A DNA stretch of 64,000 nucleotides from Bacilli bacterium. GTDB taxonomy: Bacteria; Bacillota_I; Bacilli_A; ML615J-28; CAG-698. The stretch lies in contig CAKJYW010000001.1 in NCBI GenBank assembly GCA_918272565.1, forward strand, positions 6,353 to 70,352. The letters run 5' to 3'. The notes below the pieces were generated by a model that did no database searches, was not told the DNA's origin, and worked only from the letters and a program-made list of their open reading frames with translations. The translations under genes were made by a program, and so were the position numbers. Of the stretch, positions 1 to 64,000 are shown piece by piece (the stretch's first letter is position 1; every line of letters starts with the position of its first letter).

Positions 1-556
1 TATAGCTACCGCTATTACGTCTATAGAAACTATAGACTCCTGATATTAATCCTCCTGCTCCTATGTTATAAGCAAAAGAAGTATAACCGATTATATTAAC
101 CATCACCACCGCAATCCCACTGATTAGACTTGCTCTAGCCTCAACTAAAAGCACTTTAGTTATTAGTTGGAAGTCGGTAGCACCAAGGGATTTTACAGCT
201 TCGATTTCTCCATATGGCACATCTATTAGTGATTGCTCTACCATTCTTGCTGTAAAGCCTAAGGAAGCAATAACTAGAGGAATTAAAATAGTATACCAAT
301 ATCCTGTTCCATAATTAAATACACCTCGTGTTATAGGAATACAAATAACAATTATTATTAGACAAGGAACACTACGTAAGATATTTACAATTCCTCCTAA
401 AATGAAATTAACTGTTTTGTTTGGTCTAATACCATTTTTACTAGTTACACTTAGTAAAACACCAACAGGAAGTCCTATTAAATAAGCGAAGAATGTTGAT
501 ATAACAGTTATGATTATTGTTTCATAAAACATTTTGAATATTTCATTAAAAGGCAT
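1..556 (-). CDS. metI: Methionine ABC transporter permease MetI, 3' end truncated by the window start
   Basis: Minus-strand ATG at 556 overlaps the metN stop by 11 nt. Reading frame is open to position 1. Translation MPFNEIFKMFYE...GIRPNKTVNFILGGIVNILRSVP...EAVKSLGATDFQ carries the ABC permease EAA-like loop. It is absent from the ORF track because no stop lies inside the window. Confidence 0.75.
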   Translation of the reverse strand, partial: MPFNEIFKMFYETIIITVISTFFAYLIGLPVGVLLSVTSKNGIRPNKTVNFILGGIVNILRSVPCLIIIVICIPITRGVFNYGTGYWYTILIPLVIASLGFTARMVEQSLIDVPYGEIEAVKSLGATDFQLITKVLLVEARASLISGIAVVMVNIIGYTSFAYNIGAGGLISGVYSFYRRNSGSY

Positions 557-1517
557 CTTCACCAACCTCCTCGTAATGAATGTTATTTAATTTGAGATAT
601 CTTTCTAGTTTTTCGATATCTTCATCATAATATGGTAATTTAAAGATCATTTGTCCATACATTTTATCTTTGATAGCACGACTATCAGCATAAACGATAG
701 AAACTAAGATATTACAGTTTTGAATGATGTTTGTAATAATTGGCGTTTCTACTTCGCCATTAAAGATTACTTTGATGAATTTCTTACCATCTAATTTAGT
801 ATTGATGTGACCTGAATAAATAAGTTTCTTTGTGATGTCTGATTTAGGAGATAAGAAGACGTTATAGATTTCTCCATCTTCAATGATTTTGCTTTTATCG
901 ATTATTGCAACTTTATTACAAATCTTTTCAATAACGTTCATTTGATGGGAAATGATGATAATCGTTAATCCCATCTTTTCATTTAAATCTTTTAATAAAT
1001 CAAGAATTGATAGTGTAGTTTCAGGATCGAGGGCTGATGTTGCTTCGTCTGATAAAAGTATTTCTGGATCAGTCATTAAGCTTCTAGCAATTGCAACTCT
1101 TTGCATTTGACCACCAGATAGCTCACTAGGATATGAATTATATTTATCTTTTAAATCAACTAAATCTAATAATCTTTTGGCTTTCTCTAAAGAATCTTTA
1201 TCTTTAACAATGTCCCCCGCAAGTTTAACATTTTCTAAAACAGTCTTTTGACTAAGAAGGTTAAATGATTGAAAAATCATTGAAACTTTTCTTCTATAGT
1301 CACGATTAAAAGTGACTTCCTTATCATGAAATAAGATTTTCCCACTATCAAATTTCTCTAACCCATTGATACATCTAACTAATGTTGACTTACCGGCACC
1401 AGATAAGCCTAAGATTCCATAGATGTCACCTTTATTAATTGATAGATTAATATCTTGTAATACAACATTCTCGTTATATTTTTTATTCAAATTAACTATT
1501 TTTAAAATTTCACTCAT
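546..1517 (-). CDS. metN: Methionine ABC transporter ATP-binding protein MetN (ABC ATPase plus C-terminal NIL domain)
   Basis: Walker A GLSGAGKST, signature [13 protein letters not shown] and Walker B ILLSDEATSALD are present. True start is ATG at 1517 (MSEILK) with SD GGAGG upstream. The track start at 1550 reads through the RBS and terminator. Confidence 0.88.
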   Translation of the reverse strand: MSEILKIVNLNKKYNENVVLQDINLSINKGDIYGILGLSGAGKSTLVRCINGLEKFDSGKILFHDKEVTFNRDYRRKVSMIFQSFNLLSQKTVLENVKLAGDIVKDKDSLEKAKRLLDLVDLKDKYNSYPSELSGGQMQRVAIARSLMTDPEILLSDEATSALDPETTLSILDLLKDLNEKMGLTIIIISHQMNVIEKICNKVAIIDKSKIIEDGEIYNVFLSPKSDITKKLIYSGHINTKLDGKKFIKVIFNGEVETPIITNIIQNCNILVSIVYADSRAIKDKMYGQMIFKLPYYDEDIEKLERYLKLNNIHYEEVGEDAF

Positions 1518-1530
1518 TTTTCCTCCTATA

Positions 1531-1571
1531 AAAAAAGTCCTTAAAAACAATAAAAAATTGCTTTTAAGGAC
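1531..1571 (-). terminator. T-box attenuator/terminator hairpin (GTCCTTAAAA / TTTTAAGGAC, 10-bp stem) followed by a U-run on the minus strand
   Basis: Perfect inverted repeat 1537-1546 / 1562-1571 lies immediately upstream of the metN RBS. The T-box core on its 5' side can alternatively pair as an antiterminator. Confidence 0.6.
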
Positions 1572-1800
1572 GAATGATTCGTGGTACCAACCTTAATTCA
1601 AAAACTAAAAAGATATTAGTTTTCCTATTTTCTAGTCGCATAGATTTGACTATTTAAACTATATCGCTTTAACGGGCGAACGCGTCATTTCTTAAGTGTA
1701 GACAGTTCGGAAATGATTGCTCCTAGACCATGTTCATAAATCTCATCTTGCATCATTCCACCAAACTGATGCTCTCTATAAAGATTTAACTTACTACTCA
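1531..1800 (-). promoter_or_regulatory. T-box leader (tRNA-sensing riboswitch) controlling metNI, probable Met specifier
   Basis: The minus-strand reverse complement of 1580-1598 reads AATTAAGGTTGGTACCACG, matching the T-box consensus AATTAGGGTGGTACCGCG, and is followed by the terminator. Stem I candidates carry AGAGAG, GGTGGAATGATG and AAGATGA (ATG at plus 1744-1746 and 1751-1756). Confidence 0.65.
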
Positions 1801-1885
1801 TCTATTCATAGCACTATTAAGTTACTTATATTATATCTTTATAATTTATCTATATTCAATATAAATAAATATGTAAATGTTTACA

Positions 1886-1912
1886 TAAATTAAAAGGCTG
1901 CAATAAGCAGCC
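1886..1912 (-). terminator. Rho-independent terminator downstream of the ferredoxin gene
   Basis: GGCTGC-AATAA-GCAGCC hairpin at 1896-1912 with T-rich tracts on both strands, so it may act bidirectionally. Confidence 0.55.
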
Positions 1913-1926
1913 GTTTTATTATGCTA

Positions 1927-2094
1927 TTATTTTTCTTCAATAGCTTCAACTGGACAGTTTTCTTGACAAACACCACAATCAATACATTGATCTGGGTCGA
2001 TAACGTAAACGTCACCTTCTTTAATACAATCAACTGGACAGTTTTGAGCGCATGTACCACATGCGATACATTGATCAGTAATAAATCTTGGCAT
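1927..2094 (-). CDS. fdx: 4Fe-4S ferredoxin (55 aa)
   Basis: Minus-strand translation MPRFITDQCIACGTCAQNCPVDCIKEGDVYVIDPDQCIDCGVCQENCPVEAIEEK contains two CxxCxxCxxxCP clusters. A strong SD AGGAGGT sits 7 nt upstream. The plus-strand ORF 1921..2115 in the track is its antisense artefact. Confidence 0.85.
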   Translation of the reverse strand: MPRFITDQCIACGTCAQNCPVDCIKEGDVYVIDPDQCIDCGVCQENCPVEAIEEK

Positions 2095-2177
2095 AATATA
2101 CCTCCTATAGGATGATATAATTATATCATATTATTGGTTATTGTAAAGATGTAAAATGAAAAATGATGAATTAATAA

Positions 2178-2205
2178 TTGACACAATTATCTATTTTGCC
2201 ATAAT
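2178..2205 (+). promoter_or_regulatory. Sigma-A-like promoter TTGACA-16-CATAAT upstream of yneF
   Basis: TTGACA at 2178-2183 and CATAAT at 2200-2205. Confidence 0.45.
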
Positions 2206-2271
2206 CATTAAGTTGCTTTTTTTCTTTATTTATAGTAAAATATTACTAGAAAAAAAGAAGAGGTGTTAATT

Positions 2272-2490
2272 ATGCAATTATGGTTAGCAATCGTATTAAT
2301 TGTTGTGGCATTACTTGCGGGTGCTGTTGCTGGTTTCTTTATCAGTAGAAAAGTATTTACTAAATATTTAGAAAAGAACCCTCCAGTAAATGAAAAGATG
2401 ATTAGAGCGATGTTCCAATCAATGGGAAGAACTCCATCTGAAAAACAAGTTAGACAAGTTATGGCATCTATGCAAAATGCTAAAAACTAA
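2272..2490 (+). CDS. yneF: UPF0154 family small membrane protein (YneF-like)
   Basis: MQLWLAIVLIVVALLAGAVAGFFISRKVFTKYLEKNPPVNEKMIRAMFQSMGRTPSEKQV resembles B. subtilis YneF. SD GAAGAGGTG at 2257-2265 supports ATG 2272 over the track's GTG at 2263. Confidence 0.8.
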   Translation: MQLWLAIVLIVVALLAGAVAGFFISRKVFTKYLEKNPPVNEKMIRAMFQSMGRTPSEKQVRQVMASMQNAKN

Positions 2491-2517
2491 GCGCGTAATA
2501 TGCGCTTATTTTTTTAC
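2489..2517 (+). terminator. Rho-independent terminator after yneF
   Basis: aAGCGC-gtaatat-GCGCTt hairpin followed by TATTTTTTT. Confidence 0.65.
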
Positions 2518-2606
2518 TTTTTTTTAATTATACTTGTTTTTAAGTTAATATCGCTAATCATTATCAAAAAGCAATTATGAATATGATTAAAGTGTGAAAA
2601 ATAGAT

Positions 2607-2644
2607 TTGATATTTTATTAAATATATGCTATAATATGTATAAT
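2607..2644 (+). promoter_or_regulatory. Sigma-A promoter TTGATA-17-TATAAT (tandem second TATAAT) for parE-parC
   Basis: TTGATA at 2607-2612 and TATAAT at 2630-2635 (a second TATAAT at 2639-2644), 20-30 nt upstream of the parE RBS. Confidence 0.55.
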
Positions 2645-2665
2645 GAATAGGAAAGGGTGAATTTT

Positions 2666-4651
2666 ATGGCAACTAATAAAGCTAATAATTACACAAGTGA
2701 TCAAATACAAGTATTAAAAGGATTAGAAGGTGTTAGAAAACGTCCGGGAATGTACATTGGTTCTACTGACTCTCGTGGTTTACACCATTTGATTTGGGAA
2801 ATCTTTGATAATTCAGTTGATGAAGTATTAAGCGATTATGCTAATCAAATTAGAATAATTATCCACAAAGGTAACTCAATTGAAGTTATGGATAATGGTC
2901 GTGGTATTCCTATTGGAATGCATAAGACTGGTGTGCCTACTCCTCAAGTTGTATTTTGTGAACTTCACTCTGGTGGTAAATTTGATGATTCATCATATAA
3001 AGTAAGTGGTGGTTTACATGGCGTTGGTGCTTCTGTTGTAAATGCCTTAAGTGAGTGGATGGAAATCACTATTTGTAGAGATGGAAAGATTTACACTCAA
3101 AGATTTGAAGATGGTGGTAAAGTCATCAAGAAACCTAAAGTTGTTAGTGATTCATCAAAAAGACGAGGAACTACAGTTCACTTTAAACCAGACCCTTCCA
3201 TCTTTTCAACAACCTTAGTTGACTATAAACTTTGTAGCCAAAGGATTAAAGAAACTGCCTTCTTAACTAGAGGATTAAAAGTTGAACTAATTGATGAAAG
3301 AACTGGTCAAAGTGAAACATTTAAATATGAAACTGGTATTATTGAATATGCTAAAGATTTAGCAGGAGATAAGAAAGCTTTATGTGACCCTATCTATTTA
3401 TCAGGTGAATTCGATGTTACACCTGAAGAGACAAATAGCGATAAAAAAGTAATTATTACAGCTGAAGCTGCCCTAGCATACACTGCTAAAACTTATTCAG
3501 AACACATCTTATCATATGTTAATAACGTTAGAACAACTGACGGTGGAACTCATGAGACAGGATTTAAGAGTGGTCTTACTAAAGCTTTTAATGAACACGC
3601 TAGGATGGCAGGTTTATTAAAAGAAAAAGATCCAAATCTAGATGGTAGTGATATTAGAACAGGATTAACTGCAGTAATTAGCGTTAGAATTCCTGAAAAG
3701 ATTTTACAATTTGAATCTCAAACAAAATCTAAACTAGGAACTGCTGAAGCTAAGAGTGCTGTTGAAAGTATCATTTCTGAAAAGATGAAATTCTTCCTAA
3801 GCGAAAAAGGTGAAATTGCTAACCTATTAATTGGTAATGCAATTAGTGCTTTTAAAGAGCGTGAGCAAATAAGGAAAGTTAGAGAAGATATTCGTGAAAT
3901 AAAAGAAAAGGTAAGTAAGCCATTTAACATGAATGGTAAACTAACTCCTGCTCAAGCAAGAAATCCAGAAATTAATGAGCTTTTCTTAGTCGAAGGTGAT
4001 AGTGCTGGTGGAAGTGCTCGTCAAGGTCGTGATAGACGCTTCCAAGCAATCTTACCTTTAAGAGGTAAAGTAATTAACGCTGAAAAGAATTCTCAACAAG
4101 AACTTCTAAAGAATGAAGAAATCTTATCGATTATTCATGCAATCGGTGCTGGTATTGGAAAAGATTTCAATATCAATAAATGCAATTACAAGAAAGTTGT
4201 AATTATGACCGATGCGGATACCGATGGAGCACACATTCAAATATTGTTACTTACTTTCTTCTTTAGATATATGAAGCCTTTAATTGATGATGGTAGAGTT
4301 TATATCGCCATGCCTCCTCTTTATAAGATTAGTTATAAAGGAAAAGTAGAATATGCTTGGAGTGATGAAGAATTAAGAGAAAAGTTAGCTGAAGGCAAAC
4401 AAACTAACGTTCAACGTTTCAAAGGTTTAGGTGAAATGAACTTCACTCAACTTTGGGAAACTACAATGTGTCCTGAAACAAGAACTTTAGTTAGAGTTAA
4501 TATTGAAGACTTTGGTGAAGCTGATAACTGTATTAATATCTTGATGAGTGATGATGTTGAACCACGTAGAGAGTGGATTGAGAACAATGTTTCTTTCGAA
4601 AATGTTGACAATTTTACATTAGAGAATGTTGAGGTACTTGGCGATGAGTAA
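2666..4651 (+). CDS. parE: DNA topoisomerase IV subunit B (ParE/GrlB), not gyrase B
   Basis: GHKL ATPase and TOPRIM motifs (EGDSAGG, PLRGK) are present. The N-terminal signature TDSRGLHHLIWEIFDNSVDEVL matches ParE (DNSVDEVL) rather than GyrB (DNSIDEAL). True start is ATG at 2666 after SD AAGGGTGA. The stop overlaps the parC start (ATGAGTAA). Confidence 0.8.
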   Translation: MATNKANNYTSDQIQVLKGLEGVRKRPGMYIGSTDSRGLHHLIWEIFDNSVDEVLSDYANQIRIIIHKGNSIEVMDNGRGIPIGMHKTGVPTPQVVFCELHSGGKFDDSSYKVSGGLHGVGASVVNALSEWMEITICRDGKIYTQRFEDGGKVIKKPKVVSDSSKRRGTTVHFKPDPSIFSTTLVDYKLCSQRIKETAFLTRGLKVELIDERTGQSETFKYETGIIEYAKDLAGDKKALCDPIYLSGEFDVTPEETNSDKKVIITAEAALAYTAKTYSEHILSYVNNVRTTDGGTHETGFKSGLTKAFNEHARMAGLLKEKDPNLDGSDIRTGLTAVISVRIPEKILQFESQTKSKLGTAEAKSAVESIISEKMKFFLSEKGEIANLLIGNAISAFKEREQIRKVREDIREIKEKVSKPFNMNGKLTPAQARNPEINELFLVEGDSAGGSARQGRDRRFQAILPLRGKVINAEKNSQQELLKNEEILSIIHAIGAGIGKDFNINKCNYKKVVIMTDADTDGAHIQILLLTFFFRYMKPLIDDGRVYIAMPPLYKISYKGKVEYAWSDEELREKLAEGKQTNVQRFKGLGEMNFTQLWETTMCPETRTLVRVNIEDFGEADNCINILMSDDVEPRREWIENNVSFENVDNFTLENVEVLGDE

Positions 4652-7106
4652 GAAGACAACAAAACTAATTGAAGAATTTGTAAATGAGAGGATTTTAAAC
4701 GACAATCTTGAAGAGATATTTGGTGATCGTTTTGGTCGTTATTCTAAATATATCATTCAAGATCGTGCGATTCCAGACGTTAGAGATGGTTTAAAACCTG
4801 TTCAAAGAAGAATTCTATTTGCTATGTATCGTCTTGGTATCTTTTATAACAAGCCTTATAAAAAGAGTGCGAGAATTGTTGGTGAAGTAATAGGTAAATA
4901 TCACCCTCATGGTGACACTTCAGTTTATGATGCTCTAGTTAGAATGAGTCAAGATTTCAAGACTCGTTTTCCTCTAATTGACATGCAAGGAAACAACGGC
5001 TCAATCGACGGCGATGGTGCCGCCGCAATGCGTTACACAGAGGCGCGTCTTAGCAAATTTAGTGATTATCTACTTAAAGACATTAACAAAAAGACTGTAG
5101 GATTTGTTCCTAATTTCGATGATGAGGAATATGAACCCGTTGTCCTTCCTAGTGCTTTCCCTAACCTTTTAGTAAATGGAGCAACAGGTATAAGTGCTGG
5201 GTACGCAACTGAGATTCCACCTCACAATATCGACGAAGTAATTAATGCCACAATCTATCGTATCAACAATCCTAATTGTAAATTAAAAGATATCATGAGA
5301 ATAATCTTAGGACCAGATTTCCCTACTGGCGGTATTGTTCAAGGAATCGATGCCTTAAAACAAGCTTATGAAACTGGTCGTGGCAAGATTGTTGTTAAGA
5401 GTAAGACAGAAATCAAAGATTTAGATAAGATTTATCAACTTCAAGTTACCGAAATTCCATATAATGTCAATAAGAGTCAACTAATTAAGAGAATGAGTGA
5501 ATCTGTTGAACAAAAGAACATCGATGGTGTACTTGATATTAGAGATGAATCTGATAAAGAAGGTTTAAGTATTGTTGTTGACATAAGAAAAGATGCGAAC
5601 CCTGAATTCATTCGTAATTTCTTCTTTAAAAACACTGAGCTTCAAATCAATTACAACTTTAATGTTGTAGCTATTTGTAACAAGCGACCTATGCAACTTG
5701 GTTTACTTCAAATGCTTGATGCCTACATTGAGCATCAAAAAGAAGTAATCACAAATAGAAGTAATTTTGAATTAGCATCAGCTAAAAAGCGACTTCATAT
5801 TGTTGAAGGATTAATAAGCATGACATCTATTTTAGATGCTGTTATCCAAACAATTAGAAATAGTGCTAATAAAAAAGATGCTAAAGAAAACTTAATTACA
5901 ATGTTTGGTTTCACTGAGATTCAAGCTGAAGCTATCGTTATGTTACAACTATATCGTTTAACTAATACTGATATTGTAGCTTTGATGGATGAAAAAGAGA
6001 ATTTAAGTGAAAGAATCAAGGAATTAGAAGAGATTCTTTCTAACGAAGAAAGTTTGCTTAACTTAATTAAAAAAGAATTACTTAATACATTAGAAGAATT
6101 ATCAACACCTAGAAAGACAGTTATTGAACATGAGATTGAAGATTTGAATGTTCAAGAAAAGGTAATGATTCCAAAGGAAGATGTTATAATCTTAATTACT
6201 AAAGATGGTTACATTAAGAGAATGTATCCAAAGAATTATTACACTGATGATGATACAAAGATCAAAGAAGATGACACAATCATTGCAACATATAACTGTA
6301 CTACACTAGATACATTATTACTATTCTCTACTGAAGGTAATTATGTATATTTACCAGTTAGTAACATCCCAGATTGTAAACATAAAGATATGGGTAGAAA
6401 CATCTCTACTTTAGTTAATATTGGTGCTGATGAACATATAATTTATGCTGTTCCAATTGATGACTTCTCTAAAGAACGTTATCTACTCTTCACAACAAAA
6501 TCAGGTTTAACAAAGCGTACTTTAATTAAAGACTTAGAGGCTACTCGTTTTGGTAAAGCACTAAAAGCTACTAAAGTTAGACCTGGAGATGCGGTTGTTA
6601 GCGTTGATATTTGCGATGGTGAAAAAGGCGATGTTGTGATGGTTACTAAAGAAGGATTCATGACTAGATATCCACTTGATGAAATCAGCTTATTTGCACC
6701 TGCTTCATTTGGTGTTAAGGCTCTTGAAATGAAGAACCGTCCAAATGATGAAGTAGTAAGTGGTTATTATGTTAATGATAAAGATGTAATTGTAGTACTT
6801 ACTGGAAGTGGTGTTATTAAGAGATTTAAACCTAGTGAAATCGTCAAAGGTCACAAGACTCATGTAGGTAGACAGTACATCCAATCAGCTAAATCTAAGA
6901 CTAATGTCATCGATGTTAAAATCGTTCATGCTCCTAACATTAAAGAAGGATATGTTGAATCATACATCGAAGGAACAGATGGAATTGCTCCAATTGATCT
7001 TGGTTTAGTTAAAGGAACTACTAAGACTAGTAGTCAAAGTATGAATGTTGGTAAGCCTAAGAAGATTATTATCGTAAGAAATAACAAGGACTTTAATACA
7101 AAATAG
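4644..7106 (+). CDS. parC: DNA topoisomerase IV subunit A (ParC/GrlA)
   Basis: FGDRFGRYSKYIIQDRAIPDVRDGLKPVQRRILFAMY has the ParC-type VQRRIL (GyrA has VHRRIL). No GyrA-box QRRGGKG occurs in the C-terminal domain. Start is ATG at 4644 (MSKKTTK) with SD GAGGT 8 nt upstream. Confidence 0.8.
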   Translation: MSKKTTKLIEEFVNERILNDNLEEIFGDRFGRYSKYIIQDRAIPDVRDGLKPVQRRILFAMYRLGIFYNKPYKKSARIVGEVIGKYHPHGDTSVYDALVRMSQDFKTRFPLIDMQGNNGSIDGDGAAAMRYTEARLSKFSDYLLKDINKKTVGFVPNFDDEEYEPVVLPSAFPNLLVNGATGISAGYATEIPPHNIDEVINATIYRINNPNCKLKDIMRIILGPDFPTGGIVQGIDALKQAYETGRGKIVVKSKTEIKDLDKIYQLQVTEIPYNVNKSQLIKRMSESVEQKNIDGVLDIRDESDKEGLSIVVDIRKDANPEFIRNFFFKNTELQINYNFNVVAICNKRPMQLGLLQMLDAYIEHQKEVITNRSNFELASAKKRLHIVEGLISMTSILDAVIQTIRNSANKKDAKENLITMFGFTEIQAEAIVMLQLYRLTNTDIVALMDEKENLSERIKELEEILSNEESLLNLIKKELLNTLEELSTPRKTVIEHEIEDLNVQEKVMIPKEDVIILITKDGYIKRMYPKNYYTDDDTKIKEDDTIIATYNCTTLDTLLLFSTEGNYVYLPVSNIPDCKHKDMGRNISTLVNIGADEHIIYAVPIDDFSKERYLLFTTKSGLTKRTLIKDLEATRFGKALKATKVRPGDAVVSVDICDGEKGDVVMVTKEGFMTRYPLDEISLFAPASFGVKALEMKNRPNDEVVSGYYVNDKDVIVVLTGSGVIKRFKPSEIVKGHKTHVGRQYIQSAKSKTNVIDVKIVHAPNIKEGYVESYIEGTDGIAPIDLGLVKGTTKTSSQSMNVGKPKKIIIVRNNKDFNTK

Positions 7107-7115
7107 GAGTATTTT

Positions 7116-8174
7116 ATGAGTTGTGTATTAAACATTAATCGATTTTTAATCCCCAATGATGTTATAGTTGACTTAAGTGATATCTACCAATATATTGGTG
7201 AGAATACTGAAGTCAGAAACACCGCATCAAGTGATTTAAATACGATAATAGATCAAACAGTAGAAAAAGATGCTTACTATTTAAGCAAAATTTTAGGCTT
7301 AGACATTAGCGATGCTAGAACTAGATTAATATTAAATAAGAATTCTAATCCAAGAAATAAAGAGGAAAATACCCTTTATAATCTAAAAGATATCTTATCA
7401 AGTTTTCAAAGAGAAAGTGATAGATTGCCTTTACAAACAAATGAATTCTTAAATGAGATTAATTATGTATTTAATCACTATTCAAAGGTTCGCTATGACT
7501 TCGTTTCAACAAAAAAACGTAGTGTTTTACAAGGCGAAGGAGATAGAAGTAAGAGACTTTTACTTGATGAAATCATCCAAGAAATGAATAATATTCTAAG
7601 AACTAGGAAATTTGAACGAATTATCCTCTATCTTCATTTCTTTATCGATTTTTATAATATCAAGCCATTCTATAGCTCTTCATATAATAACGTTAATGAT
7701 GTAGCTAGTTTATTACTTCTTTATAATCTAATGATTAAATCTAATTTAGAGTGTTTCCACTATGTTAGTTTCTTTGAACTAATCTATGAAGAATTACCTT
7801 TATTTAAAGAAGAGCTTTCTAATATTGCTTTTAACTGGGATGAGGGTTATGCTCAAACACTTGGCTTTGTAAGGTTTATCATGAATATCATCTTAACTGC
7901 TTATGAGAGAAATTATAAGCTTATGAAAGATTATAAATTTGATAAGAATTTCAAAAAGCAAGAAAACATTGAAAATACAATCATGGGCATGACTAAAGAA
8001 TTCTCTAAAGAAGATATTAGAGCTATTCATCCTTATGTTAGCGAGTCTACAATCAATCGTAGCTTAATAAGCTTAAGAGATAAAGGATTCATCGCTCCAA
8101 CAGGAAAAGGAAGAAGTGCTAAGTGGATCAAATTAGAAAGAAAGCGTAAGCATAATAATTATGAAAAAATGTAA
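7116..8174 (+). CDS. Hypothetical protein with C-terminal winged-HTH; possible degenerate Fic-fold (motif IKPFYSSSYNNVNDVASLLL in place of HPFxDGNGRxxRLL)
   Basis: SD AGGAG before the ATG. The C-terminus IHPYVSESTINRSLISLRDKGFIAPTGKGRSAKW is wHTH-like. The central segment LHFFIDFYNIKPFYSSSYNNVNDVASLLLLYNLM aligns loosely to the Fic core but lacks the catalytic His and GNGR. Confidence 0.45.
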   Translation: MSCVLNINRFLIPNDVIVDLSDIYQYIGENTEVRNTASSDLNTIIDQTVEKDAYYLSKILGLDISDARTRLILNKNSNPRNKEENTLYNLKDILSSFQRESDRLPLQTNEFLNEINYVFNHYSKVRYDFVSTKKRSVLQGEGDRSKRLLLDEIIQEMNNILRTRKFERIILYLHFFIDFYNIKPFYSSSYNNVNDVASLLLLYNLMIKSNLECFHYVSFFELIYEELPLFKEELSNIAFNWDEGYAQTLGFVRFIMNIILTAYERNYKLMKDYKFDKNFKKQENIENTIMGMTKEFSKEDIRAIHPYVSESTINRSLISLRDKGFIAPTGKGRSAKWIKLERKRKHNNYEKM

Positions 8175-8982
8175 TGAAGGTTTTAAATTTATTCATAATT
8201 ATCATTCACACTGCTATTTATGCGGTCATGCAACAGGAACTGTAAGTGATTACTGCGATGAAGCTTATCGACTTGGCTTTAAGGAGTGGGGAGTAAGTGA
8301 CCATGGGGCTCTAGCCCCACAGTGGAAAGCTAGAATGTCTATGGATGATTTTATCTTAAAATATTTACCTGAGATTGAATTTAATCAAAAGAAATATGAA
8401 GGTAAAATGAAGATTTATAAAGCAATAGAGATTGAATATTATAAAGAATATGATTTGTGGTATAGGGAATATTTAGATAGATATCACTTAGATTATCTTA
8501 TCTTAGGTCAACATGCACTTTATAAAGATGGTGAGTGGATTAGTCCTTACAAAGGATTCACTTTAGATGAAGTCATTGAATACAAAAATGAGATAATTAG
8601 TGGCATGGCTACGGGATATTTCAAGATCTTAGCTCACCCTGATTTATTCATGTTATCATTTGCAAGAGCTAACCAAACATGGGTTAAGGAACTTGATGAT
8701 ATATCTAAAGAAATCATCGAAGCTGCTATTGAATATAATGTTTATCTAGAAGTAAACATCAATGGCGCAAGAAGACCTAAGACAAAGAATGATTTGGGTG
8801 AAGAAACTTACGTTTACCCTTTCCTTAATTTTTGGCGCATTGCTTCAACTTACAAAGACGCTAAATTCATTTTAGGTAGTGACTCTCATAAAGTTGAGTA
8901 TCTAACTGATGGTAAGGATCAAGAGGTAATTGAATTTTGTAATAAAGTTGGTATTAAATTAGAAGAAAGAATTATTTTATAA
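8161..8982 (+). CDS. PHP-family metal-dependent phosphoesterase (histidinol-phosphatase HisJ/HisK-like)
   Basis: N-terminal HSHCYLCGHATG...GVSDHG (HxH and DH metal ligands) and a later AHPDLFML segment are typical of PHP domains. Confidence 0.7.
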   Translation: MKKCNEGFKFIHNYHSHCYLCGHATGTVSDYCDEAYRLGFKEWGVSDHGALAPQWKARMSMDDFILKYLPEIEFNQKKYEGKMKIYKAIEIEYYKEYDLWYREYLDRYHLDYLILGQHALYKDGEWISPYKGFTLDEVIEYKNEIISGMATGYFKILAHPDLFMLSFARANQTWVKELDDISKEIIEAAIEYNVYLEVNINGARRPKTKNDLGEETYVYPFLNFWRIASTYKDAKFILGSDSHKVEYLTDGKDQEVIEFCNKVGIKLEERIIL

Positions 8983-8995
8983 TAACGGTTTAATT

Positions 8996-9778
8996 ATGAG
9001 AAAAGGAAGATTTTGGTTTTTATTAATAACAGATATTTTATCTATTTTATTGATTGTATTTACGATTATTTATCACACTAGATATGATATCTATTTATAT
9101 ATTATTGCGGGGATGATGCTTATTCCTAATTTCACTATGCGTAACACAGAACGTAGTCAATTAGTTCGAATTATTGGTGAATATGCAATGAACGCAGATG
9201 CTTTTAAATATTATGATGATATGGTTGCATTCTATAAAACCCTATATCTAACTAAAAAAGCTAGAAAGATGAATAATATTATCCTAGCAATGATTAAAAT
9301 TGATATGGGTGAAATTGATGAAGCTGAAAAGATGCTAACTGAGTTAGAATCAATCATTGATAAAGCTAATTTCTTTAATAAATATAATTATTATCGTGCT
9401 TGGTGTAGTATCTACTACGAAAAAGGACAAGCCAATCATTATAAAATATTGCTCGAAGAATTAAAGAAAATAATAGAAGCTGCTAAACAACCTACACTAA
9501 GAGATCAAATGATCACTAATTACAGGTATATAGAAGCTAAATACTTTATTATGAATGGAATTTATCTAGATAAGGCTAGGACTTTATATGAAGATACTTT
9601 AAGTATTGATAGTACTACTATTATGAGACTAGTTTCTAATTATTATTTAGGTGTAATCTATGCTAAAGAAAACAATATCGCTAAATCTATCGAATATTTC
9701 AAGAAAGTAGCATTCAGTGACAAGAAACTTCATATTGTTAATAAAGCAATTAAATATATTGAAGCTTTAGAGAAATAA
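8996..9778 (+). CDS. Hypothetical membrane-anchored protein with TPR-like helical repeats
   Basis: Two N-terminal hydrophobic helices (FWFLLITDILSILLIVFTIIY, IYLYIIAGMMLIP) precede alpha-helical repeat-like sequence. It sits directly upstream of the response regulator. Confidence 0.45.
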   Translation: MRKGRFWFLLITDILSILLIVFTIIYHTRYDIYLYIIAGMMLIPNFTMRNTERSQLVRIIGEYAMNADAFKYYDDMVAFYKTLYLTKKARKMNNIILAMIKIDMGEIDEAEKMLTELESIIDKANFFNKYNYYRAWCSIYYEKGQANHYKILLEELKKIIEAAKQPTLRDQMITNYRYIEAKYFIMNGIYLDKARTLYEDTLSIDSTTIMRLVSNYYLGVIYAKENNIAKSIEYFKKVAFSDKKLHIVNKAIKYIEALEK

Positions 9779-9804
9779 AGGTATAATAAAATTGGTGGTG
9801 AATT

Positions 9805-11385
9805 ATGTATAAATTAGTAATTGTTGATGATGAATTTGATGTTCGTAACCGACTAAGCCAATCTATCAAGAAGCTTGATACTGGCTTTGAGATTGTTGGG
9901 ATGTACGAAAATGGGTTAGATGCTTTAGAGGGTGTAAATAATTTGAACCCTGATTTAGTTATAACTGATATTCGTATGCCTTTTATGACTGGTATAGAAT
10001 TAATATCAAAAATCAAAGAAACTAAACCTCTAACAAAAGCCATTATTATTACCGGCTTCGATGAATTTGATTATGCTAAAAAGGCAATCGATTTAGGTGT
10101 TGTTGGTTTTCTAACAAAACCAGTTTTAAACGATGATTTGAAGAACATTTTAATTAAGACAAAAGAAGATCTTGATGAAGAGTATTTTAGAAATACTAAT
10201 CTGGCCAATATGGAGCAGTTCATTAAGGAGAATCTTCCTGTTATCAAAGAAAATGATATTCATACATTGTTAACTAAGACATCAATCGATTCTAAATTCT
10301 ATAAGAAGTTAGAACATGATGGCATCAATATGGATTACAAATATTTTGCGGTATGTATTACTGATATTGATTCTGAAACTGAAAAAGATGATGTTGATAA
10401 ACATGAAATTGACTTGCTTACTGTTAGAAAGAACGTTACAGAAGCTTTACAAGGTCGTTTCTTTAATGAAACTATCACTAGAAATGACGCTATCGTTTCA
10501 ATAATTAAATCTAATGAGGAAATTACAGTTAATCATCTAGAAAAAAGCTTTGAATATGTTCAAATGAAGACAAAGAAATATAATAATTATTCTTTGAGCG
10601 TAGGTATTAGTAATTTCTATAAGAAGCCTAATTTCAAAGAGATGTATCAAGAAGCTCTAAAAGCGTTAGAATTTAGAAATGCTATGGGCGGAGATGAGAT
10701 TTATTTTTTTAGTAACATTCATGATCTTAATCAATCTGCTAGAACAATTGATGATAACGAATACAAAGATTTAACATATGCTATTAGATATAAGACAATT
10801 GACGAAGCTAAAGAGCTATTATCTGAACTTAAGAAGAAGATTACATCTTTAGATTACATGTCAACTTATGCTTATAACATCTCTAATATCTTAAATGCTA
10901 TTTTGAAATCTTGTGATAACTTCCCAATGCTATATGAAGATGGAATCAATTATCATCAAAAGCTATTAGATTTTAAGACTAGTGATGATTTATTTAATTG
11001 GTTTGAAGCGTTAATTACTAGGGTTAAAGTAATTAATGGTGAAATAATATCTGATAATATTCAAAAGAACTTAAATAAGATTATAAACTATATTGATTCT
11101 CACTATACGGAAAATGATTTGAGCTTAGAACTTTTAGCTGATAAAGTTGATATTAGTGTTAGTTATATAAGTGCGATTTTAAAGAAAGAAAAGAACACTA
11201 CATTTGTTAAGTATTTAACATCACTAAGAATGGAAAAAGCTAAAGAGTATCTAAAGAATCCTAATATGAAGATCGTTGATATTGCGGAGCGTGTTGGTTT
11301 TAGTGAAGCTTATTACTTCAGCCATAGTTTTAAGAAATATCAAGGAATTTCTCCAAAGGAATATAGAGAGCAGGAAGACAAATAA
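9805..11385 (+). CDS. yesN: Two-component response regulator, REC + AraC-type HTH (YesN-like)
   Basis: REC motifs VIVDDE, DLVITDIRMPFMTGIEL and a K in ...TKAIIITG. The C-terminus carries an AraC HTH (VDISVSYISAILKK..., FSEAYYFSHSFKKYQGISPKEYR). SD GGTGGTGA. Confidence 0.85.
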   Translation: MYKLVIVDDEFDVRNRLSQSIKKLDTGFEIVGMYENGLDALEGVNNLNPDLVITDIRMPFMTGIELISKIKETKPLTKAIIITGFDEFDYAKKAIDLGVVGFLTKPVLNDDLKNILIKTKEDLDEEYFRNTNLANMEQFIKENLPVIKENDIHTLLTKTSIDSKFYKKLEHDGINMDYKYFAVCITDIDSETEKDDVDKHEIDLLTVRKNVTEALQGRFFNETITRNDAIVSIIKSNEEITVNHLEKSFEYVQMKTKKYNNYSLSVGISNFYKKPNFKEMYQEALKALEFRNAMGGDEIYFFSNIHDLNQSARTIDDNEYKDLTYAIRYKTIDEAKELLSELKKKITSLDYMSTYAYNISNILNAILKSCDNFPMLYEDGINYHQKLLDFKTSDDLFNWFEALITRVKVINGEIISDNIQKNLNKIINYIDSHYTENDLSLELLADKVDISVSYISAILKKEKNTTFVKYLTSLRMEKAKEYLKNPNMKIVDIAERVGFSEAYYFSHSFKKYQGISPKEYREQEDK

Positions 11386-13124
11386 TGTCTGAAACAAAAA
11401 CGAATTTTACGAAAGGGAGAAGCTTACAGTTTAAGATTGCTTTTTATGTCTTATTGCTAATGATCATATTTACAGCTTTTGTAATGTTTTTCACTATTCG
11501 TAACTTTCGAAGTTATGTTGAAGACAGTGCAACAAGTAAAAGTAATGAGATTAGTAAACAAATCGTATATAATTACGAAAACTATATTGCTAGTATCATC
11601 GAGACATTTAATATTGTTGTTGATAAACTAGACAATGAAGATGTAAAAAACAACATTGAGGAAACAAAAGAATATTTTGAGAGTGTTCTAAGCTTTAGAA
11701 CTGATATCAATAATATTATGTTATTTAATATCGATGGATCGATTCTCGTTTCAACAAACGAAAACTTCGATTCACCAAGCGATGTTATTAGAACGATGTT
11801 TTGGTTCCAAGAACCAATTTTACAGCCTACTGCGCATTATTTCTCTCCACCTTACACTAGTGAAAGTGGAGAAAATATGATTTTTGCCACAAAATACCTC
11901 GATTATAATTTTGGTGAAGATAGTGGTGTTTTGATGATTGAACTTTCATCAGATAAAATCGTTAATCTTGCTCGTAACACTAATCTAGGTAAATATGGTC
12001 AAATTGTTATTTTGAATAATGTTAATAGTTTAATTTTCTATAGTGGCGATAGTGTTAACGATGAGATGCTTCAATCAATTCGTAACCAAACTCTAGGAAC
12101 ATCAACTATTTATTTAGATGGTAATCAGTTCACATTAAGTATTAATCCGATAACTAATACTAGATGGAAAATCGCTATCTTTATTAATACTAATGATAGT
12201 CGTATTGCAATTAATAATTTCACAATTACTTTAGGAATTATCTCAGCTATCGCTTTAGTTTCTGCAGCAATCATTGTTACATTCGTTGTACGTGGTATGA
12301 TTAACCCTCTACGTAAGTTAGAGCGTGCGATGAGTGACATTGAACAAAGTGACTTCTTACAATTTAATGAAGTAAAAGTAAGTGGTCAAAAAGAAGTTGC
12401 ATCTTTAACTAATACCTTCAACTTGATGATGAAACGTATTAGAGAATTGATGGATAAGGTCGTATCTGAGCAGATTAGTCAAAGAAAGAGTGAACTTAAA
12501 GCTTTACAATATCAGATTAACCCTCATTTCCTTTATAATACCTTAGATTCTATCGTATGGTTAATTGATGATGGACAAAATAATGAGGCAAGTAGAATGG
12601 TTGTGGCACTGGCTAAGTTATTTAGAATAAGTATTAGCCGTGGTCGTAACATCATTACTGTTAAAGATGAGCTAGAACATGCTAGAAGTTATCTATTAAT
12701 TCAATCAATTAGGTATTCTAATGGATTCAAATACGAATTCGATGTTCAAGATGAAGTCTTAGAGTGCACAACTGTAAAACTTATCTTACAACCATTAATT
12801 GAAAATGCTATTTATCATGGTATTAAGAATAGGATAGAAGAAGGAATCATCAAAGTAAAAGCTTATATTGAAAATGAACGTATCGTCTTCAAAGTTATTG
12901 ATAATGGTTATGGAATGAAAGAAGAAAAAATCAGTCAAATCTATGAAACATTCAAAAACCCTGAAATCAACGATGGCGTAGGTGTTAAAAACGTTTATTT
13001 GAGATTAAAACTTTACTATGGTGAAGACGCTGATTTAACAATCGAAAGTGAACTCGATGAAGGCACAACAATAACTCTTTATATACCACTAAAAACATCA
13101 ATTGGAGATAAACTTGAAGAATAG
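11385..13124 (+). CDS. yesM: Sensor histidine kinase, YesM/LytS-type (His_kinase internal region + HATPase)
   Basis: Two transmembrane segments flank an extracytoplasmic domain, followed by a HAMP-like segment. QYQINPHFLYNTLDSIVWL is the pfam06580-type H-box; HATPase_c motifs (ENAIYHG, VIDNGYGM) are present. Start overlaps the RR stop (TAATG). Confidence 0.85.
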   Translation: MSETKTNFTKGRSLQFKIAFYVLLLMIIFTAFVMFFTIRNFRSYVEDSATSKSNEISKQIVYNYENYIASIIETFNIVVDKLDNEDVKNNIEETKEYFESVLSFRTDINNIMLFNIDGSILVSTNENFDSPSDVIRTMFWFQEPILQPTAHYFSPPYTSESGENMIFATKYLDYNFGEDSGVLMIELSSDKIVNLARNTNLGKYGQIVILNNVNSLIFYSGDSVNDEMLQSIRNQTLGTSTIYLDGNQFTLSINPITNTRWKIAIFINTNDSRIAINNFTITLGIISAIALVSAAIIVTFVVRGMINPLRKLERAMSDIEQSDFLQFNEVKVSGQKEVASLTNTFNLMMKRIRELMDKVVSEQISQRKSELKALQYQINPHFLYNTLDSIVWLIDDGQNNEASRMVVALAKLFRISISRGRNIITVKDELEHARSYLLIQSIRYSNGFKYEFDVQDEVLECTTVKLILQPLIENAIYHGIKNRIEEGIIKVKAYIENERIVFKVIDNGYGMKEEKISQIYETFKNPEINDGVGVKNVYLRLKLYYGEDADLTIESELDEGTTITLYIPLKTSIGDKLEE

Positions 13125-14187
13125 AAGAACTTTAATTTTTGTACTTTTTATTCTATTGATTATTGTTTTAAGTGGATGTAAAGAGAAAAAGACTAAAGTT
13201 GGTGTTTTGTTATATTCATCTGATGATAGTGCTTTAAATATCATTTATGAAACATTCAAAAATCAATTAGATAATAGTTTTGAAATGATCGTTAAAGATG
13301 CTGAAAACAGTCAGATGTTACAAAACGACCAGTTTTTAGAGTTGATTGATGAAGGTTGCGAACTTATCATTGTTAATTTAGTTGATAGACTAAGTGCTTC
13401 AGTTTATGTTGATAAAGCCAAAAAGCAAGATATTCCTTTAATCTTCTTTAATCGTGAACCAATCTGGGAAGATTTATATAATTATAATAAAGCTTATTAT
13501 GTTGGTAACGATGGAGAAGCTATCGGTTTAATGCAAGCGAAGATTGTTGGTAAGATGTTTAGTGATCCGAATGATTTATCAATCTATTATGATACAAATG
13601 GAAATAATATCATTGAAATGGTCATTTTAAAAGGTGAACAAGGACACCAAATTACTGAAACCATCTTCTCAACTTGCATTAATGAACTTCATAACAAGGA
13701 ATATGCTACATCGATTCTAGCAACCGAGTACGCTAACTGGAATCGTCAAAATGCTAAAGAAGCTATTAGGAAATTATATTATTCTAGTAAATGCCGTGAC
13801 AGTCGTGGTAAAAGCAATATTGAAGTTGTCATTTGTAATAATGATGAGATGGCTATGGGTGTAATCGACTTCATTTTTGAAGAAGAGATTTATTATATCA
13901 GTAAAACTGATGGCTCTTATATTATGCCTTTTGATATCATTGGTGCTAATATCACGGTAAGTAGCCTTGCTGCTATTGAATCCAAATACCTATTTGGTTC
14001 AATTACGGGAGAAGAAGCAAAACAAGGAGAAGTTATTGCTTATTTAGTTAAATCATTAGCTAAAAGAAAAACTCCTGATTTAACAATCTATGATGCAGCA
14101 ATTTATGAAAGTGGCGAGCACATTTACAAATTAAACAAGAATTTCATTTATGTAAATGGTGAAATTGTTTATTCAAAAAGACGATGA
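13114..14187 (+). CDS. Lipoprotein of the periplasmic sugar-binding fold (Peripla_BP, RbsB/LacI type); probable co-sensor of the adjacent two-component system
   Basis: Signal peptide KNRRTLIFVLFILLIIVLSGC with lipobox LSGC. KVGVLLYSSDD...LIIVNLVD...IPLIFFNREP follows the type-I binding-protein pattern. SD GGAGA supports the TTG start at 13114 over the track's 13102. Confidence 0.65.
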   Translation: MKNRRTLIFVLFILLIIVLSGCKEKKTKVGVLLYSSDDSALNIIYETFKNQLDNSFEMIVKDAENSQMLQNDQFLELIDEGCELIIVNLVDRLSASVYVDKAKKQDIPLIFFNREPIWEDLYNYNKAYYVGNDGEAIGLMQAKIVGKMFSDPNDLSIYYDTNGNNIIEMVILKGEQGHQITETIFSTCINELHNKEYATSILATEYANWNRQNAKEAIRKLYYSSKCRDSRGKSNIEVVICNNDEMAMGVIDFIFEEEIYYISKTDGSYIMPFDIIGANITVSSLAAIESKYLFGSITGEEAKQGEVIAYLVKSLAKRKTPDLTIYDAAIYESGEHIYKLNKNFIYVNGEIVYSKRR

Positions 14188-14212
14188 TTATTTCTTTCAT
14201 CGTCTTTTGTAT
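14177..14212 (+). terminator. Rho-independent terminator overlapping the binding-protein stop
   Basis: AAGACGATG-attatttcttt-CATCGTCTT followed by TTGTAT. Confidence 0.5.
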
Positions 14213-14314
14213 ACGTCTAATTAAGATTTGTCATAAAAATAAATATTTATATGTTTAATTTAGATAAATTCATTTATAATATTGTTATAAATTAAGTTTT
14301 TGAGGTATTCTTAT

Positions 14315-17305
14315 ATGCTTGAATTAAAGAATATTACTAAAAATTATATAACTGGAGCAGAAACTGTTGAAGCTTTAAAAGGAATAAATCTAATTTTTAG
14401 AAAAAATGAATTTGTTTCTATCTTAGGACCTTCTGGATGTGGGAAAACTACAATGCTTAATATCATTGGTGGGCTTGATAAATACACTAGCGGTGATTTA
14501 GTTATTTCATCAAAATCAACTAAAGAATATAAAGACCGTGATTGGGATAGATACCGTAATCACTCTGTTGGATTCGTTTTTCAAAATTATAATTTGATTC
14601 CTCACCAATCTGTTTTACAAAACGTTGAACTTGCTTTAACTTTAAGTGGCGTTAATAAAAAAGAACGTAGGTTAAGAGCAAAAGAAGCTCTAGAGATGGT
14701 TGGCTTAGGTGATCAGTTTAAGAAAAGACCTCAGGAGATGAGTGGTGGACAGATGCAACGTGTTGCTATTGCTCGTGCTATCGTTAATAATCCTGATATC
14801 GTTTTAGCTGATGAACCAACTGGTGCCCTAGACACTGAAACTAGCGTTCAAGTTATGCAAATCTTAAAAGAGATTAGTAAAGATCGCTTAGTTATTATGG
14901 TTACCCATAATCCAGATTTAGCCTTAACTTATTCAACAAGAATCATTAAAATGGTCGATGGGTTGATTATTAGTGATTCATCCCCTTTAACAAATGAAGA
15001 GCTCAAAATCGAAAATGAACTTGATAAAAAAGAAGTAGAGTCAAAACCTAAAAAGGTTAAAAACCCTTCTATGAAGTTCCATACTTCATTTGGTCTTTCT
15101 CTAAAGAATCTAATTAGTAAAAAAGGTAGAACGATTCTAACATCTTTTGCGGGGTCAATTGGAATAATTGGTATTGCTTTAATTTATGCTGTTAGTCAAG
15201 GAACTACTAATTATATTAATCAAGTTCAAGAAGAGACTCTAGCAAGTTACCCTATTACTGTTGAAGAAGAAAGCGTAAGCTTAACAAGTCTACTAGAAAG
15301 TTTTATGGGTAAAGCTGAAAGCATCGATGAACATGATTTAGAATCGATTTATCAAAAAGCGATGCTTTATGATTTACTTAATTCTATAAGTAATGTTGAA
15401 ACGAAGAAAAATGACTTAGAAAGCTTTAAAACCTTTATTGAAAATGAACTAAAAGATGAAAATTCAAAGCTATATAGTAGCCTAAATAGTGTTCAATACG
15501 GATATAATGTCGATTTGATGATTTATACAAAGAATGTTGATGATAATATCATTAAATCTGATAGTGGACAGTTGGTACTAGATATTTATAAGAATTATTT
15601 AGGAATAGATATGTCAAGTGCTCTAAATTATTCATCTAGTTCGATGATGCGTTCAATGATGAGTGCTTCATATAGTTTATTTAAGGAACTGATTCCTGGT
15701 AAAAATAGAGAGCTTATTAGTAATGTTACTGAAAGCCAATATGATGTTATCTATGGTAGATGGCCTCAAAGCTTTGATGAAGTAGTTTTGTTTGTTGATG
15801 ATAAAAATGAATTAGATGATATGACTTTATATGCTTTAGGTCTTACAGGAGAAGAAGAGATTAAAAAGTTAGCTGAAGCTGCACTAAATAAGACTGAAAT
15901 CGAATATGAGATTAAGAAATGGTCTTATGAAGAGATTTGTTCAAGAACTTATAGGACAATTCTATCTAGCGATTGTTATAATTACGATAGTAAGACTGAA
16001 ACATATACCGATTTAAGAGACACTGAAGCTGGTATCAAATATTTATATGATAATGGACTTGATTTAAAGGTTGTTGGTATAGCTAGACCTGCTAAAGGAT
16101 CAGTTAGAGGAAATAGCGGTTATATCGGATATACTTATTTACTCACAGAATATATCATTAATAAAGCTAAGGAAAGCGATGCAGTTATTGCTCAAATGGC
16201 TGATCCAACAATGGATATTTTCACTAATTTACCTTTTAAGACAGCTGATAATTACTCAGATAGTGAAAAAGCTGATATTTTTAAAGATAAGGTTAGTGAA
16301 ATGACTATTCAAGAAAAGCAAATCACTTACATGCGTATCGTTACAACTCCTAAAGATGAAGATGTTAAGGCTTATGTAGATACTGAGATAGAAAAAGTAA
16401 CAAAAGAAGAGATTACTGAAGCAATTGTATCACTCATGAAGAGTCAAATGGGGCTTGATGAAGAAACTATTAGATCATATATTGCTAATATGAGCGATGA
16501 AGAATTATATAATTATTATCGCACCATTTTAGAACAACGCTATAAGACACAATTTGCTAGAGAAGTTGCAATGCGCCTTGCTAAGATGAGCCAAGATGAA
16601 ATTTTAGCTGAATTTGATGATTTACTTGCTTCTTCAAGCGACGCTGACGTTGCTTTAATGTATGATTTAGTTATCGAATACAGTGACTCAACATACGAGA
16701 AGAACTTGTCTAAGTTAGGTGTTGCTGATATTGAGAGTCCATCTATGATTAGCATGTATGCGGTTAGCTTTAATGATAAGAGTGTTATTGAAGATGAGAT
16801 TACTAGATATAATGCTATAGTTGATGATGAAGAGAAAGAAATTGAATATACTGATTATATCGGTATTATCATGTCATCTATCACAACAATCATTAATGCT
16901 ATTACTTACGTGCTAATAGCGTTTGTAGCGGTAAGTTTAATTGTATCATCAATCATGATTGGAGTTATAACTCTAATAAGCGTCCAGGAGCGAACAAAAG
17001 AAATAGGTATCCTTCGTTCTATTGGAGCAAGTAAGAGAAACGTTAGTAGTATGTTTAATGCGGAAACTATTATTATAGGACTTAATAGTGGCTTAATCGG
17101 TGTAGGAGTAACTTATTTACTTTGTATACCAATTAATCTAATATTACACTACTATACATCTATACAATCATTAAATGCTACACTACCTCCACTAGTTGGA
17201 TTAATTCTAATTGCTATCAGTTTATTATTAACTTTAATATCAGGAATTATTCCATCTCGCTCTGCAGCAAAGAAAGATCCTGTTGTTGCTTTAAGGACAG
17301 AATAA
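14315..17305 (+). CDS. Fused ABC transporter ATP-binding/permease of MacB/FtsX type with a large extracytoplasmic domain
   Basis: N-terminal ABC ATPase ([34 protein letters not shown]), then TM1, a roughly 550-aa extracytoplasmic region and a C-terminal FtsX-like bundle of three or more TM helices. SD GAGGT supports ATG 14315 (MLELKNI) over the track's TTG at 14300. Confidence 0.8.
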
Positions 17306-17337
17306 AGATAGATTTTATATCTATCTTTTTTTTTATT
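17305..17337 (+). terminator. Rho-independent terminator after the ABC transporter gene
   Basis: AAGATAGAT-tttat-ATCTATCTT followed by a T9 run. Confidence 0.65.
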
Positions 17338-17384
17338 GACATATTATTTATCATTTGATACATTTAAGTTGTAAAGGAGTATTT

Positions 17385-18098
17385 ATGTTAAACAAAGATT
17401 TTGAATTAAATTTCACTAGAAACGAAATATCACTTAAGATGAGCGATTTAGAAATTATTTATAAGGGCAAAATGACTAAACATCCACCTAAAGTACTTAA
17501 TCCTGATTCTAATGTTGATTATGGTGGATTTGTCTATAAAATAATTGATTTAGAAAGAAAGAATAACTTTGTCTTCCACGATTTTATTGATACTGATAGA
17601 AGAACAAGTGAAACAAAAGATGTAACTATAACTTTTGATCTTCCTGATATTTATTCTATTAATCCTAAAAACAAATATGATGGAAGATTTTCTTTCCAAT
17701 TTCAAGATATGAAAATTAGTCGTAAACCTAACTATCGTAGGATTTTATTCTTCTATTCCAATGACACTAATGTTAAGTCTATAAATGATTATTTTAAAGA
17801 AGGTCAAACAATTGAATTTGGCACTTATAAAATGAAATGTTTCTTAGATGAAGAAGGACTACCTCAAGGCTTTGCGTATATTTATGATAAATCAAATCGT
17901 TATTATTATTTTGCTAATTTCAAAGATGGCAAGCTACAAGGATTAGTATTCAAATTCACAAACAAGAATAATAAATATGTATTTGTTGACGCTATAGTTT
18001 ACTATGATGATTATAGAACTAATTTATTAAAAGATACATTAGAAAGAATAGATGAATACAATAATAAATACGATTTGACAGTAATTAGTTGGAGTTAA
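17385..18098 (+). CDS. Hypothetical cytoplasmic protein (weak MORN-like GxxxG repeats); last plus-strand gene before the terminus gap
   Basis: SD AAAGGAG lies 6 nt before ATG 17385 (MLNKDFEL); the track start at 17355 is an over-extension. No recognisable catalytic motif. Confidence 0.45.
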   Translation: MLNKDFELNFTRNEISLKMSDLEIIYKGKMTKHPPKVLNPDSNVDYGGFVYKIIDLERKNNFVFHDFIDTDRRTSETKDVTITFDLPDIYSINPKNKYDGRFSFQFQDMKISRKPNYRRILFFYSNDTNVKSINDYFKEGQTIEFGTYKMKCFLDEEGLPQGFAYIYDKSNRYYYFANFKDGKLQGLVFKFTNKNNKYVFVDAIVYYDDYRTNLLKDTLERIDEYNNKYDLTVISWS

Positions 18099-18100
18099 GG

Positions 18101-18153
18101 CTCTATAAGCCTTGTATGAGAAGATTATCTTTTTAAGATGGGTAATTACTAAT
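18101..18153 (+). repeat. Repeat family copy A (ctctataagccttgtATGAGAAGATTATCTTTTTAAgatgggtaattactaat) with mini-ORF MRRLSF*
   Basis: Shares the core GAGAAGATTATCTTTTTAAGATGG-TAATTA with copies at 18486, 18601, 18716, 20143, 27456, 28672 and 48899, all on the + strand. Confidence 0.6.
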
Positions 18154-18229
18154 CTAAAGTTATCATAAACGCGTTATGAAGTGTAAATAATATATAAATT
18201 ATAAGATTCTTATATATAGATGATTTAAA

Positions 18230-18283
18230 AGAAGTGGATATCTGTGTTAATAAATATACTAAATAACCTACTTATCCACTTCT
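18230..18283. repeat. Perfect 11-bp inverted repeat (AGAAGTGGATA ... TATCCACTTCT) with 32-nt loop, 17 nt upstream of dif
   Basis: Read directly in sequence; followed by GATTTT. Could be a terminator or a protein-binding palindrome. Confidence 0.5.
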
Positions 18284-18300
18284 GATTTTATTGATATATT

Positions 18301-18328
18301 GCTTCCTATAATATATATTATGTAAAGT
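18301..18328. other. dif: Probable chromosome dimer resolution site dif (XerC/XerD target)
   Basis: gCTTCCTAtAATATATATTATGTAAAgT versus Bacillus subtilis dif ACTTCCTAGAATATATATTATGTAAACT gives 25/28 identity with the central TATATA and both arms preserved. It lies in a 1.1 kb non-coding gap between convergent gene blocks, with xerD 4.5 kb away. Confidence 0.7.
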
Positions 18329-18485
18329 AGAATATCAAAAGGCAACGGGCTTTGATATATATTGTATAATAAAAAGGTGAATAACAATGTAGCTACTTCA
18401 CCTTGTATTCTTATATTGATCTATCTCAAACAAATCCCCACCAATCATTTCTTATAGATTATCCATGTTTTATTTGCTAATCTTC

Positions 18486-18536
18486 TTGTATAAGCCTTAT
18501 ATGAGACGTTTATCTTTCTTTAGATGATTAATTATC
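18486..18536 (+). repeat. Repeat family copy B with mini-ORF MRRLSFFR* (ATG AGA CGT TTA TCT TTC TTT AGA TGA)
   Basis: ttgtataagccttatATGAGACGTTTATCTTTCTTTAGATGAttaattatc. The Arg codon differs from copy A (AGA to CGT) yet still encodes Arg. Confidence 0.55.
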
Positions 18537-18600
18537 TTATTGGATTCTCTTAATGGCTTATGATTCTTTTTATATATTTATTTCCTGAATTATATTGATA

Positions 18601-18646
18601 AACCCTTATCTGAGAAGATTATCTTTTTAAAGATGGTTAATTATCT
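18601..18646 (+). repeat. Repeat family copy C (aacccttatCTGAGAAGATTATCTTTTTAAAGATGGTTAATTATC)
   Basis: Core contains the palindrome ATCTTT-TTAA-AGAT; the start codon is degenerated to CTG. Confidence 0.55.
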
Positions 18647-18715
18647 GTTTGCTTTCTTAAAAAAGGGCTTTATAAGGCTTTTTTATTATATATTCCTTAC
18701 TTGATTACTCTTTTT

Positions 18716-18802
18716 CTTCTATAAGCTTTATTAGAGAAGATTATCTTTTTAAAGCAGGATAATTAATCATTTAACGTTTTAAAAGAGCTTTGTAGGAGGG
18801 GG
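18716..18802 (+). repeat. Repeat family copy D plus its 3' extension (…ttagagaagattatctttttaaagcaggataattaatcatttaacgttttaaaagagctttgtaggaggggg)
   Basis: The 3' extension aaaagRgcttt-taggaggg recurs at 18661-18680 and 18971-18990, showing that the true unit is about 115-130 nt and arranged in degenerate tandem array. Confidence 0.5.
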
Positions 18803-19210
18803 TTATTAATGAATTTTCATTTAATGATCCACCTAATCAGCCACAAAAAATCTATCTAAATATCTTCTATTTATAATTCTAAAACAGTTATTAAAAAAGA
18901 GCACAAGCCCAAAATTTCACTTATAATGATTTTTGATATAAAAATCGAATAATTAATCATTTGATTGATTAAAAGCGATTATAGAGGGAATTTCAGGCTT
19001 GTTTCTTAATAATAGCTTAATTACAGTTTTATTTTTCTGAAAAAAACTATTTATACTAGCTACTGATCTGTTTTCGTATTGTTTTTTTATAAAAAAGAGG
19101 CTCGAAAAGCTTTAATATATTCATAAATCAATTATGATAATGATTATTTGCTTAAAATTTATATCATTTTTGTCTGTTTTTAAGCATTTTATGGATGATA
19201 ATTAATCTGA

Positions 19211-19242
19211 AAACAAAAAAATCCTCTTATACTTAAGAGGAT
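19211..19242 (-). terminator. Rho-independent terminator of the lipoprotein gene (minus strand)
   Basis: ATCCTCTTA-tact-TAAGAGGAT hairpin overlaps the stop codon, and a T-run follows on the minus strand (plus-strand aaacaaaaaa). Confidence 0.6.
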
Positions 19243-20072
19243 TATCTATTAGATTTGGCTTGAGAACGAGTCTCAACTTCATCTTTAAATGCAAATGTTA
19301 CTTGGAAGTTTACAACACGATTTGCTTCGTTTAAAAGCTTAAATGTATAGTTCTTCTTTTGAGTTTTTTCTGTAATTAAAGTGTAATCGATTGATTTTTT
19401 TTCTTCATCGTTTTCATCTAAGAATACGTTGTATTCTTCAATTAAGATGTAGCTACAATCTTTACTTGCTCTATATTCACTAACGTCTGTTGTAAGTTCA
19501 GTTTCAAGAATTATTTCGTTATTTTCATTGAATTCTTTAACTAAAATGCTCTGAGGTGTAGCTATTTTAATGAAATTAATCTTGTATGTAAATACATAAT
19601 TAAGGTCATTTTTAACAGCTTCACTAGCAAATGTTAGAGTTTGTGTGTCTCCAACTTCGCTTGATAAATTGACATCAGCTTTATATTGAACTAGATAAGA
19701 TCCATCTTCAAGCATATAAATCTCATATAAGAACAATTTATAATTAACGTTTTGAGATTGATAATAGTTTGCTGTAATGAAGAGGCAGACACTGTTTAAG
19801 GTGATCATGTCACCTTGAAGTTTTGATGTATCTGTCTTTGTATCAAACAAAGAGTCACCTTTAACTGATACAAATGAATAATCATCTGAAGCGTAGATTC
19901 CATTAATCTCTATATCGTTAAGTTTATCAAATTTTTGACTTTCTCCTATCGTGTTACTTTTCTCATAGATTGTGAATCCGATTAACTGTTTTTCGCTATT
20001 CTTCTTTTTCCCACAACCCACTAAAGTAAAGCAAACCACAAGGATTAAAAGTAATATAAACTTTTTATTCAT
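19242..20072 (-). CDS. Hypothetical lipoprotein
   Basis: Signal peptide MNKKFILLLILVVCFTLVGC with lipobox LVGC. SD AAAGGTGA supports the start at 20072 (track start 20111 is an over-extension). No catalytic motif. Confidence 0.55.
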   Translation of the reverse strand: MNKKFILLLILVVCFTLVGCGKKKNSEKQLIGFTIYEKSNTIGESQKFDKLNDIEINGIYASDDYSFVSVKGDSLFDTKTDTSKLQGDMITLNSVCLFITANYYQSQNVNYKLFLYEIYMLEDGSYLVQYKADVNLSSEVGDTQTLTFASEAVKNDLNYVFTYKINFIKIATPQSILVKEFNENNEIILETELTTDVSEYRASKDCSYILIEEYNVFLDENDEEKKSIDYTLITEKTQKKNYTFKLLNEANRVVNFQVTFAFKDEVETRSQAKSNR

Positions 20073-20142
20073 AACATCACCTTTAAAATGGTTGTATTTA
20101 TTATACCACATTTATTAAGTAAATGGCAAGTTTTATAATCTT

Positions 20143-20200
20143 TAACCCTTATAAACCCTTATAGGAGAAGATTATCTTTTTTAGATGGGTAATTACTAAT
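20143..20200 (+). repeat. Repeat family copy G (taacccttataaacccttatagGAGAAGATTATCTTTTTTAGATGGGTAATTACTAAT)
   Basis: Near-identical to copy A over the core. It has an internal acccttata duplication and no ATG. Confidence 0.55.
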
Positions 20201-20232
20201 ATAAAACTCTCAGAAATGAGTTTTCTGAGAGT

Positions 20233-20649
20233 CTATTCACCAATTATTTTAATTAATACGCGTTTAGGGCGCATTCCATCGAATTCTCCATAGAATATTT
20301 GTTCCCATGGTCCGAAGTCTAGCCTTCCATTAGTCACCGCCACAACAACTTCTCTTCCCATGATTTGACGCTTGATGTGAGCATCTCCGTTATCTTCAAA
20401 GCCATTATGTTCATATGCTGAATAAGGCTTTTCAGGAGCAAGGCGTTCTAGGAATCTTTCAAAATCATGATGAAGACCAGCCTCATCATCATTAATGAAT
20501 ACTGAAGCTGTGATGTGCATCGCATTACATAATAATAAACCTTCTTTAATATTGCTTTCCTTTAAAGCTTCATTAACGTAAGGTGTGATATTAATAAAAG
20601 CGCGACGGCTAGGTACATTAAATGTCAATTCTTTTTTATAGCTTTTCAT
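20233..20649 (-). CDS. yjbQ: YjbQ/UPF0047 family protein (secondary thiamine-phosphate synthase-like)
   Basis: Length and motifs ([49 protein letters not shown]) fit the YjbQ family. Confidence 0.7.
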
Positions 20650-21566
20650 TATAGATGTTTATTTAACCAATTTAAGCAATCATTAAATGTTTGTTCGTGA
20701 TCAAGCTCTAAAAGTATTTCATGACGAGCATCTTTGTATAAAGTCAAGCTTATATCATTGATTCCGATTTTCTTTAATTTCTTATAAAGGTTCTTAACTT
20801 GTTTAGAGTATCCTCCAACTGGGTCCATTTCTCCACTTATTAAAAGAATTGGGAAATCTTTAGGAATTAAGTCGAAACTATCTTGGATATCTTTCATACA
20901 TCCAAAGAAATCATAGAAGAAACTAACAGTAAAGATTCCTCCACAGTATGGATCAGCAATATATTTATCTACTTCTTCTTGGTTACGGTTTAGCCAATCG
21001 TATTCTGTGCGCTTTTCAAATTTATTGTTATATGAACCAAAAGCCATGTTATTAATGAAATTACTCTTATGACGACGTCCTTTAGAGTTCATAATCATTT
21101 TAGCAAAGAATCTACCTAAACCTAAGATTCCTTTTGGACTCATTCCTGTTCCACAAACGATTGCTCCATCTAATTTGTTTGGATGTAGTTCAATGTATCT
21201 TTGAGTTAAGAATGATCCCATAGAATGACCAAAGATAAATACTTTCTTATCAGGGTTTTCGTCTTTAGCTTTGTCTATAACTTTATCTAAGTCTTCTAAC
21301 ATCGCTTTAAAGTTATCTTCATCGCTCATATAACCATAATCTAAATCAGAAAGGATTGATCCTTTGTGACCTCTGTGGTTATGACCGTAGACTTTAAAGC
21401 CTTGACTAACTAAAAATGTGGCAAATGGTTCGTAACGCTCGATGTGTTCAGCCATTCCATGGCTTAAAACGACGATTGCTTTAGGATCGTCTAATTCCCA
21501 AATTAAGCCAGTTACCAAAGCGTTTTCGCTACATGATAATTTGAATTCTTGTTTTTTAAGCTCCAT
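20649..21566 (-). CDS. Alpha/beta hydrolase (lysophospholipase / monoacylglycerol lipase-like)
   Basis: HG oxyanion-hole motif ([10 protein letters not shown]), nucleophile elbow GHSMGS, and a C-terminal Asp/His (DARHEIL). Confidence 0.75.
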
Positions 21567-22760
21567 CTATTTAATCTCCTTTAAATCATTTAAGAAACTC
21601 TTACCAATTATAGGTAATTCTACATTAAAGTTATCTGCTACTGTTGCTCCAATATCGCTAAAACTATTTCTTAAGCCTAAGTCAACACCTTTAAGTTTAG
21701 CGTTATAAACTAGTAGAGGAACATGTTCACGAGTGTGGTCAGTACCTGTATGAGTTGGATCATTTCCGTGGTCAGCTGTGATTATTAACAAATCATCACT
21801 ACGCATTCCTTTAATAAATTCAGTCAAATCTTCGTCAAATTCTTCTAAGCATTTAGCGTAGCCCATAGGGTCCCTTCTATGACCATACAAAGCATCAAAA
21901 TCAACTAAATTTACAAAGCACAGGCCCTCGAAATCTTTGCTTTTTTCGATGTCAATTGTGAGCATCATTCCTTCGTGGTTGTTTTTACCTTTATAAGCTT
22001 CAGTAATTCCTTCACCATCGAAGATATCTTTGATTTTACCCACGCTAATGACGCTATAATCGTTTTTCTTGAGATTATCAAGTACTGTTACCCCACAAGG
22101 TTTAACTGCATAATCGTGGCGATTTGGGGTCCTTACGAAGGTTTCTTTAGTGCTACCAACAAATGGACGAGCAATTACTCTACCAACCATCCAATCAGGA
22201 TTTTCTAAAGTCAAATCACGTGCTATTTGGCATGTACGATAGATTTCAGAAAGTGGGAATAACTCTTCGCTTGCGGCAATCTGTAAGACACTATCAGCTG
22301 AAGTATATAAAATCATCTCGCGAGTCGCAAGTTGTCTTTCACCCATCTCTTTGATGATCTCAGTTCCTGAAGCACTAATGTTACCCATAAATTTGTGTCC
22401 AGTTCTTCTTTCTAACTCACTAACTAACTCTTTAGGAAACCCAGTATCTGTAAATGATGGAAAGCGTTTCTTTACTTCTAGGCCCATAATCTCCCAGTGA
22501 CCAGTTAGAGTGTCTTTACCAACACTTAATTCTGCCATTTTACCAAAGGAAGCTAGGGGAGCTTTAGTTGGCGCCGCATTATTTACATCAGTGATATTAC
22601 CAATTCCAAGTTTTTCTAGAGTTGGAATATTAAAATCATCTTTTTTGTATGATAAATGTTTTAAAGTGTTAGTCCCTTTATCTCCATAATTACTAGCATC
22701 AGGTAGTTCACCAACACCAACACTGTCCGCCACAATCACAAATATACGTTTAAATTTCAT
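21567..22760 (-). CDS. deoB: Phosphopentomutase
   Basis: The alkaline-phosphatase-superfamily N-terminus IFVIVADSVGVGELPDA, then DHTREH and ADHGNDPTHTGTDHT, match DeoB. Confidence 0.85.
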   Translation of the reverse strand: MKFKRIFVIVADSVGVGELPDASNYGDKGTNTLKHLSYKKDDFNIPTLEKLGIGNITDVNNAAPTKAPLASFGKMAELSVGKDTLTGHWEIMGLEVKKRFPSFTDTGFPKELVSELERRTGHKFMGNISASGTEIIKEMGERQLATREMILYTSADSVLQIAASEELFPLSEIYRTCQIARDLTLENPDWMVGRVIARPFVGSTKETFVRTPNRHDYAVKPCGVTVLDNLKKNDYSVISVGKIKDIFDGEGITEAYKGKNNHEGMMLTIDIEKSKDFEGLCFVNLVDFDALYGHRRDPMGYAKCLEEFDEDLTEFIKGMRSDDLLIITADHGNDPTHTGTDHTREHVPLLVYNAKLKGVDLGLRNSFSDIGATVADNFNVELPIIGKSFLNDLKEIK

Positions 22761-22810
22761 TTAAATCCTCCGTATTACACAATTATTATATTATAAATCA
22801 TTAAATTTTA

Positions 22811-23728
22811 CTATTTTTCTATCTTTTTACCTGCTCTAGGATGAGCATTAATATATACTTCTTTAAGTCTTTGATTATTGATATGAGTATAGATTTCGGT
22901 TGTGGAAATAGATTCGTGACCTAAAAGCTCTTGGATGAGCCTTAAATCAATTCCACGCTCAAGTAGGTGAGTTGCAAAAGAGTGACGGAGCTTATGTGGC
23001 GAAATCTCTTTTTCTATTCCTGCTAAAGCTGCTTTTTGCCTTATAATATCAAAGAAATTTTGTCTAGTCATGTTTGTTCCGCGTCTAGTTATAAAAACAT
23101 AATCTTTACTTTTAATGTTTTGATAAGCAACTCTACCTGTAGAAATGTATTTATTAAGTAGATCAATTGCTACTTCTCCAACTGGAACAATACGTTCTTT
23201 AGATCCTTTACCAAAGATTTGAATAAAGCCACTTTCTAGATGCAAATCCTTTAATTTCAAATTGACAAGTTCACTAACACGTAATCCACTAGAATAAGCA
23301 AGTTCTATCATCGTTTTATTTCTAAGTTCAATTGGATTATCTTCCGTTAAAACGTTAAGTAAATTTTCAACTTCTTCAATTGATAGGACTTGTGGCAAGT
23401 GTTTTTCTTGCTTAGGATTTTGAATTAGTTTAGCTACATTCTTACTAGCATAGTGCTCTAAAGTCAAAAATTTATGGAAACTCTTTAGGGCTGATAGTTT
23501 TCTTGATTGACTAGATGAAGCTATATTCTTCCTTTTTAATGATTGTAAATAACTTCTAACGTCATCAATTGTTATAAAATCAGGATCAGTAATATTACGA
23601 TATTTCTCTAGAAATTCGATATATTGATCGATATCCATAACATAAGAACTGCATGTGTTTTCTGATAACCCTGCCTCAGTAGTTAGATACATTCTATATT
23701 CACTTGAAAGATGTTCCATACCATTCAT
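22811..23728 (-). CDS. xerD: Tyrosine recombinase XerD (Xer family site-specific recombinase)
   Basis: N-terminal GLSENTCSSYVMDIDQYIEFLE resembles XerD/RipX (GLSDNTLVSYKRDLTQYIQYME). The C-terminal catalytic region HKLRHSFATHLLERGIDLRLIQELLGHESISTTEIYTH carries the R..HxxR..Y signature. A dif candidate lies 4.5 kb away. Confidence 0.75.
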   Translation of the reverse strand: MNGMEHLSSEYRMYLTTEAGLSENTCSSYVMDIDQYIEFLEKYRNITDPDFITIDDVRSYLQSLKRKNIASSSQSRKLSALKSFHKFLTLEHYASKNVAKLIQNPKQEKHLPQVLSIEEVENLLNVLTEDNPIELRNKTMIELAYSSGLRVSELVNLKLKDLHLESGFIQIFGKGSKERIVPVGEVAIDLLNKYISTGRVAYQNIKSKDYVFITRRGTNMTRQNFFDIIRQKAALAGIEKEISPHKLRHSFATHLLERGIDLRLIQELLGHESISTTEIYTHINNQRLKEVYINAHPRAGKKIEK

Positions 23729-23828
23729 AATGCTTACATTTCCTTTATCATATTCATTTTTAACTTTTGAATATTTTTATTTGTTAATCCTACTTCAAAT
23801 AAAACTTTTTCTTTCCCTAGAAACCCTA

Positions 23829-24959
23829 TTACATATAATAAACTAATATCTCATTCATCACAAAAAGGGCACTTCTAGCCACTTTTAGAGAAGATTTATT
23901 AATATTTAGCACACCTTTATCAATTAAATTTCTCGTAAACGGGTATTTCTCCATAAAATCAATATTAAATCTCTCTTTAAATTCATCTAAATCGATTCCA
24001 TCTATCTTTCTTAACCCCATCATGATAAATTCTTTTATCTCATCTTCTTCTTTTAACTCTTCAACTAACGAATAAATTAATTTATTATTATCAATTCCTT
24101 CATAATATAAATTGATATTATTGATGTTAGTTTTTCTTGACTTTGAAATAAACGATGAAGCACTAGCTCCTATTGCACTATAATAATTAAAATCCCAATA
24201 GATTAAATTATGGAGTGAAGCAAAACTATCTAAAGCGAAATTACTTACTTCATATTGTCTAAATCCATTACGTTCTAATAATTTAATAATCTTATAATAG
24301 ATCTTCTTTTCTTTTCCTTCACTTAATTCTTTAAATAAACCTTTTTCTTTTAGTTTATATAGAATAGTTTTCTCTTCTAGAATTAGATTATAACAAGAAA
24401 AATGAGTGACATATTTCTTTAATGTCTTAATATCTTTTTTGATGACATTAAAAGATTCATTATTAAGCCCATAAATTAAATCAACATTGATATTATTAAT
24501 ATTGTTTTCTTTTAATAACTTTAAAGCATTTATTACTTGCTTTTTGTTATGTTTACGGTTTAATAATAAAAGTTTTTTCTTATCTAGGCTTTCTACTCCT
24601 AGGCTTATTCTATTAACTTTATATTTTTTGATTAAGTTTATAAAGTCAATTGTTACATCAGCTGGATTAGCTTCGATAGTGAATTCTTTGATTTTACTAA
24701 AATTGATTTTGTTATGTAGTTCAACAAATAGTTTTTCTAAAATAGAAAGTTTTAATACTGAAGGAGTTCCTCCTCCAATATAAATTGTTTCTAGGTCTTT
24801 AAATTCATCTACCTTTAGTTTTAGTTCTTTTATTAGATAATCGACGTATTTATCTTGAAAAGAGGGGCTAACAACCATCTTATAGAAGTCACAATAAGTA
24901 CAAATCGATGAACAAAAAGGAATGTGGATGTATAAACCTAAGATTTTATTATTTATCAT
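23829..24959 (-). CDS. hemW: Radical SAM family heme chaperone HemW (coproporphyrinogen-III oxidase-like)
   Basis: CxxxCxxC cluster [12 protein letters not shown] and a GGGTPS motif. The C-terminal 25 codons overlap a sequence resembling the repeat family (see findings). Confidence 0.75.
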
Positions 24960-26772
24960 CGATAGATAATACTGCTAAGAAGGCTGATTGAGGGATAGTG
25001 ACACTACCGACAGCTTTCATTCGTTTCTTTCCTTCTTTTTGTTTTTCTAGTAACTTCTTCTTACGACTGACATCTCCTCCATAACATTTAGCAAGGACGT
25101 TCTTACCAACGCTTTTAATATTAGTTCTCGCTACAATCTTACCGCTTATTGCAGCTTGGATTGGAACTTCAAAAAGTTGACGTGGAATTAATTCTTTCAA
25201 TTTCACCGCAATCGCTAGGCCTCTTCTGTGAGCATCAGCGCGGTAAACGATAGAACTTAAGGCATCTACCCTATCACCATTAATTAAAATATCAAGTCTA
25301 ACTAAATCGCTTCTACCATAGTGAGAAAGTTGATAATCAAACGAAGCATAACCTTTAGTGCTTGATTTTAGTCTATCGAAGAAATCGAAGACGATTTCTG
25401 ATAGAGGAATATCATAAATTAGAGCGACACGGTTAGAATCGATATAAGTCATGTCACTATATGTTCCTCGCTTGTTTTGGCAGATTTCCATTATTGGACC
25501 AACATATTCGTTTGGTGTCATAATCGATGCTTTAACAAATGGTTCTTCGATATATTTGATATATACTGGATCCGGCATCTTTGATGGATTTTCTACAGTT
25601 AGAACTGTTCCATCAGTTAAATATGCTTTATAAACTACGCTTGGAGCAGTAGCTATGATATCAAGGTTAAATTCACGCTCAATTCGCTCTTGAATGATGT
25701 CCATGTGAAGTAGACCCAAGAACCCAACTCTAAAGCCAAAACCTAGTGCTTGGCTATTTTCCGGCTCAAAAACGAGCGATGCATCGTTAAGTTTAAGTTT
25801 ATCTAGGGCATCTTTTAAATCAGTGTATTTAGCATTATCAACAGGGAATATCCCACAATACACCATCGGATTAAGTCGTCTATAACCAGGGAGAGCCTCT
25901 ATCGCCCTGTTTTCATCTAGAGTAATCGTATCACCAACATGAACATATTTGATATCTTTAATTTGTGCTGCGATAAAACCAACATCACCAACTGTTAAAT
26001 AGTCACGTTTTTCTTCGTTAGGAGTGTACACTCCTACTTCAGTAACTTCGAATGTGGCATCAGTTGACATCATATGAATCTTATCACCACGTTTAACCAT
26101 TCCGTCAACTATTCTAATTGAAGGAATAACGCCACGATAAGGGTCAAAATATGAATCAAAAATTAATGCTTTTAGTGGAGCGTTAATATCACCAGAAGGC
26201 GCAGGGATTTTAGAAACGATTTGTTCTAGGATTTCTCCAACTCCTTCACCAGTTTTAGCACTACATAAAACAGTATCTGTTGTATCTAGCCCAATCACAT
26301 TTTCGATTTCTAATTTAACATTATCAGGATCAGCACTAGGTAAATCGATTTTATTAATAACTGGAATTATTTCTAAATCGTTATCCATTGCTAGATACAC
26401 ATTAGCTAAAGTTTGCGCTTCGATTCCTTGAGTTGCATCAACTACTAATATTGCACCCTCACACGCAGCTAGGCTTCTACTTACTTCATAAGTGAAATCC
26501 ACATGCCCTGGTGTATCTATAAGATGGAAAATGAAAGTTTCACCATTTTTTGCTTTATATTTTAATTCTACCGCATTTAATTTAATGGTGATTCCTCTTT
26601 CTCTCTCAATATCCATAGAATCTAGTAACTGATCTTTCATATCATGACTACTAACAGTGTTAGTAAGTTCTAAGATTCTATCAGCTAGAGTACTTTTACC
26701 ATGGTCGATATGAGCGATTATGGAAAAATTCCTAATATGTTTTTGTCTTTCGATTAATTCTTCTTTTGTCAT
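24949..26772 (-). CDS. lepA: Elongation factor 4 (LepA)
   Basis: [28 protein letters not shown] and NKID GTPase motifs, plus the LepA C-terminal domain. SD AGGTG supports the start at 26772 (MTKEEL) over the track's 26835. Confidence 0.9.
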
Positions 26773-26884
26773 AAAGGCACCTATTAATAATTCTACTTTA
26801 CATAATATTTTATAATATTTATTATATTTTTTCAATAATTAAAAATGTCAATTCATGATATAATATTATATGAGGTTATTAAAT

Positions 26885-27457
26885 ATGAAAATAAATTACC
26901 CTAACCCATCAATTAAAACAACAAAAACGAATTCCATTAGAACTTATGGAATGCTTTTTGAAAATGTTTTAAATGAAACAAATGAATATTACAAAAATAA
27001 AGATATCGCCTATATCTATAAAAAGCCTACTCCGATTCAGGTTGTTAAAGTGGACTACCCAGCCAGAAACAAAGCCAAAATCACGGAAGCTTACTACCGC
27101 ACCCCTTCAACAACCGACTATAATGGCATTTATAAAGGAAAATACATTGACTACGAAGCTAAAGAAACAACCGAAACTTCTTTTTCTTTCACTCACATTT
27201 TCCCTCATCAAATTGATCATTTAATTAATGTTAAACGTCACGGAGCAATATCTTTTGTTATAATATACTTTAAAAAATATAACGAAGTAATAATCATCGA
27301 TATCGATGACTTCTATAAACTATACGATGATGGTGTTAACCATGATGGTAGGAAAAGCATTCAATTTGAGAAAGCAAAAGAAATAGGGCGCATTGTTCCT
27401 AAAGGATACACACCACTTCTAGATTATCTAAAAACAGTCGATGAAATGTATTTCTAA
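26885..27457 (+). CDS. recU: Holliday junction resolvase RecU
   Basis: GMLFENVLNETNEYY...PTPIQVVKVDY...TEAYYRTPSTTDYNGIYKGKYIDYEAKET matches RecU. SD GAGGT 8 nt upstream supports ATG 26885 (MKINYPN). Confidence 0.85.
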   Translation: MKINYPNPSIKTTKTNSIRTYGMLFENVLNETNEYYKNKDIAYIYKKPTPIQVVKVDYPARNKAKITEAYYRTPSTTDYNGIYKGKYIDYEAKETTETSFSFTHIFPHQIDHLINVKRHGAISFVIIYFKKYNEVIIIDIDDFYKLYDDGVNHDGRKSIQFEKAKEIGRIVPKGYTPLLDYLKTVDEMYF

Positions 27458-27508
27458 CCCTTATTAGAGAAAATTAATTATTTATAGACGTATAATTATA
27501 AATAAAAA
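27456..27508 (+). repeat. Repeat family copy (aacccttattaGAGAAaATTAATTATttatagacgtataattataaataaaaat), left member of an ~85 bp direct repeat
   Basis: Matches 28672-28714 nearly base for base. The core is shortened by deletion of the hairpin segment between two ATTA motifs. Confidence 0.5.
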
Positions 27509-27509
27509 T

Positions 27510-27550
27510 GCTTAAAAGCAACTTAGAGAAGCTTTTAAGCATTTTTTTAT
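27510..27550 (+). terminator. Rho-independent terminator after recU (GCTTAAAAGC-11 nt loop-GCTTTTAAGC + T-run)
   Basis: Perfect 10-bp stem and T9. Duplicated at 28716-28754. Confidence 0.7.
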
Positions 27551-27553
27551 TCT

Positions 27554-28549
27554 TTATTTTTTCATTTTCTTTATTTCTTTATTAACTTTATTTAGTGTTA
27601 ATGTTTTATAGCCATCATCTATCTTAGAAAAATATGATGAAACAAATTCAGCTTCATATTCATGGTCACCTAAATATTTTATTTTAATTACAGCACAGCC
27701 TATTATATCTCCATCCATTTTAATGATGATATCGATGTAGGCTTTTTTGATGTTTTTATCGTGCATCTCTTCGTATTTAACTAAATCTTCAGTATAAATA
27801 GGGCACCATGATAAAAGGCTGTTAGAATCTACTGAAACTTGATTAGTCTTATTAAAACTATAAAAAGAACCTCTATCAGTGCTGCATTCAAACCTAGCAC
27901 CTTCTAGATTAAAGATGAAAAATATACCAACATAACCTTCATTAATATTAAATGTTTCACCAAACGGAAAATAGACAAGGCTTTTAATCTCTTCTAAAGT
28001 TTTATCTATTTTTGTTTCTTTTGCTTCTTCTATTTTATTTAGGGTATATTCTAGTGAGATATTATCTAAATAATTATCTCCTTCTTTAAATAACTCAACT
28101 GTATGGGTTTCATATTTATATAGACTTTTTTCAATCTGATACATTTCAATTATTAAAAAGCCGATAATATTATCATCCATCCTAATAATTACATCCATGT
28201 ACGTCTTATCTATTTTATTAACATACAGTTCTTGAAAGATATAATCATCTAAAATATAAACAGGAGTCCATACAATATCTTCATTAGAATTAAATATACT
28301 TTTTTTTACTATATTATAACGATCAAATGAGCCATATTCTATTTGGCAATCAAATGTAGCTCCTTCTAAAGTAAAGTGTATAGGGTGTATGCTACTCATC
28401 CCATTATTAAAATAAGGATAAGAATACGAAACGATGTTGTATGGATCAACTATTTCTTCTTCATCATTTTTAATGCTTTCATTGTTACCTTTGCAACTAA
28501 AAAGGATAAAGCAAGAAGCTATTATTAATAATATAATTATTTTTTTCAT
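27554..28549 (-). CDS. Hypothetical lipoprotein with an internal tandem duplication of a ~150-aa domain
   Basis: Lipobox LFSC. The halves DCQIEYGSFDRYNIV...MDVIIRMDDNIIGFLIIEMYQ and ECSTDRGSFYSFNKT...YIDIIIKMDGDIIGCAVIKIKY align. Flanked by ~85 bp direct repeats. Confidence 0.55.
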   Translation of the reverse strand: MKKIIILLIIASCFILFSCKGNNESIKNDEEEIVDPYNIVSYSYPYFNNGMSSIHPIHFTLEGATFDCQIEYGSFDRYNIVKKSIFNSNEDIVWTPVYILDDYIFQELYVNKIDKTYMDVIIRMDDNIIGFLIIEMYQIEKSLYKYETHTVELFKEGDNYLDNISLEYTLNKIEEAKETKIDKTLEEIKSLVYFPFGETFNINEGYVGIFFIFNLEGARFECSTDRGSFYSFNKTNQVSVDSNSLLSWCPIYTEDLVKYEEMHDKNIKKAYIDIIIKMDGDIIGCAVIKIKYLGDHEYEAEFVSSYFSKIDDGYKTLTLNKVNKEIKKMKK

Positions 28550-28671
28550 AATTTCACCACTTTATTAATCAATATTTTCTTAATTAGATTTTATCATTTA
28601 TCGTTTTATATTGTCAAATCTAAAGAATTATAAATAATATTTATTAAAAAAACACATTCAAAACTCGTTTT

Positions 28672-28754
28672 TGAGAAGATTAATTATAAAAAGGCGTATA
28701 ATTATAAATAAAAATGCTTAAAAGCGACTTGGTGAAGCTTTTAAGCGTTTTTTT
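28672..28754 (+). repeat. Right member of the ~85 bp direct repeat (repeat-family remnant TGAGAAGATTAATTAT + terminator hairpin GCTTAAAAGC/GCTTTTAAGC)
   Basis: Compare 27466-27550. The hairpin right arm overlaps the stop codon of the 28741..29256 gene and is T-flanked on both strands, so it likely terminates the minus-strand gene. Confidence 0.6.
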
Positions 28755-29256
28755 CGTTCAAGTATTTCTCATACCAGCCATAGACGCATTCATTATTGAA
28801 TGGGTCTTCTTTTTTCTCTATCATCTCTAGTAAGATCTTTAGATTCTTTTCGATGATGTAGATTACTTCTTTGGAATAATGTAAATCCTTGATATTAAAA
28901 TCATATTCATCTTTATCTAGGATGATTGTTTCTCCATTAGGGAAAAGCTTAACATCTAGATCATAGTCGATATATTTTAGGCCTTCAGAGTCTAAAACAT
29001 ATGGAGAGCTTAGATTACAATAATAATAAATATCTTGGGTTCTAATCATTGAAATGACATTAAACCAATATTTTTTAAAGAAATAACAGATTGCTGGTTC
29101 ACGAGTTTTCCAAATTCTTCCATCCCCATCTATGACATCAACTTTATTGTTAACAATGACAACTAAATCTTGATCTTCATAGATTTTCGCCACGTTCTTC
29201 CAAACCCGATGGAGTTCACCATTGTGTTTGTAACTGATGATATCTAATATTTCCAT
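28741..29256 (-). CDS. DUF402/UPF0374 family protein (YgaC-like, putative nucleoside phosphatase fold)
   Basis: Length 171 aa. N-terminal KHNGELHRVW and overall pattern resemble B. subtilis YgaC; assignment from memory. Confidence 0.45.
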   Translation of the reverse strand: MEILDIISYKHNGELHRVWKNVAKIYEDQDLVVIVNNKVDVIDGDGRIWKTREPAICYFFKKYWFNVISMIRTQDIYYYCNLSSPYVLDSEGLKYIDYDLDVKLFPNGETIILDKDEYDFNIKDLHYSKEVIYIIEKNLKILLEMIEKKEDPFNNECVYGWYEKYLNEKNA

Positions 29257-29310
29257 TGTTATAGATTAATACACTCCTAGTATTATTATAACAAAAAAAA
29301 TAACAAAAAG

Positions 29311-29353
29311 TAATAAAAAATAAAAAAGGTTTAAACAAATATCTGTTTAAACC
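29311..29353 (-). terminator. Rho-independent terminator of the 572-aa lipoprotein gene
   Basis: GGTTTAAACA-aatatc-TGTTTAAACC hairpin with a minus-strand T-run. Confidence 0.55.
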
Positions 29354-29360
29354 GATGTTT

Positions 29361-31067
29361 TTATTCGATATCATTTGCACAATACATTGTATTATCTTTA
29401 ATCTCTATCTTTTTGATTGAGTTTAATTCATCAATTGACACTTCAACAAAAACATAATAATAACTATTATTAACTTTTGAATCTTCTTGAGTTTGGTAAT
29501 TAGAATTTAAAGTGTCCCCATTAACTCTAAATTTAAAATAATGTCTATATTCACTATTATCTTGTAATGCAAAGAGGATTATTCCATGATCTTTATAGAA
29601 GTCAGAACTAAATGAAACATCTTTTCTGATGTTTAGTTTTGTACAAATTAATTGTAATTCTTCATCATTTTTAGCTTTATAGAAATTAGTGAAGTCACTA
29701 CATTTAGTATAGTTTTGGGCAAATTCTGAATAATTTAGTGCATAACTATTTAAAGAATTATCTGTTTCATAACTCTTAATGGCGTTACCAAAATCTTCTA
29801 AATTGATTGGATTACCAGTTGATATAAATTCATATTTTCTTTTGTTATTGAAGTATGAGAATATTATTGATCCATCAGATAATAGATTTATTGTATATTG
29901 ATGATCCATTGTATCGACTATCAATGTATAGCCAACTATTATAAAATTAGTCTTTAATCTCTTTAGTAGATTTTGGTCGTTTGTTACATTGATATTTTTA
30001 AAATAATTATTAAACAATTCAATAGAGTCTTCAGTAGATAAGTTATTAATAAATGTAGTTGATGAGCGGTTTGTTCCTAAAAACGCTTCAATTCGAAGGA
30101 TTGCCTCTACTTTAGATTTAAGATCAAAACTTATTAGTTCTTTGTTTAATAGGCGAGCTATTTCTTTTAAGTCTTTCTTTGTTAGAATCTTTTGATTGTA
30201 AGCTTCTTGTAATGTAAGAATATTATGTCCAATTAAATAAATTCTATTAGAGTTACTATATCTGAATTTGATGCCATCAATTTCTTCAATACTCTCTTCT
30301 TCTAAATATTCTAAGCCACATCCATCAACTATTACCGCATAATAGTTATTAAAACAACCGAAATAATCGCTAATATAGCCACTAAACATTGTACCATTTA
30401 TGTAATGATCACTAAGAGGACTAAATGTGCGAATGAAACTCTTAATTACATATTCTTGATTATATTTAGAAAATGCGGGATCGTTTATGTATGTTGTTAC
30501 TACTGGAGTTTCACACCACCATTCGTTTTCCGGGTATCCCATAACACAAAAGTTCTTAAATAATGAATATGTATCTTGATTTATAGCATTAAAACTATAT
30601 TTTAACTTTCCATCTTCATAATAATTTAACATTACTTTATGACAATCATTGATATTTATAGAGAAAGCTTTTATCAAACGATTATTAGTTAGATTTATCG
30701 TAATTGATGGGGTGTCAATGTAGTCATCTTCGTTATAAGCTAAAATATCGTTTTCTTCAAAATATTTAATATCTATTAAACATCTTAAAACATAATAAAC
30801 TAAATCATTATTACTGCTTTGAAAGATTGTAGAACTTAAAAGTGAATGAAAACCAGTCATGCTTACTACTTCATCGATACTTAACGATAATAATTCATTA
30901 GGTAGATCTATTTCTTTTTGATCATCAATTGGCGTAGCATCATCATTTGGGTCAACTTGTGACTTATCGGGGTTAGATACTTCATTAGGCTTTTCATCTA
31001 TTCTTTTACATCCCCAAAATAAAAAAATCGATAAATAAAATATAACAATTAAGAGAATCTTTTTCAT
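29361..31067 (-). CDS. Large hypothetical lipoprotein (568 aa)
   Basis: Signal peptide MKKILLIVIFYLSIFLFWGC. SD GGAG supports the start at 31067. The low-complexity acidic region NPDKSQVDPNDDATPIDDQKEIDLP has no known domain. Confidence 0.5.
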   Translation of the reverse strand: MKKILLIVIFYLSIFLFWGCKRIDEKPNEVSNPDKSQVDPNDDATPIDDQKEIDLPNELLSLSIDEVVSMTGFHSLLSSTIFQSSNNDLVYYVLRCLIDIKYFEENDILAYNEDDYIDTPSITINLTNNRLIKAFSININDCHKVMLNYYEDGKLKYSFNAINQDTYSLFKNFCVMGYPENEWWCETPVVTTYINDPAFSKYNQEYVIKSFIRTFSPLSDHYINGTMFSGYISDYFGCFNNYYAVIVDGCGLEYLEEESIEEIDGIKFRYSNSNRIYLIGHNILTLQEAYNQKILTKKDLKEIARLLNKELISFDLKSKVEAILRIEAFLGTNRSSTTFINNLSTEDSIELFNNYFKNINVTNDQNLLKRLKTNFIIVGYTLIVDTMDHQYTINLLSDGSIIFSYFNNKRKYEFISTGNPINLEDFGNAIKSYETDNSLNSYALNYSEFAQNYTKCSDFTNFYKAKNDEELQLICTKLNIRKDVSFSSDFYKDHGIILFALQDNSEYRHYFKFRVNGDTLNSNYQTQEDSKVNNSYYYVFVEVSIDELNSIKKIEIKDNTMYCANDIE

Positions 31068-31090
31068 AATAGTCTCCATATCTATATATA

Positions 31091-31130
31091 ATTATAACAA
31101 AAAAATAGTTTTTTTTTCAAAAAACTATTT
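31091..31130 (-). terminator. AT-rich terminator hairpin downstream of the MFS gene
   Basis: AAATAGTTTTTT-tttc-AAAAAACTATTT, 12-bp stem. Confidence 0.45.
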
Positions 31131-31149
31131 ATTTTGCATAATAAAAATA

Positions 31150-32469
31150 TTATAGTTCGTTTACTTTTTTGTTAAATAATAGAGTAAAAGCTGTTATTAA
31201 TAAACCGATAGAGCATCCAATTAATAAAGCAGATGATCCTAGGTAGTTAATAATATACCCTGCCACAAACGATGCAATAGGTGTTAAGCCCATTGAAGCC
31301 ATAGATATAAGAGATGATACTTTACCTAATTTCTCTTTGTCTACTTTTCTTGTAACGGTTGTGGAAACGGGGATGTTGATATTAACAATTAATATTCCCA
31401 TCATGAAAACAATAACCAAAAATGAGATTAAAAATACATTTAAATTCTTATTTAAATCAATAAAGAATAGATATAGTAGACTAGCTAGTAACATTACCAA
31501 AGCAAAAATGATAACTATTATCTTAACACTTTTAGAAACTTTCTCTTTTTGTTCTTTAGCACTCAAGATTAAACTACCTATTAAGCTACTAACACCAAAG
31601 ATAATAGCGATAATCGCTGACCACATTTCAGGTTCTAAAAATGAATTAAATAAATAATCTGGTGTTGTTTTAATTTCTGTATTAACAAAATAAGTTAAGA
31701 AATTACTTGTTATTGGTGTTAAAAAGAAATTAATAAACAAAAAGAAAGTGATTAGATAAAAGATTGCTTTTTGACCAACAAAATATTTAAAACCATCTTT
31801 AAGATCAGTAAATGTTGTCCTTAATGTCAATTTATCTTCTTTCTTTACGTGATTATATCTAATAAAGATTTCACTTATACCACTTAGGATATAACATACG
31901 CCAATTACTAAAAACATGTTAGGCATTGATAGACTTGAATACAAGATTCCTGCTAAAATCATACCGACGATTCCTTGGAAGCTGCTTAAAACTGAATAAT
32001 AGCTTTGAGCTTGTTGAATCTGGTAATCTTCTACTATTAGTGGTAGCAGGCTTGCACTAGCTGGTGAAAAGAATGCTGAAATAAGTGAAGTAAAGAATCC
32101 CACAACAAATATAAATATTACTTGACTAGATGGATTATTAAAAACTAAACACAAAACCATTAAAGATAAAATCAAGAATCCTTTTAGAAAATCACAAAAG
32201 CTCATGATTTTAGCTTTGTTGAACCTATCAGCTATTACCCCACCAATTGATGCTACTAACACATGAATTAGTCCAGTCATAAAAAGGTATAAACCTTGTA
32301 AAACAGCATTATTGTCTGTTAAGTTTAAAATGTAAAAACTAACAGCAAAATCATAGAAAATAGCTCCGATATTACTTACTAAAGCACCTAAGAAAGTAAG
32401 TGTGAAGTTTTTGTTTTTAAAAACATTTTCTCTTTTTACAGGTTCAGTAATTTTTACTTCTTCTTCCAT
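31150..32469 (-). CDS. MFS transporter (12 TM)
   Basis: Hydrophobicity pattern. The GVIADRFNKAK loop fits the MFS motif A (G-x-x-x-D-R/K-x-G-R-R/K). Confidence 0.75.
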   Translation of the reverse strand: MEEEVKITEPVKRENVFKNKNFTLTFLGALVSNIGAIFYDFAVSFYILNLTDNNAVLQGLYLFMTGLIHVLVASIGGVIADRFNKAKIMSFCDFLKGFLILSLMVLCLVFNNPSSQVIFIFVVGFFTSLISAFFSPASASLLPLIVEDYQIQQAQSYYSVLSSFQGIVGMILAGILYSSLSMPNMFLVIGVCYILSGISEIFIRYNHVKKEDKLTLRTTFTDLKDGFKYFVGQKAIFYLITFFLFINFFLTPITSNFLTYFVNTEIKTTPDYLFNSFLEPEMWSAIIAIIFGVSSLIGSLILSAKEQKEKVSKSVKIIVIIFALVMLLASLLYLFFIDLNKNLNVFLISFLVIVFMMGILIVNINIPVSTTVTRKVDKEKLGKVSSLISMASMGLTPIASFVAGYIINYLGSSALLIGCSIGLLITAFTLLFNKKVNEL

Positions 32470-32471
32470 AA

Positions 32472-33965
32472 TTATTTATAGATTTCTGTAAATTTATCTT
32501 TTAGGTACTTTATATAAATATCTGGATCAAAATCTATTTTACATACATCTTTAACAATTTCTAGATTCTTCTTTGTCCCACTGAATTTATGAATCTTTTC
32601 AGTTAACCAAATGTTGATGTTTTTGAAGTTTCCTTTTCTTAAGTCAGCGTCAACATCTAAATCTTTCTTCATCTCTTGATAAAACATTGCCCCATATGCG
32701 CTACCTAAAGCATATGTTGGGAAATATCCAAAGCCACTTGACCAGTGACTATCTTGGAAGACACCAATCAACTTATTAGGAGGAGTAATTCCTAAATATT
32801 CCTTCATATAATAATTAAATGTCTCTTCCATCTTATCCACATCAATTTCACCATTAAATAGTTTCTTTTCAACATTGTATCTAATTAATACATGTAATGG
32901 ATAAGTTAGTTCATCAGCTTCACATCTATTAAATTGAGCTTTAACGCTATTAACATAATAATAAATGTCATCTACTGTAATTCCTTCTAGTTCTTTAGGG
33001 TAAAGTTCAACTAATATTGGATATAAATATTCAATAAATGCTCTACTTCTACCTAAGTAGTTTTCATAGAATCTTGATTGAGATTCATGAGTGATACAAG
33101 TGACATTATTAAAGATGTTAGTGTCATTGTATTTATCATCCATATGAAGTTGGAATAAAGCGTGACCAATCTCATGCATTACTGAATATAAATTACTAAA
33201 TAGTAAATCTTCTTGATAACGAGTTGTGATTCTTACATCTTTGTTATTAGCCCAATTAGTAAATGGGTGAACAGTTTCACGAATACAACCAACATTATCA
33301 TCATATTCCATAGCAGAAGCAATTTTCTTAGTTAACTCTTTTTGTTTAGAGATATCAAACTTTAAAGTGTCTAATTTCTTGTTATATTTTTGTTCTTTAG
33401 TTAACACTTCTTTAACAAATGGTAATAAGTCTTTCTCGATCTTTTCGAAGAATTCATCATACATCTTTTGATTATATCCTTCTTCCATATCATCAAGTAG
33501 AACATCATAACCTTTTAAAGTATCTGTTTCTTCCCATTTGATGTATTTCTTATTAAATTCCACTAATTCTTTTAACTCAACCAAAAACTTAGAATAATCT
33601 AAAGTCTTTCTAGCTTCTTCCCATTCGTATGCTGATTTATAGGAATTTGTGATGTGTTTTTTAAGTTCATCTTTAGGGATTTTATTAATCTTAACTAATT
33701 CTTTATATTCGATTTCAATATCTAATTTAGTTATTTCATCAAGTTCATCTTTCTTATCGTTTAATGCATATATTAAGTTAATATAGTCATCGCTTAAAGT
33801 GATTTCTAGCTCTTTATTATATAACCATTCTTGAATCTCATCAGAATATGGTCTATCTAGCTTTGGACAATCAGTGATGGCATCATAGCTTAAGATAAAT
33901 TCACAATAAGAATATTTCTTTAATAACTCTTTATATTCTTTATATTTTTTTAATAATTCTTCCAT
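32472..33965 (-). CDS. M32 family carboxypeptidase (carboxypeptidase Taq-like, YpwA homolog)
   Basis: Carries HPFT, DVRITTRY, HESQSRF, HEIGHALFQ (HExxH) and GVFQDSHWSSGFGYFPTYALGSAYG, which are M32 signature motifs. Confidence 0.8.
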   Translation of the reverse strand: MEELLKKYKEYKELLKKYSYCEFILSYDAITDCPKLDRPYSDEIQEWLYNKELEITLSDDYINLIYALNDKKDELDEITKLDIEIEYKELVKINKIPKDELKKHITNSYKSAYEWEEARKTLDYSKFLVELKELVEFNKKYIKWEETDTLKGYDVLLDDMEEGYNQKMYDEFFEKIEKDLLPFVKEVLTKEQKYNKKLDTLKFDISKQKELTKKIASAMEYDDNVGCIRETVHPFTNWANNKDVRITTRYQEDLLFSNLYSVMHEIGHALFQLHMDDKYNDTNIFNNVTCITHESQSRFYENYLGRSRAFIEYLYPILVELYPKELEGITVDDIYYYVNSVKAQFNRCEADELTYPLHVLIRYNVEKKLFNGEIDVDKMEETFNYYMKEYLGITPPNKLIGVFQDSHWSSGFGYFPTYALGSAYGAMFYQEMKKDLDVDADLRKGNFKNINIWLTEKIHKFSGTKKNLEIVKDVCKIDFDPDIYIKYLKDKFTEIYK

Positions 33966-33976
33966 AAAATACCTCT

Positions 33977-34729
33977 TTAGTCGTCATCATCTTCATCGTC
34001 GTCCTCATCATCCTCATTAGGATCATCTTCTGGATCCTTAGCTTCATTTCTTCTTGATGCTATCGCTTTATCGATTGGATCAAAGATAATATAATAAATA
34101 GGAACAGTTAAAAAGATAATCCATCCTGGATGCCACATTTCAAAATAAAGTCCTAAAATAAAGAACACGATTGTTATAGCTACAGGGTAAGCAAATGGTG
34201 TGAATCTTCTTTTCTTAAGACAATCTAAAATAGAAGCAATAACAATAGGTGCTAAGAATACAATCCATAGTTTTGCCCATTGAGTGTTATCTTTGCTAGA
34301 AATTAGGAAATAAACGATTGCGGCGGCTATAAATAAAGATCCTGTAATAGTAGATGAAATAACATCATAAACTTTATATCTTTTCTTTTCTTCTTCAGTT
34401 AAATGATTGTAGCGGCCTTCAACTTTTTTTTTAACCTTTTTCTCGAATCGCTCTTCAATCATATCGCAAAGATCTTTTTCTTCCTCTTCCTTTTCTTTAA
34501 CTTCTTTACTTAATTCTTCTAAGCTTTGATCTGTATTAAGTAAATCATCTAAGCTAATATTATAAAGTTTAGCTAAGCAGATGAGGTTGTCTGTATCAGG
34601 ACTACTTTCAGCTCTTTCCCATTTAGAGACAGCTTGACGTGATAAACCTAATTTATCTGCAAGTTCTTCTTGAGATAATCCGTTCTTTTTTCTTAATTCA
34701 ACTAATCTGTTTGCAATTTCAATATTCAT
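33977..34729 (-). CDS. Membrane-anchored XRE-family HTH transcriptional regulator with poly-acidic C-terminal tail
   Basis: N-terminal LRKKNGLSQEELADKLGLSRQAVSKWERAES, then a coiled acidic linker, three or four TM helices, and the tail DPEDDPNEDDEDDDEDDDD. Confidence 0.7.
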   Translation of the reverse strand: MNIEIANRLVELRKKNGLSQEELADKLGLSRQAVSKWERAESSPDTDNLICLAKLYNISLDDLLNTDQSLEELSKEVKEKEEEEKDLCDMIEERFEKKVKKKVEGRYNHLTEEEKKRYKVYDVISSTITGSLFIAAAIVYFLISSKDNTQWAKLWIVFLAPIVIASILDCLKKRRFTPFAYPVAITIVFFILGLYFEMWHPGWIIFLTVPIYYIIFDPIDKAIASRRNEAKDPEDDPNEDDEDDDEDDDD

Positions 34730-34865
34730 AATTTTCCCTCCGTTTTATGCTACCATTATAGGGCGCAACCACGCCTCTTTTCTACAAACTCTACTTTTCA
34801 ATCGCCGCAACTTTTAGTTGCATAACCTTATTTTAAGAATATTATATTCTTTTTTTTATGGTTTT

Positions 34866-34902
34866 TAAAGAAAAAACGCTGAGAATAAAGCATTTTCAGC
34901 GT
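34866..34902 (-). terminator. Rho-independent terminator of the exonuclease-fusion gene
   Basis: ACGCTGAGAA-taaagca-TTTTCAGCGT with a minus-strand T-run. Confidence 0.55.
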
Positions 34903-34919
34903 TTTTGTGTAAAAAAATA

Positions 34920-36938
34920 TTATTTTACAATAATTATATCATCATCAATTTTTCTGAATTTTGTTGTTATATCATCAACACTTCTATTGACAATCCACAA
35001 AGGTTTATTAGGATTATCAGTTATATTTTTTATATAATTGTACTTCTCTAAATTACTAATAAATATATCAACAAGGTCAGACTTGTATTTTAAAACTTTA
35101 ATTATTTCGTTTTTAGTGATTAGATTATTATTTGTAATTTGTTTAAGTATCTCTACTTCAGTTCTAAGAAGAGTTCTACTTCTTATAACATCTTCCTCTT
35201 TTTGAATATTCAATTTCACTTTGTATAGTTTTACAATTACTTTATCAATATATTTTTTATATGTCTTCGGTTTATTTTTCTCTACAAATTTAATTACAAC
35301 AACATATATATTTCTTCCTTTAAATTCATAATATAATTGTTTTGCTATTCTATCTTTAACAATAGTTTTAGTTAATAAAATATCCATTGTTTTAATTTCA
35401 ACTATATTTTTAGAATCAGACAGATCACATAGGGAAAGTACTTTTTTATCGTCAGAAATACATAACTCTTGACTCATTATTACATCATCATTAAATATTC
35501 TTTCTCTTAGATAGTCAGCTAATGGCTTGATACACTCCTTAATAATATCAGTCACATTATTAATAGTTTCTATATAAGTTTTATCTTCTTCATTTATAGC
35601 AGATATAGTTCCGTCTTCTTCTAAGTTAATAGGAATCTCATTAAGAACACTAGGCAACGCTCCAACGAATTCTAATTTTTTTTTGTTTTCAGATAAGAAA
35701 AATGTATTATTTTGCTTCGTCACATTAAGTATGGTATTTAGCATATGCTCAATTGTAATACCTGTAATGTTTGTTGGAAATTTTTTAATAAATTTTATAT
35801 TTTTTTCCGGAAAAGAGAAAGAAAATACTTCTTTAGCTTTTCCTTCGATAAATGGAATACTTATATTGGCTAACCTCTTTAATTCCGGAGTAGTCGTTAA
35901 ATAAGTACATGGTATTATATAATCAGGGTTAAATTTATATAATTTATTATTTATAAAAAAATAATCATTCATTGACACTTTTTCAAACAACTTCCATTCT
36001 AATATACAGTCATTAAGACTAGTATGCTTTTCCCTTATTCCTTCGATGCCAAATAATTTACATAAATAATCTTTAGTTAAAAATCCTTCACTTCCATATG
36101 GCGCTTCAGGAAACTTGTTCTTAATATTCTCGATTTTTAGATTATCGAAGCCAAAGAGATTATGCCTTTTACAATAATTGTTTATAAAATCGAAGTCAAA
36201 AGTACCTTTTCCACCACTATATGAAAGAACTATTCTTTCTTTTAATTTAAAAAATTCTATTATAGAATCTAATTCAACTTGATCCAAATGACATTCATTT
36301 TCAATCATATTGTCATTTATGCCATTTATATATCCTGTCAATACTAGTGGTTGCAAATCTAGCGGGAGAAATCTATTGTAGCAAATTCCTGTTGTTGGAT
36401 CATAAATTGATATTGATAGTAAATCATCATTTGCTTTTCTAAGACCATTTGTTTCAACATCAACTACAATATATTTATTTTTCAATTCATCAAATTCGGT
36501 TTTATAATCTGTTTTTATTAAGTGTGATTCAAAATGTTTAATTAATAGCGTTTTTCGATTATCAAATGGTGGAAGCAAGTATTCTTTTAAGTACAACAAT
36601 TTTAAATACTTATTTTGTGCTGAATTAGATTTACCAATGTATAATTTTTTTAATTTATCATCAATTAAATTGTATTCAGTAAAACCATCTCTATAAGCTA
36701 CATCAATTTGTTCTAATTTCTCTTTTTCATCCATTCCATAATTTACTGTTTTTACACCGTAAATTATTCTTATTAATTTGTCATGAGTGAATCTATAATA
36801 TGTACAATTAATTTTAGGTACTGTTTTATCTTTGAAAATGCTTGTCTCAGAAACATTGCACAAATAATCAGTGGCACTCATAAAATCATTAAGTGTTAGG
36901 AGATTAATTTTAGAATCTTTAGAGTATTTTTTAGCCAT
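34920..36938 (-). CDS. Multidomain protein: N-terminal unknown domain, central DEDDh 3'-5' exonuclease (DnaQ-like), C-terminal unknown domain with possible PD-(D/E)xK motif
   Basis: Exo I YIVVDVETNGL, Exo II YSGGKGTFDFDFI, Exo III HTSLNDCILEW. The C-terminal SLCDLSDSKNIVEIKT fits D...ExK. No helicase or Walker motifs. Confidence 0.6.
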   Translation of the reverse strand: MAKKYSKDSKINLLTLNDFMSATDYLCNVSETSIFKDKTVPKINCTYYRFTHDKLIRIIYGVKTVNYGMDEKEKLEQIDVAYRDGFTEYNLIDDKLKKLYIGKSNSAQNKYLKLLYLKEYLLPPFDNRKTLLIKHFESHLIKTDYKTEFDELKNKYIVVDVETNGLRKANDDLLSISIYDPTTGICYNRFLPLDLQPLVLTGYINGINDNMIENECHLDQVELDSIIEFFKLKERIVLSYSGGKGTFDFDFINNYCKRHNLFGFDNLKIENIKNKFPEAPYGSEGFLTKDYLCKLFGIEGIREKHTSLNDCILEWKLFEKVSMNDYFFINNKLYKFNPDYIIPCTYLTTTPELKRLANISIPFIEGKAKEVFSFSFPEKNIKFIKKFPTNITGITIEHMLNTILNVTKQNNTFFLSENKKKLEFVGALPSVLNEIPINLEEDGTISAINEEDKTYIETINNVTDIIKECIKPLADYLRERIFNDDVIMSQELCISDDKKVLSLCDLSDSKNIVEIKTMDILLTKTIVKDRIAKQLYYEFKGRNIYVVVIKFVEKNKPKTYKKYIDKVIVKLYKVKLNIQKEEDVIRSRTLLRTEVEILKQITNNNLITKNEIIKVLKYKSDLVDIFISNLEKYNYIKNITDNPNKPLWIVNRSVDDITTKFRKIDDDIIIVK

Positions 36939-36980
36939 TGATAAGTCCTCTCATTCTTCTTATATATAGATATTTTATCA

Positions 36981-37019
36981 TAAAATAAAAAAAGATTATA
37001 GTTAAATAAAACTATAATC
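36981..37019 (-). terminator. Terminator downstream of trxA
   Basis: GATTATAGTT-aaataa-AACTATAATC with a minus-strand T-run. Confidence 0.5.
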
Positions 37020-37031
37020 AAATCTTAATAT

Positions 37032-37346
37032 TTACTTAGTAGATTCCTTAATCCAAGATAATAATCCAGCTTTAGGGATAAAACCTAATCTACGGGCAAT
37101 CTCTTGTTTGTTTTTTAAAATTATGAATGTTGGAACGGCGCTTATATTAAAGGCTTCAGCTAGCTCACCTTCCTCGTCTACATCAACTTTATAAAACTTA
37201 ACGTTTTTAAGTTCAGCTTCTTCACTTACTTCTTCTAAGAATGGTGCCATCATCTTACAAGGACCACACCATGTAGCAAACATATCAATTAAGATATATT
37301 CATCTTTTAAATTTTCAAATTCTTTTTGTGTTAATTTTTTTACCAT
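37032..37346 (-). CDS. trxA: Thioredoxin
   Basis: WCGPCKM active site; 104 aa. Confidence 0.9.
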   Translation of the reverse strand: MVKKLTQKEFENLKDEYILIDMFATWCGPCKMMAPFLEEVSEEAELKNVKFYKVDVDEEGELAEAFNISAVPTFIILKNKQEIARRLGFIPKAGLLSWIKESTK

Positions 37347-37355
37347 AATTATCTC

Positions 37356-39701
37356 CTATTTATTTTTAAAATATACGATTGTGGCTCCTTGGCCACCTTC
37401 TCCTTGTCCACCATATCTAAAGCTTTCAACATTCTTATTTGTTTTTAAAGTATTTTGGACTAAGGTTCTAATTGCACCAGTTCCAAATCCGTGAATGATA
37501 GCTACACTTGCTAAGCCAGCATACAAAGCATCATCTAAATATTTATCAAGTAGATCTTTAGCTTCTTCGTATCTAGCTCCTCTTAAATCAAGTGACATAC
37601 TAACATGTTTTCTTGGAGTAAAATCAGTAGGTGTAGATTTAAACCTAACAACTTCTTTTGGCTTAGTACTAACCTTTTTTAAGTTATTTAAATCAATAGT
37701 TAACTGAGCGTTACCAGCTTGAACTAAGAATTTATCACCCTTAAGTTTTTTAATAACTTCCCCATTAACTCCATAATTATTTATGTAAACTATTGAACCA
37801 ACTTCGATATTAGTATCATCTTGATAAATCTCTTCTTCAATATTTAGGGCTTCTTTGATTTCCTTTAAATCGTGCTTTTTAGAACTGATTTCATGAAGTT
37901 TAGTTTCTTTTAACTTCATCTCTTCTAGTTCACTAATTAAAGCATCGATTTTCTTTTGATTCTTTTCTAATAATTTCTTAGCTTCTTGAGACGCTTCATT
38001 TAATATTTCGTTTTTACGAAGTGCAATATTATTTAATTCTTCTTTTTGCTTTTCAATTAATTCATTAAGCTCTCGGTTCTTTTCTTTTGTCTTTTTAACT
38101 AAACGGTTATAATCTTCACTTTGATGAATTAATTTCCTTAAGGCTACATTTACTTCATCACTATTTTCGTTAGTGTAAGTTCTAGCTTTATTAATTACTT
38201 CTTCACTTAAACCTAAGTTTTTAGAAATATATAAAGCATTAGATTTACCAGGAATTCCTAAAAGTAATCTATAAGTAGGTTTTAAAGTCTTAGCATCAAA
38301 TTCAACACTAGCATTGATGATGTTTTCTTTTTTTAGTGCGTGTACTACCAAATTAGAATAGTGAGATGTAGCACAAACTAAGCAATTCCTTTCAATTAAG
38401 GTATCAAAAATAGCAATAGCGAGGCTGCTTCCTTCAACTGGATCAGTACCACTTCCTACTTCATCAAGTAAAACTAGAGAATCTTTAGTTACTTTATCCA
38501 TTATTTCAATGATATTTTTCATGTGAGAAGAGAATGTTGATAAATTTTGGGAGATATTTTGATCATCTCCAATATCCGCATATACTTCATCAAATATCAT
38601 GATAGAGCTTTCAGGGCTTGCAGGAACGAGTAGGCCAAACCTAACCATGAGTGAAATAATACCCATAGTTTTTAAAATAACCGTCTTACCACCAGTATTA
38701 GGGCCAGTAATTATTATTCCTTTATAATCTTTTCCTAAAATGATGTCATTATTAACGATGTTTGGAGTATTTAAAAGAGGATGATGACAATTATATAATT
38801 CAATAAAACCTGAATCATTGATATTTATCATATTTCCTTCAATATAATTTGAGTAAGATGCCTTAGAATAAATCAAATCAAGATGACAAATGATATTATA
38901 ATCTGTCATAAGTTCATCGTAGTGAGCTTTAAGGCTTAAAGAATATTCTCTTAAGATTTGATAAATCTCTTCCTTTTCTTCTTCATACAAATTATTTAAT
39001 TTATTATTTAGTTCAAAAATAGCAGTTGGCTCAATATAAACAGTTGAACCAGTGTTACTTGAATCATGAGTTATTCCTTTAATAGAATTCTTGAAATCAT
39101 TTTTAACAGGAATAACAAAACGATCATTACGAGTTGTTACAATTGCTTCTGATAGAATAGAAGAATATTTACTAACAAGTTCGTTTAATTTACTTTGAAT
39201 ATTTTTCTTAGTATTAATGATATTACGTCTAATATCAAATAGTTTTGAACTTGCACTATCTAAAATCTCTCCATAAGGCGTCATAATCTCACGAAGTCTA
39301 ACATTTAGTTCCTTAGGATAAGAGAAATTAACGAGATTTTTATCAAAATAAATATGGTCAATATTGTTTTCTGACAATGTTTCACTATAATTTATGATAT
39401 TTCTTATCGAATCTAGGAACTTTTGGACTTCTATTAAGTCAGCGATATTTAATACTCCAAATTTATTAACTTTATCAAGTAAATCGCATATTTCAGAGTC
39501 AAAATAAAGAGGGAAAACGCCACTTCTATAAATTAAGCGACTTGCTTCATCTACTTCAGACAGTTCTTCTTTTATTTCATCGATATCGCTCTTTAGTTCA
39601 TAATTATCTAAGATATTAATCGTATTAATTAGACGAGCATATTTTTTTATCTCATCGATGATTATATTGAATTCTAAAATATTATGATATTTGTTTTTCA
39701 T
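37356..39701 (-). CDS. mutS2: Endonuclease MutS2 (MutS domain + C-terminal Smr)
   Basis: Walker A GPNTGGKT, DEVGSGTDP, and a C-terminal Smr domain (LDLRGARYEEA...IIHGFGTGAIR). Confidence 0.9.
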   Translation of the reverse strand: MKNKYHNILEFNIIIDEIKKYARLINTINILDNYELKSDIDEIKEELSEVDEASRLIYRSGVFPLYFDSEICDLLDKVNKFGVLNIADLIEVQKFLDSIRNIINYSETLSENNIDHIYFDKNLVNFSYPKELNVRLREIMTPYGEILDSASSKLFDIRRNIINTKKNIQSKLNELVSKYSSILSEAIVTTRNDRFVIPVKNDFKNSIKGITHDSSNTGSTVYIEPTAIFELNNKLNNLYEEEKEEIYQILREYSLSLKAHYDELMTDYNIICHLDLIYSKASYSNYIEGNMININDSGFIELYNCHHPLLNTPNIVNNDIILGKDYKGIIITGPNTGGKTVILKTMGIISLMVRFGLLVPASPESSIMIFDEVYADIGDDQNISQNLSTFSSHMKNIIEIMDKVTKDSLVLLDEVGSGTDPVEGSSLAIAIFDTLIERNCLVCATSHYSNLVVHALKKENIINASVEFDAKTLKPTYRLLLGIPGKSNALYISKNLGLSEEVINKARTYTNENSDEVNVALRKLIHQSEDYNRLVKKTKEKNRELNELIEKQKEELNNIALRKNEILNEASQEAKKLLEKNQKKIDALISELEEMKLKETKLHEISSKKHDLKEIKEALNIEEEIYQDDTNIEVGSIVYINNYGVNGEVIKKLKGDKFLVQAGNAQLTIDLNNLKKVSTKPKEVVRFKSTPTDFTPRKHVSMSLDLRGARYEEAKDLLDKYLDDALYAGLASVAIIHGFGTGAIRTLVQNTLKTNKNVESFRYGGQGEGGQGATIVYFKNK

Positions 39702-39756
39702 TTTTGTTTTTAAACCTTTTATATGATATAATAAGTAGTGGCGAGAGGATAAATCT

Positions 39757-40653
39757 ATGAGCTATAGCACTAACTTAAAAGATTCTCAAATTGATGCAAT
39801 CATTGATAAATACAAAGATTACGTTCTACCTACTACAAATAATTATACACTATTTCGTGCAAAATACAAGAGTGTCACAATTACCATCTTTAAAACCAAA
39901 ACAATCCTTTTCCAAGGATTAAATGAAGGTGAAGTTGCTAAAGAAATAAGCGATGAATTAGGTTTAACTTTCGAAAACGAAAGAAAAACTAATTCTTCTC
40001 TTGCAATAGACTTATCACTAATTGGAACTGATGAAGTTGGTACTGGCGATTTCTTTGGAGGGGTTGTTGTTTGTAGCTGCTACGTGCCTAAAGAAAAAAT
40101 ATCAATTTTACAAAAAAATGGAATCAGAGACTCAAAAGAGCTAACAGATAACAAAATTATGGAAATTGCACCATTTTTAATGGAAAATCTTCCATATAGT
40201 GTTCTTCTTCTTGACCCAATTAAATTTAATTATGTAACTAAAGTTAAAAAAATGAATATGAATAAAGTTAAAGCTTACTTACATAACAGTGCTATTAAAT
40301 CATTAAAGAAAAAAGGAATCGAATATAATGGCATCGTAATTGATGCGTTTACTACAGAAGAAAGATATTTCGATTATTTGAAAGATGAAGCAGATGTAGA
40401 GCGCGACGTAAAGCTAATCGAGAAAGCTGAGAACAAATTTGCTTGTGTTGCTAGTGCTTCTATCATCGCTCGTTACATCTTTTTAAAACATATGGATGAA
40501 TTAAGTAAGCAAGTTGGTTTTGACTTACCTAAAGGCGCTGGACCTAAAGTAGATCTAGCAATCCAAAAGATTTTAAAGACTCATCCGATTAAATATTTTG
40601 AAAATATCGCTAAAACTAATTTTAAAAACTTAGAAAAGATAATGAATAACTAA
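39757..40653 (+). CDS. rnhC: Ribonuclease HIII
   Basis: N-terminal substrate-binding domain plus RNase HII-like catalytic core (GTDEVGTGDFFGGVVV, DSKELTD). Confidence 0.8.
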   Translation: MSYSTNLKDSQIDAIIDKYKDYVLPTTNNYTLFRAKYKSVTITIFKTKTILFQGLNEGEVAKEISDELGLTFENERKTNSSLAIDLSLIGTDEVGTGDFFGGVVVCSCYVPKEKISILQKNGIRDSKELTDNKIMEIAPFLMENLPYSVLLLDPIKFNYVTKVKKMNMNKVKAYLHNSAIKSLKKKGIEYNGIVIDAFTTEERYFDYLKDEADVERDVKLIEKAENKFACVASASIIARYIFLKHMDELSKQVGFDLPKGAGPKVDLAIQKILKTHPIKYFENIAKTNFKNLEKIMNN

Positions 40654-40683
40654 AAAATAGAGCTAATCAAAATTAGCTCTATT

Positions 40684-41592
40684 TTATTTGTTTCTTAATT
40701 CTTCTAGCTTTTCTTTAAAATAATCAGGTAGTGGACTATCAAATTCTAGCAGTTCTTTTGTTCTTGGATGAACAAAGCCTAATGTTTTAGCATGTAAATA
40801 TTGGCCGTGCTCTCCTTCTACTTTCTTTGGTCCATATAGTGGGTCACCTAAAAGTGGGAATCCAATATATTTCATATGAACTCTGATTTGATGAGTTCTA
40901 CCCGTTTCTAGTTGTAATTCTACTAAAGTGTATCCTTTAAAACGCTCTAGAACTTTAAAATGAGTTACTGCATGTTTTCCGTTATCAACTACTGCCATCA
41001 TTTGGCGGTTCTTAGGGTCACGCCCAATTGGAGCATCGATTTTACCTAGATTGTGGTTAATTTCCCCGATACAAATCGCATAATATTTTCTTTTGACAGT
41101 TTTATTGAAAAACTGCTGTGACAAATCTTGGTGACTAAAATCATTCTTACAAGCAACTAAGAGTCCGCTCGTATCTTTATCGATTCTATGAACGATTCCG
41201 GCTCTAATTACGCCGTTGATTGCTGATAAGTCCTTACAGTGATACATTAGGGCATTAACTAGCGTTCCGTGAAGATTACCAACAGCTGGATGAACGACCA
41301 TTCCACTAGGTTTATTAATTACAATAACGTCGCTATCTTCATAATAAATATCTAGTGGGATATCTTCAGCCACAATGTCATCAGTAACAGGATCAGGCAC
41401 TGAAATCTCAATTTTATCCCCTAATTTTAGGATATAACTAGCTTTTTCGCACTTGCCATTAACTAACACGTTATTTGATTTAATAAGAATCTGAGCCGAA
41501 TTTCGGCTCATTTCTTCTATTTCATCGCTAATAAATTTATCTAAACGTGTATCTAAAGCATCTAATTCATATATTAAGAACTTTTTGACCAT
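40684..41592 (-). CDS. rluD: 23S rRNA pseudouridine synthase RluD (RluA family with S4 domain)
   Basis: S4 domain RLDKFISDE and catalytic HRIDKDTSGLLV. Overlaps lspA in a classic operon arrangement. Confidence 0.85.
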   Translation of the reverse strand: MVKKFLIYELDALDTRLDKFISDEIEEMSRNSAQILIKSNNVLVNGKCEKASYILKLGDKIEISVPDPVTDDIVAEDIPLDIYYEDSDVIVINKPSGMVVHPAVGNLHGTLVNALMYHCKDLSAINGVIRAGIVHRIDKDTSGLLVACKNDFSHQDLSQQFFNKTVKRKYYAICIGEINHNLGKIDAPIGRDPKNRQMMAVVDNGKHAVTHFKVLERFKGYTLVELQLETGRTHQIRVHMKYIGFPLLGDPLYGPKKVEGEHGQYLHAKTLGFVHPRTKELLEFDSPLPDYFKEKLEELRNK

Positions 41593-42062
41593 AATTTACC
41601 TGTAGCTCCAAATATGAAATCGATTATTAGCATTATTACACCAACCGTTAAGCACATGTCCGCAAAATTAAAGATCGCAAATTCCATGAAATCAAATGTT
41701 AGAAAGTCACGAACAGAACCGTAAATTACTCTATCGATAAAATTACCGATTGTTCCGCTTATTATTAAGCATAAACAAACTGTATAAATTGGATATGCTT
41801 CAAAACTACAGTCTTTCATCAGGTAACCAAAGCCACCTAAAGCTAAAACAGTAATAACATAGAATAACCATTGTTTACCTTCTAAAATAGAGAAAGCAGC
41901 TCCATCGTTTCTAACTAGAGAAAACTTAAATAAGTGAGGGATAGCTTTTACGGTCACTCCTTCTTCTAGATGATTAAATGCTAATATTTTAGTTAATTGG
42001 TCAATGCCAATTAAAGCTAATATGATACAAATTGCAATTATTATGTCTTTTAAATGTTTCAT
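41574..42062 (-). CDS. lspA: Lipoprotein signal peptidase II
   Basis: NDGAAFS and FNFADMCLTVGVIML motifs. Confidence 0.85.
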   Translation of the reverse strand: MKHLKDIIIAICIILALIGIDQLTKILAFNHLEEGVTVKAIPHLFKFSLVRNDGAAFSILEGKQWLFYVITVLALGGFGYLMKDCSFEAYPIYTVCLCLIISGTIGNFIDRVIYGSVRDFLTFDFMEFAIFNFADMCLTVGVIMLIIDFIFGATGKLWSKSS

Positions 42063-42466
42063 GATAATGCACTCACTCCAAAGAATATTAATACAGCTAA
42101 AAGAAATAAACCATAGAAAATGTTTGTTGATTGGTAAAAGAATACAGCGTATTCATTTACTTCTTGTAAATCAGTCATATCTTTGTTTATCGCTTTAGCC
42201 ATTTTAACAGTTATATAATTACTCATTCCATTACAAAGCATCAAAAGTCCCCAAGCAATAGCTAAGAATATTACCATTGTCTTTTCATTAAACCAATATA
42301 TTTCAACAATTTCAAACACTAAAATAGCAATAGGTAAAACTAGACCAGCGGTAAAAAGGATTCCAAGAAGGAAAGTTACAGTACCAGTTTTTCGTCCTAA
42401 TGAGATATTATTGAATTTTTTGCTATCTTCTTTTCCTATTTTCCAAAAGCTTTTCTTAATTTCCAT
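42059..42466 (-). CDS. Hypothetical small membrane protein (4 TM)
   Basis: Hydrophobicity only; overlaps its neighbours by 4 and 11 nt, so it is part of the operon. Confidence 0.4.
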   Translation of the reverse strand: MEIKKSFWKIGKEDSKKFNNISLGRKTGTVTFLLGILFTAGLVLPIAILVFEIVEIYWFNEKTMVIFLAIAWGLLMLCNGMSNYITVKMAKAINKDMTDLQEVNEYAVFFYQSTNIFYGLFLLAVLIFFGVSALS

Positions 42467-43526
42467 TTTTTGCCTCCAGATTAGATAGGTAATCTAAAAT
42501 ATCAGTGAATTTCTCGATTCTTACAAGTTCAAAGCTGAAGTTGTTGGTTTTATAGAAGTCGTAATATTCGTCGTAATCAGCTGCATCAAGGAAGAAAATA
42601 TCTACTTTATAAAGATTAGCTGTGTAAAGCTTTTGTTCTAAACCACCGATTCTGCCACTACTTCCATCGATATTAATAGTACCAGTTCCGGTAATCTTAT
42701 AACCTTTAGTAATATCTTCAGCTAATAATGTGTTATAGATTGCTAAAGTAGCAAGTAATCCTCCACTAGGACCGATTGAAGAATAATTGGCTTTATAAGT
42801 GTATGTTGGTGAAGTGACAGGTAATGAAAAGTTAGAATCAAATGAAAAAGCATAAGTCTTTTTATCATCTGAAGTTGTGACTAGATTAGCATAGCAATCT
42901 ACGTCTTTTTCTCCTCTTTTAACTTTAAATCGAACGTTTTTACCTTCTTTTAAACCTTCTCTTATTAATTCAATTAATTCATTTCGAGATGAAAATTTAT
43001 AATCGTTGATTTCATAAATGATATCGCCATATTCTAAACTAGTATCACTAAAAGAATAAATAGCAATAACGCTCTCACCTAAATAAGCAGCTTCTTCGTC
43101 GATTGTAATATTTGAATCAACCTTGCTAGCTTCTCTATAAGCATTTATTAAAGCAATAGCTAATGAATTATCTTTCATGATCTTTCCTTGAGTAGTTTCT
43201 TCTTTTGTAGTGATGTAATATTCTTCATCAATATCAACAACATTAAAGCTTTCATTAGCTTTAGAAAGCCAATATTGAACTAAAGAAACTTTCTTATATG
43301 TAAAGATACCAATAGCAGCAATATATCCTCTATCGTTACCATTTTCAATTTCTATAGGGGTAATCGGATTATGCAAAGTTCCTGGAGTTAACACTTCAAC
43401 ATTTACTTTAAAAAAGCAAATAAAGAGAATGAAAACTTCTACTAAAAAGATAAATACAAAGAAAATCTTTTTTAGTATTGACGCTTGCTTAATACGATTA
43501 AATAAGTCATTAAAATATAATTTCAT
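42456..43526 (-). CDS. Membrane-anchored Lon-like (S16) peptidase, YlbL/SepM-like
   Basis: N-terminal TM helix. C-terminal GPSGGLLATLAIYNTLLAEDITKGYKITGTGTINIDGSSGRIGGLEQKLYTA resembles the Lon C-terminal proteolytic domain (Ser in PSGG, Lys in KLYTA). Confidence 0.55.
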   Translation of the reverse strand: MKLYFNDLFNRIKQASILKKIFFVFIFLVEVFILFICFFKVNVEVLTPGTLHNPITPIEIENGNDRGYIAAIGIFTYKKVSLVQYWLSKANESFNVVDIDEEYYITTKEETTQGKIMKDNSLAIALINAYREASKVDSNITIDEEAAYLGESVIAIYSFSDTSLEYGDIIYEINDYKFSSRNELIELIREGLKEGKNVRFKVKRGEKDVDCYANLVTTSDDKKTYAFSFDSNFSLPVTSPTYTYKANYSSIGPSGGLLATLAIYNTLLAEDITKGYKITGTGTINIDGSSGRIGGLEQKLYTANLYKVDIFFLDAADYDEYYDFYKTNNFSFELVRIEKFTDILDYLSNLEAKNGN

Positions 43527-43527
43527 A

Positions 43528-43995
43528 TTATTTTATTTCTAAAGTGATCTTATCGACTTTACGATAAGCAACCTTTGCACTATCAAGCATCATTTTAGAT
43601 GCGATATCACTTTCTGTGCCGCTATATTTATCATCCATGTAAACTACTTCTTTGATTCCACTTTGGATGATTAATTTAGCACATTCGTTACATGGGAATA
43701 AAGTAACATAGATTGTGCAGCCTTCTAAATTAGCATTGCTATTTAAAATAGCATTAGGTTCAGCATGAACAACATATGGGTATTTAGTGTCTAGGTTGTC
43801 CCCAGTTCTACCCCAAGGGAATTTATCATCATCACAACCATAAGGCATTCCGTTATAACCTATACCTACAATTCTTTTTGCTTTGTTTACGATGCAAGCT
43901 CCAACTTGAGTTGAAGGATCTTTACTACGCATACTAGACAAAACTGCAACACCCATAAAATATTTATCCCATGAAATATAATCGTTTCTTTTCAT
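43528..43995 (-). CDS. comEB: dCMP deaminase (ComEB-like cytidine/deoxycytidylate deaminase)
   Basis: Zinc ligands HAEPNAI and PCNECAKLI. Confidence 0.8.
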
Positions 43996-44023
43996 TGTTT
44001 TCTCCCCTATATAATCGTTTTAT

Positions 44024-44692
44024 TTATTTTATTATCATTTTTATAATATAATCTGCGAGTAAGAGCCCTGCAGCTGATGTAACAGGCATGTATGAGCCTA
44101 AATTATCAATTTCAGCTGGTTCTTCAGTTGAAGCTAGGCAATAAAAATCATTTAGATTTAATTCTTTAGCTTTCTTACGAATCACCTTAGCTAGAGGGTC
44201 ATAACTAGTTTTTGATAGCTTCATGATATCTAATTTCTTGATGTCCATCTTTTTAGCTGTCCCCATACTTGAGATAAAACATTTGTTATTATCTTGACAC
44301 TTTTTTATTAATAATAATTTATCATTAACTGAATCGATTGCATCGATTAGATAATCAAATTCATAATTAAATAGCAAACTTTCTTCATTGAATTTTTCAG
44401 TTAATTTAGTTACCTTACAACTTGGATTAATATCATAAATTATGTCAGATAAAACATCAGTTTTATATTTACCTAAAGTTGAAGAAAATGCTAAAAGTTG
44501 ACGGTTAATGTTAGATTCATTGACTTTATCAAAATCTAAAATTATTAAGTTCCCTACGCCGCACCTTGCAAGTGCCATAGCTACTGTTGCTCCAACCCCA
44601 CCAAGGCCAACGATAGCCACTTTAGCGTTTTCTAGCTTCTTAAAAGCATCATCACCTAATAATGATTTTATTCTACTAAATCTTTCTTCCAT
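44024..44692 (-). CDS. tcdA: ThiF/MoeB-family tRNA threonylcarbamoyladenosine dehydratase (TcdA-like)
   Basis: Rossmann motif VAIVGLGGVGATVAMALARCGVGNLIILDFDKV. Confidence 0.65.
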   Translation of the reverse strand: MEERFSRIKSLLGDDAFKKLENAKVAIVGLGGVGATVAMALARCGVGNLIILDFDKVNESNINRQLLAFSSTLGKYKTDVLSDIIYDINPSCKVTKLTEKFNEESLLFNYEFDYLIDAIDSVNDKLLLIKKCQDNNKCFISSMGTAKKMDIKKLDIMKLSKTSYDPLAKVIRKKAKELNLNDFYCLASTEEPAEIDNLGSYMPVTSAAGLLLADYIIKMIIK

Positions 44693-44698
44693 AAATAT

Positions 44699-46450
44699 TT
44701 ATTTTTTAATTGATAATTTAAGTTCGTTAAGTTGGAAGTCACTAACTTCTGTTGGAGCTTCACTCATAGGACAAATGGCATTTGCGCTCTTAGGGAAGGC
44801 TATTACATCACGAATTGATGAAGCACCACAAAGTAGCATAGTAAGTCTATCTAAGCCTAGAGCGATTCCACCATGAGGAGGAGTTCCAAACTTCAAAGCA
44901 TCAACGAAGTAACCAAACTTAACTTTGATTTCTTCTTCTGTTAGGCCAATTGCATCAAACATTTCTTTTTGAACTTCTTGATCATGAATACGAATTGATC
45001 CACTAGCTAGTTCATAACCGTTTAAAACAAGGTCATAGCATTTAGAATAGCATTTCTCAGGTTCTGTTAATAATTTACCCTTGAATTCGTCTTTAGGGTC
45101 TGTGAATGGATGGTGAGCAGCAACGTATCTATTTTCTTCTTCACTCCATTCAAATGATGGCCAGTTATTTACCCACAAATAGCAATATCTGTTAGGGTCG
45201 ATTAGTCCTAATTCTTTACCTAATGTGTTACGTAAATAAGCAAGTGATTGATTAACAACATTCTTATTATCCGCTACAATCAAAATCAAGTCTCCATCTT
45301 CGAAATTAGCTTTTTCGGTGATTGCTTTAAGGTTTTCTTCGCTTAAGAATTTAGCAATTGATCCACTTACTACGCCATTTTCTTTCTTTAACCAAGCAAG
45401 GCCTTTAGCTTTAAATTTCTTAATAGCATCTAGTAATCTGTCTAATTCTTTACGAGAATATTTGAGCGCTGCTCCTTTAGCATTTAATCCTTTAACCAAG
45501 CCACCAGCGTTAATTGCATTTAGAAATACACTAAATTCAGTTTGTTTTGCAATTTCAGTAAAGTTAATTAATTCCATTTCAAAACGCATATCTGGTTTAT
45601 CACATCCAAAGCGTTCCATACATTCATCAAATGGGATTCTAATAAATGGAGTTTTGATATCTACTCCCTTTACTTCTTTCATGACTTTTTTAACCATTGC
45701 TTCAATTACAGCATAAATATCTTCCTCATCAACAAAACTCATTTCCATATCGATTTGAGTGAATTCCATTTGACGGTCAGCACGCAAGTCTTCATCTCTA
45801 AAGCAACGAGCGATTTGGTAATATTTATCCATACCACTAATCATAAGTAATTGCTTATAAAGTTGAGGAGATTGAGGTAGAGCATAGAATTTACCAGGAT
45901 GAACACGGCTTGGAACTAGGTAGTCTCTAGCGCCTTCTGGTGTTGATTTACCAAATACTGGAGTTTCTACCTCAATAAAACCATTCTTATTGAAGAAATC
46001 TCTTACGCTAGATACGATTTTGTGACGCATAATTAAATTATTTTGCATAACTGGACGACGTAAATCTAGGTAACGATATTTCATTCTAAAATCTTCTAAA
46101 GCATCAGTTTCATCCGCAATAATCATTGGAGGTTGGTTAGCAGTTGATAGTACTACTACTTCACTAGCTTCAATTTCAACGTCCCCAGTAGGAATGTTAG
46201 GGTTTTTGCTTTCACGCTCATTAACAACGCCTGTAACTTTTAATACATATTCGTTTCTAACAGCGTCTAAGGCTTCATATCCTTCATGTTCAGGACGACA
46301 AACGATTTGACAGATTCCGCTTCTATCTCTTAAGTCAACAAAAATTAGTCCACCTAAATTACGTTTTTTACTGACCCAGCCACAGACAGTGACAGTTTTT
46401 CCTTTATCAGATAATCTTAAATCACCATTATAAATAGTTCTCATACTCAT
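44699..46450 (-). CDS. aspS: Aspartate--tRNA ligase
   Basis: OB anticodon-binding domain (VTVCGWVSKKRNLGGLIFVDLRDR), class II motifs (FRDEDLRADRQ, GGIALGLDRL). Start is ATG at 46450 (MSMRT), 1 nt after the hisS stop; the track start 46477 is a TTG over-extension. Confidence 0.9.
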   Translation of the reverse strand: MSMRTIYNGDLRLSDKGKTVTVCGWVSKKRNLGGLIFVDLRDRSGICQIVCRPEHEGYEALDAVRNEYVLKVTGVVNERESKNPNIPTGDVEIEASEVVVLSTANQPPMIIADETDALEDFRMKYRYLDLRRPVMQNNLIMRHKIVSSVRDFFNKNGFIEVETPVFGKSTPEGARDYLVPSRVHPGKFYALPQSPQLYKQLLMISGMDKYYQIARCFRDEDLRADRQMEFTQIDMEMSFVDEEDIYAVIEAMVKKVMKEVKGVDIKTPFIRIPFDECMERFGCDKPDMRFEMELINFTEIAKQTEFSVFLNAINAGGLVKGLNAKGAALKYSRKELDRLLDAIKKFKAKGLAWLKKENGVVSGSIAKFLSEENLKAITEKANFEDGDLILIVADNKNVVNQSLAYLRNTLGKELGLIDPNRYCYLWVNNWPSFEWSEEENRYVAAHHPFTDPKDEFKGKLLTEPEKCYSKCYDLVLNGYELASGSIRIHDQEVQKEMFDAIGLTEEEIKVKFGYFVDALKFGTPPHGGIALGLDRLTMLLCGASSIRDVIAFPKSANAICPMSEAPTEVSDFQLNELKLSIKK

Positions 46451-46451
46451 A

Positions 46452-47702
46452 TTATTCACCTTTGATAAAACTAACAATTTTATCTAATTTAACCTTTTCT
46501 TCTATCTTATTAATTGTATCTTTTACAGTATAAATTCCACTTTCTCTTTCGGCTTCCCCAATAATTACAATAAATCTTGGATTAACTCTATCACTTAACT
46601 TAAATTGAGGTTTTAATGAATTGTTTTTATAATCCATTTCAACGCTTAATTTCTCTTTACGTAAATTATATGCTAGGTTTAGTGCACTAATCTTACTATC
46701 ATCATCTAGTGAGATTATAACAACATCGACGCATCTTTCTAGATTAGGGAACAAGCCCTCTTCTTCCATGATGTCTTTAACACGCTCAACTCCAAACGCA
46801 TAACCGATACCAGGTAGGTCTGGTCCATTAAAACTCTTAACTAAATCAGCATATCTTCCACCAGCACAAATTGCTAGCCCATCAAAGTCGCTAATAAATT
46901 CAAAGACAGTGTCAGTATAATAATCTAGGCCTCTAACTAAAGAACTATCAACAACATAAGGAATCTTAAGCTCATCTAAGCATTTTAAAATCGTATTGAA
47001 ATAAGCTTTTGCTTCATCAGTTAAAAAGTCCTTAATCTTTGGAGCATTCTTTAAAATATCAGAATCGCTATCAACTTTACAATCTAGAATTCTCATTGGG
47101 TTTTTATTATAACGGTTCTTACAATCATCACATAGTTTGTCAAGTTTATCTTTAAAATATTCTTTTAGTGCTTTTGAATAATTTTCACGACTAATAAAAT
47201 CGCCAATTGTATTAATCTTAAGTTTAACGCCTTTAATCTTAAGTTCAGTTAAGATTCTATAGGCAGATAAGATTACTTCAGCATCTAAATATGGACTAGC
47301 ATCTCCGTAAATTTCTGCACCAAATTGGTGGAACTCTCTAAAACGACCTTTTTGAGGACGTTCATAACGGAACATTGGTCCAAAATAATAATATTTCTTG
47401 ATTCCAGGAGTGCCAAACAACTTGTTTTCAACAAAGCACCTAACGATTGCGGCAGTGCCTTCTGGTCTTAAAGTTAAGCTACGTTCTCCTTTATCTAAGA
47501 ATGTATACATCTCTTTAGTTACGATATCACTTGCTTCCCCTACACTACGCACAAACACCTCAGTGTTTTCAAAAATAGGAGTAATCATCTCACTAAAGCC
47601 ATAGTCTTTAATAATATTAGTAACAACTCCCTCAATATAGCGTAATTTCTTACTATCTAAATCATAGAAGTCATTAGTTCCTTTTACTTTTTGATAAGCC
47701 AT
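46452..47702 (-). CDS. hisS: Histidine--tRNA ligase
   Basis: MAYQKVKGTNDFY start with SD AAAGGAG. Class II motifs FRYERPQKGRFREFHQ and GGRYADL. The track's N-terminal extension reads through the T-box terminator. Confidence 0.9.
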   Translation of the reverse strand: MAYQKVKGTNDFYDLDSKKLRYIEGVVTNIIKDYGFSEMITPIFENTEVFVRSVGEASDIVTKEMYTFLDKGERSLTLRPEGTAAIVRCFVENKLFGTPGIKKYYYFGPMFRYERPQKGRFREFHQFGAEIYGDASPYLDAEVILSAYRILTELKIKGVKLKINTIGDFISRENYSKALKEYFKDKLDKLCDDCKNRYNKNPMRILDCKVDSDSDILKNAPKIKDFLTDEAKAYFNTILKCLDELKIPYVVDSSLVRGLDYYTDTVFEFISDFDGLAICAGGRYADLVKSFNGPDLPGIGYAFGVERVKDIMEEEGLFPNLERCVDVVIISLDDDSKISALNLAYNLRKEKLSVEMDYKNNSLKPQFKLSDRVNPRFIVIIGEAERESGIYTVKDTINKIEEKVKLDKIVSFIKGE

Positions 47703-47716
47703 AATTTTATCTCCTT

Positions 47717-47967
47717 TATAAAAAAAGTCCCTAAACAAAAATGAAATTTTTGTTTTAAGGACGAATAATCATTTCGCGGTGCCACCTTAATTCAAAACAC
47801 AAACAAATTTATTTGTTTTGTTTTGCTCTTTATTTTATCTTAACGCGATAGCTACGCCCTAAAGGGATCTCCAAAGTGTCTTTCAGCAAATCTAATAAAA
47901 TTCTTTCACCAAACGAATTCTCTCTAAATATTTAATTTACTTACTCTTCTTTTTCACCGATTTATAT
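47717..47967 (-). promoter_or_regulatory. T-box leader controlling hisS-aspS (candidate His specifier CAC)
   Basis: The minus-strand reverse complement of 47775-47792 reads AATTAAGGTGGCACCGCG (T-box consensus). Terminator 47727-47762 (GTCCCTAAACAAAAAT/ATTTTTGTTTTAAGGAC) has a U-run. Stem I is AGAGAGAATTCGTTTGGTGAAAG...GAAAGACACTTTGG. Confidence 0.7.
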
Positions 47968-47973
47968 GTATTT

Positions 47974-48002
47974 ATTATAGTCTTATTATATTTATTTGTC
48001 AA
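47974..48002 (-). promoter_or_regulatory. Sigma-A promoter TTGACA-17-TATAAT driving the hisS T-box leader
   Basis: Minus-strand TTGACA (plus 47997-48002) and TATAAT (plus 47974-47979) with an exact 17-nt spacer. Confidence 0.6.
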
Positions 48003-48007
48003 CTTAA

Positions 48008-48847
48008 CTATAATAGTACAATCTTATCTTCTAATTTTTCAATTAATTTTTCTTTTAATAAGCCACCTATTGCATGTTTGAAACTGCTTTTACTCATATG
48101 GAAGTTATGACTAATGAGTTCAGCTGGAGCATCTTCAGTAATCATCATAACGCCATTGTGACTCTTTAGATATTCTAAGATCACTTCTTTATCGTTTTGA
48201 ATTTGCTCCTTCTTTTCAACAAGCAATGATCCACTATAATCATTTTCATTAGCAAAGATAATTCTAACATTTACCTTTTCGCCAATTCTAAATGTTCCTC
48301 TTAAATGAGCTTTATAAACAAAGATTACTTTAAAGTCTTTTGTAACTAGGTTAATTCCTTCATCAGTGATTCTATAAACAAAGGCATCAACATGCTCATC
48401 GATTGCATATCTTATATCGTTAACATGTTTTAAGAAGTCGTTCTTACTAGCTAGTTTAAGTATAAGTTTATCAGCTCTAACTTTCATAAGACAACTTACT
48501 TCGTCCCCTTCTTTTGGCCACATTCTAAATGAAGGAGGTAGTTCATCTTTAGAAAGTAGGATATCTTTACTAATTCCAATATCGATAAATGCACCCATTT
48601 CGTTTTTTACTGTCTTAACTACTCCAAAGCCGATATTATCTAGGGTGATTGAAGGTAGATGAAGAGTCGCAGCTTCCCTACCTTTTTTATCTACATAAAT
48701 AAAAGCTGAAACTGTATCTCCACTATTTAAGACTTTAAAATTACATTCGTTTCTATGAAGAAAATATTCTTTATTCTCATCAACTAACATGTAACCAAGT
48801 TGAGTTTCTCTTTCTACTTTAAATTTACTAATATGTCCTAAACTCAT
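48008..48847 (-). CDS. cvfB: CvfB/YitL family S1-domain RNA-binding protein
   Basis: Three S1-like repeats plus a C-terminal wHTH; N-terminus FKVERETQLGYMLVDENKEYFLH. Confidence 0.7.
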   Translation of the reverse strand: MSLGHISKFKVERETQLGYMLVDENKEYFLHRNECNFKVLNSGDTVSAFIYVDKKGREAATLHLPSITLDNIGFGVVKTVKNEMGAFIDIGISKDILLSKDELPPSFRMWPKEGDEVSCLMKVRADKLILKLASKNDFLKHVNDIRYAIDEHVDAFVYRITDEGINLVTKDFKVIFVYKAHLRGTFRIGEKVNVRIIFANENDYSGSLLVEKKEQIQNDKEVILEYLKSHNGVMMITEDAPAELISHNFHMSKSSFKHAIGGLLKEKLIEKLEDKIVLL

Positions 48848-48898
48848 ATAATCATTTCCTTTTTGTCTTTTTCTTCAATATAGTCTATATTCTATCAC

Positions 48899-48940
48899 AA
48901 AAACCCATTTATGAGAAGTTTATTTTAAAAAGGTGATACT
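48899..48940 (+). repeat. Divergent repeat family copy I (aaaacccatttATGAGAAGTTTATTTTAAaaaggtgatac) with mini-ORF MRSLF*
   Basis: Plus-strand orientation, in the cvfB upstream / CDF downstream intergenic region. Confidence 0.45.
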
Positions 48941-49065
48941 TTACCAACTTAATCTTCTTATAAATAGATTTATTTCTTATTATTTGATGTCTTTATAATA
49001 AAAATCAAAAAGAGTAGCCAAATGTTATATATGAAATATATTCCATTTAGTTACTCTTATAACTA

Positions 49066-50214
49066 TTAAGATAAACTGAAATCTTGATCGTAATTAATTA
49101 TGATTTTGTAATCAATCATTAGTGCTTCAGTTTCTTCTTTTATTTCTTTTATTGTTTTAAGTGGAGTATTATCATCAAATGATATTACTAAATCAAAGTT
49201 GATTATCTTTAATTCTTTATCGATATAAAAACCATGAGTTTGAAGTACAAAAGGATGTTTTTTGATGATTGATGAGATCTTATTATATGTCTCTTTTGTA
49301 AACTCATCTGTGAAGTTTTCCGCATATATTCCCACAGTCATTATTGTATTATATTTCAAATACATTAAAGTAGTTATATTTCTTTCTATTGCTTGAATTT
49401 CTTTAGCACTCAAATTGTCGTTTACACCAATATGAACTGAACCGATGTTTTTGTTATGACCATAACTATTTAAAATCAAATCATAGCAGCCTTTTACTCC
49501 ATCAATTGATAAAATTGCGTTTTTGATTTCATTGATATAGTCTTTATCAAATCGATCTCCTATCATTGATGATAATGACTCTTTTAATACTTCAAACCCA
49601 CTCTTTAAGATGAATAAACCAATTACAATACCTAAATATCCTTCAATATAAAAGTTAGCGTATTTAGCAATAAACATACCAACTAGAGTTGATGTTGATA
49701 AAATAGAATCAAAAAGGGCGTCCATTCCCGATGCCTTTAGGGCATCACTATCAATCTTGTTACCCTTCTTTTTAAAGAATAAGCCAATAGCAACTTTAAC
49801 TAGGATTGCGGCAGCAATAATTATGATTGAATAGATTTCAAATGAAGGCATTGTGCCATTTTGGAAATAGTCAATGATCGATTTAATTGATTCATAAATA
49901 GCCATCGCTCCAGCAAACAAAATAAGCATCGCGATAAGAGTTGAAGTTATATATTCAATCCTACCATAGCCATATGGATGCTTCTTATTAGGCTTTTTAC
50001 TTGCTAGTTTTGTTCCTATAATTGTGATAATGCTAGATAAAGCATCAGTAAAATTATTAACTGCATCCATAATAATAGATACTGATCCTGCAATCACCCC
50101 AACAAAAGCTTTAAATGCTACTAAAAAGAAATTGCCAATAATGCCTATAAAACTCGTTTTGATTATTTCTTTTTCTCTAAAATTGTTATCAAATTGATTT
50201 GTTTCCATTTTCAA
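49066..50214 (-). CDS. Cation diffusion facilitator family transporter
   Basis: Six TM helices with the CDF signature in TM2 (NFTDALSSIITIIG), plus a C-terminal cytoplasmic domain. Confidence 0.8.
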   Translation of the reverse strand: MKMETNQFDNNFREKEIIKTSFIGIIGNFFLVAFKAFVGVIAGSVSIIMDAVNNFTDALSSIITIIGTKLASKKPNKKHPYGYGRIEYITSTLIAMLILFAGAMAIYESIKSIIDYFQNGTMPSFEIYSIIIIAAAILVKVAIGLFFKKKGNKIDSDALKASGMDALFDSILSTSTLVGMFIAKYANFYIEGYLGIVIGLFILKSGFEVLKESLSSMIGDRFDKDYINEIKNAILSIDGVKGCYDLILNSYGHNKNIGSVHIGVNDNLSAKEIQAIERNITTLMYLKYNTIMTVGIYAENFTDEFTKETYNKISSIIKKHPFVLQTHGFYIDKELKIINFDLVISFDDNTPLKTIKEIKEETEALMIDYKIIINYDQDFSLS

Positions 50215-50264
50215 TTAACCTCATTAATTAACCATATTATACAAACTAATCGCAAATAAAACAA

Positions 50265-51833
50265 TTATTTAACTTTCTTCAAAACTAAAACTTCGTAAGG
50301 AGAAAGTTTCTTAGGTAACTCATCTCTATTATAGTTAGATAAGACTATCTCGTAATTATCATAGTTAATTTCTAAAGCTGATATATCTTCAAAGTTGCAT
50401 ATTACTAAATATTTATCGTTATCATAAAATCTTTCAAATATAAATATAGTATCATCAACGCTTAAGTCTTTAAATTCTCCTATTGTAAAAGCATCAAGTC
50501 TTCTTAGATTTAATATCTTTTGATAGAAACGATAAATTGATTTATCTTTACTTAAATCGTTTTTTAGATTAATTTCTTTATAAGATGTTGATATCTTTAA
50601 CCAAGGATCTCCTTTACTAAAACCACTATTAAAAGAATCATCCCAACTAAAAGGATGCCTTGGGTTATCACGACTACCAAAATTAAGCTCTTCGATTGCT
50701 TCTTCTTTGCTTACTTTTTTAATTCTTTCATTGTAATAATTAATGCTTTCAATATCATTAAAATCGCTTAATTCATTAAATTTAGAATTAACTGCCCCAT
50801 ATTCAATTCCTTGATAAATAAAAGGAATTCCTCTTAATAAATAAGTCATTGAGGCAATGCATGTAGCTGATTCGAAGTAGTAATCGCTACTACCTAGTCT
50901 ACTAATCATAAATGACTGATCATGATTATCAGTAAATAAGGTGTATATTAAATCGTTATCTTGGAAGGTGCTACACCATTTAGATAAAACATTACGATAT
51001 TCGTATAATTTTGGATTTCCTCTTTTGAATTTAGTGATTCTAGTTACATCAAAGTGATCAAATTGAAAGAGAGTTGATAGTTCGCATCTTTCTTTAGCAA
51101 TCTTTGCCTTAATTTCTTCAATATCTCTTGATCCACATTCACCTACTGTAAATACATTAAATGAAGAGAATAGTTCTCTAATGTATTTATGTAAATTAGG
51201 ACCATTACCAATTCTATTTTCTTTTAAATCTTTTGATATTAAATCGATAACATCGCATCTAAAGCCATCTACGCCAAGATTAACCCAATAAGCGATAACT
51301 TTTTTCATTTCGCTTCTTACATCTTCATTATCCCAATTTAAATCAGCTTGGGTGATAGCAAATGAGTGAAGATAGTACTTCTCTTTTTCTGTGTCGTATT
51401 CAAAAGCTGAACCACCAAATATAGAATTAATAGGTAGTGGTGAATCAAACCAATAATAGAAATTACTATATTTGTTTTCTTCTTTTTTCCTTGATTCTAT
51501 AAACCATTTAGATTTTGTAGAAGTGTGGTTCCCAACAAAATCCATAATTAAATACATTTCTCTTCTATGAAGTTCGCTAACTAATGACTTAAAATCATCA
51601 AGCGTTCCATACATCGGATCAATATCATAATAATCCTCTATATCATAGCCATTATCATCTTGAGGAGATTTATAAATAGGACAAATCCAAATAGCGTTAA
51701 TTCCTAAGTCCTTTAAGTAATCAAGTTTATCAATTATTCCCTTAATATCTCCTATTCCATCGCCATTTGAATCATAAAAGCTTTTAGGATAAATTTGGTA
51801 AATATTTAGTTTTAAATAATCAAAATTAATCAT
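50265..51833 (-). CDS. GH13 alpha-glucosidase (oligo-1,6-glucosidase / trehalose-6-phosphate hydrolase family)
   Basis: N-terminal YQIYPKSFYDSNGDGIGDIKGII, GFRCDVIDLI (catalytic Asp), GECGS (Glu), NHDQ. Confidence 0.85.
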   Translation of the reverse strand: MINFDYLKLNIYQIYPKSFYDSNGDGIGDIKGIIDKLDYLKDLGINAIWICPIYKSPQDDNGYDIEDYYDIDPMYGTLDDFKSLVSELHRREMYLIMDFVGNHTSTKSKWFIESRKKEENKYSNFYYWFDSPLPINSIFGGSAFEYDTEKEKYYLHSFAITQADLNWDNEDVRSEMKKVIAYWVNLGVDGFRCDVIDLISKDLKENRIGNGPNLHKYIRELFSSFNVFTVGECGSRDIEEIKAKIAKERCELSTLFQFDHFDVTRITKFKRGNPKLYEYRNVLSKWCSTFQDNDLIYTLFTDNHDQSFMISRLGSSDYYFESATCIASMTYLLRGIPFIYQGIEYGAVNSKFNELSDFNDIESINYYNERIKKVSKEEAIEELNFGSRDNPRHPFSWDDSFNSGFSKGDPWLKISTSYKEINLKNDLSKDKSIYRFYQKILNLRRLDAFTIGEFKDLSVDDTIFIFERFYDNDKYLVICNFEDISALEINYDNYEIVLSNYNRDELPKKLSPYEVLVLKKVK

Positions 51834-52356
51834 TATTATTCCTTAAAAGTTCAATTGCTTCTTCCATCGTTACACTATTAACAAGCTCTTCCCACACATC
51901 GTCGTTATAATAATTGTAAGTAAGTTCAGCACTCATATAAGGGTTATCGAATGTTGAATTAGTGCCTTCTGGGATAATTACTTCATAACCTTTTTCAAAT
52001 GCTGATTTGATTGTACAATCGATGCAATAATTTGTTTGTAACCCAATAATCATTAACCTTTTATCTTTTTGATTATCCATATACTCTTTAAAAGATTCGT
52101 TACCGAAACAACTATTGATCGTCTTTGTATATACCTTTTCGTTTGGCTTTAATTCAATTTCATCGATTAATTCAAAGTCTTCTTCACCTATAGTTAATCC
52201 ACTACCACTCCCTGCATCGTGCTTAAAGAAGATTATTTCTACATTACTCTTTCTTGCTTCTTTAATTAATGTTAGAGTTCTATTTAAGAAATTTTGGTAA
52301 TCGTATAGTTCATCAACGACTAACCCTTTTTGCATATCTATTACAAGTAAAATCAT
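51826..52356 (-). CDS. Isochorismatase-family cysteine hydrolase
   Basis: MILLVIDMQKGL (catalytic Asp), K in IFFKH, and nucleophile Cys in GLQTNYCIDCT. SD AAAAAGGTGA supports the start at 52356, directly after the dinB stop. Confidence 0.7.
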   Translation of the reverse strand: MILLVIDMQKGLVVDELYDYQNFLNRTLTLIKEARKSNVEIIFFKHDAGSGSGLTIGEEDFELIDEIELKPNEKVYTKTINSCFGNESFKEYMDNQKDKRLMIIGLQTNYCIDCTIKSAFEKGYEVIIPEGTNSTFDNPYMSAELTYNYYNDDVWEELVNSVTMEEAIELLRNNND

Positions 52357-52357
52357 A

Positions 52358-53566
52358 TTATTCACCTTTTTTATCTTTTTCACTAAAAGAATAATATCCT
52401 TTTTTAATAGTATCTTTACCAAATCGTTTATTTACATTTGATAAAATCTTTTTAAGTTCTTCCTCTTTTTCGATTTCATTTAAATCATCAAACAAAGATA
52501 GTTGTCTTTGCTTTACTTCTTTTGCTTTAAACGTCCTTTGACAGTACCCACAAACGTACCTTATTCCAATATCTGCATCACAGTAATCATCGAACAAATC
52601 TTCTAAAATATCATAGATTTCATATTCGTTTGATATTCCTTCTTCAATCGATTTACTCTTTGTTATTGTATAGTTATTAATATCTCGAACTCTTAAGCCG
52701 ATTGTTTTGGCTTTATAATTATTCTTTTCTAAGCTATTAGATAAAGAGCCGCTTATTAGCTTTATAATTCTTTTGATCTCTTTAATATCGTATTCAATAT
52801 CAATGAAAGTGTGAGCGTTACTAACTGATTGGAAGTCTTCATGAATCTCACTATCAACTATCGAATCATCAATTCCATTAGCTAGTTCTACTAGATATTT
52901 AGCGCTTTGCTCTCCTACTGTTTTAACTAATAGTTCTTTATTTTTAAAGTTAGCTAGATCTCCTATAGTTTTAATCCCAATAGCATTAAGTTTTGGAGCC
53001 GTCTTTTTACCTACACCAATCATATCAGATACTTTTAAAGGCCAAAGGAGCTTATCGATTTCTCTTTTTCTTAAAATGGTAATTCCCATAGGCTTTTTCA
53101 TATCACTAGCCATCTTAGCTAAAAACTTATTTGGAGCGATACCAATTGAAGAAGGTAAATTATATTTTTCATATAATTCTGTTTGCATCTTTTTAGCTAG
53201 TTCTACATAATCGCAATTTAAATCTGTTACATCTAAGAATGCTTCATCGATTGAAGCCATCTGAACATTTTTAGTTATTGTTAGTAAGTAATGATAAAAC
53301 TTTCTTGAGTAGCTCACATAAAGCTCATAATCAGGCTCCACCACAACAATGTTCTTACAGAGCTCAAAAGCTTCTTTTACTCTCATTGGTGCTTTAATAC
53401 CGTATTTACGGGCTTCATAGCTTGGAGAAACGATAATTGAGCGTTGGAAAGGATCATCATGAGCAATGACAACAGGCTTTCCTTTAAGCTCAGGATTTTC
53501 GCTAATTTCACACGAAGCAAAAAAAGCATTCATATCAATATGGAAAATAATTCTAGAAGTTTTCAT
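52358..53566 (-). CDS. dinB: DNA polymerase IV
   Basis: IFHIDMNAFFASCE, SIDEAFLD and the GIG...KLNAIGIKTIGDL helix-hairpin-helix. Confidence 0.9.
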   Translation of the reverse strand: MKTSRIIFHIDMNAFFASCEISENPELKGKPVVIAHDDPFQRSIIVSPSYEARKYGIKAPMRVKEAFELCKNIVVVEPDYELYVSYSRKFYHYLLTITKNVQMASIDEAFLDVTDLNCDYVELAKKMQTELYEKYNLPSSIGIAPNKFLAKMASDMKKPMGITILRKREIDKLLWPLKVSDMIGVGKKTAPKLNAIGIKTIGDLANFKNKELLVKTVGEQSAKYLVELANGIDDSIVDSEIHEDFQSVSNAHTFIDIEYDIKEIKRIIKLISGSLSNSLEKNNYKAKTIGLRVRDINNYTITKSKSIEEGISNEYEIYDILEDLFDDYCDADIGIRYVCGYCQRTFKAKEVKQRQLSLFDDLNEIEKEEELKKILSNVNKRFGKDTIKKGYYSFSEKDKKGE

Positions 53567-53590
53567 TTTTTTCTTCCTTTTTTTTATTTA

Positions 53591-53601
53591 GTGTGGTATA
53601 A
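53591..53601 (+). promoter_or_regulatory. Extended -10 promoter element TGgTATAAT for the small membrane protein gene
   Basis: gtgTGgTATAATatc lies about 45 nt upstream of the GTG start. Confidence 0.4.
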
Positions 53602-53648
53602 TATCGATAGTATTTTTATAGCTTAAGATAATTGTTGAGGTGAGAAAA

Positions 53649-53849
53649 GTGAAAAAAGATAAAGAAAACAAGAAAGATCCATATATTAAGACTAAGCAAA
53701 AAGCTAACGGTGGAATCGAAGTAGAAATGCCTAAATCTCCATCTAAGACAGTTACTGGTAAAGTATTTGCCATACTTGTTGCAGTATTAACAATTGGCGT
53801 TCCTGTTATTTCACTAATTTATTTATTGATCAGATATATGATTGGTTAA
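53649..53849 (+). CDS. Small basic membrane protein (66 aa), hypothetical
   Basis: SD GAGGTG 6 nt before GTG 53649. Lys-rich N-terminus and one C-terminal TM helix (VFAILVAVLTIGVPVISLIYLLI). A terminator follows. Confidence 0.4.
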   Translation: MKKDKENKKDPYIKTKQKANGGIEVEMPKSPSKTVTGKVFAILVAVLTIGVPVISLIYLLIRYMIG

Positions 53850-53866
53850 TAAAAAGTTATTAAAAT

Positions 53867-53899
53867 TCCCAAACATAAGTTTGGGATTTTTTTATTTTT
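53867..53899 (+). terminator. Rho-independent terminator (TCCCAAAC-ataa-GTTTGGGA + T-run) between the small ORF and the recN 3' end
   Basis: Perfect 8-bp GC-containing stem. The recN stop codon lies inside the T-run. Confidence 0.55.
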
Positions 53900-55538
53900 G
53901 TTTTAATAACTCTTTCGCAAAATTAATTGATGCTTCAGTTTCTTCTCCAAATGAAGCCATCTTACTTATTTCACTAATTCTTTCATCAATTGAAAGTTCT
54001 TTTATCTTAGTTATTGTTCTACCATTTTCAACTTGTTTAGTGATATTAAGTTGAGTTGTAGCGCTTGATGCAACCTGTGCAAGGTGCGTAACACAAAGCA
54101 CTTGCGCATATTCGCCGATTTCTTTAATCTTTTTCGCAATAGAATACGCTACAAGTCCACTAACTCCACTATCAATCTCATCGAAAATCAAAGTCTTGTT
54201 TTTGAATTTATTAGATGAAATGGCTTTTAAAGCTAGCATAAAACGAGAAAGCTCACCACCACTTGCAACTTTATATAAAGGTTTCAAATCTTCACCTTTA
54301 TTAAAAGTAATATTAATTTCAATATCATCTATACCATTCTTTTTAAAATTATCTTTGTTTGATACTACTTTAATTTCTAGTAATGTGGAAGCTAGTTGTA
54401 AATCATCTAAATTAGTTTTTATCTCTTTTTCAATAAACTTTGCTTGGCTAATTCTTTCTTGACTTATCTCTAAAGCAACATCTAAGACATCTTTCTTTAA
54501 TTTAGTGACTTCTTTTTCTAATTCTTCTTTAATATAGTCAAAATTCTCAATTGAGTTAATTTGTTTCTCTAAATTATTATAATAATCGACTAATTCAACA
54601 GTATTTAGCTTATATTTTCTCTTTAGGTTAGAATAAACTCCAAGTCGATCATTGATTTCATCAAACTCATTTTGATTGAAATCGAGTTTTGATATAGTTT
54701 GTTTTACTGATTCATAAGTATCTAAGATATCATAATAAGAATCTTCCAATAATTCTTTGTATTCCTTAATACGATTATTATATTCTCCTGCTTTCTCTAA
54801 ATAGTTAATTGAAGAATAAATGTTATCTAAGATATTGTTGTTATCAAATGTTTCAACAAACTCACCTACATTAGAAGAAATCTTTTCGTAATTGTTTAAA
54901 AGGTTAAGTTGTTCTTTTAAATCCTCTTCTTCTTTAGCGCTTAAATTAGCTTTCTTAAGTTCATCAAATTGATATTTCAAAAAATCAAGTTTTTGATTGT
55001 TCTCAAGCTCATTTTTAAGTAATGTCTGATATTCTTTATTTTTCTTGTTATATTCTTTTAAAAGGTTAGAATAAGTAACTAGTCTCTCTTTAACAATATC
55101 CGTATCAACAAAATCAAAATAATTCTTCGGGTTTGTTAATTTCTCATTATCAAATTGTGTATGGATTGAGCCAAGCATTAATCCAAGCTCATTAAGTAGA
55201 TTTAAAGAAACGGCTTCGTTATTTATCTTACAAACGCTCTTGCCATTTTCATAAATCTCTCTTTTGATGATTAGAAAGTCATCTAGATCTATTTCGTTAT
55301 CTTTTAGAAAAGCATCAGTTTCAGTTGTGTTTGTAAATATACCTTCAACAGTTGCTTTGTTTTCTCCTTTTCTAACTAGATCGCTAGATGCTCTATCACC
55401 AAATAATAGTCCAATCGCATCGATTATTAAAGACTTACCAGCTCCAGTTTCACCAGTTAGAACTGTCATCTTATCTTTAAATTCGATTTGGATATTATCA
55501 ATTATGGCAAAGTTTTTAACATACATTGACTCAAGCAT
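53892..55538 (-). CDS. recN: DNA repair protein RecN
   Basis: Walker A GETGAGKS, SMC-like coiled coil, C-terminal LSGGELSRFMLALK and LIFDEIDSGVSG. SD AGGTGA supports the start at 55538 (MLESMYVKNFAII). Confidence 0.9.
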   Translation of the reverse strand: MLESMYVKNFAIIDNIQIEFKDKMTVLTGETGAGKSLIIDAIGLLFGDRASSDLVRKGENKATVEGIFTNTTETDAFLKDNEIDLDDFLIIKREIYENGKSVCKINNEAVSLNLLNELGLMLGSIHTQFDNEKLTNPKNYFDFVDTDIVKERLVTYSNLLKEYNKKNKEYQTLLKNELENNQKLDFLKYQFDELKKANLSAKEEEDLKEQLNLLNNYEKISSNVGEFVETFDNNNILDNIYSSINYLEKAGEYNNRIKEYKELLEDSYYDILDTYESVKQTISKLDFNQNEFDEINDRLGVYSNLKRKYKLNTVELVDYYNNLEKQINSIENFDYIKEELEKEVTKLKKDVLDVALEISQERISQAKFIEKEIKTNLDDLQLASTLLEIKVVSNKDNFKKNGIDDIEINITFNKGEDLKPLYKVASGGELSRFMLALKAISSNKFKNKTLIFDEIDSGVSGLVAYSIAKKIKEIGEYAQVLCVTHLAQVASSATTQLNITKQVENGRTITKIKELSIDERISEISKMASFGEETEASINFAKELLKQK

Positions 55539-55539
55539 A

Positions 55540-57327
55540 TTAGTCACCTATTTCACTTATAATGGTATTAATATCTAGACCTAATTCTTTCTTAATTTCA
55601 TCGATTGTTCCTTCTTTAATTACTCCATCAACAAAATATGGAATGATCTTGATATTAAGGTTTTGTTTATATATAAAGCTAGATACGGCTTCAAAAAGGG
55701 ATGCTGTCTTAATAACTTCTTCATAAATTATTAAAGTAGTTCCATCTAACTTCATTATTAATTCTTCGTCAATTGGCTTAATAAAGATAGCATTAATTAA
55801 ACCAATATCTTTTAAAGCGTCTTGAATAGCCTTATTAAAATCATTGACGTTTTCGCCATAAGTTAAAACATTAACTTTAGTTAAGTTTCTTACAATATTC
55901 CATTTACCAAAAGAAACGAAAGAATCAACGCTATTAATTAAAGTATTACGCTTAGGATAGCGAATTACAAATGGATGCTTTGTAATAACCGCTAAATCAA
56001 GTAAAGCGTTAAGTTCTGATGCGTTAGATGGCATTGTAATAATGAAATTATTCAAATGATTAAATAAAGCGATATCGTAAATTCCTTGATGCGTTGAGCC
56101 GTCACTTGGAACGATGCCACTTCTATCGATTAAAAATATAACGTGGCCATTTACCCTATTGATATCATTGTTTAGCTCGTCGTATGCTCTTTGGATAAAT
56201 GTTGAATAGACTGAAACAATTGGAATAGTATCAAATCTACTCATTGAAGCTCCAATTAAAACAGCTAATTCTTCATTTATTCCAACATCAATTATTCTAT
56301 CTTTATATAGTTTCTTTATCTCTTCTAAGCCTGATCCAAAGGACATTGCAGGAGTGATGACTTTAATCTTAGGGTTTTCTTCTACCTTTGTTAGTAAAGT
56401 CTTACCAACTAAAGCACTCCAAGAAATCATATTAGGATCTTGTTTTATTAAAGGCTTACCTGTAGTTAAATCGAATGGCGCAACCCCGTGCCAAGCACCT
56501 ATTTCATCATTTTCGGAATGCTCGTATCCTTTACCTTTTTTAGTCTTGATATGCAAAACTATTGACTCATTATAGTTTTTAGCATATGTCAAATAATTAA
56601 CAAGTTCTTTCATATCATGACCATCGATTGGTCCTAAATATTTAAAACCTAAAGATGTAAAGATATTATGATGATAAACTAGAGCTTTCAAGCCTTCACG
56701 AACGAATCTAAATGTGAATTTTCTAAATAGTTGGTAGGATTTCTTAATTCTAATTCCACTAAATTTCTTAGCTATTCCCCCAACGTTTTTACTAATTGAC
56801 ATTTCATTATCGTTCATAATGATGATGACTTTGTTCTTTTTATTTTCTGCTAAATAATTAAGACTTGATAGAGCTAGTCCATTAGCAAATGATCCGTCTC
56901 CAATTATAGAAACTATTTCACCGATCTCGCTTGGATTAATCTTCTTAGCTTCTAAAAAGCCAATTGCAGCACCAATCGAAGTTGAAGAGTGGCCACTTTC
57001 CCAAACATCGTGCTCACTCTCAGCGTAACTTGGGAATCCACTCAAACCATCCTTTTGTCTTAAAGTAGAAAATTTATCGATTCTACCTGTAATAATCTTG
57101 TGAGTATAATCTTGATGACCTACATCAAAGATTAGTTTATCAAAAGGTGAATCAAAAACATAATGAAGGGCTAGTGAGAGCTCAACTACCCCTAAATTAC
57201 TAGATAGGTGGCCACCTGTTTTACTAACTTCATCAATTATGAATTTTCTAATCAAGTCAGCTTGATTTTGAAGTTCTTTAGTATTAAGTTTTTTTATTTC
57301 TTCTAGGCCTAATATCCTATCTTCCAT
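55540..57327 (-). CDS. dxs: 1-deoxy-D-xylulose-5-phosphate synthase
   Basis: Thiamine-diphosphate motifs GGHLSSNLGVVELSLALH and GDGSFANG, plus the transketolase-like C-terminus. Confidence 0.9.
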   Translation of the reverse strand: MEDRILGLEEIKKLNTKELQNQADLIRKFIIDEVSKTGGHLSSNLGVVELSLALHYVFDSPFDKLIFDVGHQDYTHKIITGRIDKFSTLRQKDGLSGFPSYAESEHDVWESGHSSTSIGAAIGFLEAKKINPSEIGEIVSIIGDGSFANGLALSSLNYLAENKKNKVIIIMNDNEMSISKNVGGIAKKFSGIRIKKSYQLFRKFTFRFVREGLKALVYHHNIFTSLGFKYLGPIDGHDMKELVNYLTYAKNYNESIVLHIKTKKGKGYEHSENDEIGAWHGVAPFDLTTGKPLIKQDPNMISWSALVGKTLLTKVEENPKIKVITPAMSFGSGLEEIKKLYKDRIIDVGINEELAVLIGASMSRFDTIPIVSVYSTFIQRAYDELNNDINRVNGHVIFLIDRSGIVPSDGSTHQGIYDIALFNHLNNFIITMPSNASELNALLDLAVITKHPFVIRYPKRNTLINSVDSFVSFGKWNIVRNLTKVNVLTYGENVNDFNKAIQDALKDIGLINAIFIKPIDEELIMKLDGTTLIIYEEVIKTASLFEAVSSFIYKQNLNIKIIPYFVDGVIKEGTIDEIKKELGLDINTIISEIGD

Positions 57328-57347
57328 AGTGACTCACCACCGTATAT

Positions 57348-57527
57348 TTATTCGTTTGCTTTTTTTAATACAACTTCTTTTGCTTCTTCTAACTTCTTAG
57401 TACAGTCTTTAGCTAGTTCCATCCCTCGCTCATATTTCTTGATGGCTTCATCAAGTGTCAATTCACCTTTTTCAAGTTCAGAAACGATGTCTTCTAATTC
57501 CTTTAATAATTCTTCAAATTTTTCCAT
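57348..57527 (-). CDS. xseB: Exodeoxyribonuclease VII small subunit (59 aa; not in ORF track)
   Basis: Minus-strand translation MEKFEELLKELEDIVSELEKGELTLDEAIKKYERGMELAKDCTKKLEEAKEVVLKKANE matches the canonical XseB pattern. It sits between xseA and dxs. Confidence 0.8.
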   Translation of the reverse strand: MEKFEELLKELEDIVSELEKGELTLDEAIKKYERGMELAKDCTKKLEEAKEVVLKKANE

Positions 57528-57529
57528 TT

Positions 57530-58864
57530 TTATTTCCTTTTTTCTTTTACTTTAGCATTTAAGCTTCCATCAGATAATCTAATTGATACATCATCATCAA
57601 TTTCTACTAAATCAACTGAAGTAATTAATTTATCATCTTTATAAACCAATGAATATCCTTTTTTCATTAAATTTAAAGGATTTAGAATAACCATCTTATT
57701 GATATTGTTTTCTAAATAAATTTCTTTATCATTAATGAAATTACTAAAATTTACATTTAGTTTCTTCTTATCTTCTTCTAGATAAGCTTTAACATCATCA
57801 ATTCTTTTTAAAATGTTAATTGCCTTAAGTCGCTTTTCTAAATGAAGCAAATTATCACTAAACCTGTCTATTTTATTAATTGGGCTATTTAGATTAAGAC
57901 GGTCTATTGTTGATGCGAGATTAAATTCAAGCTTTTCTAAATATTCATTAAAGTTCTTGAAATAGTGTTTTTCAGTTGCTTTTTCTAATCTTATAATTTT
58001 ACCATCAATTATATTATTAATAGAATTAGTTAATTTTACTTTTAAATTATATAAATCTTTTAATAATAATTCTTTGTCATGAGTTACTCTAACAGCTGCT
58101 CCTGTTGGAGTAGGGGCTCTAAAGTCACTAACAAAATCACAAATAGTGTAATCTGCTTCGTGGCCTACCCCACTAACAATCGGAGTATTAGCATTATAGA
58201 TAGTTCTTGCAAGCTCTTCATCGTTAAAGCATGATAAATCTTCAAAACTTCCACCACCACGAGCAATAATACAAACATCTAAATTGTCTTTATCCATTCT
58301 CTTTATAGCACTAATTAAAGAAGCTGGTGCATCAGTTCCTTGAACTAAGGCAGGATATAATGTAAGTGATGCTAGGGGAAAACGTTTAGAGATTGTTGAA
58401 GCAATATCGTGTAAAGCATCAGCAGTCTCAGATGTAATTACTCCAATATTCATTGGATATTCTGGGATTGGCTTCTTATGAGCCTCATCAAATAGACCTT
58501 CTTTGGCTAACTTTTCTTTTAATTTAAGAAATTCTTGATATAAAAGTCCTAGCCCATATTCTTGCATACTAGTAACGATTAAAGAATATGTTCCTCTTTT
58601 CTCATATAGTTGCAATGTGGCTTTAACGATTACTTTAACTCCATCACTAACTTTAAAGTTAAGACTAGCCACATTGTTTTGAAACATGATGGCACTTATT
58701 TCGCTATTTTCATCTTTTAAAACGAAATATAAGTGACCTTTAGAGATTCTCGCATTAGAGATTTCTCCTTGAATTGGCATGTTCTTTAGATTGATGTCTG
58801 AATCAATTTTAGCAGCTAAGTATCTATTAATCGCCGTAACCGTAAGGTATCTTCTATTTTCCAT
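57530..58864 (-). CDS. xseA: Exodeoxyribonuclease VII large subunit
   Basis: OB fold (ISNARISKGHLYFVLKD) and catalytic region GVITSETADALHD, ARGGGS. Confidence 0.85.
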   Translation of the reverse strand: MENRRYLTVTAINRYLAAKIDSDINLKNMPIQGEISNARISKGHLYFVLKDENSEISAIMFQNNVASLNFKVSDGVKVIVKATLQLYEKRGTYSLIVTSMQEYGLGLLYQEFLKLKEKLAKEGLFDEAHKKPIPEYPMNIGVITSETADALHDIASTISKRFPLASLTLYPALVQGTDAPASLISAIKRMDKDNLDVCIIARGGGSFEDLSCFNDEELARTIYNANTPIVSGVGHEADYTICDFVSDFRAPTPTGAAVRVTHDKELLLKDLYNLKVKLTNSINNIIDGKIIRLEKATEKHYFKNFNEYLEKLEFNLASTIDRLNLNSPINKIDRFSDNLLHLEKRLKAINILKRIDDVKAYLEEDKKKLNVNFSNFINDKEIYLENNINKMVILNPLNLMKKGYSLVYKDDKLITSVDLVEIDDDVSIRLSDGSLNAKVKEKRK

Positions 58865-59276
58865 CTTCTATCCTTTTAGCTATTTTATCTAGTAGAGCAT
58901 TATTAAATTTAGCAGAATTAAAATCATCTACTTTAGAATACTCATGGCTCAAATTGACAATCTCATTAATTACAATATTCTTTGGAGTATCAGTGTATTT
59001 AAGCTCATAAACACCAATTCTAATTAATGCTCTATCAACATAACTTAATCTATCGATAGTGTAATTAGTTAGAGATATCGCAATATATCTATCAATTACA
59101 TCAAGATGTTCTTTTACTCCATTAACTAATTCATTAAAGAATTCTTCGTCATATTCGTTTTCACTATCAATTAAGCTACCGATGTAGTCGCTTTCTTCTT
59201 TCGAATAATCGTTTTTCATGAGATCATCATGATATAAAACAATCATCGCTTTTATTCTTGAAATTGTTCGTTTCAT
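58854..59276 (-). CDS. nusB: Transcription antitermination factor NusB
   Basis: RxxAxxxLY-type N-terminus (RIKAMIVLYHDD) and DRALIRIGVYEL. Confidence 0.8.
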   Translation of the reverse strand: MKRTISRIKAMIVLYHDDLMKNDYSKEESDYIGSLIDSENEYDEEFFNELVNGVKEHLDVIDRYIAISLTNYTIDRLSYVDRALIRIGVYELKYTDTPKNIVINEIVNLSHEYSKVDDFNSAKFNNALLDKIAKRIEDGK

Positions 59277-59284
59277 TTTACCAC

Positions 59285-60247
59285 CTACGCAATTTCTCTG
59301 GCATTATTAATACGATATAAGACAAACAAATAGTACACCGCAAATCCAAAGATGTAATATCCAACAAAAGTGATATTAATCCACATTATTCCAAATAGGA
59401 TTAATGTTGGGATAATAGAGGCGATTGCGGCAATATTATAGTATTCTTTGAATTTCTTAAGTCTTCCATTCTTCCTAAAGAATAAAAAGAACATAAAGGA
59501 AATTATCAAAGTAAAGACAACAGAGAAGAAAAATGTTGTCATTGAATATTCAGTAACTAATGTTGGGGTGTGACCTTTTAACAGCATTGAAAGTAAATAT
59601 GTCTTACCAAACAAAGCATCACTTTGAAATTCGCTAAATTTAAAGTCTTTAATAGTATCATAATAAGCTGATAGATAAAGACTCTTTAGCTTACTTCCGC
59701 TTCTTTCAACATTAGCGCTATCAATTCCTGTTGGATATGCTTGATAATAGATTCTTTCTTTTCTAAAGATAATTAGATAATAATCTTCATCATCAATATT
59801 AGGATAAGCCTCATCTGAATAAGTGAACTTTCTTTCAGGATAATATTGAGCTTTTCCTTCTTCATCAAATAAGTCAATAACAAATTTGATGTTTACTTTC
59901 TTATTATCTTCGTTAACATAATTTAGATCTATTTCATATAATGATTCATCCATGTTGCTACATTCAAGCATATGGTCATCATTCGCAAAGCATTCTTTGC
60001 TTTCTAGTTCTTTAAAAACATTTGATGTTTCTTCATTAACTACAATATCGTTAATTCCTTGTAAATATAGATAATTGTTTTCTGTAACCATCTTATCTAA
60101 TGTTCTATTTAAATAAGGCTTAACCGGAATAGTTAATAAATAACTAGATAAAATAAAGATACAAATAGATATTAGGATACTCATAAAACGGTACTTAGCC
60201 ATTTTAGAAGGTATCACTAATGATTTTAAAAAGTTTAATACAGCCAT
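59285..60247 (-). CDS. Hypothetical membrane protein (N-terminal TM, extracytoplasmic domain, C-terminal 3 TM)
   Basis: Hydrophobicity only; 9 nt from nusB and 16 nt from the 961-aa gene, so probably co-transcribed. Confidence 0.4.
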   Translation of the reverse strand: MAVLNFLKSLVIPSKMAKYRFMSILISICIFILSSYLLTIPVKPYLNRTLDKMVTENNYLYLQGINDIVVNEETSNVFKELESKECFANDDHMLECSNMDESLYEIDLNYVNEDNKKVNIKFVIDLFDEEGKAQYYPERKFTYSDEAYPNIDDEDYYLIIFRKERIYYQAYPTGIDSANVERSGSKLKSLYLSAYYDTIKDFKFSEFQSDALFGKTYLLSMLLKGHTPTLVTEYSMTTFFFSVVFTLIISFMFFLFFRKNGRLKKFKEYYNIAAIASIIPTLILFGIMWINITFVGYYIFGFAVYYLFVLYRINNAREIA

Positions 60248-60262
60248 ATTATCACCATAAAA

Positions 60263-63148
60263 CTAATCATTTAATTTATTCAATATTCCTTCATAATAAA
60301 TATAGTCGCAATTATCGACATAATCATCACTAATGATCATCTTCTTATTATCATTAATAAATGATGTTAGAGTATTGTCTACTTCACCATTTAATAAAGA
60401 GATGCCACAAGATGCCACTAAGTCAACATATTTAACTTTATCAATTATTGAATAATCAATTAAATAATTAATGTTCTTTTCTTTTAAATGTTTTAATGAT
60501 TCGCTATCTTCACTTGTTAAATTAATTAAGAAATAGAAATCCTTATTTAATTTTAATTTATCTAATAAATCTTCTTTAATTAGATAATCAATTAAAAAGA
60601 TAGACACTGGATAAACGATTAATCCATCTTTATCAATTCTCTTTAAAGCACTAAATTCTAGCTTTATTAGTTGCTCTTTATCAATTAGAGGAAGAACATT
60701 ATCGAAGTTTTCAATGCCTTTTACGTTTATTTTAATAAATTTTCCAAAATAATCATTGTCATTATATAATTTTGAGTATAATACTTCAAAATCATCATTA
60801 TTTAAGGCATCTTTGATGCAATCATTAATGTTATTTTTCTTATTGACTATTTTTAATGTTTCGTTATCTAATAAGCTTATATCAGAGTTCTCTTTTTTTA
60901 GTAACTCATTAATAATATAAATTAAATCACTAGAATTAGAATAATCAGAAGGATAATTAATTAATGCAACATTCACTTCTTGTTCTTTTCTTATCTTTTT
61001 AAGCAAGTGTTTAATTGTCTTAATATCAGTATTATAGATAATGGTATATAAGACGCCATTATCTAAATAAAAGTCATAAGTGTAATCAATTAATTCATTA
61101 TAGAGATTATTAATAATTCCACTATTCTTTTTATCTACCTTTATTCCAACAAAACAATATTCTTCATTTTGTTTTTTAGCTAAATCTTTTTCTAAAGACG
61201 CTTTATCTAAAAGTGTCAAATGAGATTTACGATCTAGATGAATCATCGCTTCAACTGGCATCTCTTTATTGATAGTTACAATATAAAACAAGATATTGTT
61301 TTCCTTATCAAAGAACGGAGAACCGTTTTCTGTAATATCAACTAAATTACTACCAATATTTAGTTTATAGCTACATGAATATTTCTTACCTTCTTCAATT
61401 GATTTAAGTCGAGAGACAAATTCTTTTCTAAAGCTTTTATCAATTAATTCGATGTAATCATCTTCTTTAATGAAATGACGATTATTGTTAAGTAATTGAG
61501 CAAGTTGATTGCTTAAGTAGATGTTCTTCTTTTTAGGGTCATAATAATAAATACCTTCTTGAAGACCATCGATAGCTACTTGCATAATATTAGTCTTTGT
61601 TCTTAGAGATTCTTGATAGAATAGATTTACAAGCTTACTTTCTAGCATACGAGATGCAATCTTCAAAGAGATTAAGTTACTACTATCAAGTAAATCAACA
61701 TTGTGAGATAAATAGATAATTGTAGCGTAGAGATTATTTTCATATACTAAAGGAGTAGCATAAAGATATTTGACTTTTAGATCTAAGTAACTGCGCTTAG
61801 TGATTGGATCGATAATATCGATTTTAGTATCGGTAAAATCAATCATCAAATCGTTATTTCCTTTGATTAGTTTTTCAATCAAAGTATTATTTAAGTCATT
61901 ATATTCTAATTCTCTTTCATACATCCTTTGTTTCTTGTATTGGAACGAAGAAACTGTGTTAAATGAACTTAAGAACTTAGGATAAGCATCAAATGTAGAA
62001 CGGTTAAAGATAACAAATATTGCTTCATCAAAAGCTACTTCTTTTTCTAACTTCTTAGCGTATTCAAATAAGCAATCACGTTCAGTTGCACTAATTATAG
62101 AATAATTGATGATATTAATAATACGTTCTAATTTATTAACGATGTTATTTAATTCTTGACTTAATTCTTTTTCTAATTCATCGTTATTAATTTCTCTTTG
62201 TGTTTCTTCTTCATTCTTCTTTAATTCTAAGTTAATCTTTTCTAAATAAGAATAAAGTCTCTTAAATTCAATACCAAAATCTTTACTTAAGTTGATACAA
62301 GCTTTCAAGTAGCATGAATAGAAATCACGTTTTAAAAACAAATCTCTACTCTTTTCTATTGACTTAAGGAAAGCGTCTCCTAGTCTTTTAGCTTCCTTAA
62401 ATTCGTTAATAGAATTAAGCAATAACAAATATTCATTTAAATAACCGATATATTCATCGCTTAATTCTTCTTTGCCTCTAAAGATGTCGCTATAAAGCTT
62501 AAGAGCATAACGATTCTTACCTTCTAATTGATAGAGTTTTGCTGAAAGGTAGGCACAATAGATTCGAGCTTCATCGTCCTTAATCTCATAAGAATAAGCA
62601 ATAGATTTATCTAAATATTCTTTAGCATGCTCTGTATCTTTATTATCAATAAATAATTTAGTTAAGTTATTTAATACAATACCTTTAATCTCGGGTTGAG
62701 GATCATTTTCGATGATTGACATTAAACTAGCTAGAGCTTTACTCTTATCATTCATACTATCTTGAATGTAAGCCATCTCTAGATACCATCTATTGACACT
62801 ATCTTTATCATTAATATCGATAAATTCCTTCTTTTCTTGAGCATATTTGTAAGCTGTAAGAAAGTTCTTCTTATTGATAAAGATATAAATGTATCTTTCT
62901 AATAATGAATAATAAATATTCTTATATAGGACTTTATCTAAATCATTGAAATTTCTCTTAGCTACATTTAAAGCATCACTATAAAGCTTTTCATTGATAT
63001 AGATGTCCATAATAAGAATATTAGCTAGATAGAAATATTCATTATTATTATCTAATTTGCAGTTATTTTTAAATTCAATTACTTCATTAATTCCATCTAA
63101 TCCTAGATTTCTATTAAGTAATGAATAATAAGTATTACGTGCATCCAT
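60263..63148 (-). CDS. Large (961 aa) cytoplasmic multidomain protein: TPR-like N-terminus, central GAF/PAS-like region, possible degenerate GGDEF/EAL-like C-terminus
   Basis: Helical repeats with Y/L/A periodicity in residues 1-330. DRKSHLTLLDKASLEKDL...CFVGIKVDKK loosely resembles the start of a GGDEF domain but lacks GG(D/E)EF. EFSALKRID is a degenerate EAL. Domain calls are tentative. Confidence 0.45.
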   Translation of the reverse strand: MDARNTYYSLLNRNLGLDGINEVIEFKNNCKLDNNNEYFYLANILIMDIYINEKLYSDALNVAKRNFNDLDKVLYKNIYYSLLERYIYIFINKKNFLTAYKYAQEKKEFIDINDKDSVNRWYLEMAYIQDSMNDKSKALASLMSIIENDPQPEIKGIVLNNLTKLFIDNKDTEHAKEYLDKSIAYSYEIKDDEARIYCAYLSAKLYQLEGKNRYALKLYSDIFRGKEELSDEYIGYLNEYLLLLNSINEFKEAKRLGDAFLKSIEKSRDLFLKRDFYSCYLKACINLSKDFGIEFKRLYSYLEKINLELKKNEEETQREINNDELEKELSQELNNIVNKLERIINIINYSIISATERDCLFEYAKKLEKEVAFDEAIFVIFNRSTFDAYPKFLSSFNTVSSFQYKKQRMYERELEYNDLNNTLIEKLIKGNNDLMIDFTDTKIDIIDPITKRSYLDLKVKYLYATPLVYENNLYATIIYLSHNVDLLDSSNLISLKIASRMLESKLVNLFYQESLRTKTNIMQVAIDGLQEGIYYYDPKKKNIYLSNQLAQLLNNNRHFIKEDDYIELIDKSFRKEFVSRLKSIEEGKKYSCSYKLNIGSNLVDITENGSPFFDKENNILFYIVTINKEMPVEAMIHLDRKSHLTLLDKASLEKDLAKKQNEEYCFVGIKVDKKNSGIINNLYNELIDYTYDFYLDNGVLYTIIYNTDIKTIKHLLKKIRKEQEVNVALINYPSDYSNSSDLIYIINELLKKENSDISLLDNETLKIVNKKNNINDCIKDALNNDDFEVLYSKLYNDNDYFGKFIKINVKGIENFDNVLPLIDKEQLIKLEFSALKRIDKDGLIVYPVSIFLIDYLIKEDLLDKLKLNKDFYFLINLTSEDSESLKHLKEKNINYLIDYSIIDKVKYVDLVASCGISLLNGEVDNTLTSFINDNKKMIISDDYVDNCDYIYYEGILNKLND

Positions 63149-63191
63149 CTTTTTTTCCCCTAATGTATTATACCACGAAGGGCCTTATTTT

Positions 63192-63232
63192 TATAGTAAA
63201 AAATAAAGAATAGACACATTAAGTGTCTATTC
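63192..63232 (-). terminator. Rho-independent terminator downstream of dtd
   Basis: GAATAGACAC-attaa-GTGTCTATTC with a minus-strand T-run. Confidence 0.55.
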
Positions 63233-63236
63233 ATCA

Positions 63237-63674
63237 TTAAAACTCTAAAATTATAGTTACTGGCCCATTGTTAAGTAGACTAATCTCCATATGAGCTCCA
63301 AAGATTCCTTCTTCTACTTTTAAGCCATAAGTTCTTAATTCATCATTGAAGTTGTGATAAAGTTTGTTTGCTTCATCTGGCTTCATAGCATCAACAAATG
63401 CAGGGCGATTGCCTTCGCTAGTATTAGCATAAAGGGTAAACTGGCTAATTGATAGAACAGATCCTCCAACTTGGAAGATGTTTAGATTCATTTTACCATT
63501 CTCGTCTTCAAAAATTCTTAAATTGGCAATCTTTTTAGCCATCTTTTTTACTTGATCAATGGTATCACTATGAGTAAAACCAACTAGTAGCATATAGCCG
63601 TCATTACAACTTCCAGTTAGTTTCCCCTCAACAACGCATTTAGCATATTTAACTCTTTGTAATACAACTTTCAT
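63237..63674 (-). CDS. dtd: D-aminoacyl-tRNA deacylase
   Basis: MKVVLQRV start, SQFTL and NGPVT motifs; 145 aa. Confidence 0.85.
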   Translation of the reverse strand: MKVVLQRVKYAKCVVEGKLTGSCNDGYMLLVGFTHSDTIDQVKKMAKKIANLRIFEDENGKMNLNIFQVGGSVLSISQFTLYANTSEGNRPAFVDAMKPDEANKLYHNFNDELRTYGLKVEEGIFGAHMEISLLNNGPVTIILEF

Positions 63675-64000
63675 TATTTAATTACCCTTTCAATTGAGTA
63701 AACATCTTCAATCATTTGAATCTTTTTGATTGCCGCATCAAGTGTATTAACATTATCAACTGTTAATTTCAATTTAGTTTGAAGATTGTTTTGTTTGTTT
63801 TTGTTTGATGAAATTGATGCAATGGTTAAATTGTTAACTCCAGTAAGTAAAGTAACAATATCAGCAATGATATTTCTTCTATCAAATGAGATAATTAATA
63901 ATTGAGATTCATAGCGTCTATTATCAGTTGATGAGTCCCAATAAACATTAATCATTCGCTCTTGATTGTTACTAAAGTTATTGTGACATTCGCTTCTATG
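63674..64000 (-). CDS. relA: GTP pyrophosphokinase RelA/SpoT-family, C-terminal (ACT) end only; gene continues beyond the window
   Basis: The frame stays open upstream of the track's Met to the window edge (…HRSECHNNFSNNQER-MINVYW…), carrying the HRxDCxN motif. The C-terminal ACT domain and the classic relA-dtd adjacency support the call. Confidence 0.75.
   Translation of the reverse strand, partial: HRSECHNNFSNNQERMINVYWDSSTDNRRYESQLLIISFDRRNIIADIVTLLTGVNNLTIASISSNKNKQNNLQTKLKLTVDNVNTLDAAIKKIQMIEDVYSIERVIK

Follow-up and report, generated by a model that had tools for sequence, protein, structure and literature searches.

Gene content and orientation around the intergenic region

The intergenic region at positions 18099-19241 of the window (the whole 64-kb stretch of DNA analyzed here) has a length of 1143 bp and a GC content of 24.5% (75% A+T), compared to about 30% for the window. 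No CDS was found in it: its longest ORF comprises 39 amino acids, none of its ORFs is conserved across the relatives, and six-frame translation around the dif site in eight lineages revealed no conserved ORF either. All real ORFs between 2263 and 18098 are located on the + strand, and those between 19242 and 63674 are located on the - strand, with the exceptions of recU (26870-27457) and rnhB (39757-40653). The remaining + strand ORFs listed in the latter section overlap - strand genes and are shadows of these. The initial annotation, according to which transcription converges on a 1.1-kb AT-rich gap without a credible CDS, was thereby confirmed. The features of the locus are listed in Table 1.

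As had been noted before, the genes yneF, parE, and parC are present to the left of the gap; we take all three to be terminus-proximal in Bacillus subtilis as well. To its right, the XerD-type recombinase gene that had been pointed out at a distance of 4.5 kb was verified with the XerD equivalog model, and the score of its product under the XerC model stays below that model's own cutoff. This xerD orthologue adjoins deoB (drm), which is presumably also the arrangement in B. subtilis. The window carries the housekeeping genes parEC, lepA, recU, mutS2, aspS, hisS, recN, dxs, and nusB, and the replicon is therefore a chromosome and not a plasmid. Genes for XerC or an FtsK/SpoIIIE-type protein were not found in the 64-kb window; xerC is usually unlinked, so that its absence from the window says little. 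A search for tRNA and tmRNA genes gave no match.

Table 1. Features of the intergenic region and its surroundings. E values are from nhmmer; L019 is a conspecific strain and L002 a related locus.
Feature	Position	Strand	Remarks
yneF (UPF0154)	2263-2490	+	
parE	2657-4651	+	
parC	4626-7106	+	
Last left-arm gene, 237-aa orphan	17385-18098	+	No family match; missing from more distant relatives
Repeat unit 1	18101-18179	+	E=5.8e-18; starts 3 nt behind the orphan's stop codon; orthologous copy in L002; 1/79 differences to L019
Inverted repeat AGAAGTGGATA...TATCCACTTCT	18230-18283		31-nt loop; each arm with a DnaA-box-like 9-mer; 0/54 differences to L019
dif site	18301-18328	+	28 bp, 11-6-11 layout, XerC/XerD type
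dif left arm, XerC-type, GCTTCCTATAA	18301-18311		
dif central region, TATATA	18312-18317		
dif right arm, XerD-type, TTATGTAAAGT	18318-18328		
Clade-conserved block beside the XerD arm, AGAATATCAAAAGGCAACGGGCTTTGATAT	18329-18358		Imperfect inverted repeat ATATCAAA / TTTGATAT
Hairpin AAGGTGAA...TTCACCTT	18374-18404		Contains DnaA-box-like GGTGAATAA at 18376-18384
Repeat unit 2	18486-18562	+	E=1.2e-11; 13% divergent from L019
Repeat unit 3	18595-18674	+	E=2.4e-16; 20% divergent from L019
Repeat unit 4	18716-18795	+	E=1.9e-13; 11% divergent from L019
Partial repeat unit, 3' half	18949-18980	+	Direct-repeat families D6 and D8; second fragment at 19187-19207
Intrinsic-terminator-like hairpin	19220-19243	-	Ends the lipoprotein gene; right edge of the gap
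Last right-arm gene, predicted lipoprotein, ~276 aa	19242-20072	-	No family match; adjoins dif in most relatives
Repeat unit 5	20148-20227	+	E=2.3e-16; between yjbQ and the lipoprotein gene
xerD	22811-23728	-	TIGR02225 XerD equivalog, 356.6 bits (cutoff 329.6); 4.5 kb from dif

Sequence and conservation of the dif site

A dif site is a short sequence which is cut and rejoined by Xer enzymes, whereby joined daughter chromosomes are separated. The 28-mer in the gap (GCTTCCTATAATATATATTATGTAAAGT) is of this well-known kind, found here in an uncultured gut lineage of the Bacilli. Its two 11-bp arms show a partial dyad symmetry around the 6-bp centre, and this palindromy was also detected in the inverted-repeat listing. 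The experimentally defined dif site of B. subtilis (ACTTCCTAGAATATATATTATGTAAACT; PMC3025954), located at position 1,942,543 of that genome (PMC3384302), is identical at 25 of the 28 positions, including the TATATA centre, which bears out the match given in the initial annotation; the substitutions are at positions 1, 9, and 27. To the predicted chromosomal sites of Staphylococcus aureus and Listeria monocytogenes (ACTTCCTATAATATATATTATGTAAACT) the identity is 26/28. When the gap was used as query in a BLAST search against plasmids and phages, the only matches were dif sites in chromosomal records of S. aureus and Listeria.

The window was also scanned for further matches to the 28-mer. No second dif-like site was found in the 64 kb, even with up to seven mismatches, and neither was a convincing pair of half-sites. 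An exact copy of the XerD-arm 11-mer at 26795-26805 on the - strand, upstream of lepA, was rejected as a candidate: chance alone would give about 0.2 such copies, and the relatives have not kept it.

In nine fetched relatives representing eight distinct lineages, a dif-like 28-mer was identified in the orthologous gap and in the same orientation (loci L002/L003, L006-8, L009-11, L013, L014, L015, and L016). The XerD proteins of the relatives compared are 64-89% identical, and one conspecific strain (L019) was included in addition. In the eight lineages, dif is a single site flanked by the same housekeeping neighbours, and most of the intergenic DNA around it has diverged past alignment. The conspecific strain shows 0/28 differences in dif versus 11-28% in the neighbouring intergenic DNA. 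The right arm in the relatives, TTATGTTAAAT, is the XerD arm of Escherichia coli. The Bacillus-type dif sequence is thus nearly unchanged far from the model organisms.

Strand composition and position of the probable terminus

Within the window, the cumulative G-C curve has its maximum at 18392 and the cumulative T-A curve its minimum at 18387, both about 60-90 bp from dif. The GC skew of intergenic DNA alone also switches its sign at the gap, from +0.25 on the left (770 nt) to -0.127 on the right (3704 nt). In addition, all four lagging-strand genes have a GC3 sense skew below the mean of the leading-strand genes. GC and oligomer skew track the coding strand closely and shift together with the gene strand in the sections 1-2 kb and 39-41 kb; therefore, the skew is only partly independent of the evidence from gene orientation. 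The heptamer GAAGAAG, which orients FtsK in Lactococcus lactis (KOPS; PMC3384302), occurs on the + and - strand in a ratio of 8:1 in the left arm and 1:38 in the right arm.

Based on the sequence of the 28-mer, its uniqueness in 64 kb, the switch of skew and orientation, the orthologous conservation and the presence of xerD, the gap can be regarded, with a probability of about 90%, as the terminus region of the chromosome and the 28-mer as its single chromosomal dif site. This agrees with the initial annotation as a replication terminus with a Bacillus-type dif. This evidence comes from the 64-kb window, and the rest of the replicon may contain a larger skew inflection or another dif-like site.

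By homology with CodV/RipX of B. subtilis and XerC/XerD of E. coli, Xer binding and recombination at this site, as well as its dependence on a translocase, can be assumed. The left arm of 11 bp would be bound by XerC; for the right one, the XerD protein encoded 4.5 kb away is the expected tyrosine recombinase. An FtsK/SpoIIIE-type translocase, steered by strand-polar purine-rich motifs, would bring the two dif copies of a chromosome dimer together at the division septum, where the dimer would be resolved by exchanging strands over the six central base pairs, TATATA.

The replication forks themselves probably also meet in the gap. It is rather unlikely, but has to be considered seriously, that dif is genuine and the forks normally fuse elsewhere, so that the gap would be the site of dimer resolution and not the physical terminus. 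The position of dif and the point of fork fusion need not coincide, and dif and skew shift points lie close together without being causally tied (PMC3025954). Furthermore, the repeats described below point the same way to the left and to the right of dif, as expected if any replication-linked orientation boundary lies outside the gap. However, both cumulative skew extremes fall within 60-90 bp of dif, and it is there that the intergenic skew changes its sign, which speaks against this reading.

With this assignment, the site resembles dif of B. subtilis, which is served by CodV (XerC) and RipX (XerD), in its 11-6-11 layout, its centre, and the skew switch near parE/parC. Unlike in B. subtilis, the host is an uncultured lineage of 30% GC, xerD is located just 4.5 kb from dif, and no RTP/Ter system is evident. 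The dif/XerCD/FtsK-KOPS system of E. coli shares the architecture of the site, the XerD arm of the relatives and the skewed polar oligomers that flip at the site, but its XerC arm is unrelated in sequence, and its Tus/Ter system has no counterpart in the window. Instead of the GGGNAGGG of E. coli, the candidate polar motif here is of the purine-rich Lactococcus type (GAAGAAG / AAAAGAAG). With terminus and dif fixed for this lineage, the replichores of metagenome-derived genomes can be oriented, their assemblies checked, and their comparative maps anchored.

Conserved flanks of dif

The block adjoining the XerD arm is an imperfect inverted repeat. Its outer ATAT/ATAT pairs do not vary among the sequences compared (8/8), and some compensatory changes occur in its inner pairs. 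S. aureus and Listeria also have the first four bases of the block, AGAA, next to dif, whereas the longer right block (AATAT..AAAGGC..GGGC..ATAT) and the DnaA-box-like motifs were found only in this clade. RNAalifold detected nothing in the right flank of dif beyond the palindrome inside dif.

The 9-mers in the arms of the left inverted repeat are of the TGTGNATAA / TTATNCACA type. A motif (A/T)GTGGA(A/T)AA lies within 100 nt to the left of dif in 7/8 relatives, and on the right side a DnaA-box-like motif is located at +65 to +75 of dif in six of seven lineages. Between -130 and +160 of dif, TTATNCACA-type 9-mers with at most one mismatch occur 1-6 times per lineage (seven lineages) versus 0.43 expected, the motif being AT-rich and the expectation being derived from a background of mostly coding DNA. 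Furthermore, three lineages have a sigma-70 consensus promoter (matches of 12/12, 12/12, and 11/12) which ends 27-31 nt upstream of dif and would direct transcription through it.

Tentatively, the dif of this clade could form the centre of a conserved module about 200 bp long, with DnaA-box-like motifs at approximately -70 and +70, the inverted-repeat block and, in three lineages, a promoter, although the existence of such a module is unlikely. If it exists, there may be a coupling of Xer recombination, or of another terminus function like SMC unloading by XerD, with transcription or with DnaA status.

Among viral contigs, a full dif was found near the end of one predicted-prophage contig; this copy lacks the clade-specific flank.

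A family of intergenic repeats of about 80 nt

The gap and its surroundings contain a family of intergenic repeats of about 80 nt, which are seemingly imperfect palindromes. Five copies are strong (nhmmer, E of about 1e-11 or lower) and lie no more than 2 kb from dif; the copies at other places are weaker. The repeat clutter near dif that had been mentioned before is therefore real. Eight copies were found in the window, all of them intergenic, and further ones in every relative. Apart from the five near dif, the window copies are located at ordinary gene ends 9-30 kb away (27453, 28662, and 48898). The orientation is near-uniform overall; left as well as right of dif, the strong copies are on the + strand. 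The position of unit 5 is occupied in all relatives examined (L002, L006, L013, L014, L015, and L016), and the terminus gap of L009 contains about seven copies.

In hand-drawn stems of the repeats, 68.6% of the cells pair, compared to 35-52% in slid controls, with little covariation. RNAalifold found no consensus structure for 15 copies. An Rfam search with the repeats and the dif flanks at E<=1 gave only a chance match to His_leader (27.5 bits versus a gathering threshold of 49), and at the gathering threshold only two T-boxes, which are located elsewhere. Scans with the repeat core yielded one chance match in genome contigs (a Chthoniobacterales MAG). In metagenome contigs they yielded a single orthologous locus, L013, as well as one chance match in a phage tail-fibre-like gene, and in viral contigs solely this same phage gene. 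Iterons, a CRISPR array and Ter sites were ruled out by the spacing, imperfect identity and uniform orientation of the copies.

The repeats are a separate intergenic family which has accumulated in the gene-free gap; they are neither part of the Xer substrate nor remnants of an element at dif. In their length, apparent imperfect palindromy, copy number, intergenic location at the 3' ends of genes and strain variability they are similar to REP/BIME, BOX, RUP, and Correia (MITE-like) elements. They have no sequence similarity to described repeat families (Rfam, plasmid and phage searches were negative) and, unlike REP or MITE-like families, they are strongly clustered at the terminus, nearly uniform in orientation and without an identified transposase.

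It is unlikely that the repeats are sibling small RNA genes arranged as a tandem family, or RNA elements of 3'-UTRs. A spacing of 109-122 nt, the conserved 5' half, the C-rich CCCUU motif, weak promoter- or terminator-like sequences near some units and the position right after stop codons are consistent with such a role. The incomplete pairing of the stems and the missing consensus structure speak against it, as do fold z-scores of -1 to -2.8 on either strand, the lack of an Rfam match and the fact that the promoter-like matches are not above shuffle expectation.

The oriented, terminus-enriched repeats could also represent a second, previously undescribed terminus element, such as polar barriers, sites for terminus proteins (fork arrest, translocase stop, or SMC unloading) or Xer accessory sequences. 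The clustering near dif, the many copies in the L009 gap and the nearly uniform orientation point in this direction. Units 1 and 5 also keep their position across species and are almost invariant between strains. Furthermore, the repeat core contains GAGAAG, and L006 and L009 have CCCTTCTC, the reverse complement of the SpoIIIE recognition sequence GAGAAGGG of B. subtilis (PMC3384302). Nevertheless, a function of this kind is quite improbable. Copies also occur at ordinary gene ends far from dif, units 2-4 differ by 11-28% between conspecific strains, which is at or above the neutral level, and copies that point the same way left and right of dif do not have the opposed arrangement of a fork trap of the RTP or Tus type. 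Nor was an RTP- or Tus-like terminator protein found among the scanned window ORFs of at least 100 aa. As a family accumulated in the gap, these terminus-enriched repeats, together with the conserved dif flanks, provide cheap leads, and leads only, on accessory DNA at dif sites of Firmicutes.

Integrated elements and chance occurrence

Terminus regions attract elements that exploit the Xer system, and the initial annotation had hinted at such an element at dif. Integrative mobile elements exploiting Xer (IMEX), like the CTX and TLC phages, the gonococcal genetic island or the dif modules of Acinetobacter, would be expected exactly here, beside dif. The 28-mer would then be an IMEX junction or attachment site, or a secondary dif-like site, with the working chromosomal dif located elsewhere. 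In one relative (L014), integrase, HTH, and group II intron genes are found beside dif, and the gap itself contains an inverted weak match to the spacer and XerD arm (14/17 at 18180-18196). In contrast to IMEX, however, the gap has neither a second dif-like site or half-site pair nor cargo genes, the repeats are unrelated to dif, and the same single site with the same neighbours recurs in the eight lineages. The hint was thus not supported, and an origin of the 28-mer from such an element is very unlikely.

Finally, the 28-mer as a chance AT-rich palindrome without function, which the 75% A+T of the gap and the simple TA-rich centre might suggest, is effectively refuted, since none of 100 shuffles contained any dif match at up to three mismatches, it is the arms with their G/C positions that are conserved, and the site is kept in its orthologous place where the flanks no longer align.

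A conserved dif site at the probable terminus

The 28-mer GCTTCCTATAATATATATTATGTAAAGT lies in the AT-rich gap between the converging gene arms and shows the canonical 11-6-11 layout with a TATATA centre. As stated in the initial annotation, it matches the dif site of B. subtilis (ACTTCCTAGAATATATATTATGTAAACT, as quoted in PMC3025954) at 25 of 28 positions; the mismatches are located at positions 1, 9, and 27. Compared to the site of S. aureus and Listeria (ACTTCCTATAATATATATTATGTAAACT), 26 of 28 positions agree. It is the sole match in the window at up to three mismatches, such a match appeared in none of 100 dinucleotide shuffles, and the search for a second dif within the window remained without a hit at up to seven mismatches. 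The nearby recombinase gene, proposed to be of the XerD type, was verified as such, since its product reaches 356.6 bits with the XerD equivalog model (curated cutoff 329.6); the score with the XerC model is below the cutoff of that model. Several relatives carry a right dif arm identical to the XerD arm of E. coli (TTATGTTAAAT).

The observation of a terminus with a dif site was confirmed in every part: a conserved 11-6-11 site, unique within the 64 kb, is located at the switch of skew and gene orientation, with xerD nearby. It belongs to a thoroughly known kind of site, and profile methods have already predicted dif in hundreds of genomes (PMC3025954). By analogy with B. subtilis and E. coli, the left arm would be bound by XerC and the right one by XerD. 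A translocase of the FtsK/SpoIIIE type, directed by polar motifs rich in purines, would unite the dif sites, and the dimer would be resolved by strand exchange across TATATA. Homologues of xerC, ftsK/spoIIIE, rtp, and tus were not found within the 64-kb window.

Features in the window and in the loci of relatives
Feature	Position	Strand	Remark
dif 28-mer	18301-18328	+	match to B. subtilis dif
XerD-type recombinase gene	22811-23728	-	
XerD-side conserved block	18329-18358		inverted repeat, 8-lineage alignment
DnaA-box-like 9-mers (TGTGNATAA type)	18232-18240(+), 18273-18281(-), 18376-18384(+)		about -70 and +70 from dif
Sigma-70 consensus promoter, 12/12	L009 15246-15275	-	+ in window orientation
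Sigma-70 consensus promoter, 12/12	L015 9959-9987	-	+ in window orientation
Sigma-70 consensus promoter, 11/12	L006 14622-14650	-	+ in window orientation
Repeat units 1-4	18101-18179, 18486-18562, 18595-18674, 18716-18795	+	full copies in gap
Repeat unit 5	20148-20227	+	full copy outside gap
recU	26870-27457	+	exception among - strand right-arm genes
rnhB	39757-40653	+	exception among - strand right-arm genes
T-box leader	1563-1818	-	upstream of MetN-like ABC ATPase gene
T-box leader	47754-47966	-	upstream of hisS-aspS
Large ORF, 352 aa	7116-8174	+	no Pfam or NCBIfam match
Large ORF, 572 aa	29361-31079	-	no Pfam or NCBIfam match
Large ORF, 672 aa	34920-36938	-	no Pfam or NCBIfam match
Large ORF, 961 aa	60263-63148	-	no Pfam or NCBIfam match

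Gene orientation and strand skew

The convergent transcription described before was found again, as all substantial ORFs at 2263-18098 are on the + strand and all real genes at 19242-63674 on the - strand except recU and rnhB. The gap itself (18099-19241) had been called AT-rich and free of CDS; it comprises 1143 bp with a GC content of 24.5%, compared to about 30% for the window, and contains no ORF longer than 39 aa. The neighbouring genes yneF (UPF0154), parE, and parC are present as reported. Further genes are lepA, hemW, deoB, yjbQ, recU, mutS2, rnhB, lspA, aspS, hisS, recN, dxs, xseA, nusB, and dtd, which identify the window as chromosomal. Additionally, two T-box leaders score above the Rfam gathering threshold.

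The windowed GC skew of the + strand is about +0.1 to +0.2 at 2-18 kb and about -0.1 to -0.25 at 19-64 kb. A cumulative skew extreme, which was to be expected at a terminus, was located at single-base resolution within the window: the G-C maximum (18392) and the T-A minimum (18387) lie 60-90 bp from dif. The skew tracks the coding strand, reversing at 1-2 kb and being weaker at 39-41 kb, where the gene strand differs, and therefore non-coding DNA was tested by itself. In intergenic DNA, the + strand skew is +0.25 for the 770 nt of the left arm and -0.127 for the 3704 nt of the right arm, and the sense-strand GC3 skew of all four lagging-strand genes is under the mean of the 47 leading-strand genes. 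Because of these two results, the skew switch is more than restated gene orientation. Judged by the skew extremes, the forks would fuse close to dif; fusion exactly at dif (PMC3025954) is uncertain.

The most skewed oligomers are purine-rich, like AAAAGAAG, which occurs 37:0 (leading:lagging) in the whole window and flips at dif. GAAGAAG, the heptamer shown to guide the FtsK of Lactococcus (PMC3384302), was counted 8:1 in the left arm and 1:38 in the right arm (46:2 leading:lagging overall in the window). Such polar oligomers, which are confounded with the coding strand, fit candidate translocase-guiding motifs flipping at dif.

Conservation in relatives

The nearest XerD homologues are metagenomic only, human gut samples included, and the nearest named ones (64% identity) belong to MAGs labelled Izemoplasmatales or "Bacilli bacterium". 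Loci were fetched by XerD identity (L002/L003 89%, L009-11 78%, L006-8 and L014 75%, L015 67%, L016 64%), together with the orthologous metagenome contig L013 and the conspecific strain L019 (96% nucleotide identity). Every fetched locus reaching the convergent gap has a single dif-like 28-mer with 2-4 mismatches to that of the window, and its orientation with respect to the flanking genes is the same. Beside dif, the ABC transporter and the 237-aa orphan gene are restricted to the window, L002, and L019, and in L015 parC is about 1.3 kb from dif. On the dif side away from the lipoprotein gene, L014 carries mobile DNA at the terminus (10811-15114), with genes for an HTH regulator, a split phage-type integrase, and a group II intron RT. 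Across these loci, dif has been kept in place amid gene turnover, as expected for a functional site.

In L019, a 161-aa GNAT acetyltransferase gene (10922-11407), which the window lacks, is located between xerD and deoB. The contig L017 (IMGVR_UViG_2744054619_000001), called viral, contains a full Firmicute dif (ACTTCCTATAATATATATTATGTTAAAT, 8339-8366) near its end and is probably a prophage call running into the host terminus, or a phage adjoining dif.

The suggestion of an integrated element exploiting Xer recombination was not borne out, as the 64 kb contain no second dif-like site and no half-site pair bracketing any segment, and the gap is gene-free. With the gap as BLAST query, the plasmid and phage collections gave matches only to dif in S. 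aureus and Listeria records, which are actually chromosomal. An inverted 14/17 match to the dif spacer and XerD arm (18180-18196(-), 105 bp left of dif) and an exact XerD-arm 11-mer upstream of lepA (26795-26805(-), about 0.2 such matches expected by chance), the latter not conserved in relatives, are the only weak half-site candidates, both compatible with chance in AT-rich DNA.

Flanks of dif

On the XerD side, the conserved sequence extends past the 28-mer (T-AGAATAT-[C/G]AAAAGGC-N-ACGGGC-...-ATAT). In this block, the outer ATAT/ATAT pairs do not vary, and a few compensatory changes occur in the inner pairs. Its AGAA start is common to S. aureus and Listeria, whereas the remainder is clade-specific. 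Furthermore, a motif (T/C/G)GTGAATAA occurs at +65 to +75 right of dif in six of seven lineages, and (A/T)GTGGA(A/T)AA within 100 nt left of dif in seven of eight, where it makes both arms of a hairpin in the window (18230-18283) and in L002. Both agree with the consensus of DnaA boxes (TGTGNATAA / TTATNCACA). Between -130 and +160 of dif, each lineage has 1-6 matches with at most one mismatch, compared to 0.43 expected from overall density (about 8-fold); since this background consists mostly of coding DNA and the motif is rich in AT, the apparent enrichment and positional conservation are suggestive only. The sigma-70 promoters of L009, L015, and L006 end 27-31 nt upstream of dif and point through it; an equivalent is absent in the window, L002, and L014. 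Among the aligned lineages, neither a conserved ORF nor an RNA structure was found that would account for the flank blocks. Block, putative DnaA boxes, and promoters are leads, not findings. Together with an oriented, terminus-enriched repeat family, the clade-conserved flanks add slight interest to an otherwise known kind of site.

An 80-nt repeat family

The repeat clutter noticed in the gap resolves into four full copies of about 80 nt and two fragments (consensus ATAAGCCCTTATATGAGAAGATTATCTTTTTAAAGATGGGTAATTACTAATC...TTCTC..AGA.GGCTTAT). Conservation is good in the 5′ half, and the whole unit is a loose palindrome. A 16-copy profile adds three weaker copies (27453, 28662, and 48898), all intergenic and on the + strand. 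In relatives, two orthologous places are occupied: one copy directly follows the last left-arm gene at its stop codon, and another separates yjbQ from the lipoprotein gene (including L015 and L016). The terminus gaps of the relatives hold several copies on both dif sides (about seven in L009).

The units show no similarity to dif, no Rfam match, and no consensus structure predicted by RNAalifold. A hand-drawn three-stem model pairs 68.6% of cells compared to 35-52% in shifted controls, with little covariation. No described relative was found in genome, metagenome, viral, plasmid, and phage collections. Between the window and L019, units 1 and 5 differ by about 1% and coding DNA by 2.5-2.7%, whereas units 2-4 and their spacers differ by 11-28%, which makes the tandem copies on the right side of dif look unconstrained or hypervariable. 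The divergence is sharply asymmetric across dif: 18401-18795 differs by 11-28%, compared to a single difference in the 183 positions of 18101-18283 and none in the 28 of dif, in strains 96% identical overall.

The repeats are best read as a REP/MITE-like intergenic element at gene 3′ ends, accumulated in the single large gene-free interval. This reading does not account for their clustering and uniform orientation across dif, and a terminus-specific role is a less likely alternative.

Finally, a 331-aa orphan gene (27554-28549(-)) is flanked by two diverged copies of the repeat (27453-27550 and 28662-28750). The same terminator hairpin (AAAATGCTTAAAAGC...GCTTTTAAGCATTTTT) comes after either copy, and together they make up direct repeats of about 100 nt. 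In L002, recU adjoins the DUF402 gene with no gene between. The orphan looks like a gain via recombination at, or duplication of, the 80-nt repeat.

Follow-up and report, generated by a model that had tools for sequence, protein, structure and literature searches.

The repeat that surrounds the dif site of this genome raises the question of whether it is a peptide-coding leader, a mobile element, a relic of insertions at dif or a functional element of another kind, and whether it would act as DNA or as RNA. The window, which is the whole stretch of 64,000 nucleotides that was analysed, is a replication terminus, marked by a flip of the GC skew and by a dif site (CTTCCTATAATATATATTATGTAAAGT), and the dif call made by an earlier, sequence-only reading holds, as the site is single in the window and coincides with both the GC-skew maximum and the point where gene orientation switches. 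The repeat is a real family of ~80-nt hairpin-forming non-coding elements with a GC content of 22-34%. A profile built on the copies finds eight matches in the window (nhmmer, E = 3e-13 to 1e-8), all on the + strand (Table 1), and a 35-mer of the core has no chance match in 100 shuffles. Of the at least nine + strand copies that the sequence-only reading had counted, eight stand, one of them (copy G) at 28658 and not quite at 28672. The putative ninth, at 23861, does not: it sits within the hemN coding sequence, has an nhmmer E value of 1 on the + strand, and scores higher in the covariance model on the - strand (24 bits, E = 0.025) than on the + strand (17 bits). Likewise, the claimed co-orientation is true of the window and fails in related genomes, where both orientations occur. 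The tandem repetition near dif is real, with copies B, C and D arranged head-to-tail at spacings of 109 and 122 nt in an array on which TRF makes no call, its units being too diverged, and the family is genuinely distinct from CRISPR, REP and IS sequences, as had been stated.

Table 1. Coordinates of the repeat copies and associated features in the window
Feature	Coordinates	Core match	Strand	Score	Remarks
Copy A	18103-18184	18103-18155	+	nhmmer E = 8.5e-13; covariance model 70.6 bits	
dif site	18302-18328				Context, not a family member
Copy B	18488-18568	18489-18545	+	nhmmer E = 1.4e-10	First degenerate tandem unit
Copy C	18597-18678	18597-18650	+	Covariance model 59.5 bits	Second tandem unit
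Copy D	18720-18798	18719-18772	+	Covariance model 43.4 bits	Third tandem unit
Element X	18905-19000		+		Related long hairpin, AAGCC-AAAATTTC ... GAATTTC-GGCTT; direct-repeat family
Copy E	20150-20231	20150-20202	+	Covariance model 87.4 bits	
Copy F	27452-27548	27452-27505	+	nhmmer E = 5.8e-9	Inverted repeat found
Copy G	28658-28754	28658-28711	+	nhmmer E = 5.3e-9	
Copy H	48898-48979	48898-48950	+	nhmmer E = 1.1e-8	Fold z = -3.63

The conserved unit exceeds the core first described. An invariant segment (GAGAAGATTAT..GGGTAATT) lies between inverted arms (..TGAGAAG / CTTCTCA..). The unit has three components: an outer stem that changes in sequence but stays paired, an inner stem (GAUUAUYU:RGRGUAAUU) in which the G-U pairs never vary, and a purine-rich segment that is almost invariant (GAGAAGAUUAU). 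The 3' extension AAAAGRGCTTTRTAGG, reported at 18661, 18781 and 18971, is confirmed at the three positions and represents the 3' arm, whose pairing partner is the 5' block; the locus at 18971, taken for a 3' half-copy, belongs instead to Element X, which carries the ATAATTAATCATTT motif, is kept downstream of the lipoprotein gene in five species and has outer pairs that alifold predicts in the + orientation only. The palindrome ATCTTT-TTAA-AGAT, attributed to the core, is not kept in copies F, G and H. Copy B folds through an outer stem (TATAAGCC/GGCTTATG) plus GAGA/TCTC, copy D reaches -20.3 kcal/mol (z = -2.98), a U-rich tail comes after the 12-bp outer stem (ATTTATGAGAAG/CTTCTTATAAAT) of copy H, and copy E bears on its 5' side a 10-nt duplication (AACCCTTATA twice at 20144-20163, a TRF row). 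A 16-aa ORF follows copy D, and the 1.1-kb gap also holds a 29-aa hydrophobic ORF (18871-18960, - strand), which was rejected as a type I toxin or small protein because it has no ribosome-binding site.

The check for RNA structure that the sequence-only reading had suggested gave the clearest result. In an alignment of 12 copies from eight species, which leaves copies B and H outside, the predicted pairs are formed in 89.2% of cells, compared with 43-51% when the partners are slid, and changes on both sides affect eight pairs and 23 cells, with an observed score reached by none of 500 shuffles. Specifically, even arms as dissimilar as GCCGTTTCTGAGAA, AAGCTTTGTATGAGAA and TTGCTTGCTAGAGAA are each matched by a complementary partner. 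G-U pairs outnumber A-C pairs by 45:2 overall, so that one strand is the folded strand, and by 10:2 in the covarying outer helix; moreover, the folding energy is lower in the + orientation for 15 of the 20 copies folded, with one tie. Palindromic DNA can also acquire compensatory-looking changes by template switching, without selection on RNA. The Rfam 15 covariance models return no meaningful sub-threshold match over any copy or orthologue, and in the window the gathering score is reached by two T-boxes only.

The same helix bears on the proposal of a leader-peptide or mini-ORF regulatory module encoding MRRLSF, which is so improbable that it can practically be set aside. The mini-ORFs are readable as described (MRRLSF in A, MRRLSFFR in B, MRSLF in H), and ATG-AGA-AGA/CGT-TTA-TCT-TTT followed by a stop codon recurs in three window copies; against this, only two of the 12 copies in the alignment (A and L053up) have the ATG, as do the unaligned copies B and H, and most copies have CTG, TTG, TAG, AGG or CTA in its place. 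The ATG is not preceded by a Shine-Dalgarno sequence, it occupies helix positions that undergo compensatory change (e.g., U-A to C-G or A-U), and most copies have no co-oriented downstream gene. The AGA-to-CGT difference that had hinted at constraint on the peptide sits in copy B, one of the fast-decaying tandem copies, and such constraint is not supported.

The decay of the tandem copies emerges from the comparison of strains, the window copies being shared with two strains of 98% and 96% identity. Together, copies A, E, F and G show six differences in 358 nt (1.7%) against the 96% strain, compared with 8.5% in other intergenic DNA (p = 1e-6) and 4.1% in coding DNA (p = 0.02): copy A has no difference from the 98% strain and one from the 96% strain, copy E has one difference from strain L070, and copies F and G are changed at 3 and 1 of 97 positions, respectively, in the latter. 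These copies are under purifying selection. Conversely, copies B-D diverge by 14% between strains, at least the rate of neutral DNA (10 of 81, 16 of 82 and 8 of 79 positions changed in L070, respectively), and are best explained as local duplications in decay. The copies have diverged among themselves (60-85% identity), F and G sharing 86% identity across 93 nt. Copy G is also found in L057 and L070, and copy F is ~98% identical in L057, where the flanking protein is 82% identical.

Conservation extends beyond the strains, and the family is conserved in related uncultured gut Firmicutes. Relatives were found with the lipoprotein as anchor, YjbQ being unsuited to this use, as it is 80-89% identical across unrelated Clostridia, and P0121 and the left-end metN-like gene gave no useful match as queries. 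The lipoprotein orthologue has a family copy upstream in eight of the eight species examined, in varying orientation, copy E having positional orthologues in seven other species; the element is flipped in L050 and L056, and in L006 it is reversed and lies within the 3' UTR of the hydrolase gene. Orthologous sites are kept where the flanking protein is only 35-67% identical, and the core is still recognisable beside a lipoprotein orthologue of only 35% identity. A scan of genome contigs with AASYYNTNTNNGAGAARATTAWYTWT returned 43 single, chance-like matches, and the covariance model later identified one of them, L006, as a true relative; the GTDB representatives do not include the source species. 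The only true family member from the metagenome scan is L063/L068, 1.9 kb from a dif site.

These data weigh on another view, that of a selfish interspersed repeat, MITE-like or SPRITE-like, whose spread is past and which is now immobile, any function being incidental; this view looks improbable. The elements are indeed short, AT-rich and intergenic, with inverted arms that often resemble terminators, as in SPRITE (PMC3049150), metagenome contigs break at or beside copies, and copies B-D change at least as fast as neutral DNA. Nevertheless, coding DNA is less conserved than copies A, E, F and G, no target-site duplication is seen, apart from chance A/T runs, in the flanks of L068a, L068b, H, L056up and L050up, and no empty site occurs among three strains, the upstream copy being present in every species examined. 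Nor do the arms form a shared consensus, as their outer parts differ and covary and only the inner TGAGAA/TTCTCA is common. There is no transposase among the 49 ORFs of the window, and plasmid, phage and viral-contig collections give chance-level matches only, with no family match in phages and plasmids. The MITE-like origin entertained by the sequence-only reading is disfavoured by covarying arms and by the failure to find target-site duplications, presence/absence polymorphism or a transposase. Integron attC sites have R''/R' boxes of the form RYYYAAC ... GTTRRRY and lie near an integron integrase gene; an attC identity was rejected, since the arms ..TGAGAAG / CTTCTCA.. are without AAC/GTT boxes.

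Comparison with known repeat families gives partial likenesses. SPRITE and the present family are both short, AT-rich, intergenic stem-loop repeats near gene 3' ends, with stems longer than those of ordinary terminators and often a U-rich tract after them (PMC3049150); SPRITE, seen as a parasitic element with a suggested co-option for termination, is limited to S. pneumoniae and S. mitis and numbers about 30 near-identical copies (PMC3049150). By description, the present family differs in its few diverged copies at orthologous sites, its compensatory changes and its invariant internal segment, and no sequence relationship to SPRITE is expected. The modular tandem copies recall BOX elements. 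Similarly, REP/BIME sequences are intergenic palindromes at operon ends, single or clustered, and these and other stem-loop families are transcribed and can stabilise upstream mRNA or attenuate read-through (PMC2267715, PMC3184786). However, REPs are GC-rich sequences of 20-40 nt with a conserved GTAG and a link to RAYT transposases (PMC2267715, PMC3184786), while the present elements are ~80 nt long with about 25-30% GC, a large structured loop and no GTAG, and the window has no RAYT or Y1 transposase. Size, inverted ends, intergenic location and absence of coding capacity are shared with MITEs (PMC10969869, PMC2229807), from which the family is set apart by the want of a target-site duplication, evidence of mobility, a parent IS and a fixed terminal inverted-repeat consensus.

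The family is concentrated around dif and two lipoprotein genes, and the association with the dif region had been correctly perceived, with five of the eight window copies within 1.9 kb of the site. The dif site is kept in L053, in L068 and, in degenerate form, in L006; in L068 a convergent pair of copies flanks dif at 1917 and 1914 nt, L006 has copies 160 nt and 1.8 kb from its dif-like site, and three independent lineages thus have copies at 0.2-2 kb from dif. These distances, together with the variable orientation relative to genes, which is easier to explain with a DNA element, speak for an element that acts at the DNA level in the terminus, as a single-stranded hairpin or a protein-binding site near dif, with possible roles in fork convergence, Xer/FtsK dimer resolution, topoisomerase IV action or SMC unloading. 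Such an element is nonetheless rather unlikely: orientation relative to dif is not kept (A and the L068 copies point toward it, B-E away, and those of L050 and L056 are flipped), F, G and H lie 9-30 kb away, the elements share no similarity with the dif arms, no RTP-like protein is encoded among the 49 ORFs, the dif-proximal tandem copies are the decaying ones, and the proximity may just reflect the conserved hydrolase-yjbQ-lipoprotein synteny. There is only a slim chance for a more specific version, in which the elements would be functional boundary sites of the terminus, a conserved pair or array of single-strand hairpins that act on DNA instead of RNA, bracket dif and the orphan lipoprotein cassettes and may control fork convergence, Xer/FtsK, topoisomerase IV or recombination of the flanked cassettes. 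It would fit the distances from dif in the three lineages, the convergent L068 pair and the placement of window copies beside the two lipoprotein genes. Ter sites of an RTP fork trap are polar sites of about 30 bp that form two opposed groups at the terminus and work with a cognate terminator protein; this identity was rejected, as one orientation occurs on both sides of dif in the window, which covers 18 kb to its left. GAGAAG resembles B. subtilis GAGAAGGG, but it runs against the leading-strand skew, and the elements are therefore not KOPS/SRS-like; the skew of GAAGAAG (46:2) is strong but confounded with coding-strand bias.

XerD-only and dif-derived sites are similar to the 11-nt XerC or XerD arms of dif. 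The clustering around dif would suit scars of repeated Xer-mediated (IMEX) insertion or XerD-only sites, in line with the insertion scars proposed by the sequence-only reading, yet this origin is very improbable. No dif-like arm lies in or beside any copy: the window has one dif-like site, and its XerD-arm-like 12-mers (18317, which is dif itself, 26795, 31319 and 43368) fall at no element. Furthermore, copies also exist 9-30 kb from dif, the neighbourhood consists of housekeeping genes, and the sole tyrosine recombinase gene, which is XerD-like, sits in a conserved housekeeping context.

With respect to genes, the copies occupy the boundaries of transcription units. Of the five intergenic regions of the window that carry elements, four flank the two lipoprotein genes on either side, and convergent gene pairs enclose two of the five. 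Copies A, F, L068a, L068b, L050up and L056up start in sense orientation 5-15 nt after a stop codon; copy A does so 5 nt past that of a 247-aa + strand gene, ending 118 nt short of dif, and the core of copy F overlaps the recU stop codon. Terminators close several elements: the 3' arm of copy C extends into a hairpin that resembles a terminator and whose T-run reaches to about 18690, the core of copy F is followed by a perfect 16-bp bidirectional terminator common to the convergent 331-aa lipoprotein gene, and that of copy G, upstream of the same gene and antisense to it, by a bidirectional terminator common to the DUF402 gene. SPRITE-type repeats combine a long stem with a U-rich tract and are enriched at gene 3' ends and between convergent genes. 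Here the stem occurs in every copy, L068b has one of 17 bp and then T8, and a U-rich tail follows the hairpin in about seven of 15 copies (B, C, F, G, H, L048up and L068b; flanks read by eye). Copy E, between yjbQ and the 289-aa lipoprotein gene, shares its 3' arm with the yjbQ terminator hairpin, as L048up does with the terminator of its neighbour, and where the element is flipped (L050 and L056) yjbQ has no other terminator. Copies E, G and H, the last of which separates the cation-efflux gene from cvfB, run antisense to the genes on both sides, as do the upstream copies of four species, and all of these therefore need + strand transcription, for which the promoter-like sites are weak and non-conserved. 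An invertible promoter was considered and rejected, as the lipoprotein gene of every species has its own strong promoter outside the element.

Strong intrinsic terminators at the ends of G, F and C, conserved positions and an orientation independent of neighbouring genes also speak for sibling sRNA genes with action in trans, in which every copy would have a promoter and a terminator of its own and the array would have arisen by gene amplification. The precedent is LhrC1-5 of Listeria, five homologous copies, each with a defined, regulated promoter and with loops that bind Shine-Dalgarno regions (PMC5880928), and the two families share multi-copy homologous ~100-nt units in a low-GC Firmicute, some with their own terminators (PMC5880928). 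Promoter-like sites of C, E and H rank in the top 3-6% of the background, that of H (TTGTCT-17-TATATT) lying immediately upstream, and TTGATG-17-GATAAT precedes element 2 of L006. The LhrC copies are partly tandem and partly dispersed. The present family differs in that no conserved promoter, free seed or target was found, and sibling sRNAs are possible but unlikely. Specifically, nine of 12 orphan copies are at background and three of 12 promoter-like, with no promoter conserved across orthologues; several copies begin so close to a stop codon (the 5-15 nt given above) that there is no room for one. No free seed is evident, the most conserved bases being largely paired, no significant duplex forms with the adjacent lipoprotein mRNA (z = -1.9 to +1.0), and the tandem copies decay.

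The lack of a conserved upstream promoter favours a role in cis over a stand-alone gene, and the reading that we prefer, tentatively and as somewhat less than probable, is that of a new functional structured RNA module that acts in cis at transcription-unit boundaries and resembles terminators. The family, its pairing and strand asymmetry, the purifying selection, the conserved positions and the location at boundaries are shown; we infer that the module is transcribed, that it has terminator or insulator activity and that it binds a partner. It would act on the strand that bears the G-U pairs, where it would form a 3'-end structure that insulates or works like a terminator, and its invariant segment would be recognised by a lineage-specific factor; a plain terminator needs no invariant 11-nt segment, hence the postulated partner is unsupported. 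The + strand copies to the right of dif may block + strand transcription from entering - strand genes, be it read-through across dif, the recU transcript or divergent firing at the lipoprotein promoters.

If this reading of a boundary module is true, the elements would represent an undescribed structured non-coding family of an uncultured Bacillota lineage from ruminant gut and bioreactors, whose real covariation and strain-level conservation above that of neighbouring genes would make it a candidate for Rfam-style curation. They would also be a rare case of an interspersed "repeat" demonstrably held by selection at orthologous sites, and the invariant internal segment would predict a putative sequence-specific partner.

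A profile HMM made from the copies finds eight matches in the window (copies A to H; see the table), all on the + strand with E = 3e-13 to 1e-8, against E = 0.004 for the best match beyond them, and exact and near-exact searches with the core gave no chance expectation. The repeat family proposed in the sequence-only reading is thus genuine, with B, C and D arranged in tandem, head-to-tail, at spacings of 109 and 122 nt. The ninth copy suggested at 23861 is not supported: it lies within hemN coding sequence, its + strand match has only E = 1, and the - strand gives a marginally higher score.

The earlier placement of these copies around dif also holds. The window (30% GC) contains the replication terminus, as indicated by a cumulative GC skew that climbs until about 18-20 kb and declines after, by genes that run on the + strand as far as 18098 and nearly all on the - strand from 19242 on, and by a unique 27-nt dif site that agrees at nearly every position with the B. 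subtilis-type dif consensus. The window has 49 ORFs of 90 aa or more. All are housekeeping or of unknown function, and none is a transposase or phage gene or encodes an RTP-type protein; the genes include parE-parC, a two-component/ABC cluster, an xerD-like gene, deoB, lepA, recU, mutS2, aspS/hisS and cvfB. The heptamer GAAGAAG, the one reported as the Lactococcus KOPS, is distributed 46:2 between leading and lagging strand on both sides of dif across the whole window, a skew that cannot be separated from coding-strand bias.

Features of the window and of related loci
Feature	Position (strand)	Remarks
T-box leader	1563-1818 (-)	upstream of MetN-like ABC ATPase (546-1517)
84-nt direct repeat	1933-1992, 2017-2076	inside 1.1-kb gap 1518-2656; may be a small unannotated gene
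Copies A, B, C, D	from 18103, 18488, 18597, 18720 (+)	
Hairpin between A and dif	18230-18283	arms AGAAGTGGATA / TTATCCACTTCT, ~30-nt loop, then GATTTTATT; 0 differences from the 98% strain; presumably terminator of the 247-aa gene
Imperfect palindrome	18291-18338	TTGATAT...ATATCAA, encloses dif; may be extended or accessory dif context
dif	18302-18328	CTTCCTATAATATATATTATGTAAAGT
dif neighbour, XerD-arm side	18329-18360	AGAATATCAAAAGGCAACGGGCTTTGATAT, small hairpin; near-identical in L053 (AGAATATTAAAAGGCGATGGGCTTCGATAT); may be extended or accessory dif context
Element X, related long hairpin	18905-19000 (+)	
Copy E	from 20150 (+)	
hemN-like 3' end	23868-23948 (-)	weak element-model match, sense orientation, 24 bits, E = 0.025; either chance or element-like coding DNA
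Copies F, G	from 27452, 28658 (+)	
331-aa orphan lipoprotein gene	27554-28549 (-)	internal duplication, two ...LEGA.F.C....GSF... halves
T-box leader	47754-47966 (-)	upstream of hisS-aspS pair
Copy H	from 48898 (+)	
L048, orthologous hemN-like gene	1264-1295	similarly weak match; either chance or element-like coding DNA
L058 (GCA_963426235.1, contig 49)	4405-4515	~27500-27550 in window; contig ends inside copy F terminator
L068, copy / dif / copy	2583-2664 (+) / 4581-4607 / 6521-6602 (-)	copies 1917 and 1914 nt from dif
L070, counterpart of 331-aa lipoprotein	1148-1975	275-aa ORF

Comparison of orthologous and paralogous copies shows a full unit of about 80 nt, of which the 45-60-nt core originally described is the 5' two-thirds. 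An outer stem pairs a 5' arm, ..AAsCCTTATnTGAGAAG, with a 3' arm, CTTCTCA..AAGGsTT.., and encloses an inner stem of GATTATYT with RGRGTAATT; the reported 3' extension, AAAAGRGCTTTRTAGG, is present, but it is the 3' arm of the unit rather than an extension of the core. The arms in the bioreactor organism (L068) are perfect yet very different in sequence (TTGCTTGCTAGAGAA ... TTCTCTAGCAAGCAA), and T8 follows one of its copies. A covariance model based on six orthologues was used to align 12 copies drawn from 8 species. In this alignment, standard pairs fill 89.2% of cells (43-51% with partners slid 1-3 columns), both sides change in 8 of 21 pairs (23 cells), and the covariation score of 0.293 (0.08-0.13 in slid controls) is reached by 0/500 shuffles; fitting the alignment to the model biases these counts upward, yet they exceed the slid controls by a wide margin. 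Compensatory changes fall in 7 of the 13 outer-helix pairs and in one inner-helix pair (C-G / U-A / U-G). G-U pairs exceed A-C juxtapositions by 45 to 2 overall (10 to 2 within the outer helix), and folding energy is lower in the element's + orientation in 15 of 20 folded copies, with one tie, indicating that the folded form is strand-specific and hence RNA or single-stranded DNA, not duplex DNA.

The locus recurs at 98% identity in MAG GCA_963426235.1 and at 96% in metagenome scaffolds, and divergence was counted against the 96% strain (L070). Copies A, E, F and G differ at 6 of 358 nt (1.7%), coding DNA at 171 of 4131 nt (4.1%; p = 0.02 for the comparison with these copies) and other intergenic DNA at 81 of 951 nt (8.5%; p = 1.3e-6). 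Judged by these substitutions, the dispersed copies are under purifying selection, since they diverge less than both classes, whereas the tandem array B-D (34 of 242 nt, 14%) looks like decaying duplicates. At the L058 locus, unrelated sequence with its own inverted repeat (CCCTGTAAATC...GATTTACAGGG), absent from the window, replaces the left arm and core of copy F; either something inserted into the hairpin or the assembly may have broken at a repeat.

The mini-ORF MRRLSF had raised the prospect of a leader peptide. Its ATG columns belong to the outer helix of the 12-copy alignment, where ATG occurs in two copies (A and the L053 copy upstream of the lipoprotein gene), besides B and H outside the alignment; the others carry CTG, TTG, TAG, AGG or CTA, and the partner base changes in step. 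No Shine-Dalgarno sequence precedes the mini-ORF, and the AGA-to-CGT change, adduced as synonymous, rests on copy B, a decaying copy. The peptide reading was rejected on the minority of ATG-bearing copies, the covarying helix and the missing Shine-Dalgarno sequence, and a leader peptide is effectively excluded.

Judging by sample labels, the relatives seem to derive from assemblies of ruminant gut samples, and one from a bioreactor assembly. Anchored on the 289-aa lipoprotein gene that adjoins copy E, syntenic loci from six more species (L048, L053, L055, L050, L056, L006; lipoprotein identity 67% down to 35%) all carry a copy immediately upstream of that gene, kept whether the opposite neighbour is yjbQ, a hydrolase or an asparaginase and inverted in L050 and L056 relative to the other species. 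Several species have more copies, and hairpin X, in the stretch from this lipoprotein gene to dif, and F, at the recU end, and G, upstream of the 331-aa gene, are kept in L057 and L070. Metagenome contigs from five related species (L048, L050, L054, L055, L056) stop 200-650 nt downstream of the 289-aa lipoprotein gene, in the element-bearing region beside dif, which suggests assembly breaks from repeats or strain variation. No empty site was found among the related loci. That the family is nothing more than a selfish repeat of the MITE or SPRITE type, in line with the MITE-like proposal, is improbable given this conservation and the lack of target-site duplications, mobility or a parent IS; scars of Xer-mediated insertion at dif, also proposed, are effectively excluded.

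A metagenome pattern scan unbiased as to location recovered one true member, L063/L068, 1.9 kb from dif, and L068 holds a second, convergent copy 1.9 kb away on the opposite side; the near-equal distances, although the intervening genes are unrelated, are striking and probably a coincidence. A dif-like site in L006 has copies at distances of 160 nt and 1.8 kb, in the layout of A and E in the window. This repeated closeness would suit a DNA-level role tied to the terminus, but polarity relative to dif is inconsistent, copies lie as far as 30 kb from it and the dif-proximal array is decaying, which leaves such a role distinctly unlikely.

Every copy in the window sits at a transcription-unit edge. 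A and F begin at, or 5 nt past, a stop codon in sense orientation. E, G and H, each antisense to both of its neighbours, occupy the gap from the terminator of a - strand gene to the promoter of the following one. Terminators of bidirectional appearance close C, F and G, and in E and the upstream copy of L048 the 3' arm doubles as one arm of the yjbQ terminator. The window has 15 intergenic stretches of 90 nt or more; five bear the element, and four of these five are the four flanks of the two orphan lipoprotein genes (11/3003 = 0.004 by our own calculation, a post hoc test). The 331-aa product is a lipoprotein too (N-terminus MKKIIILLIIASCFILFSC), unrelated to the 289-aa protein except for the signal peptide; it evolves fast (identity of 95% to its counterpart in the 98% strain, 82% to that in L057), with near-identical flanking non-coding DNA.

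The most economical model would be an RNA hairpin module, specific to one strand, that sits at the boundaries of transcription units and acts in a terminator-like, insulating or 3'-end-protecting manner. A sequence-specific partner would recognise the invariant segment GAGAAGAUUAU, since a plain terminator needs no such segment. We favour this boundary module tentatively, at somewhat less than even chances, because transcription is putative, a U-rich tail is read in the flanks of only about half of the copies, and the antisense copies require + strand transcription, for which promoter-like evidence is weak and not conserved. Stand-alone sibling sRNAs would share its RNA premise, but no conserved promoter, free seed or target was found for them, and they seem unlikely.

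Neither Rfam 15 nor viral, phage and plasmid collections contain a match to the element. The nearest described system in behaviour is SPRITE of pneumococci, an interspersed repeat that has a long stem, resembles a terminator and is enriched at the 3' ends of genes (PMC3049150). REP/BOX-type stem-loop families resemble the element more loosely (PMC2267715, PMC3184786); it is a member of none of these. Unlike these, it has few and diverged copies whose positions are kept from species to species, and it shows covariation and purifying selection; in these traits it looks closer to a structured RNA motif than to a parasitic repeat. What could make it more notable is its association with dif and with orphan lipoprotein genes.
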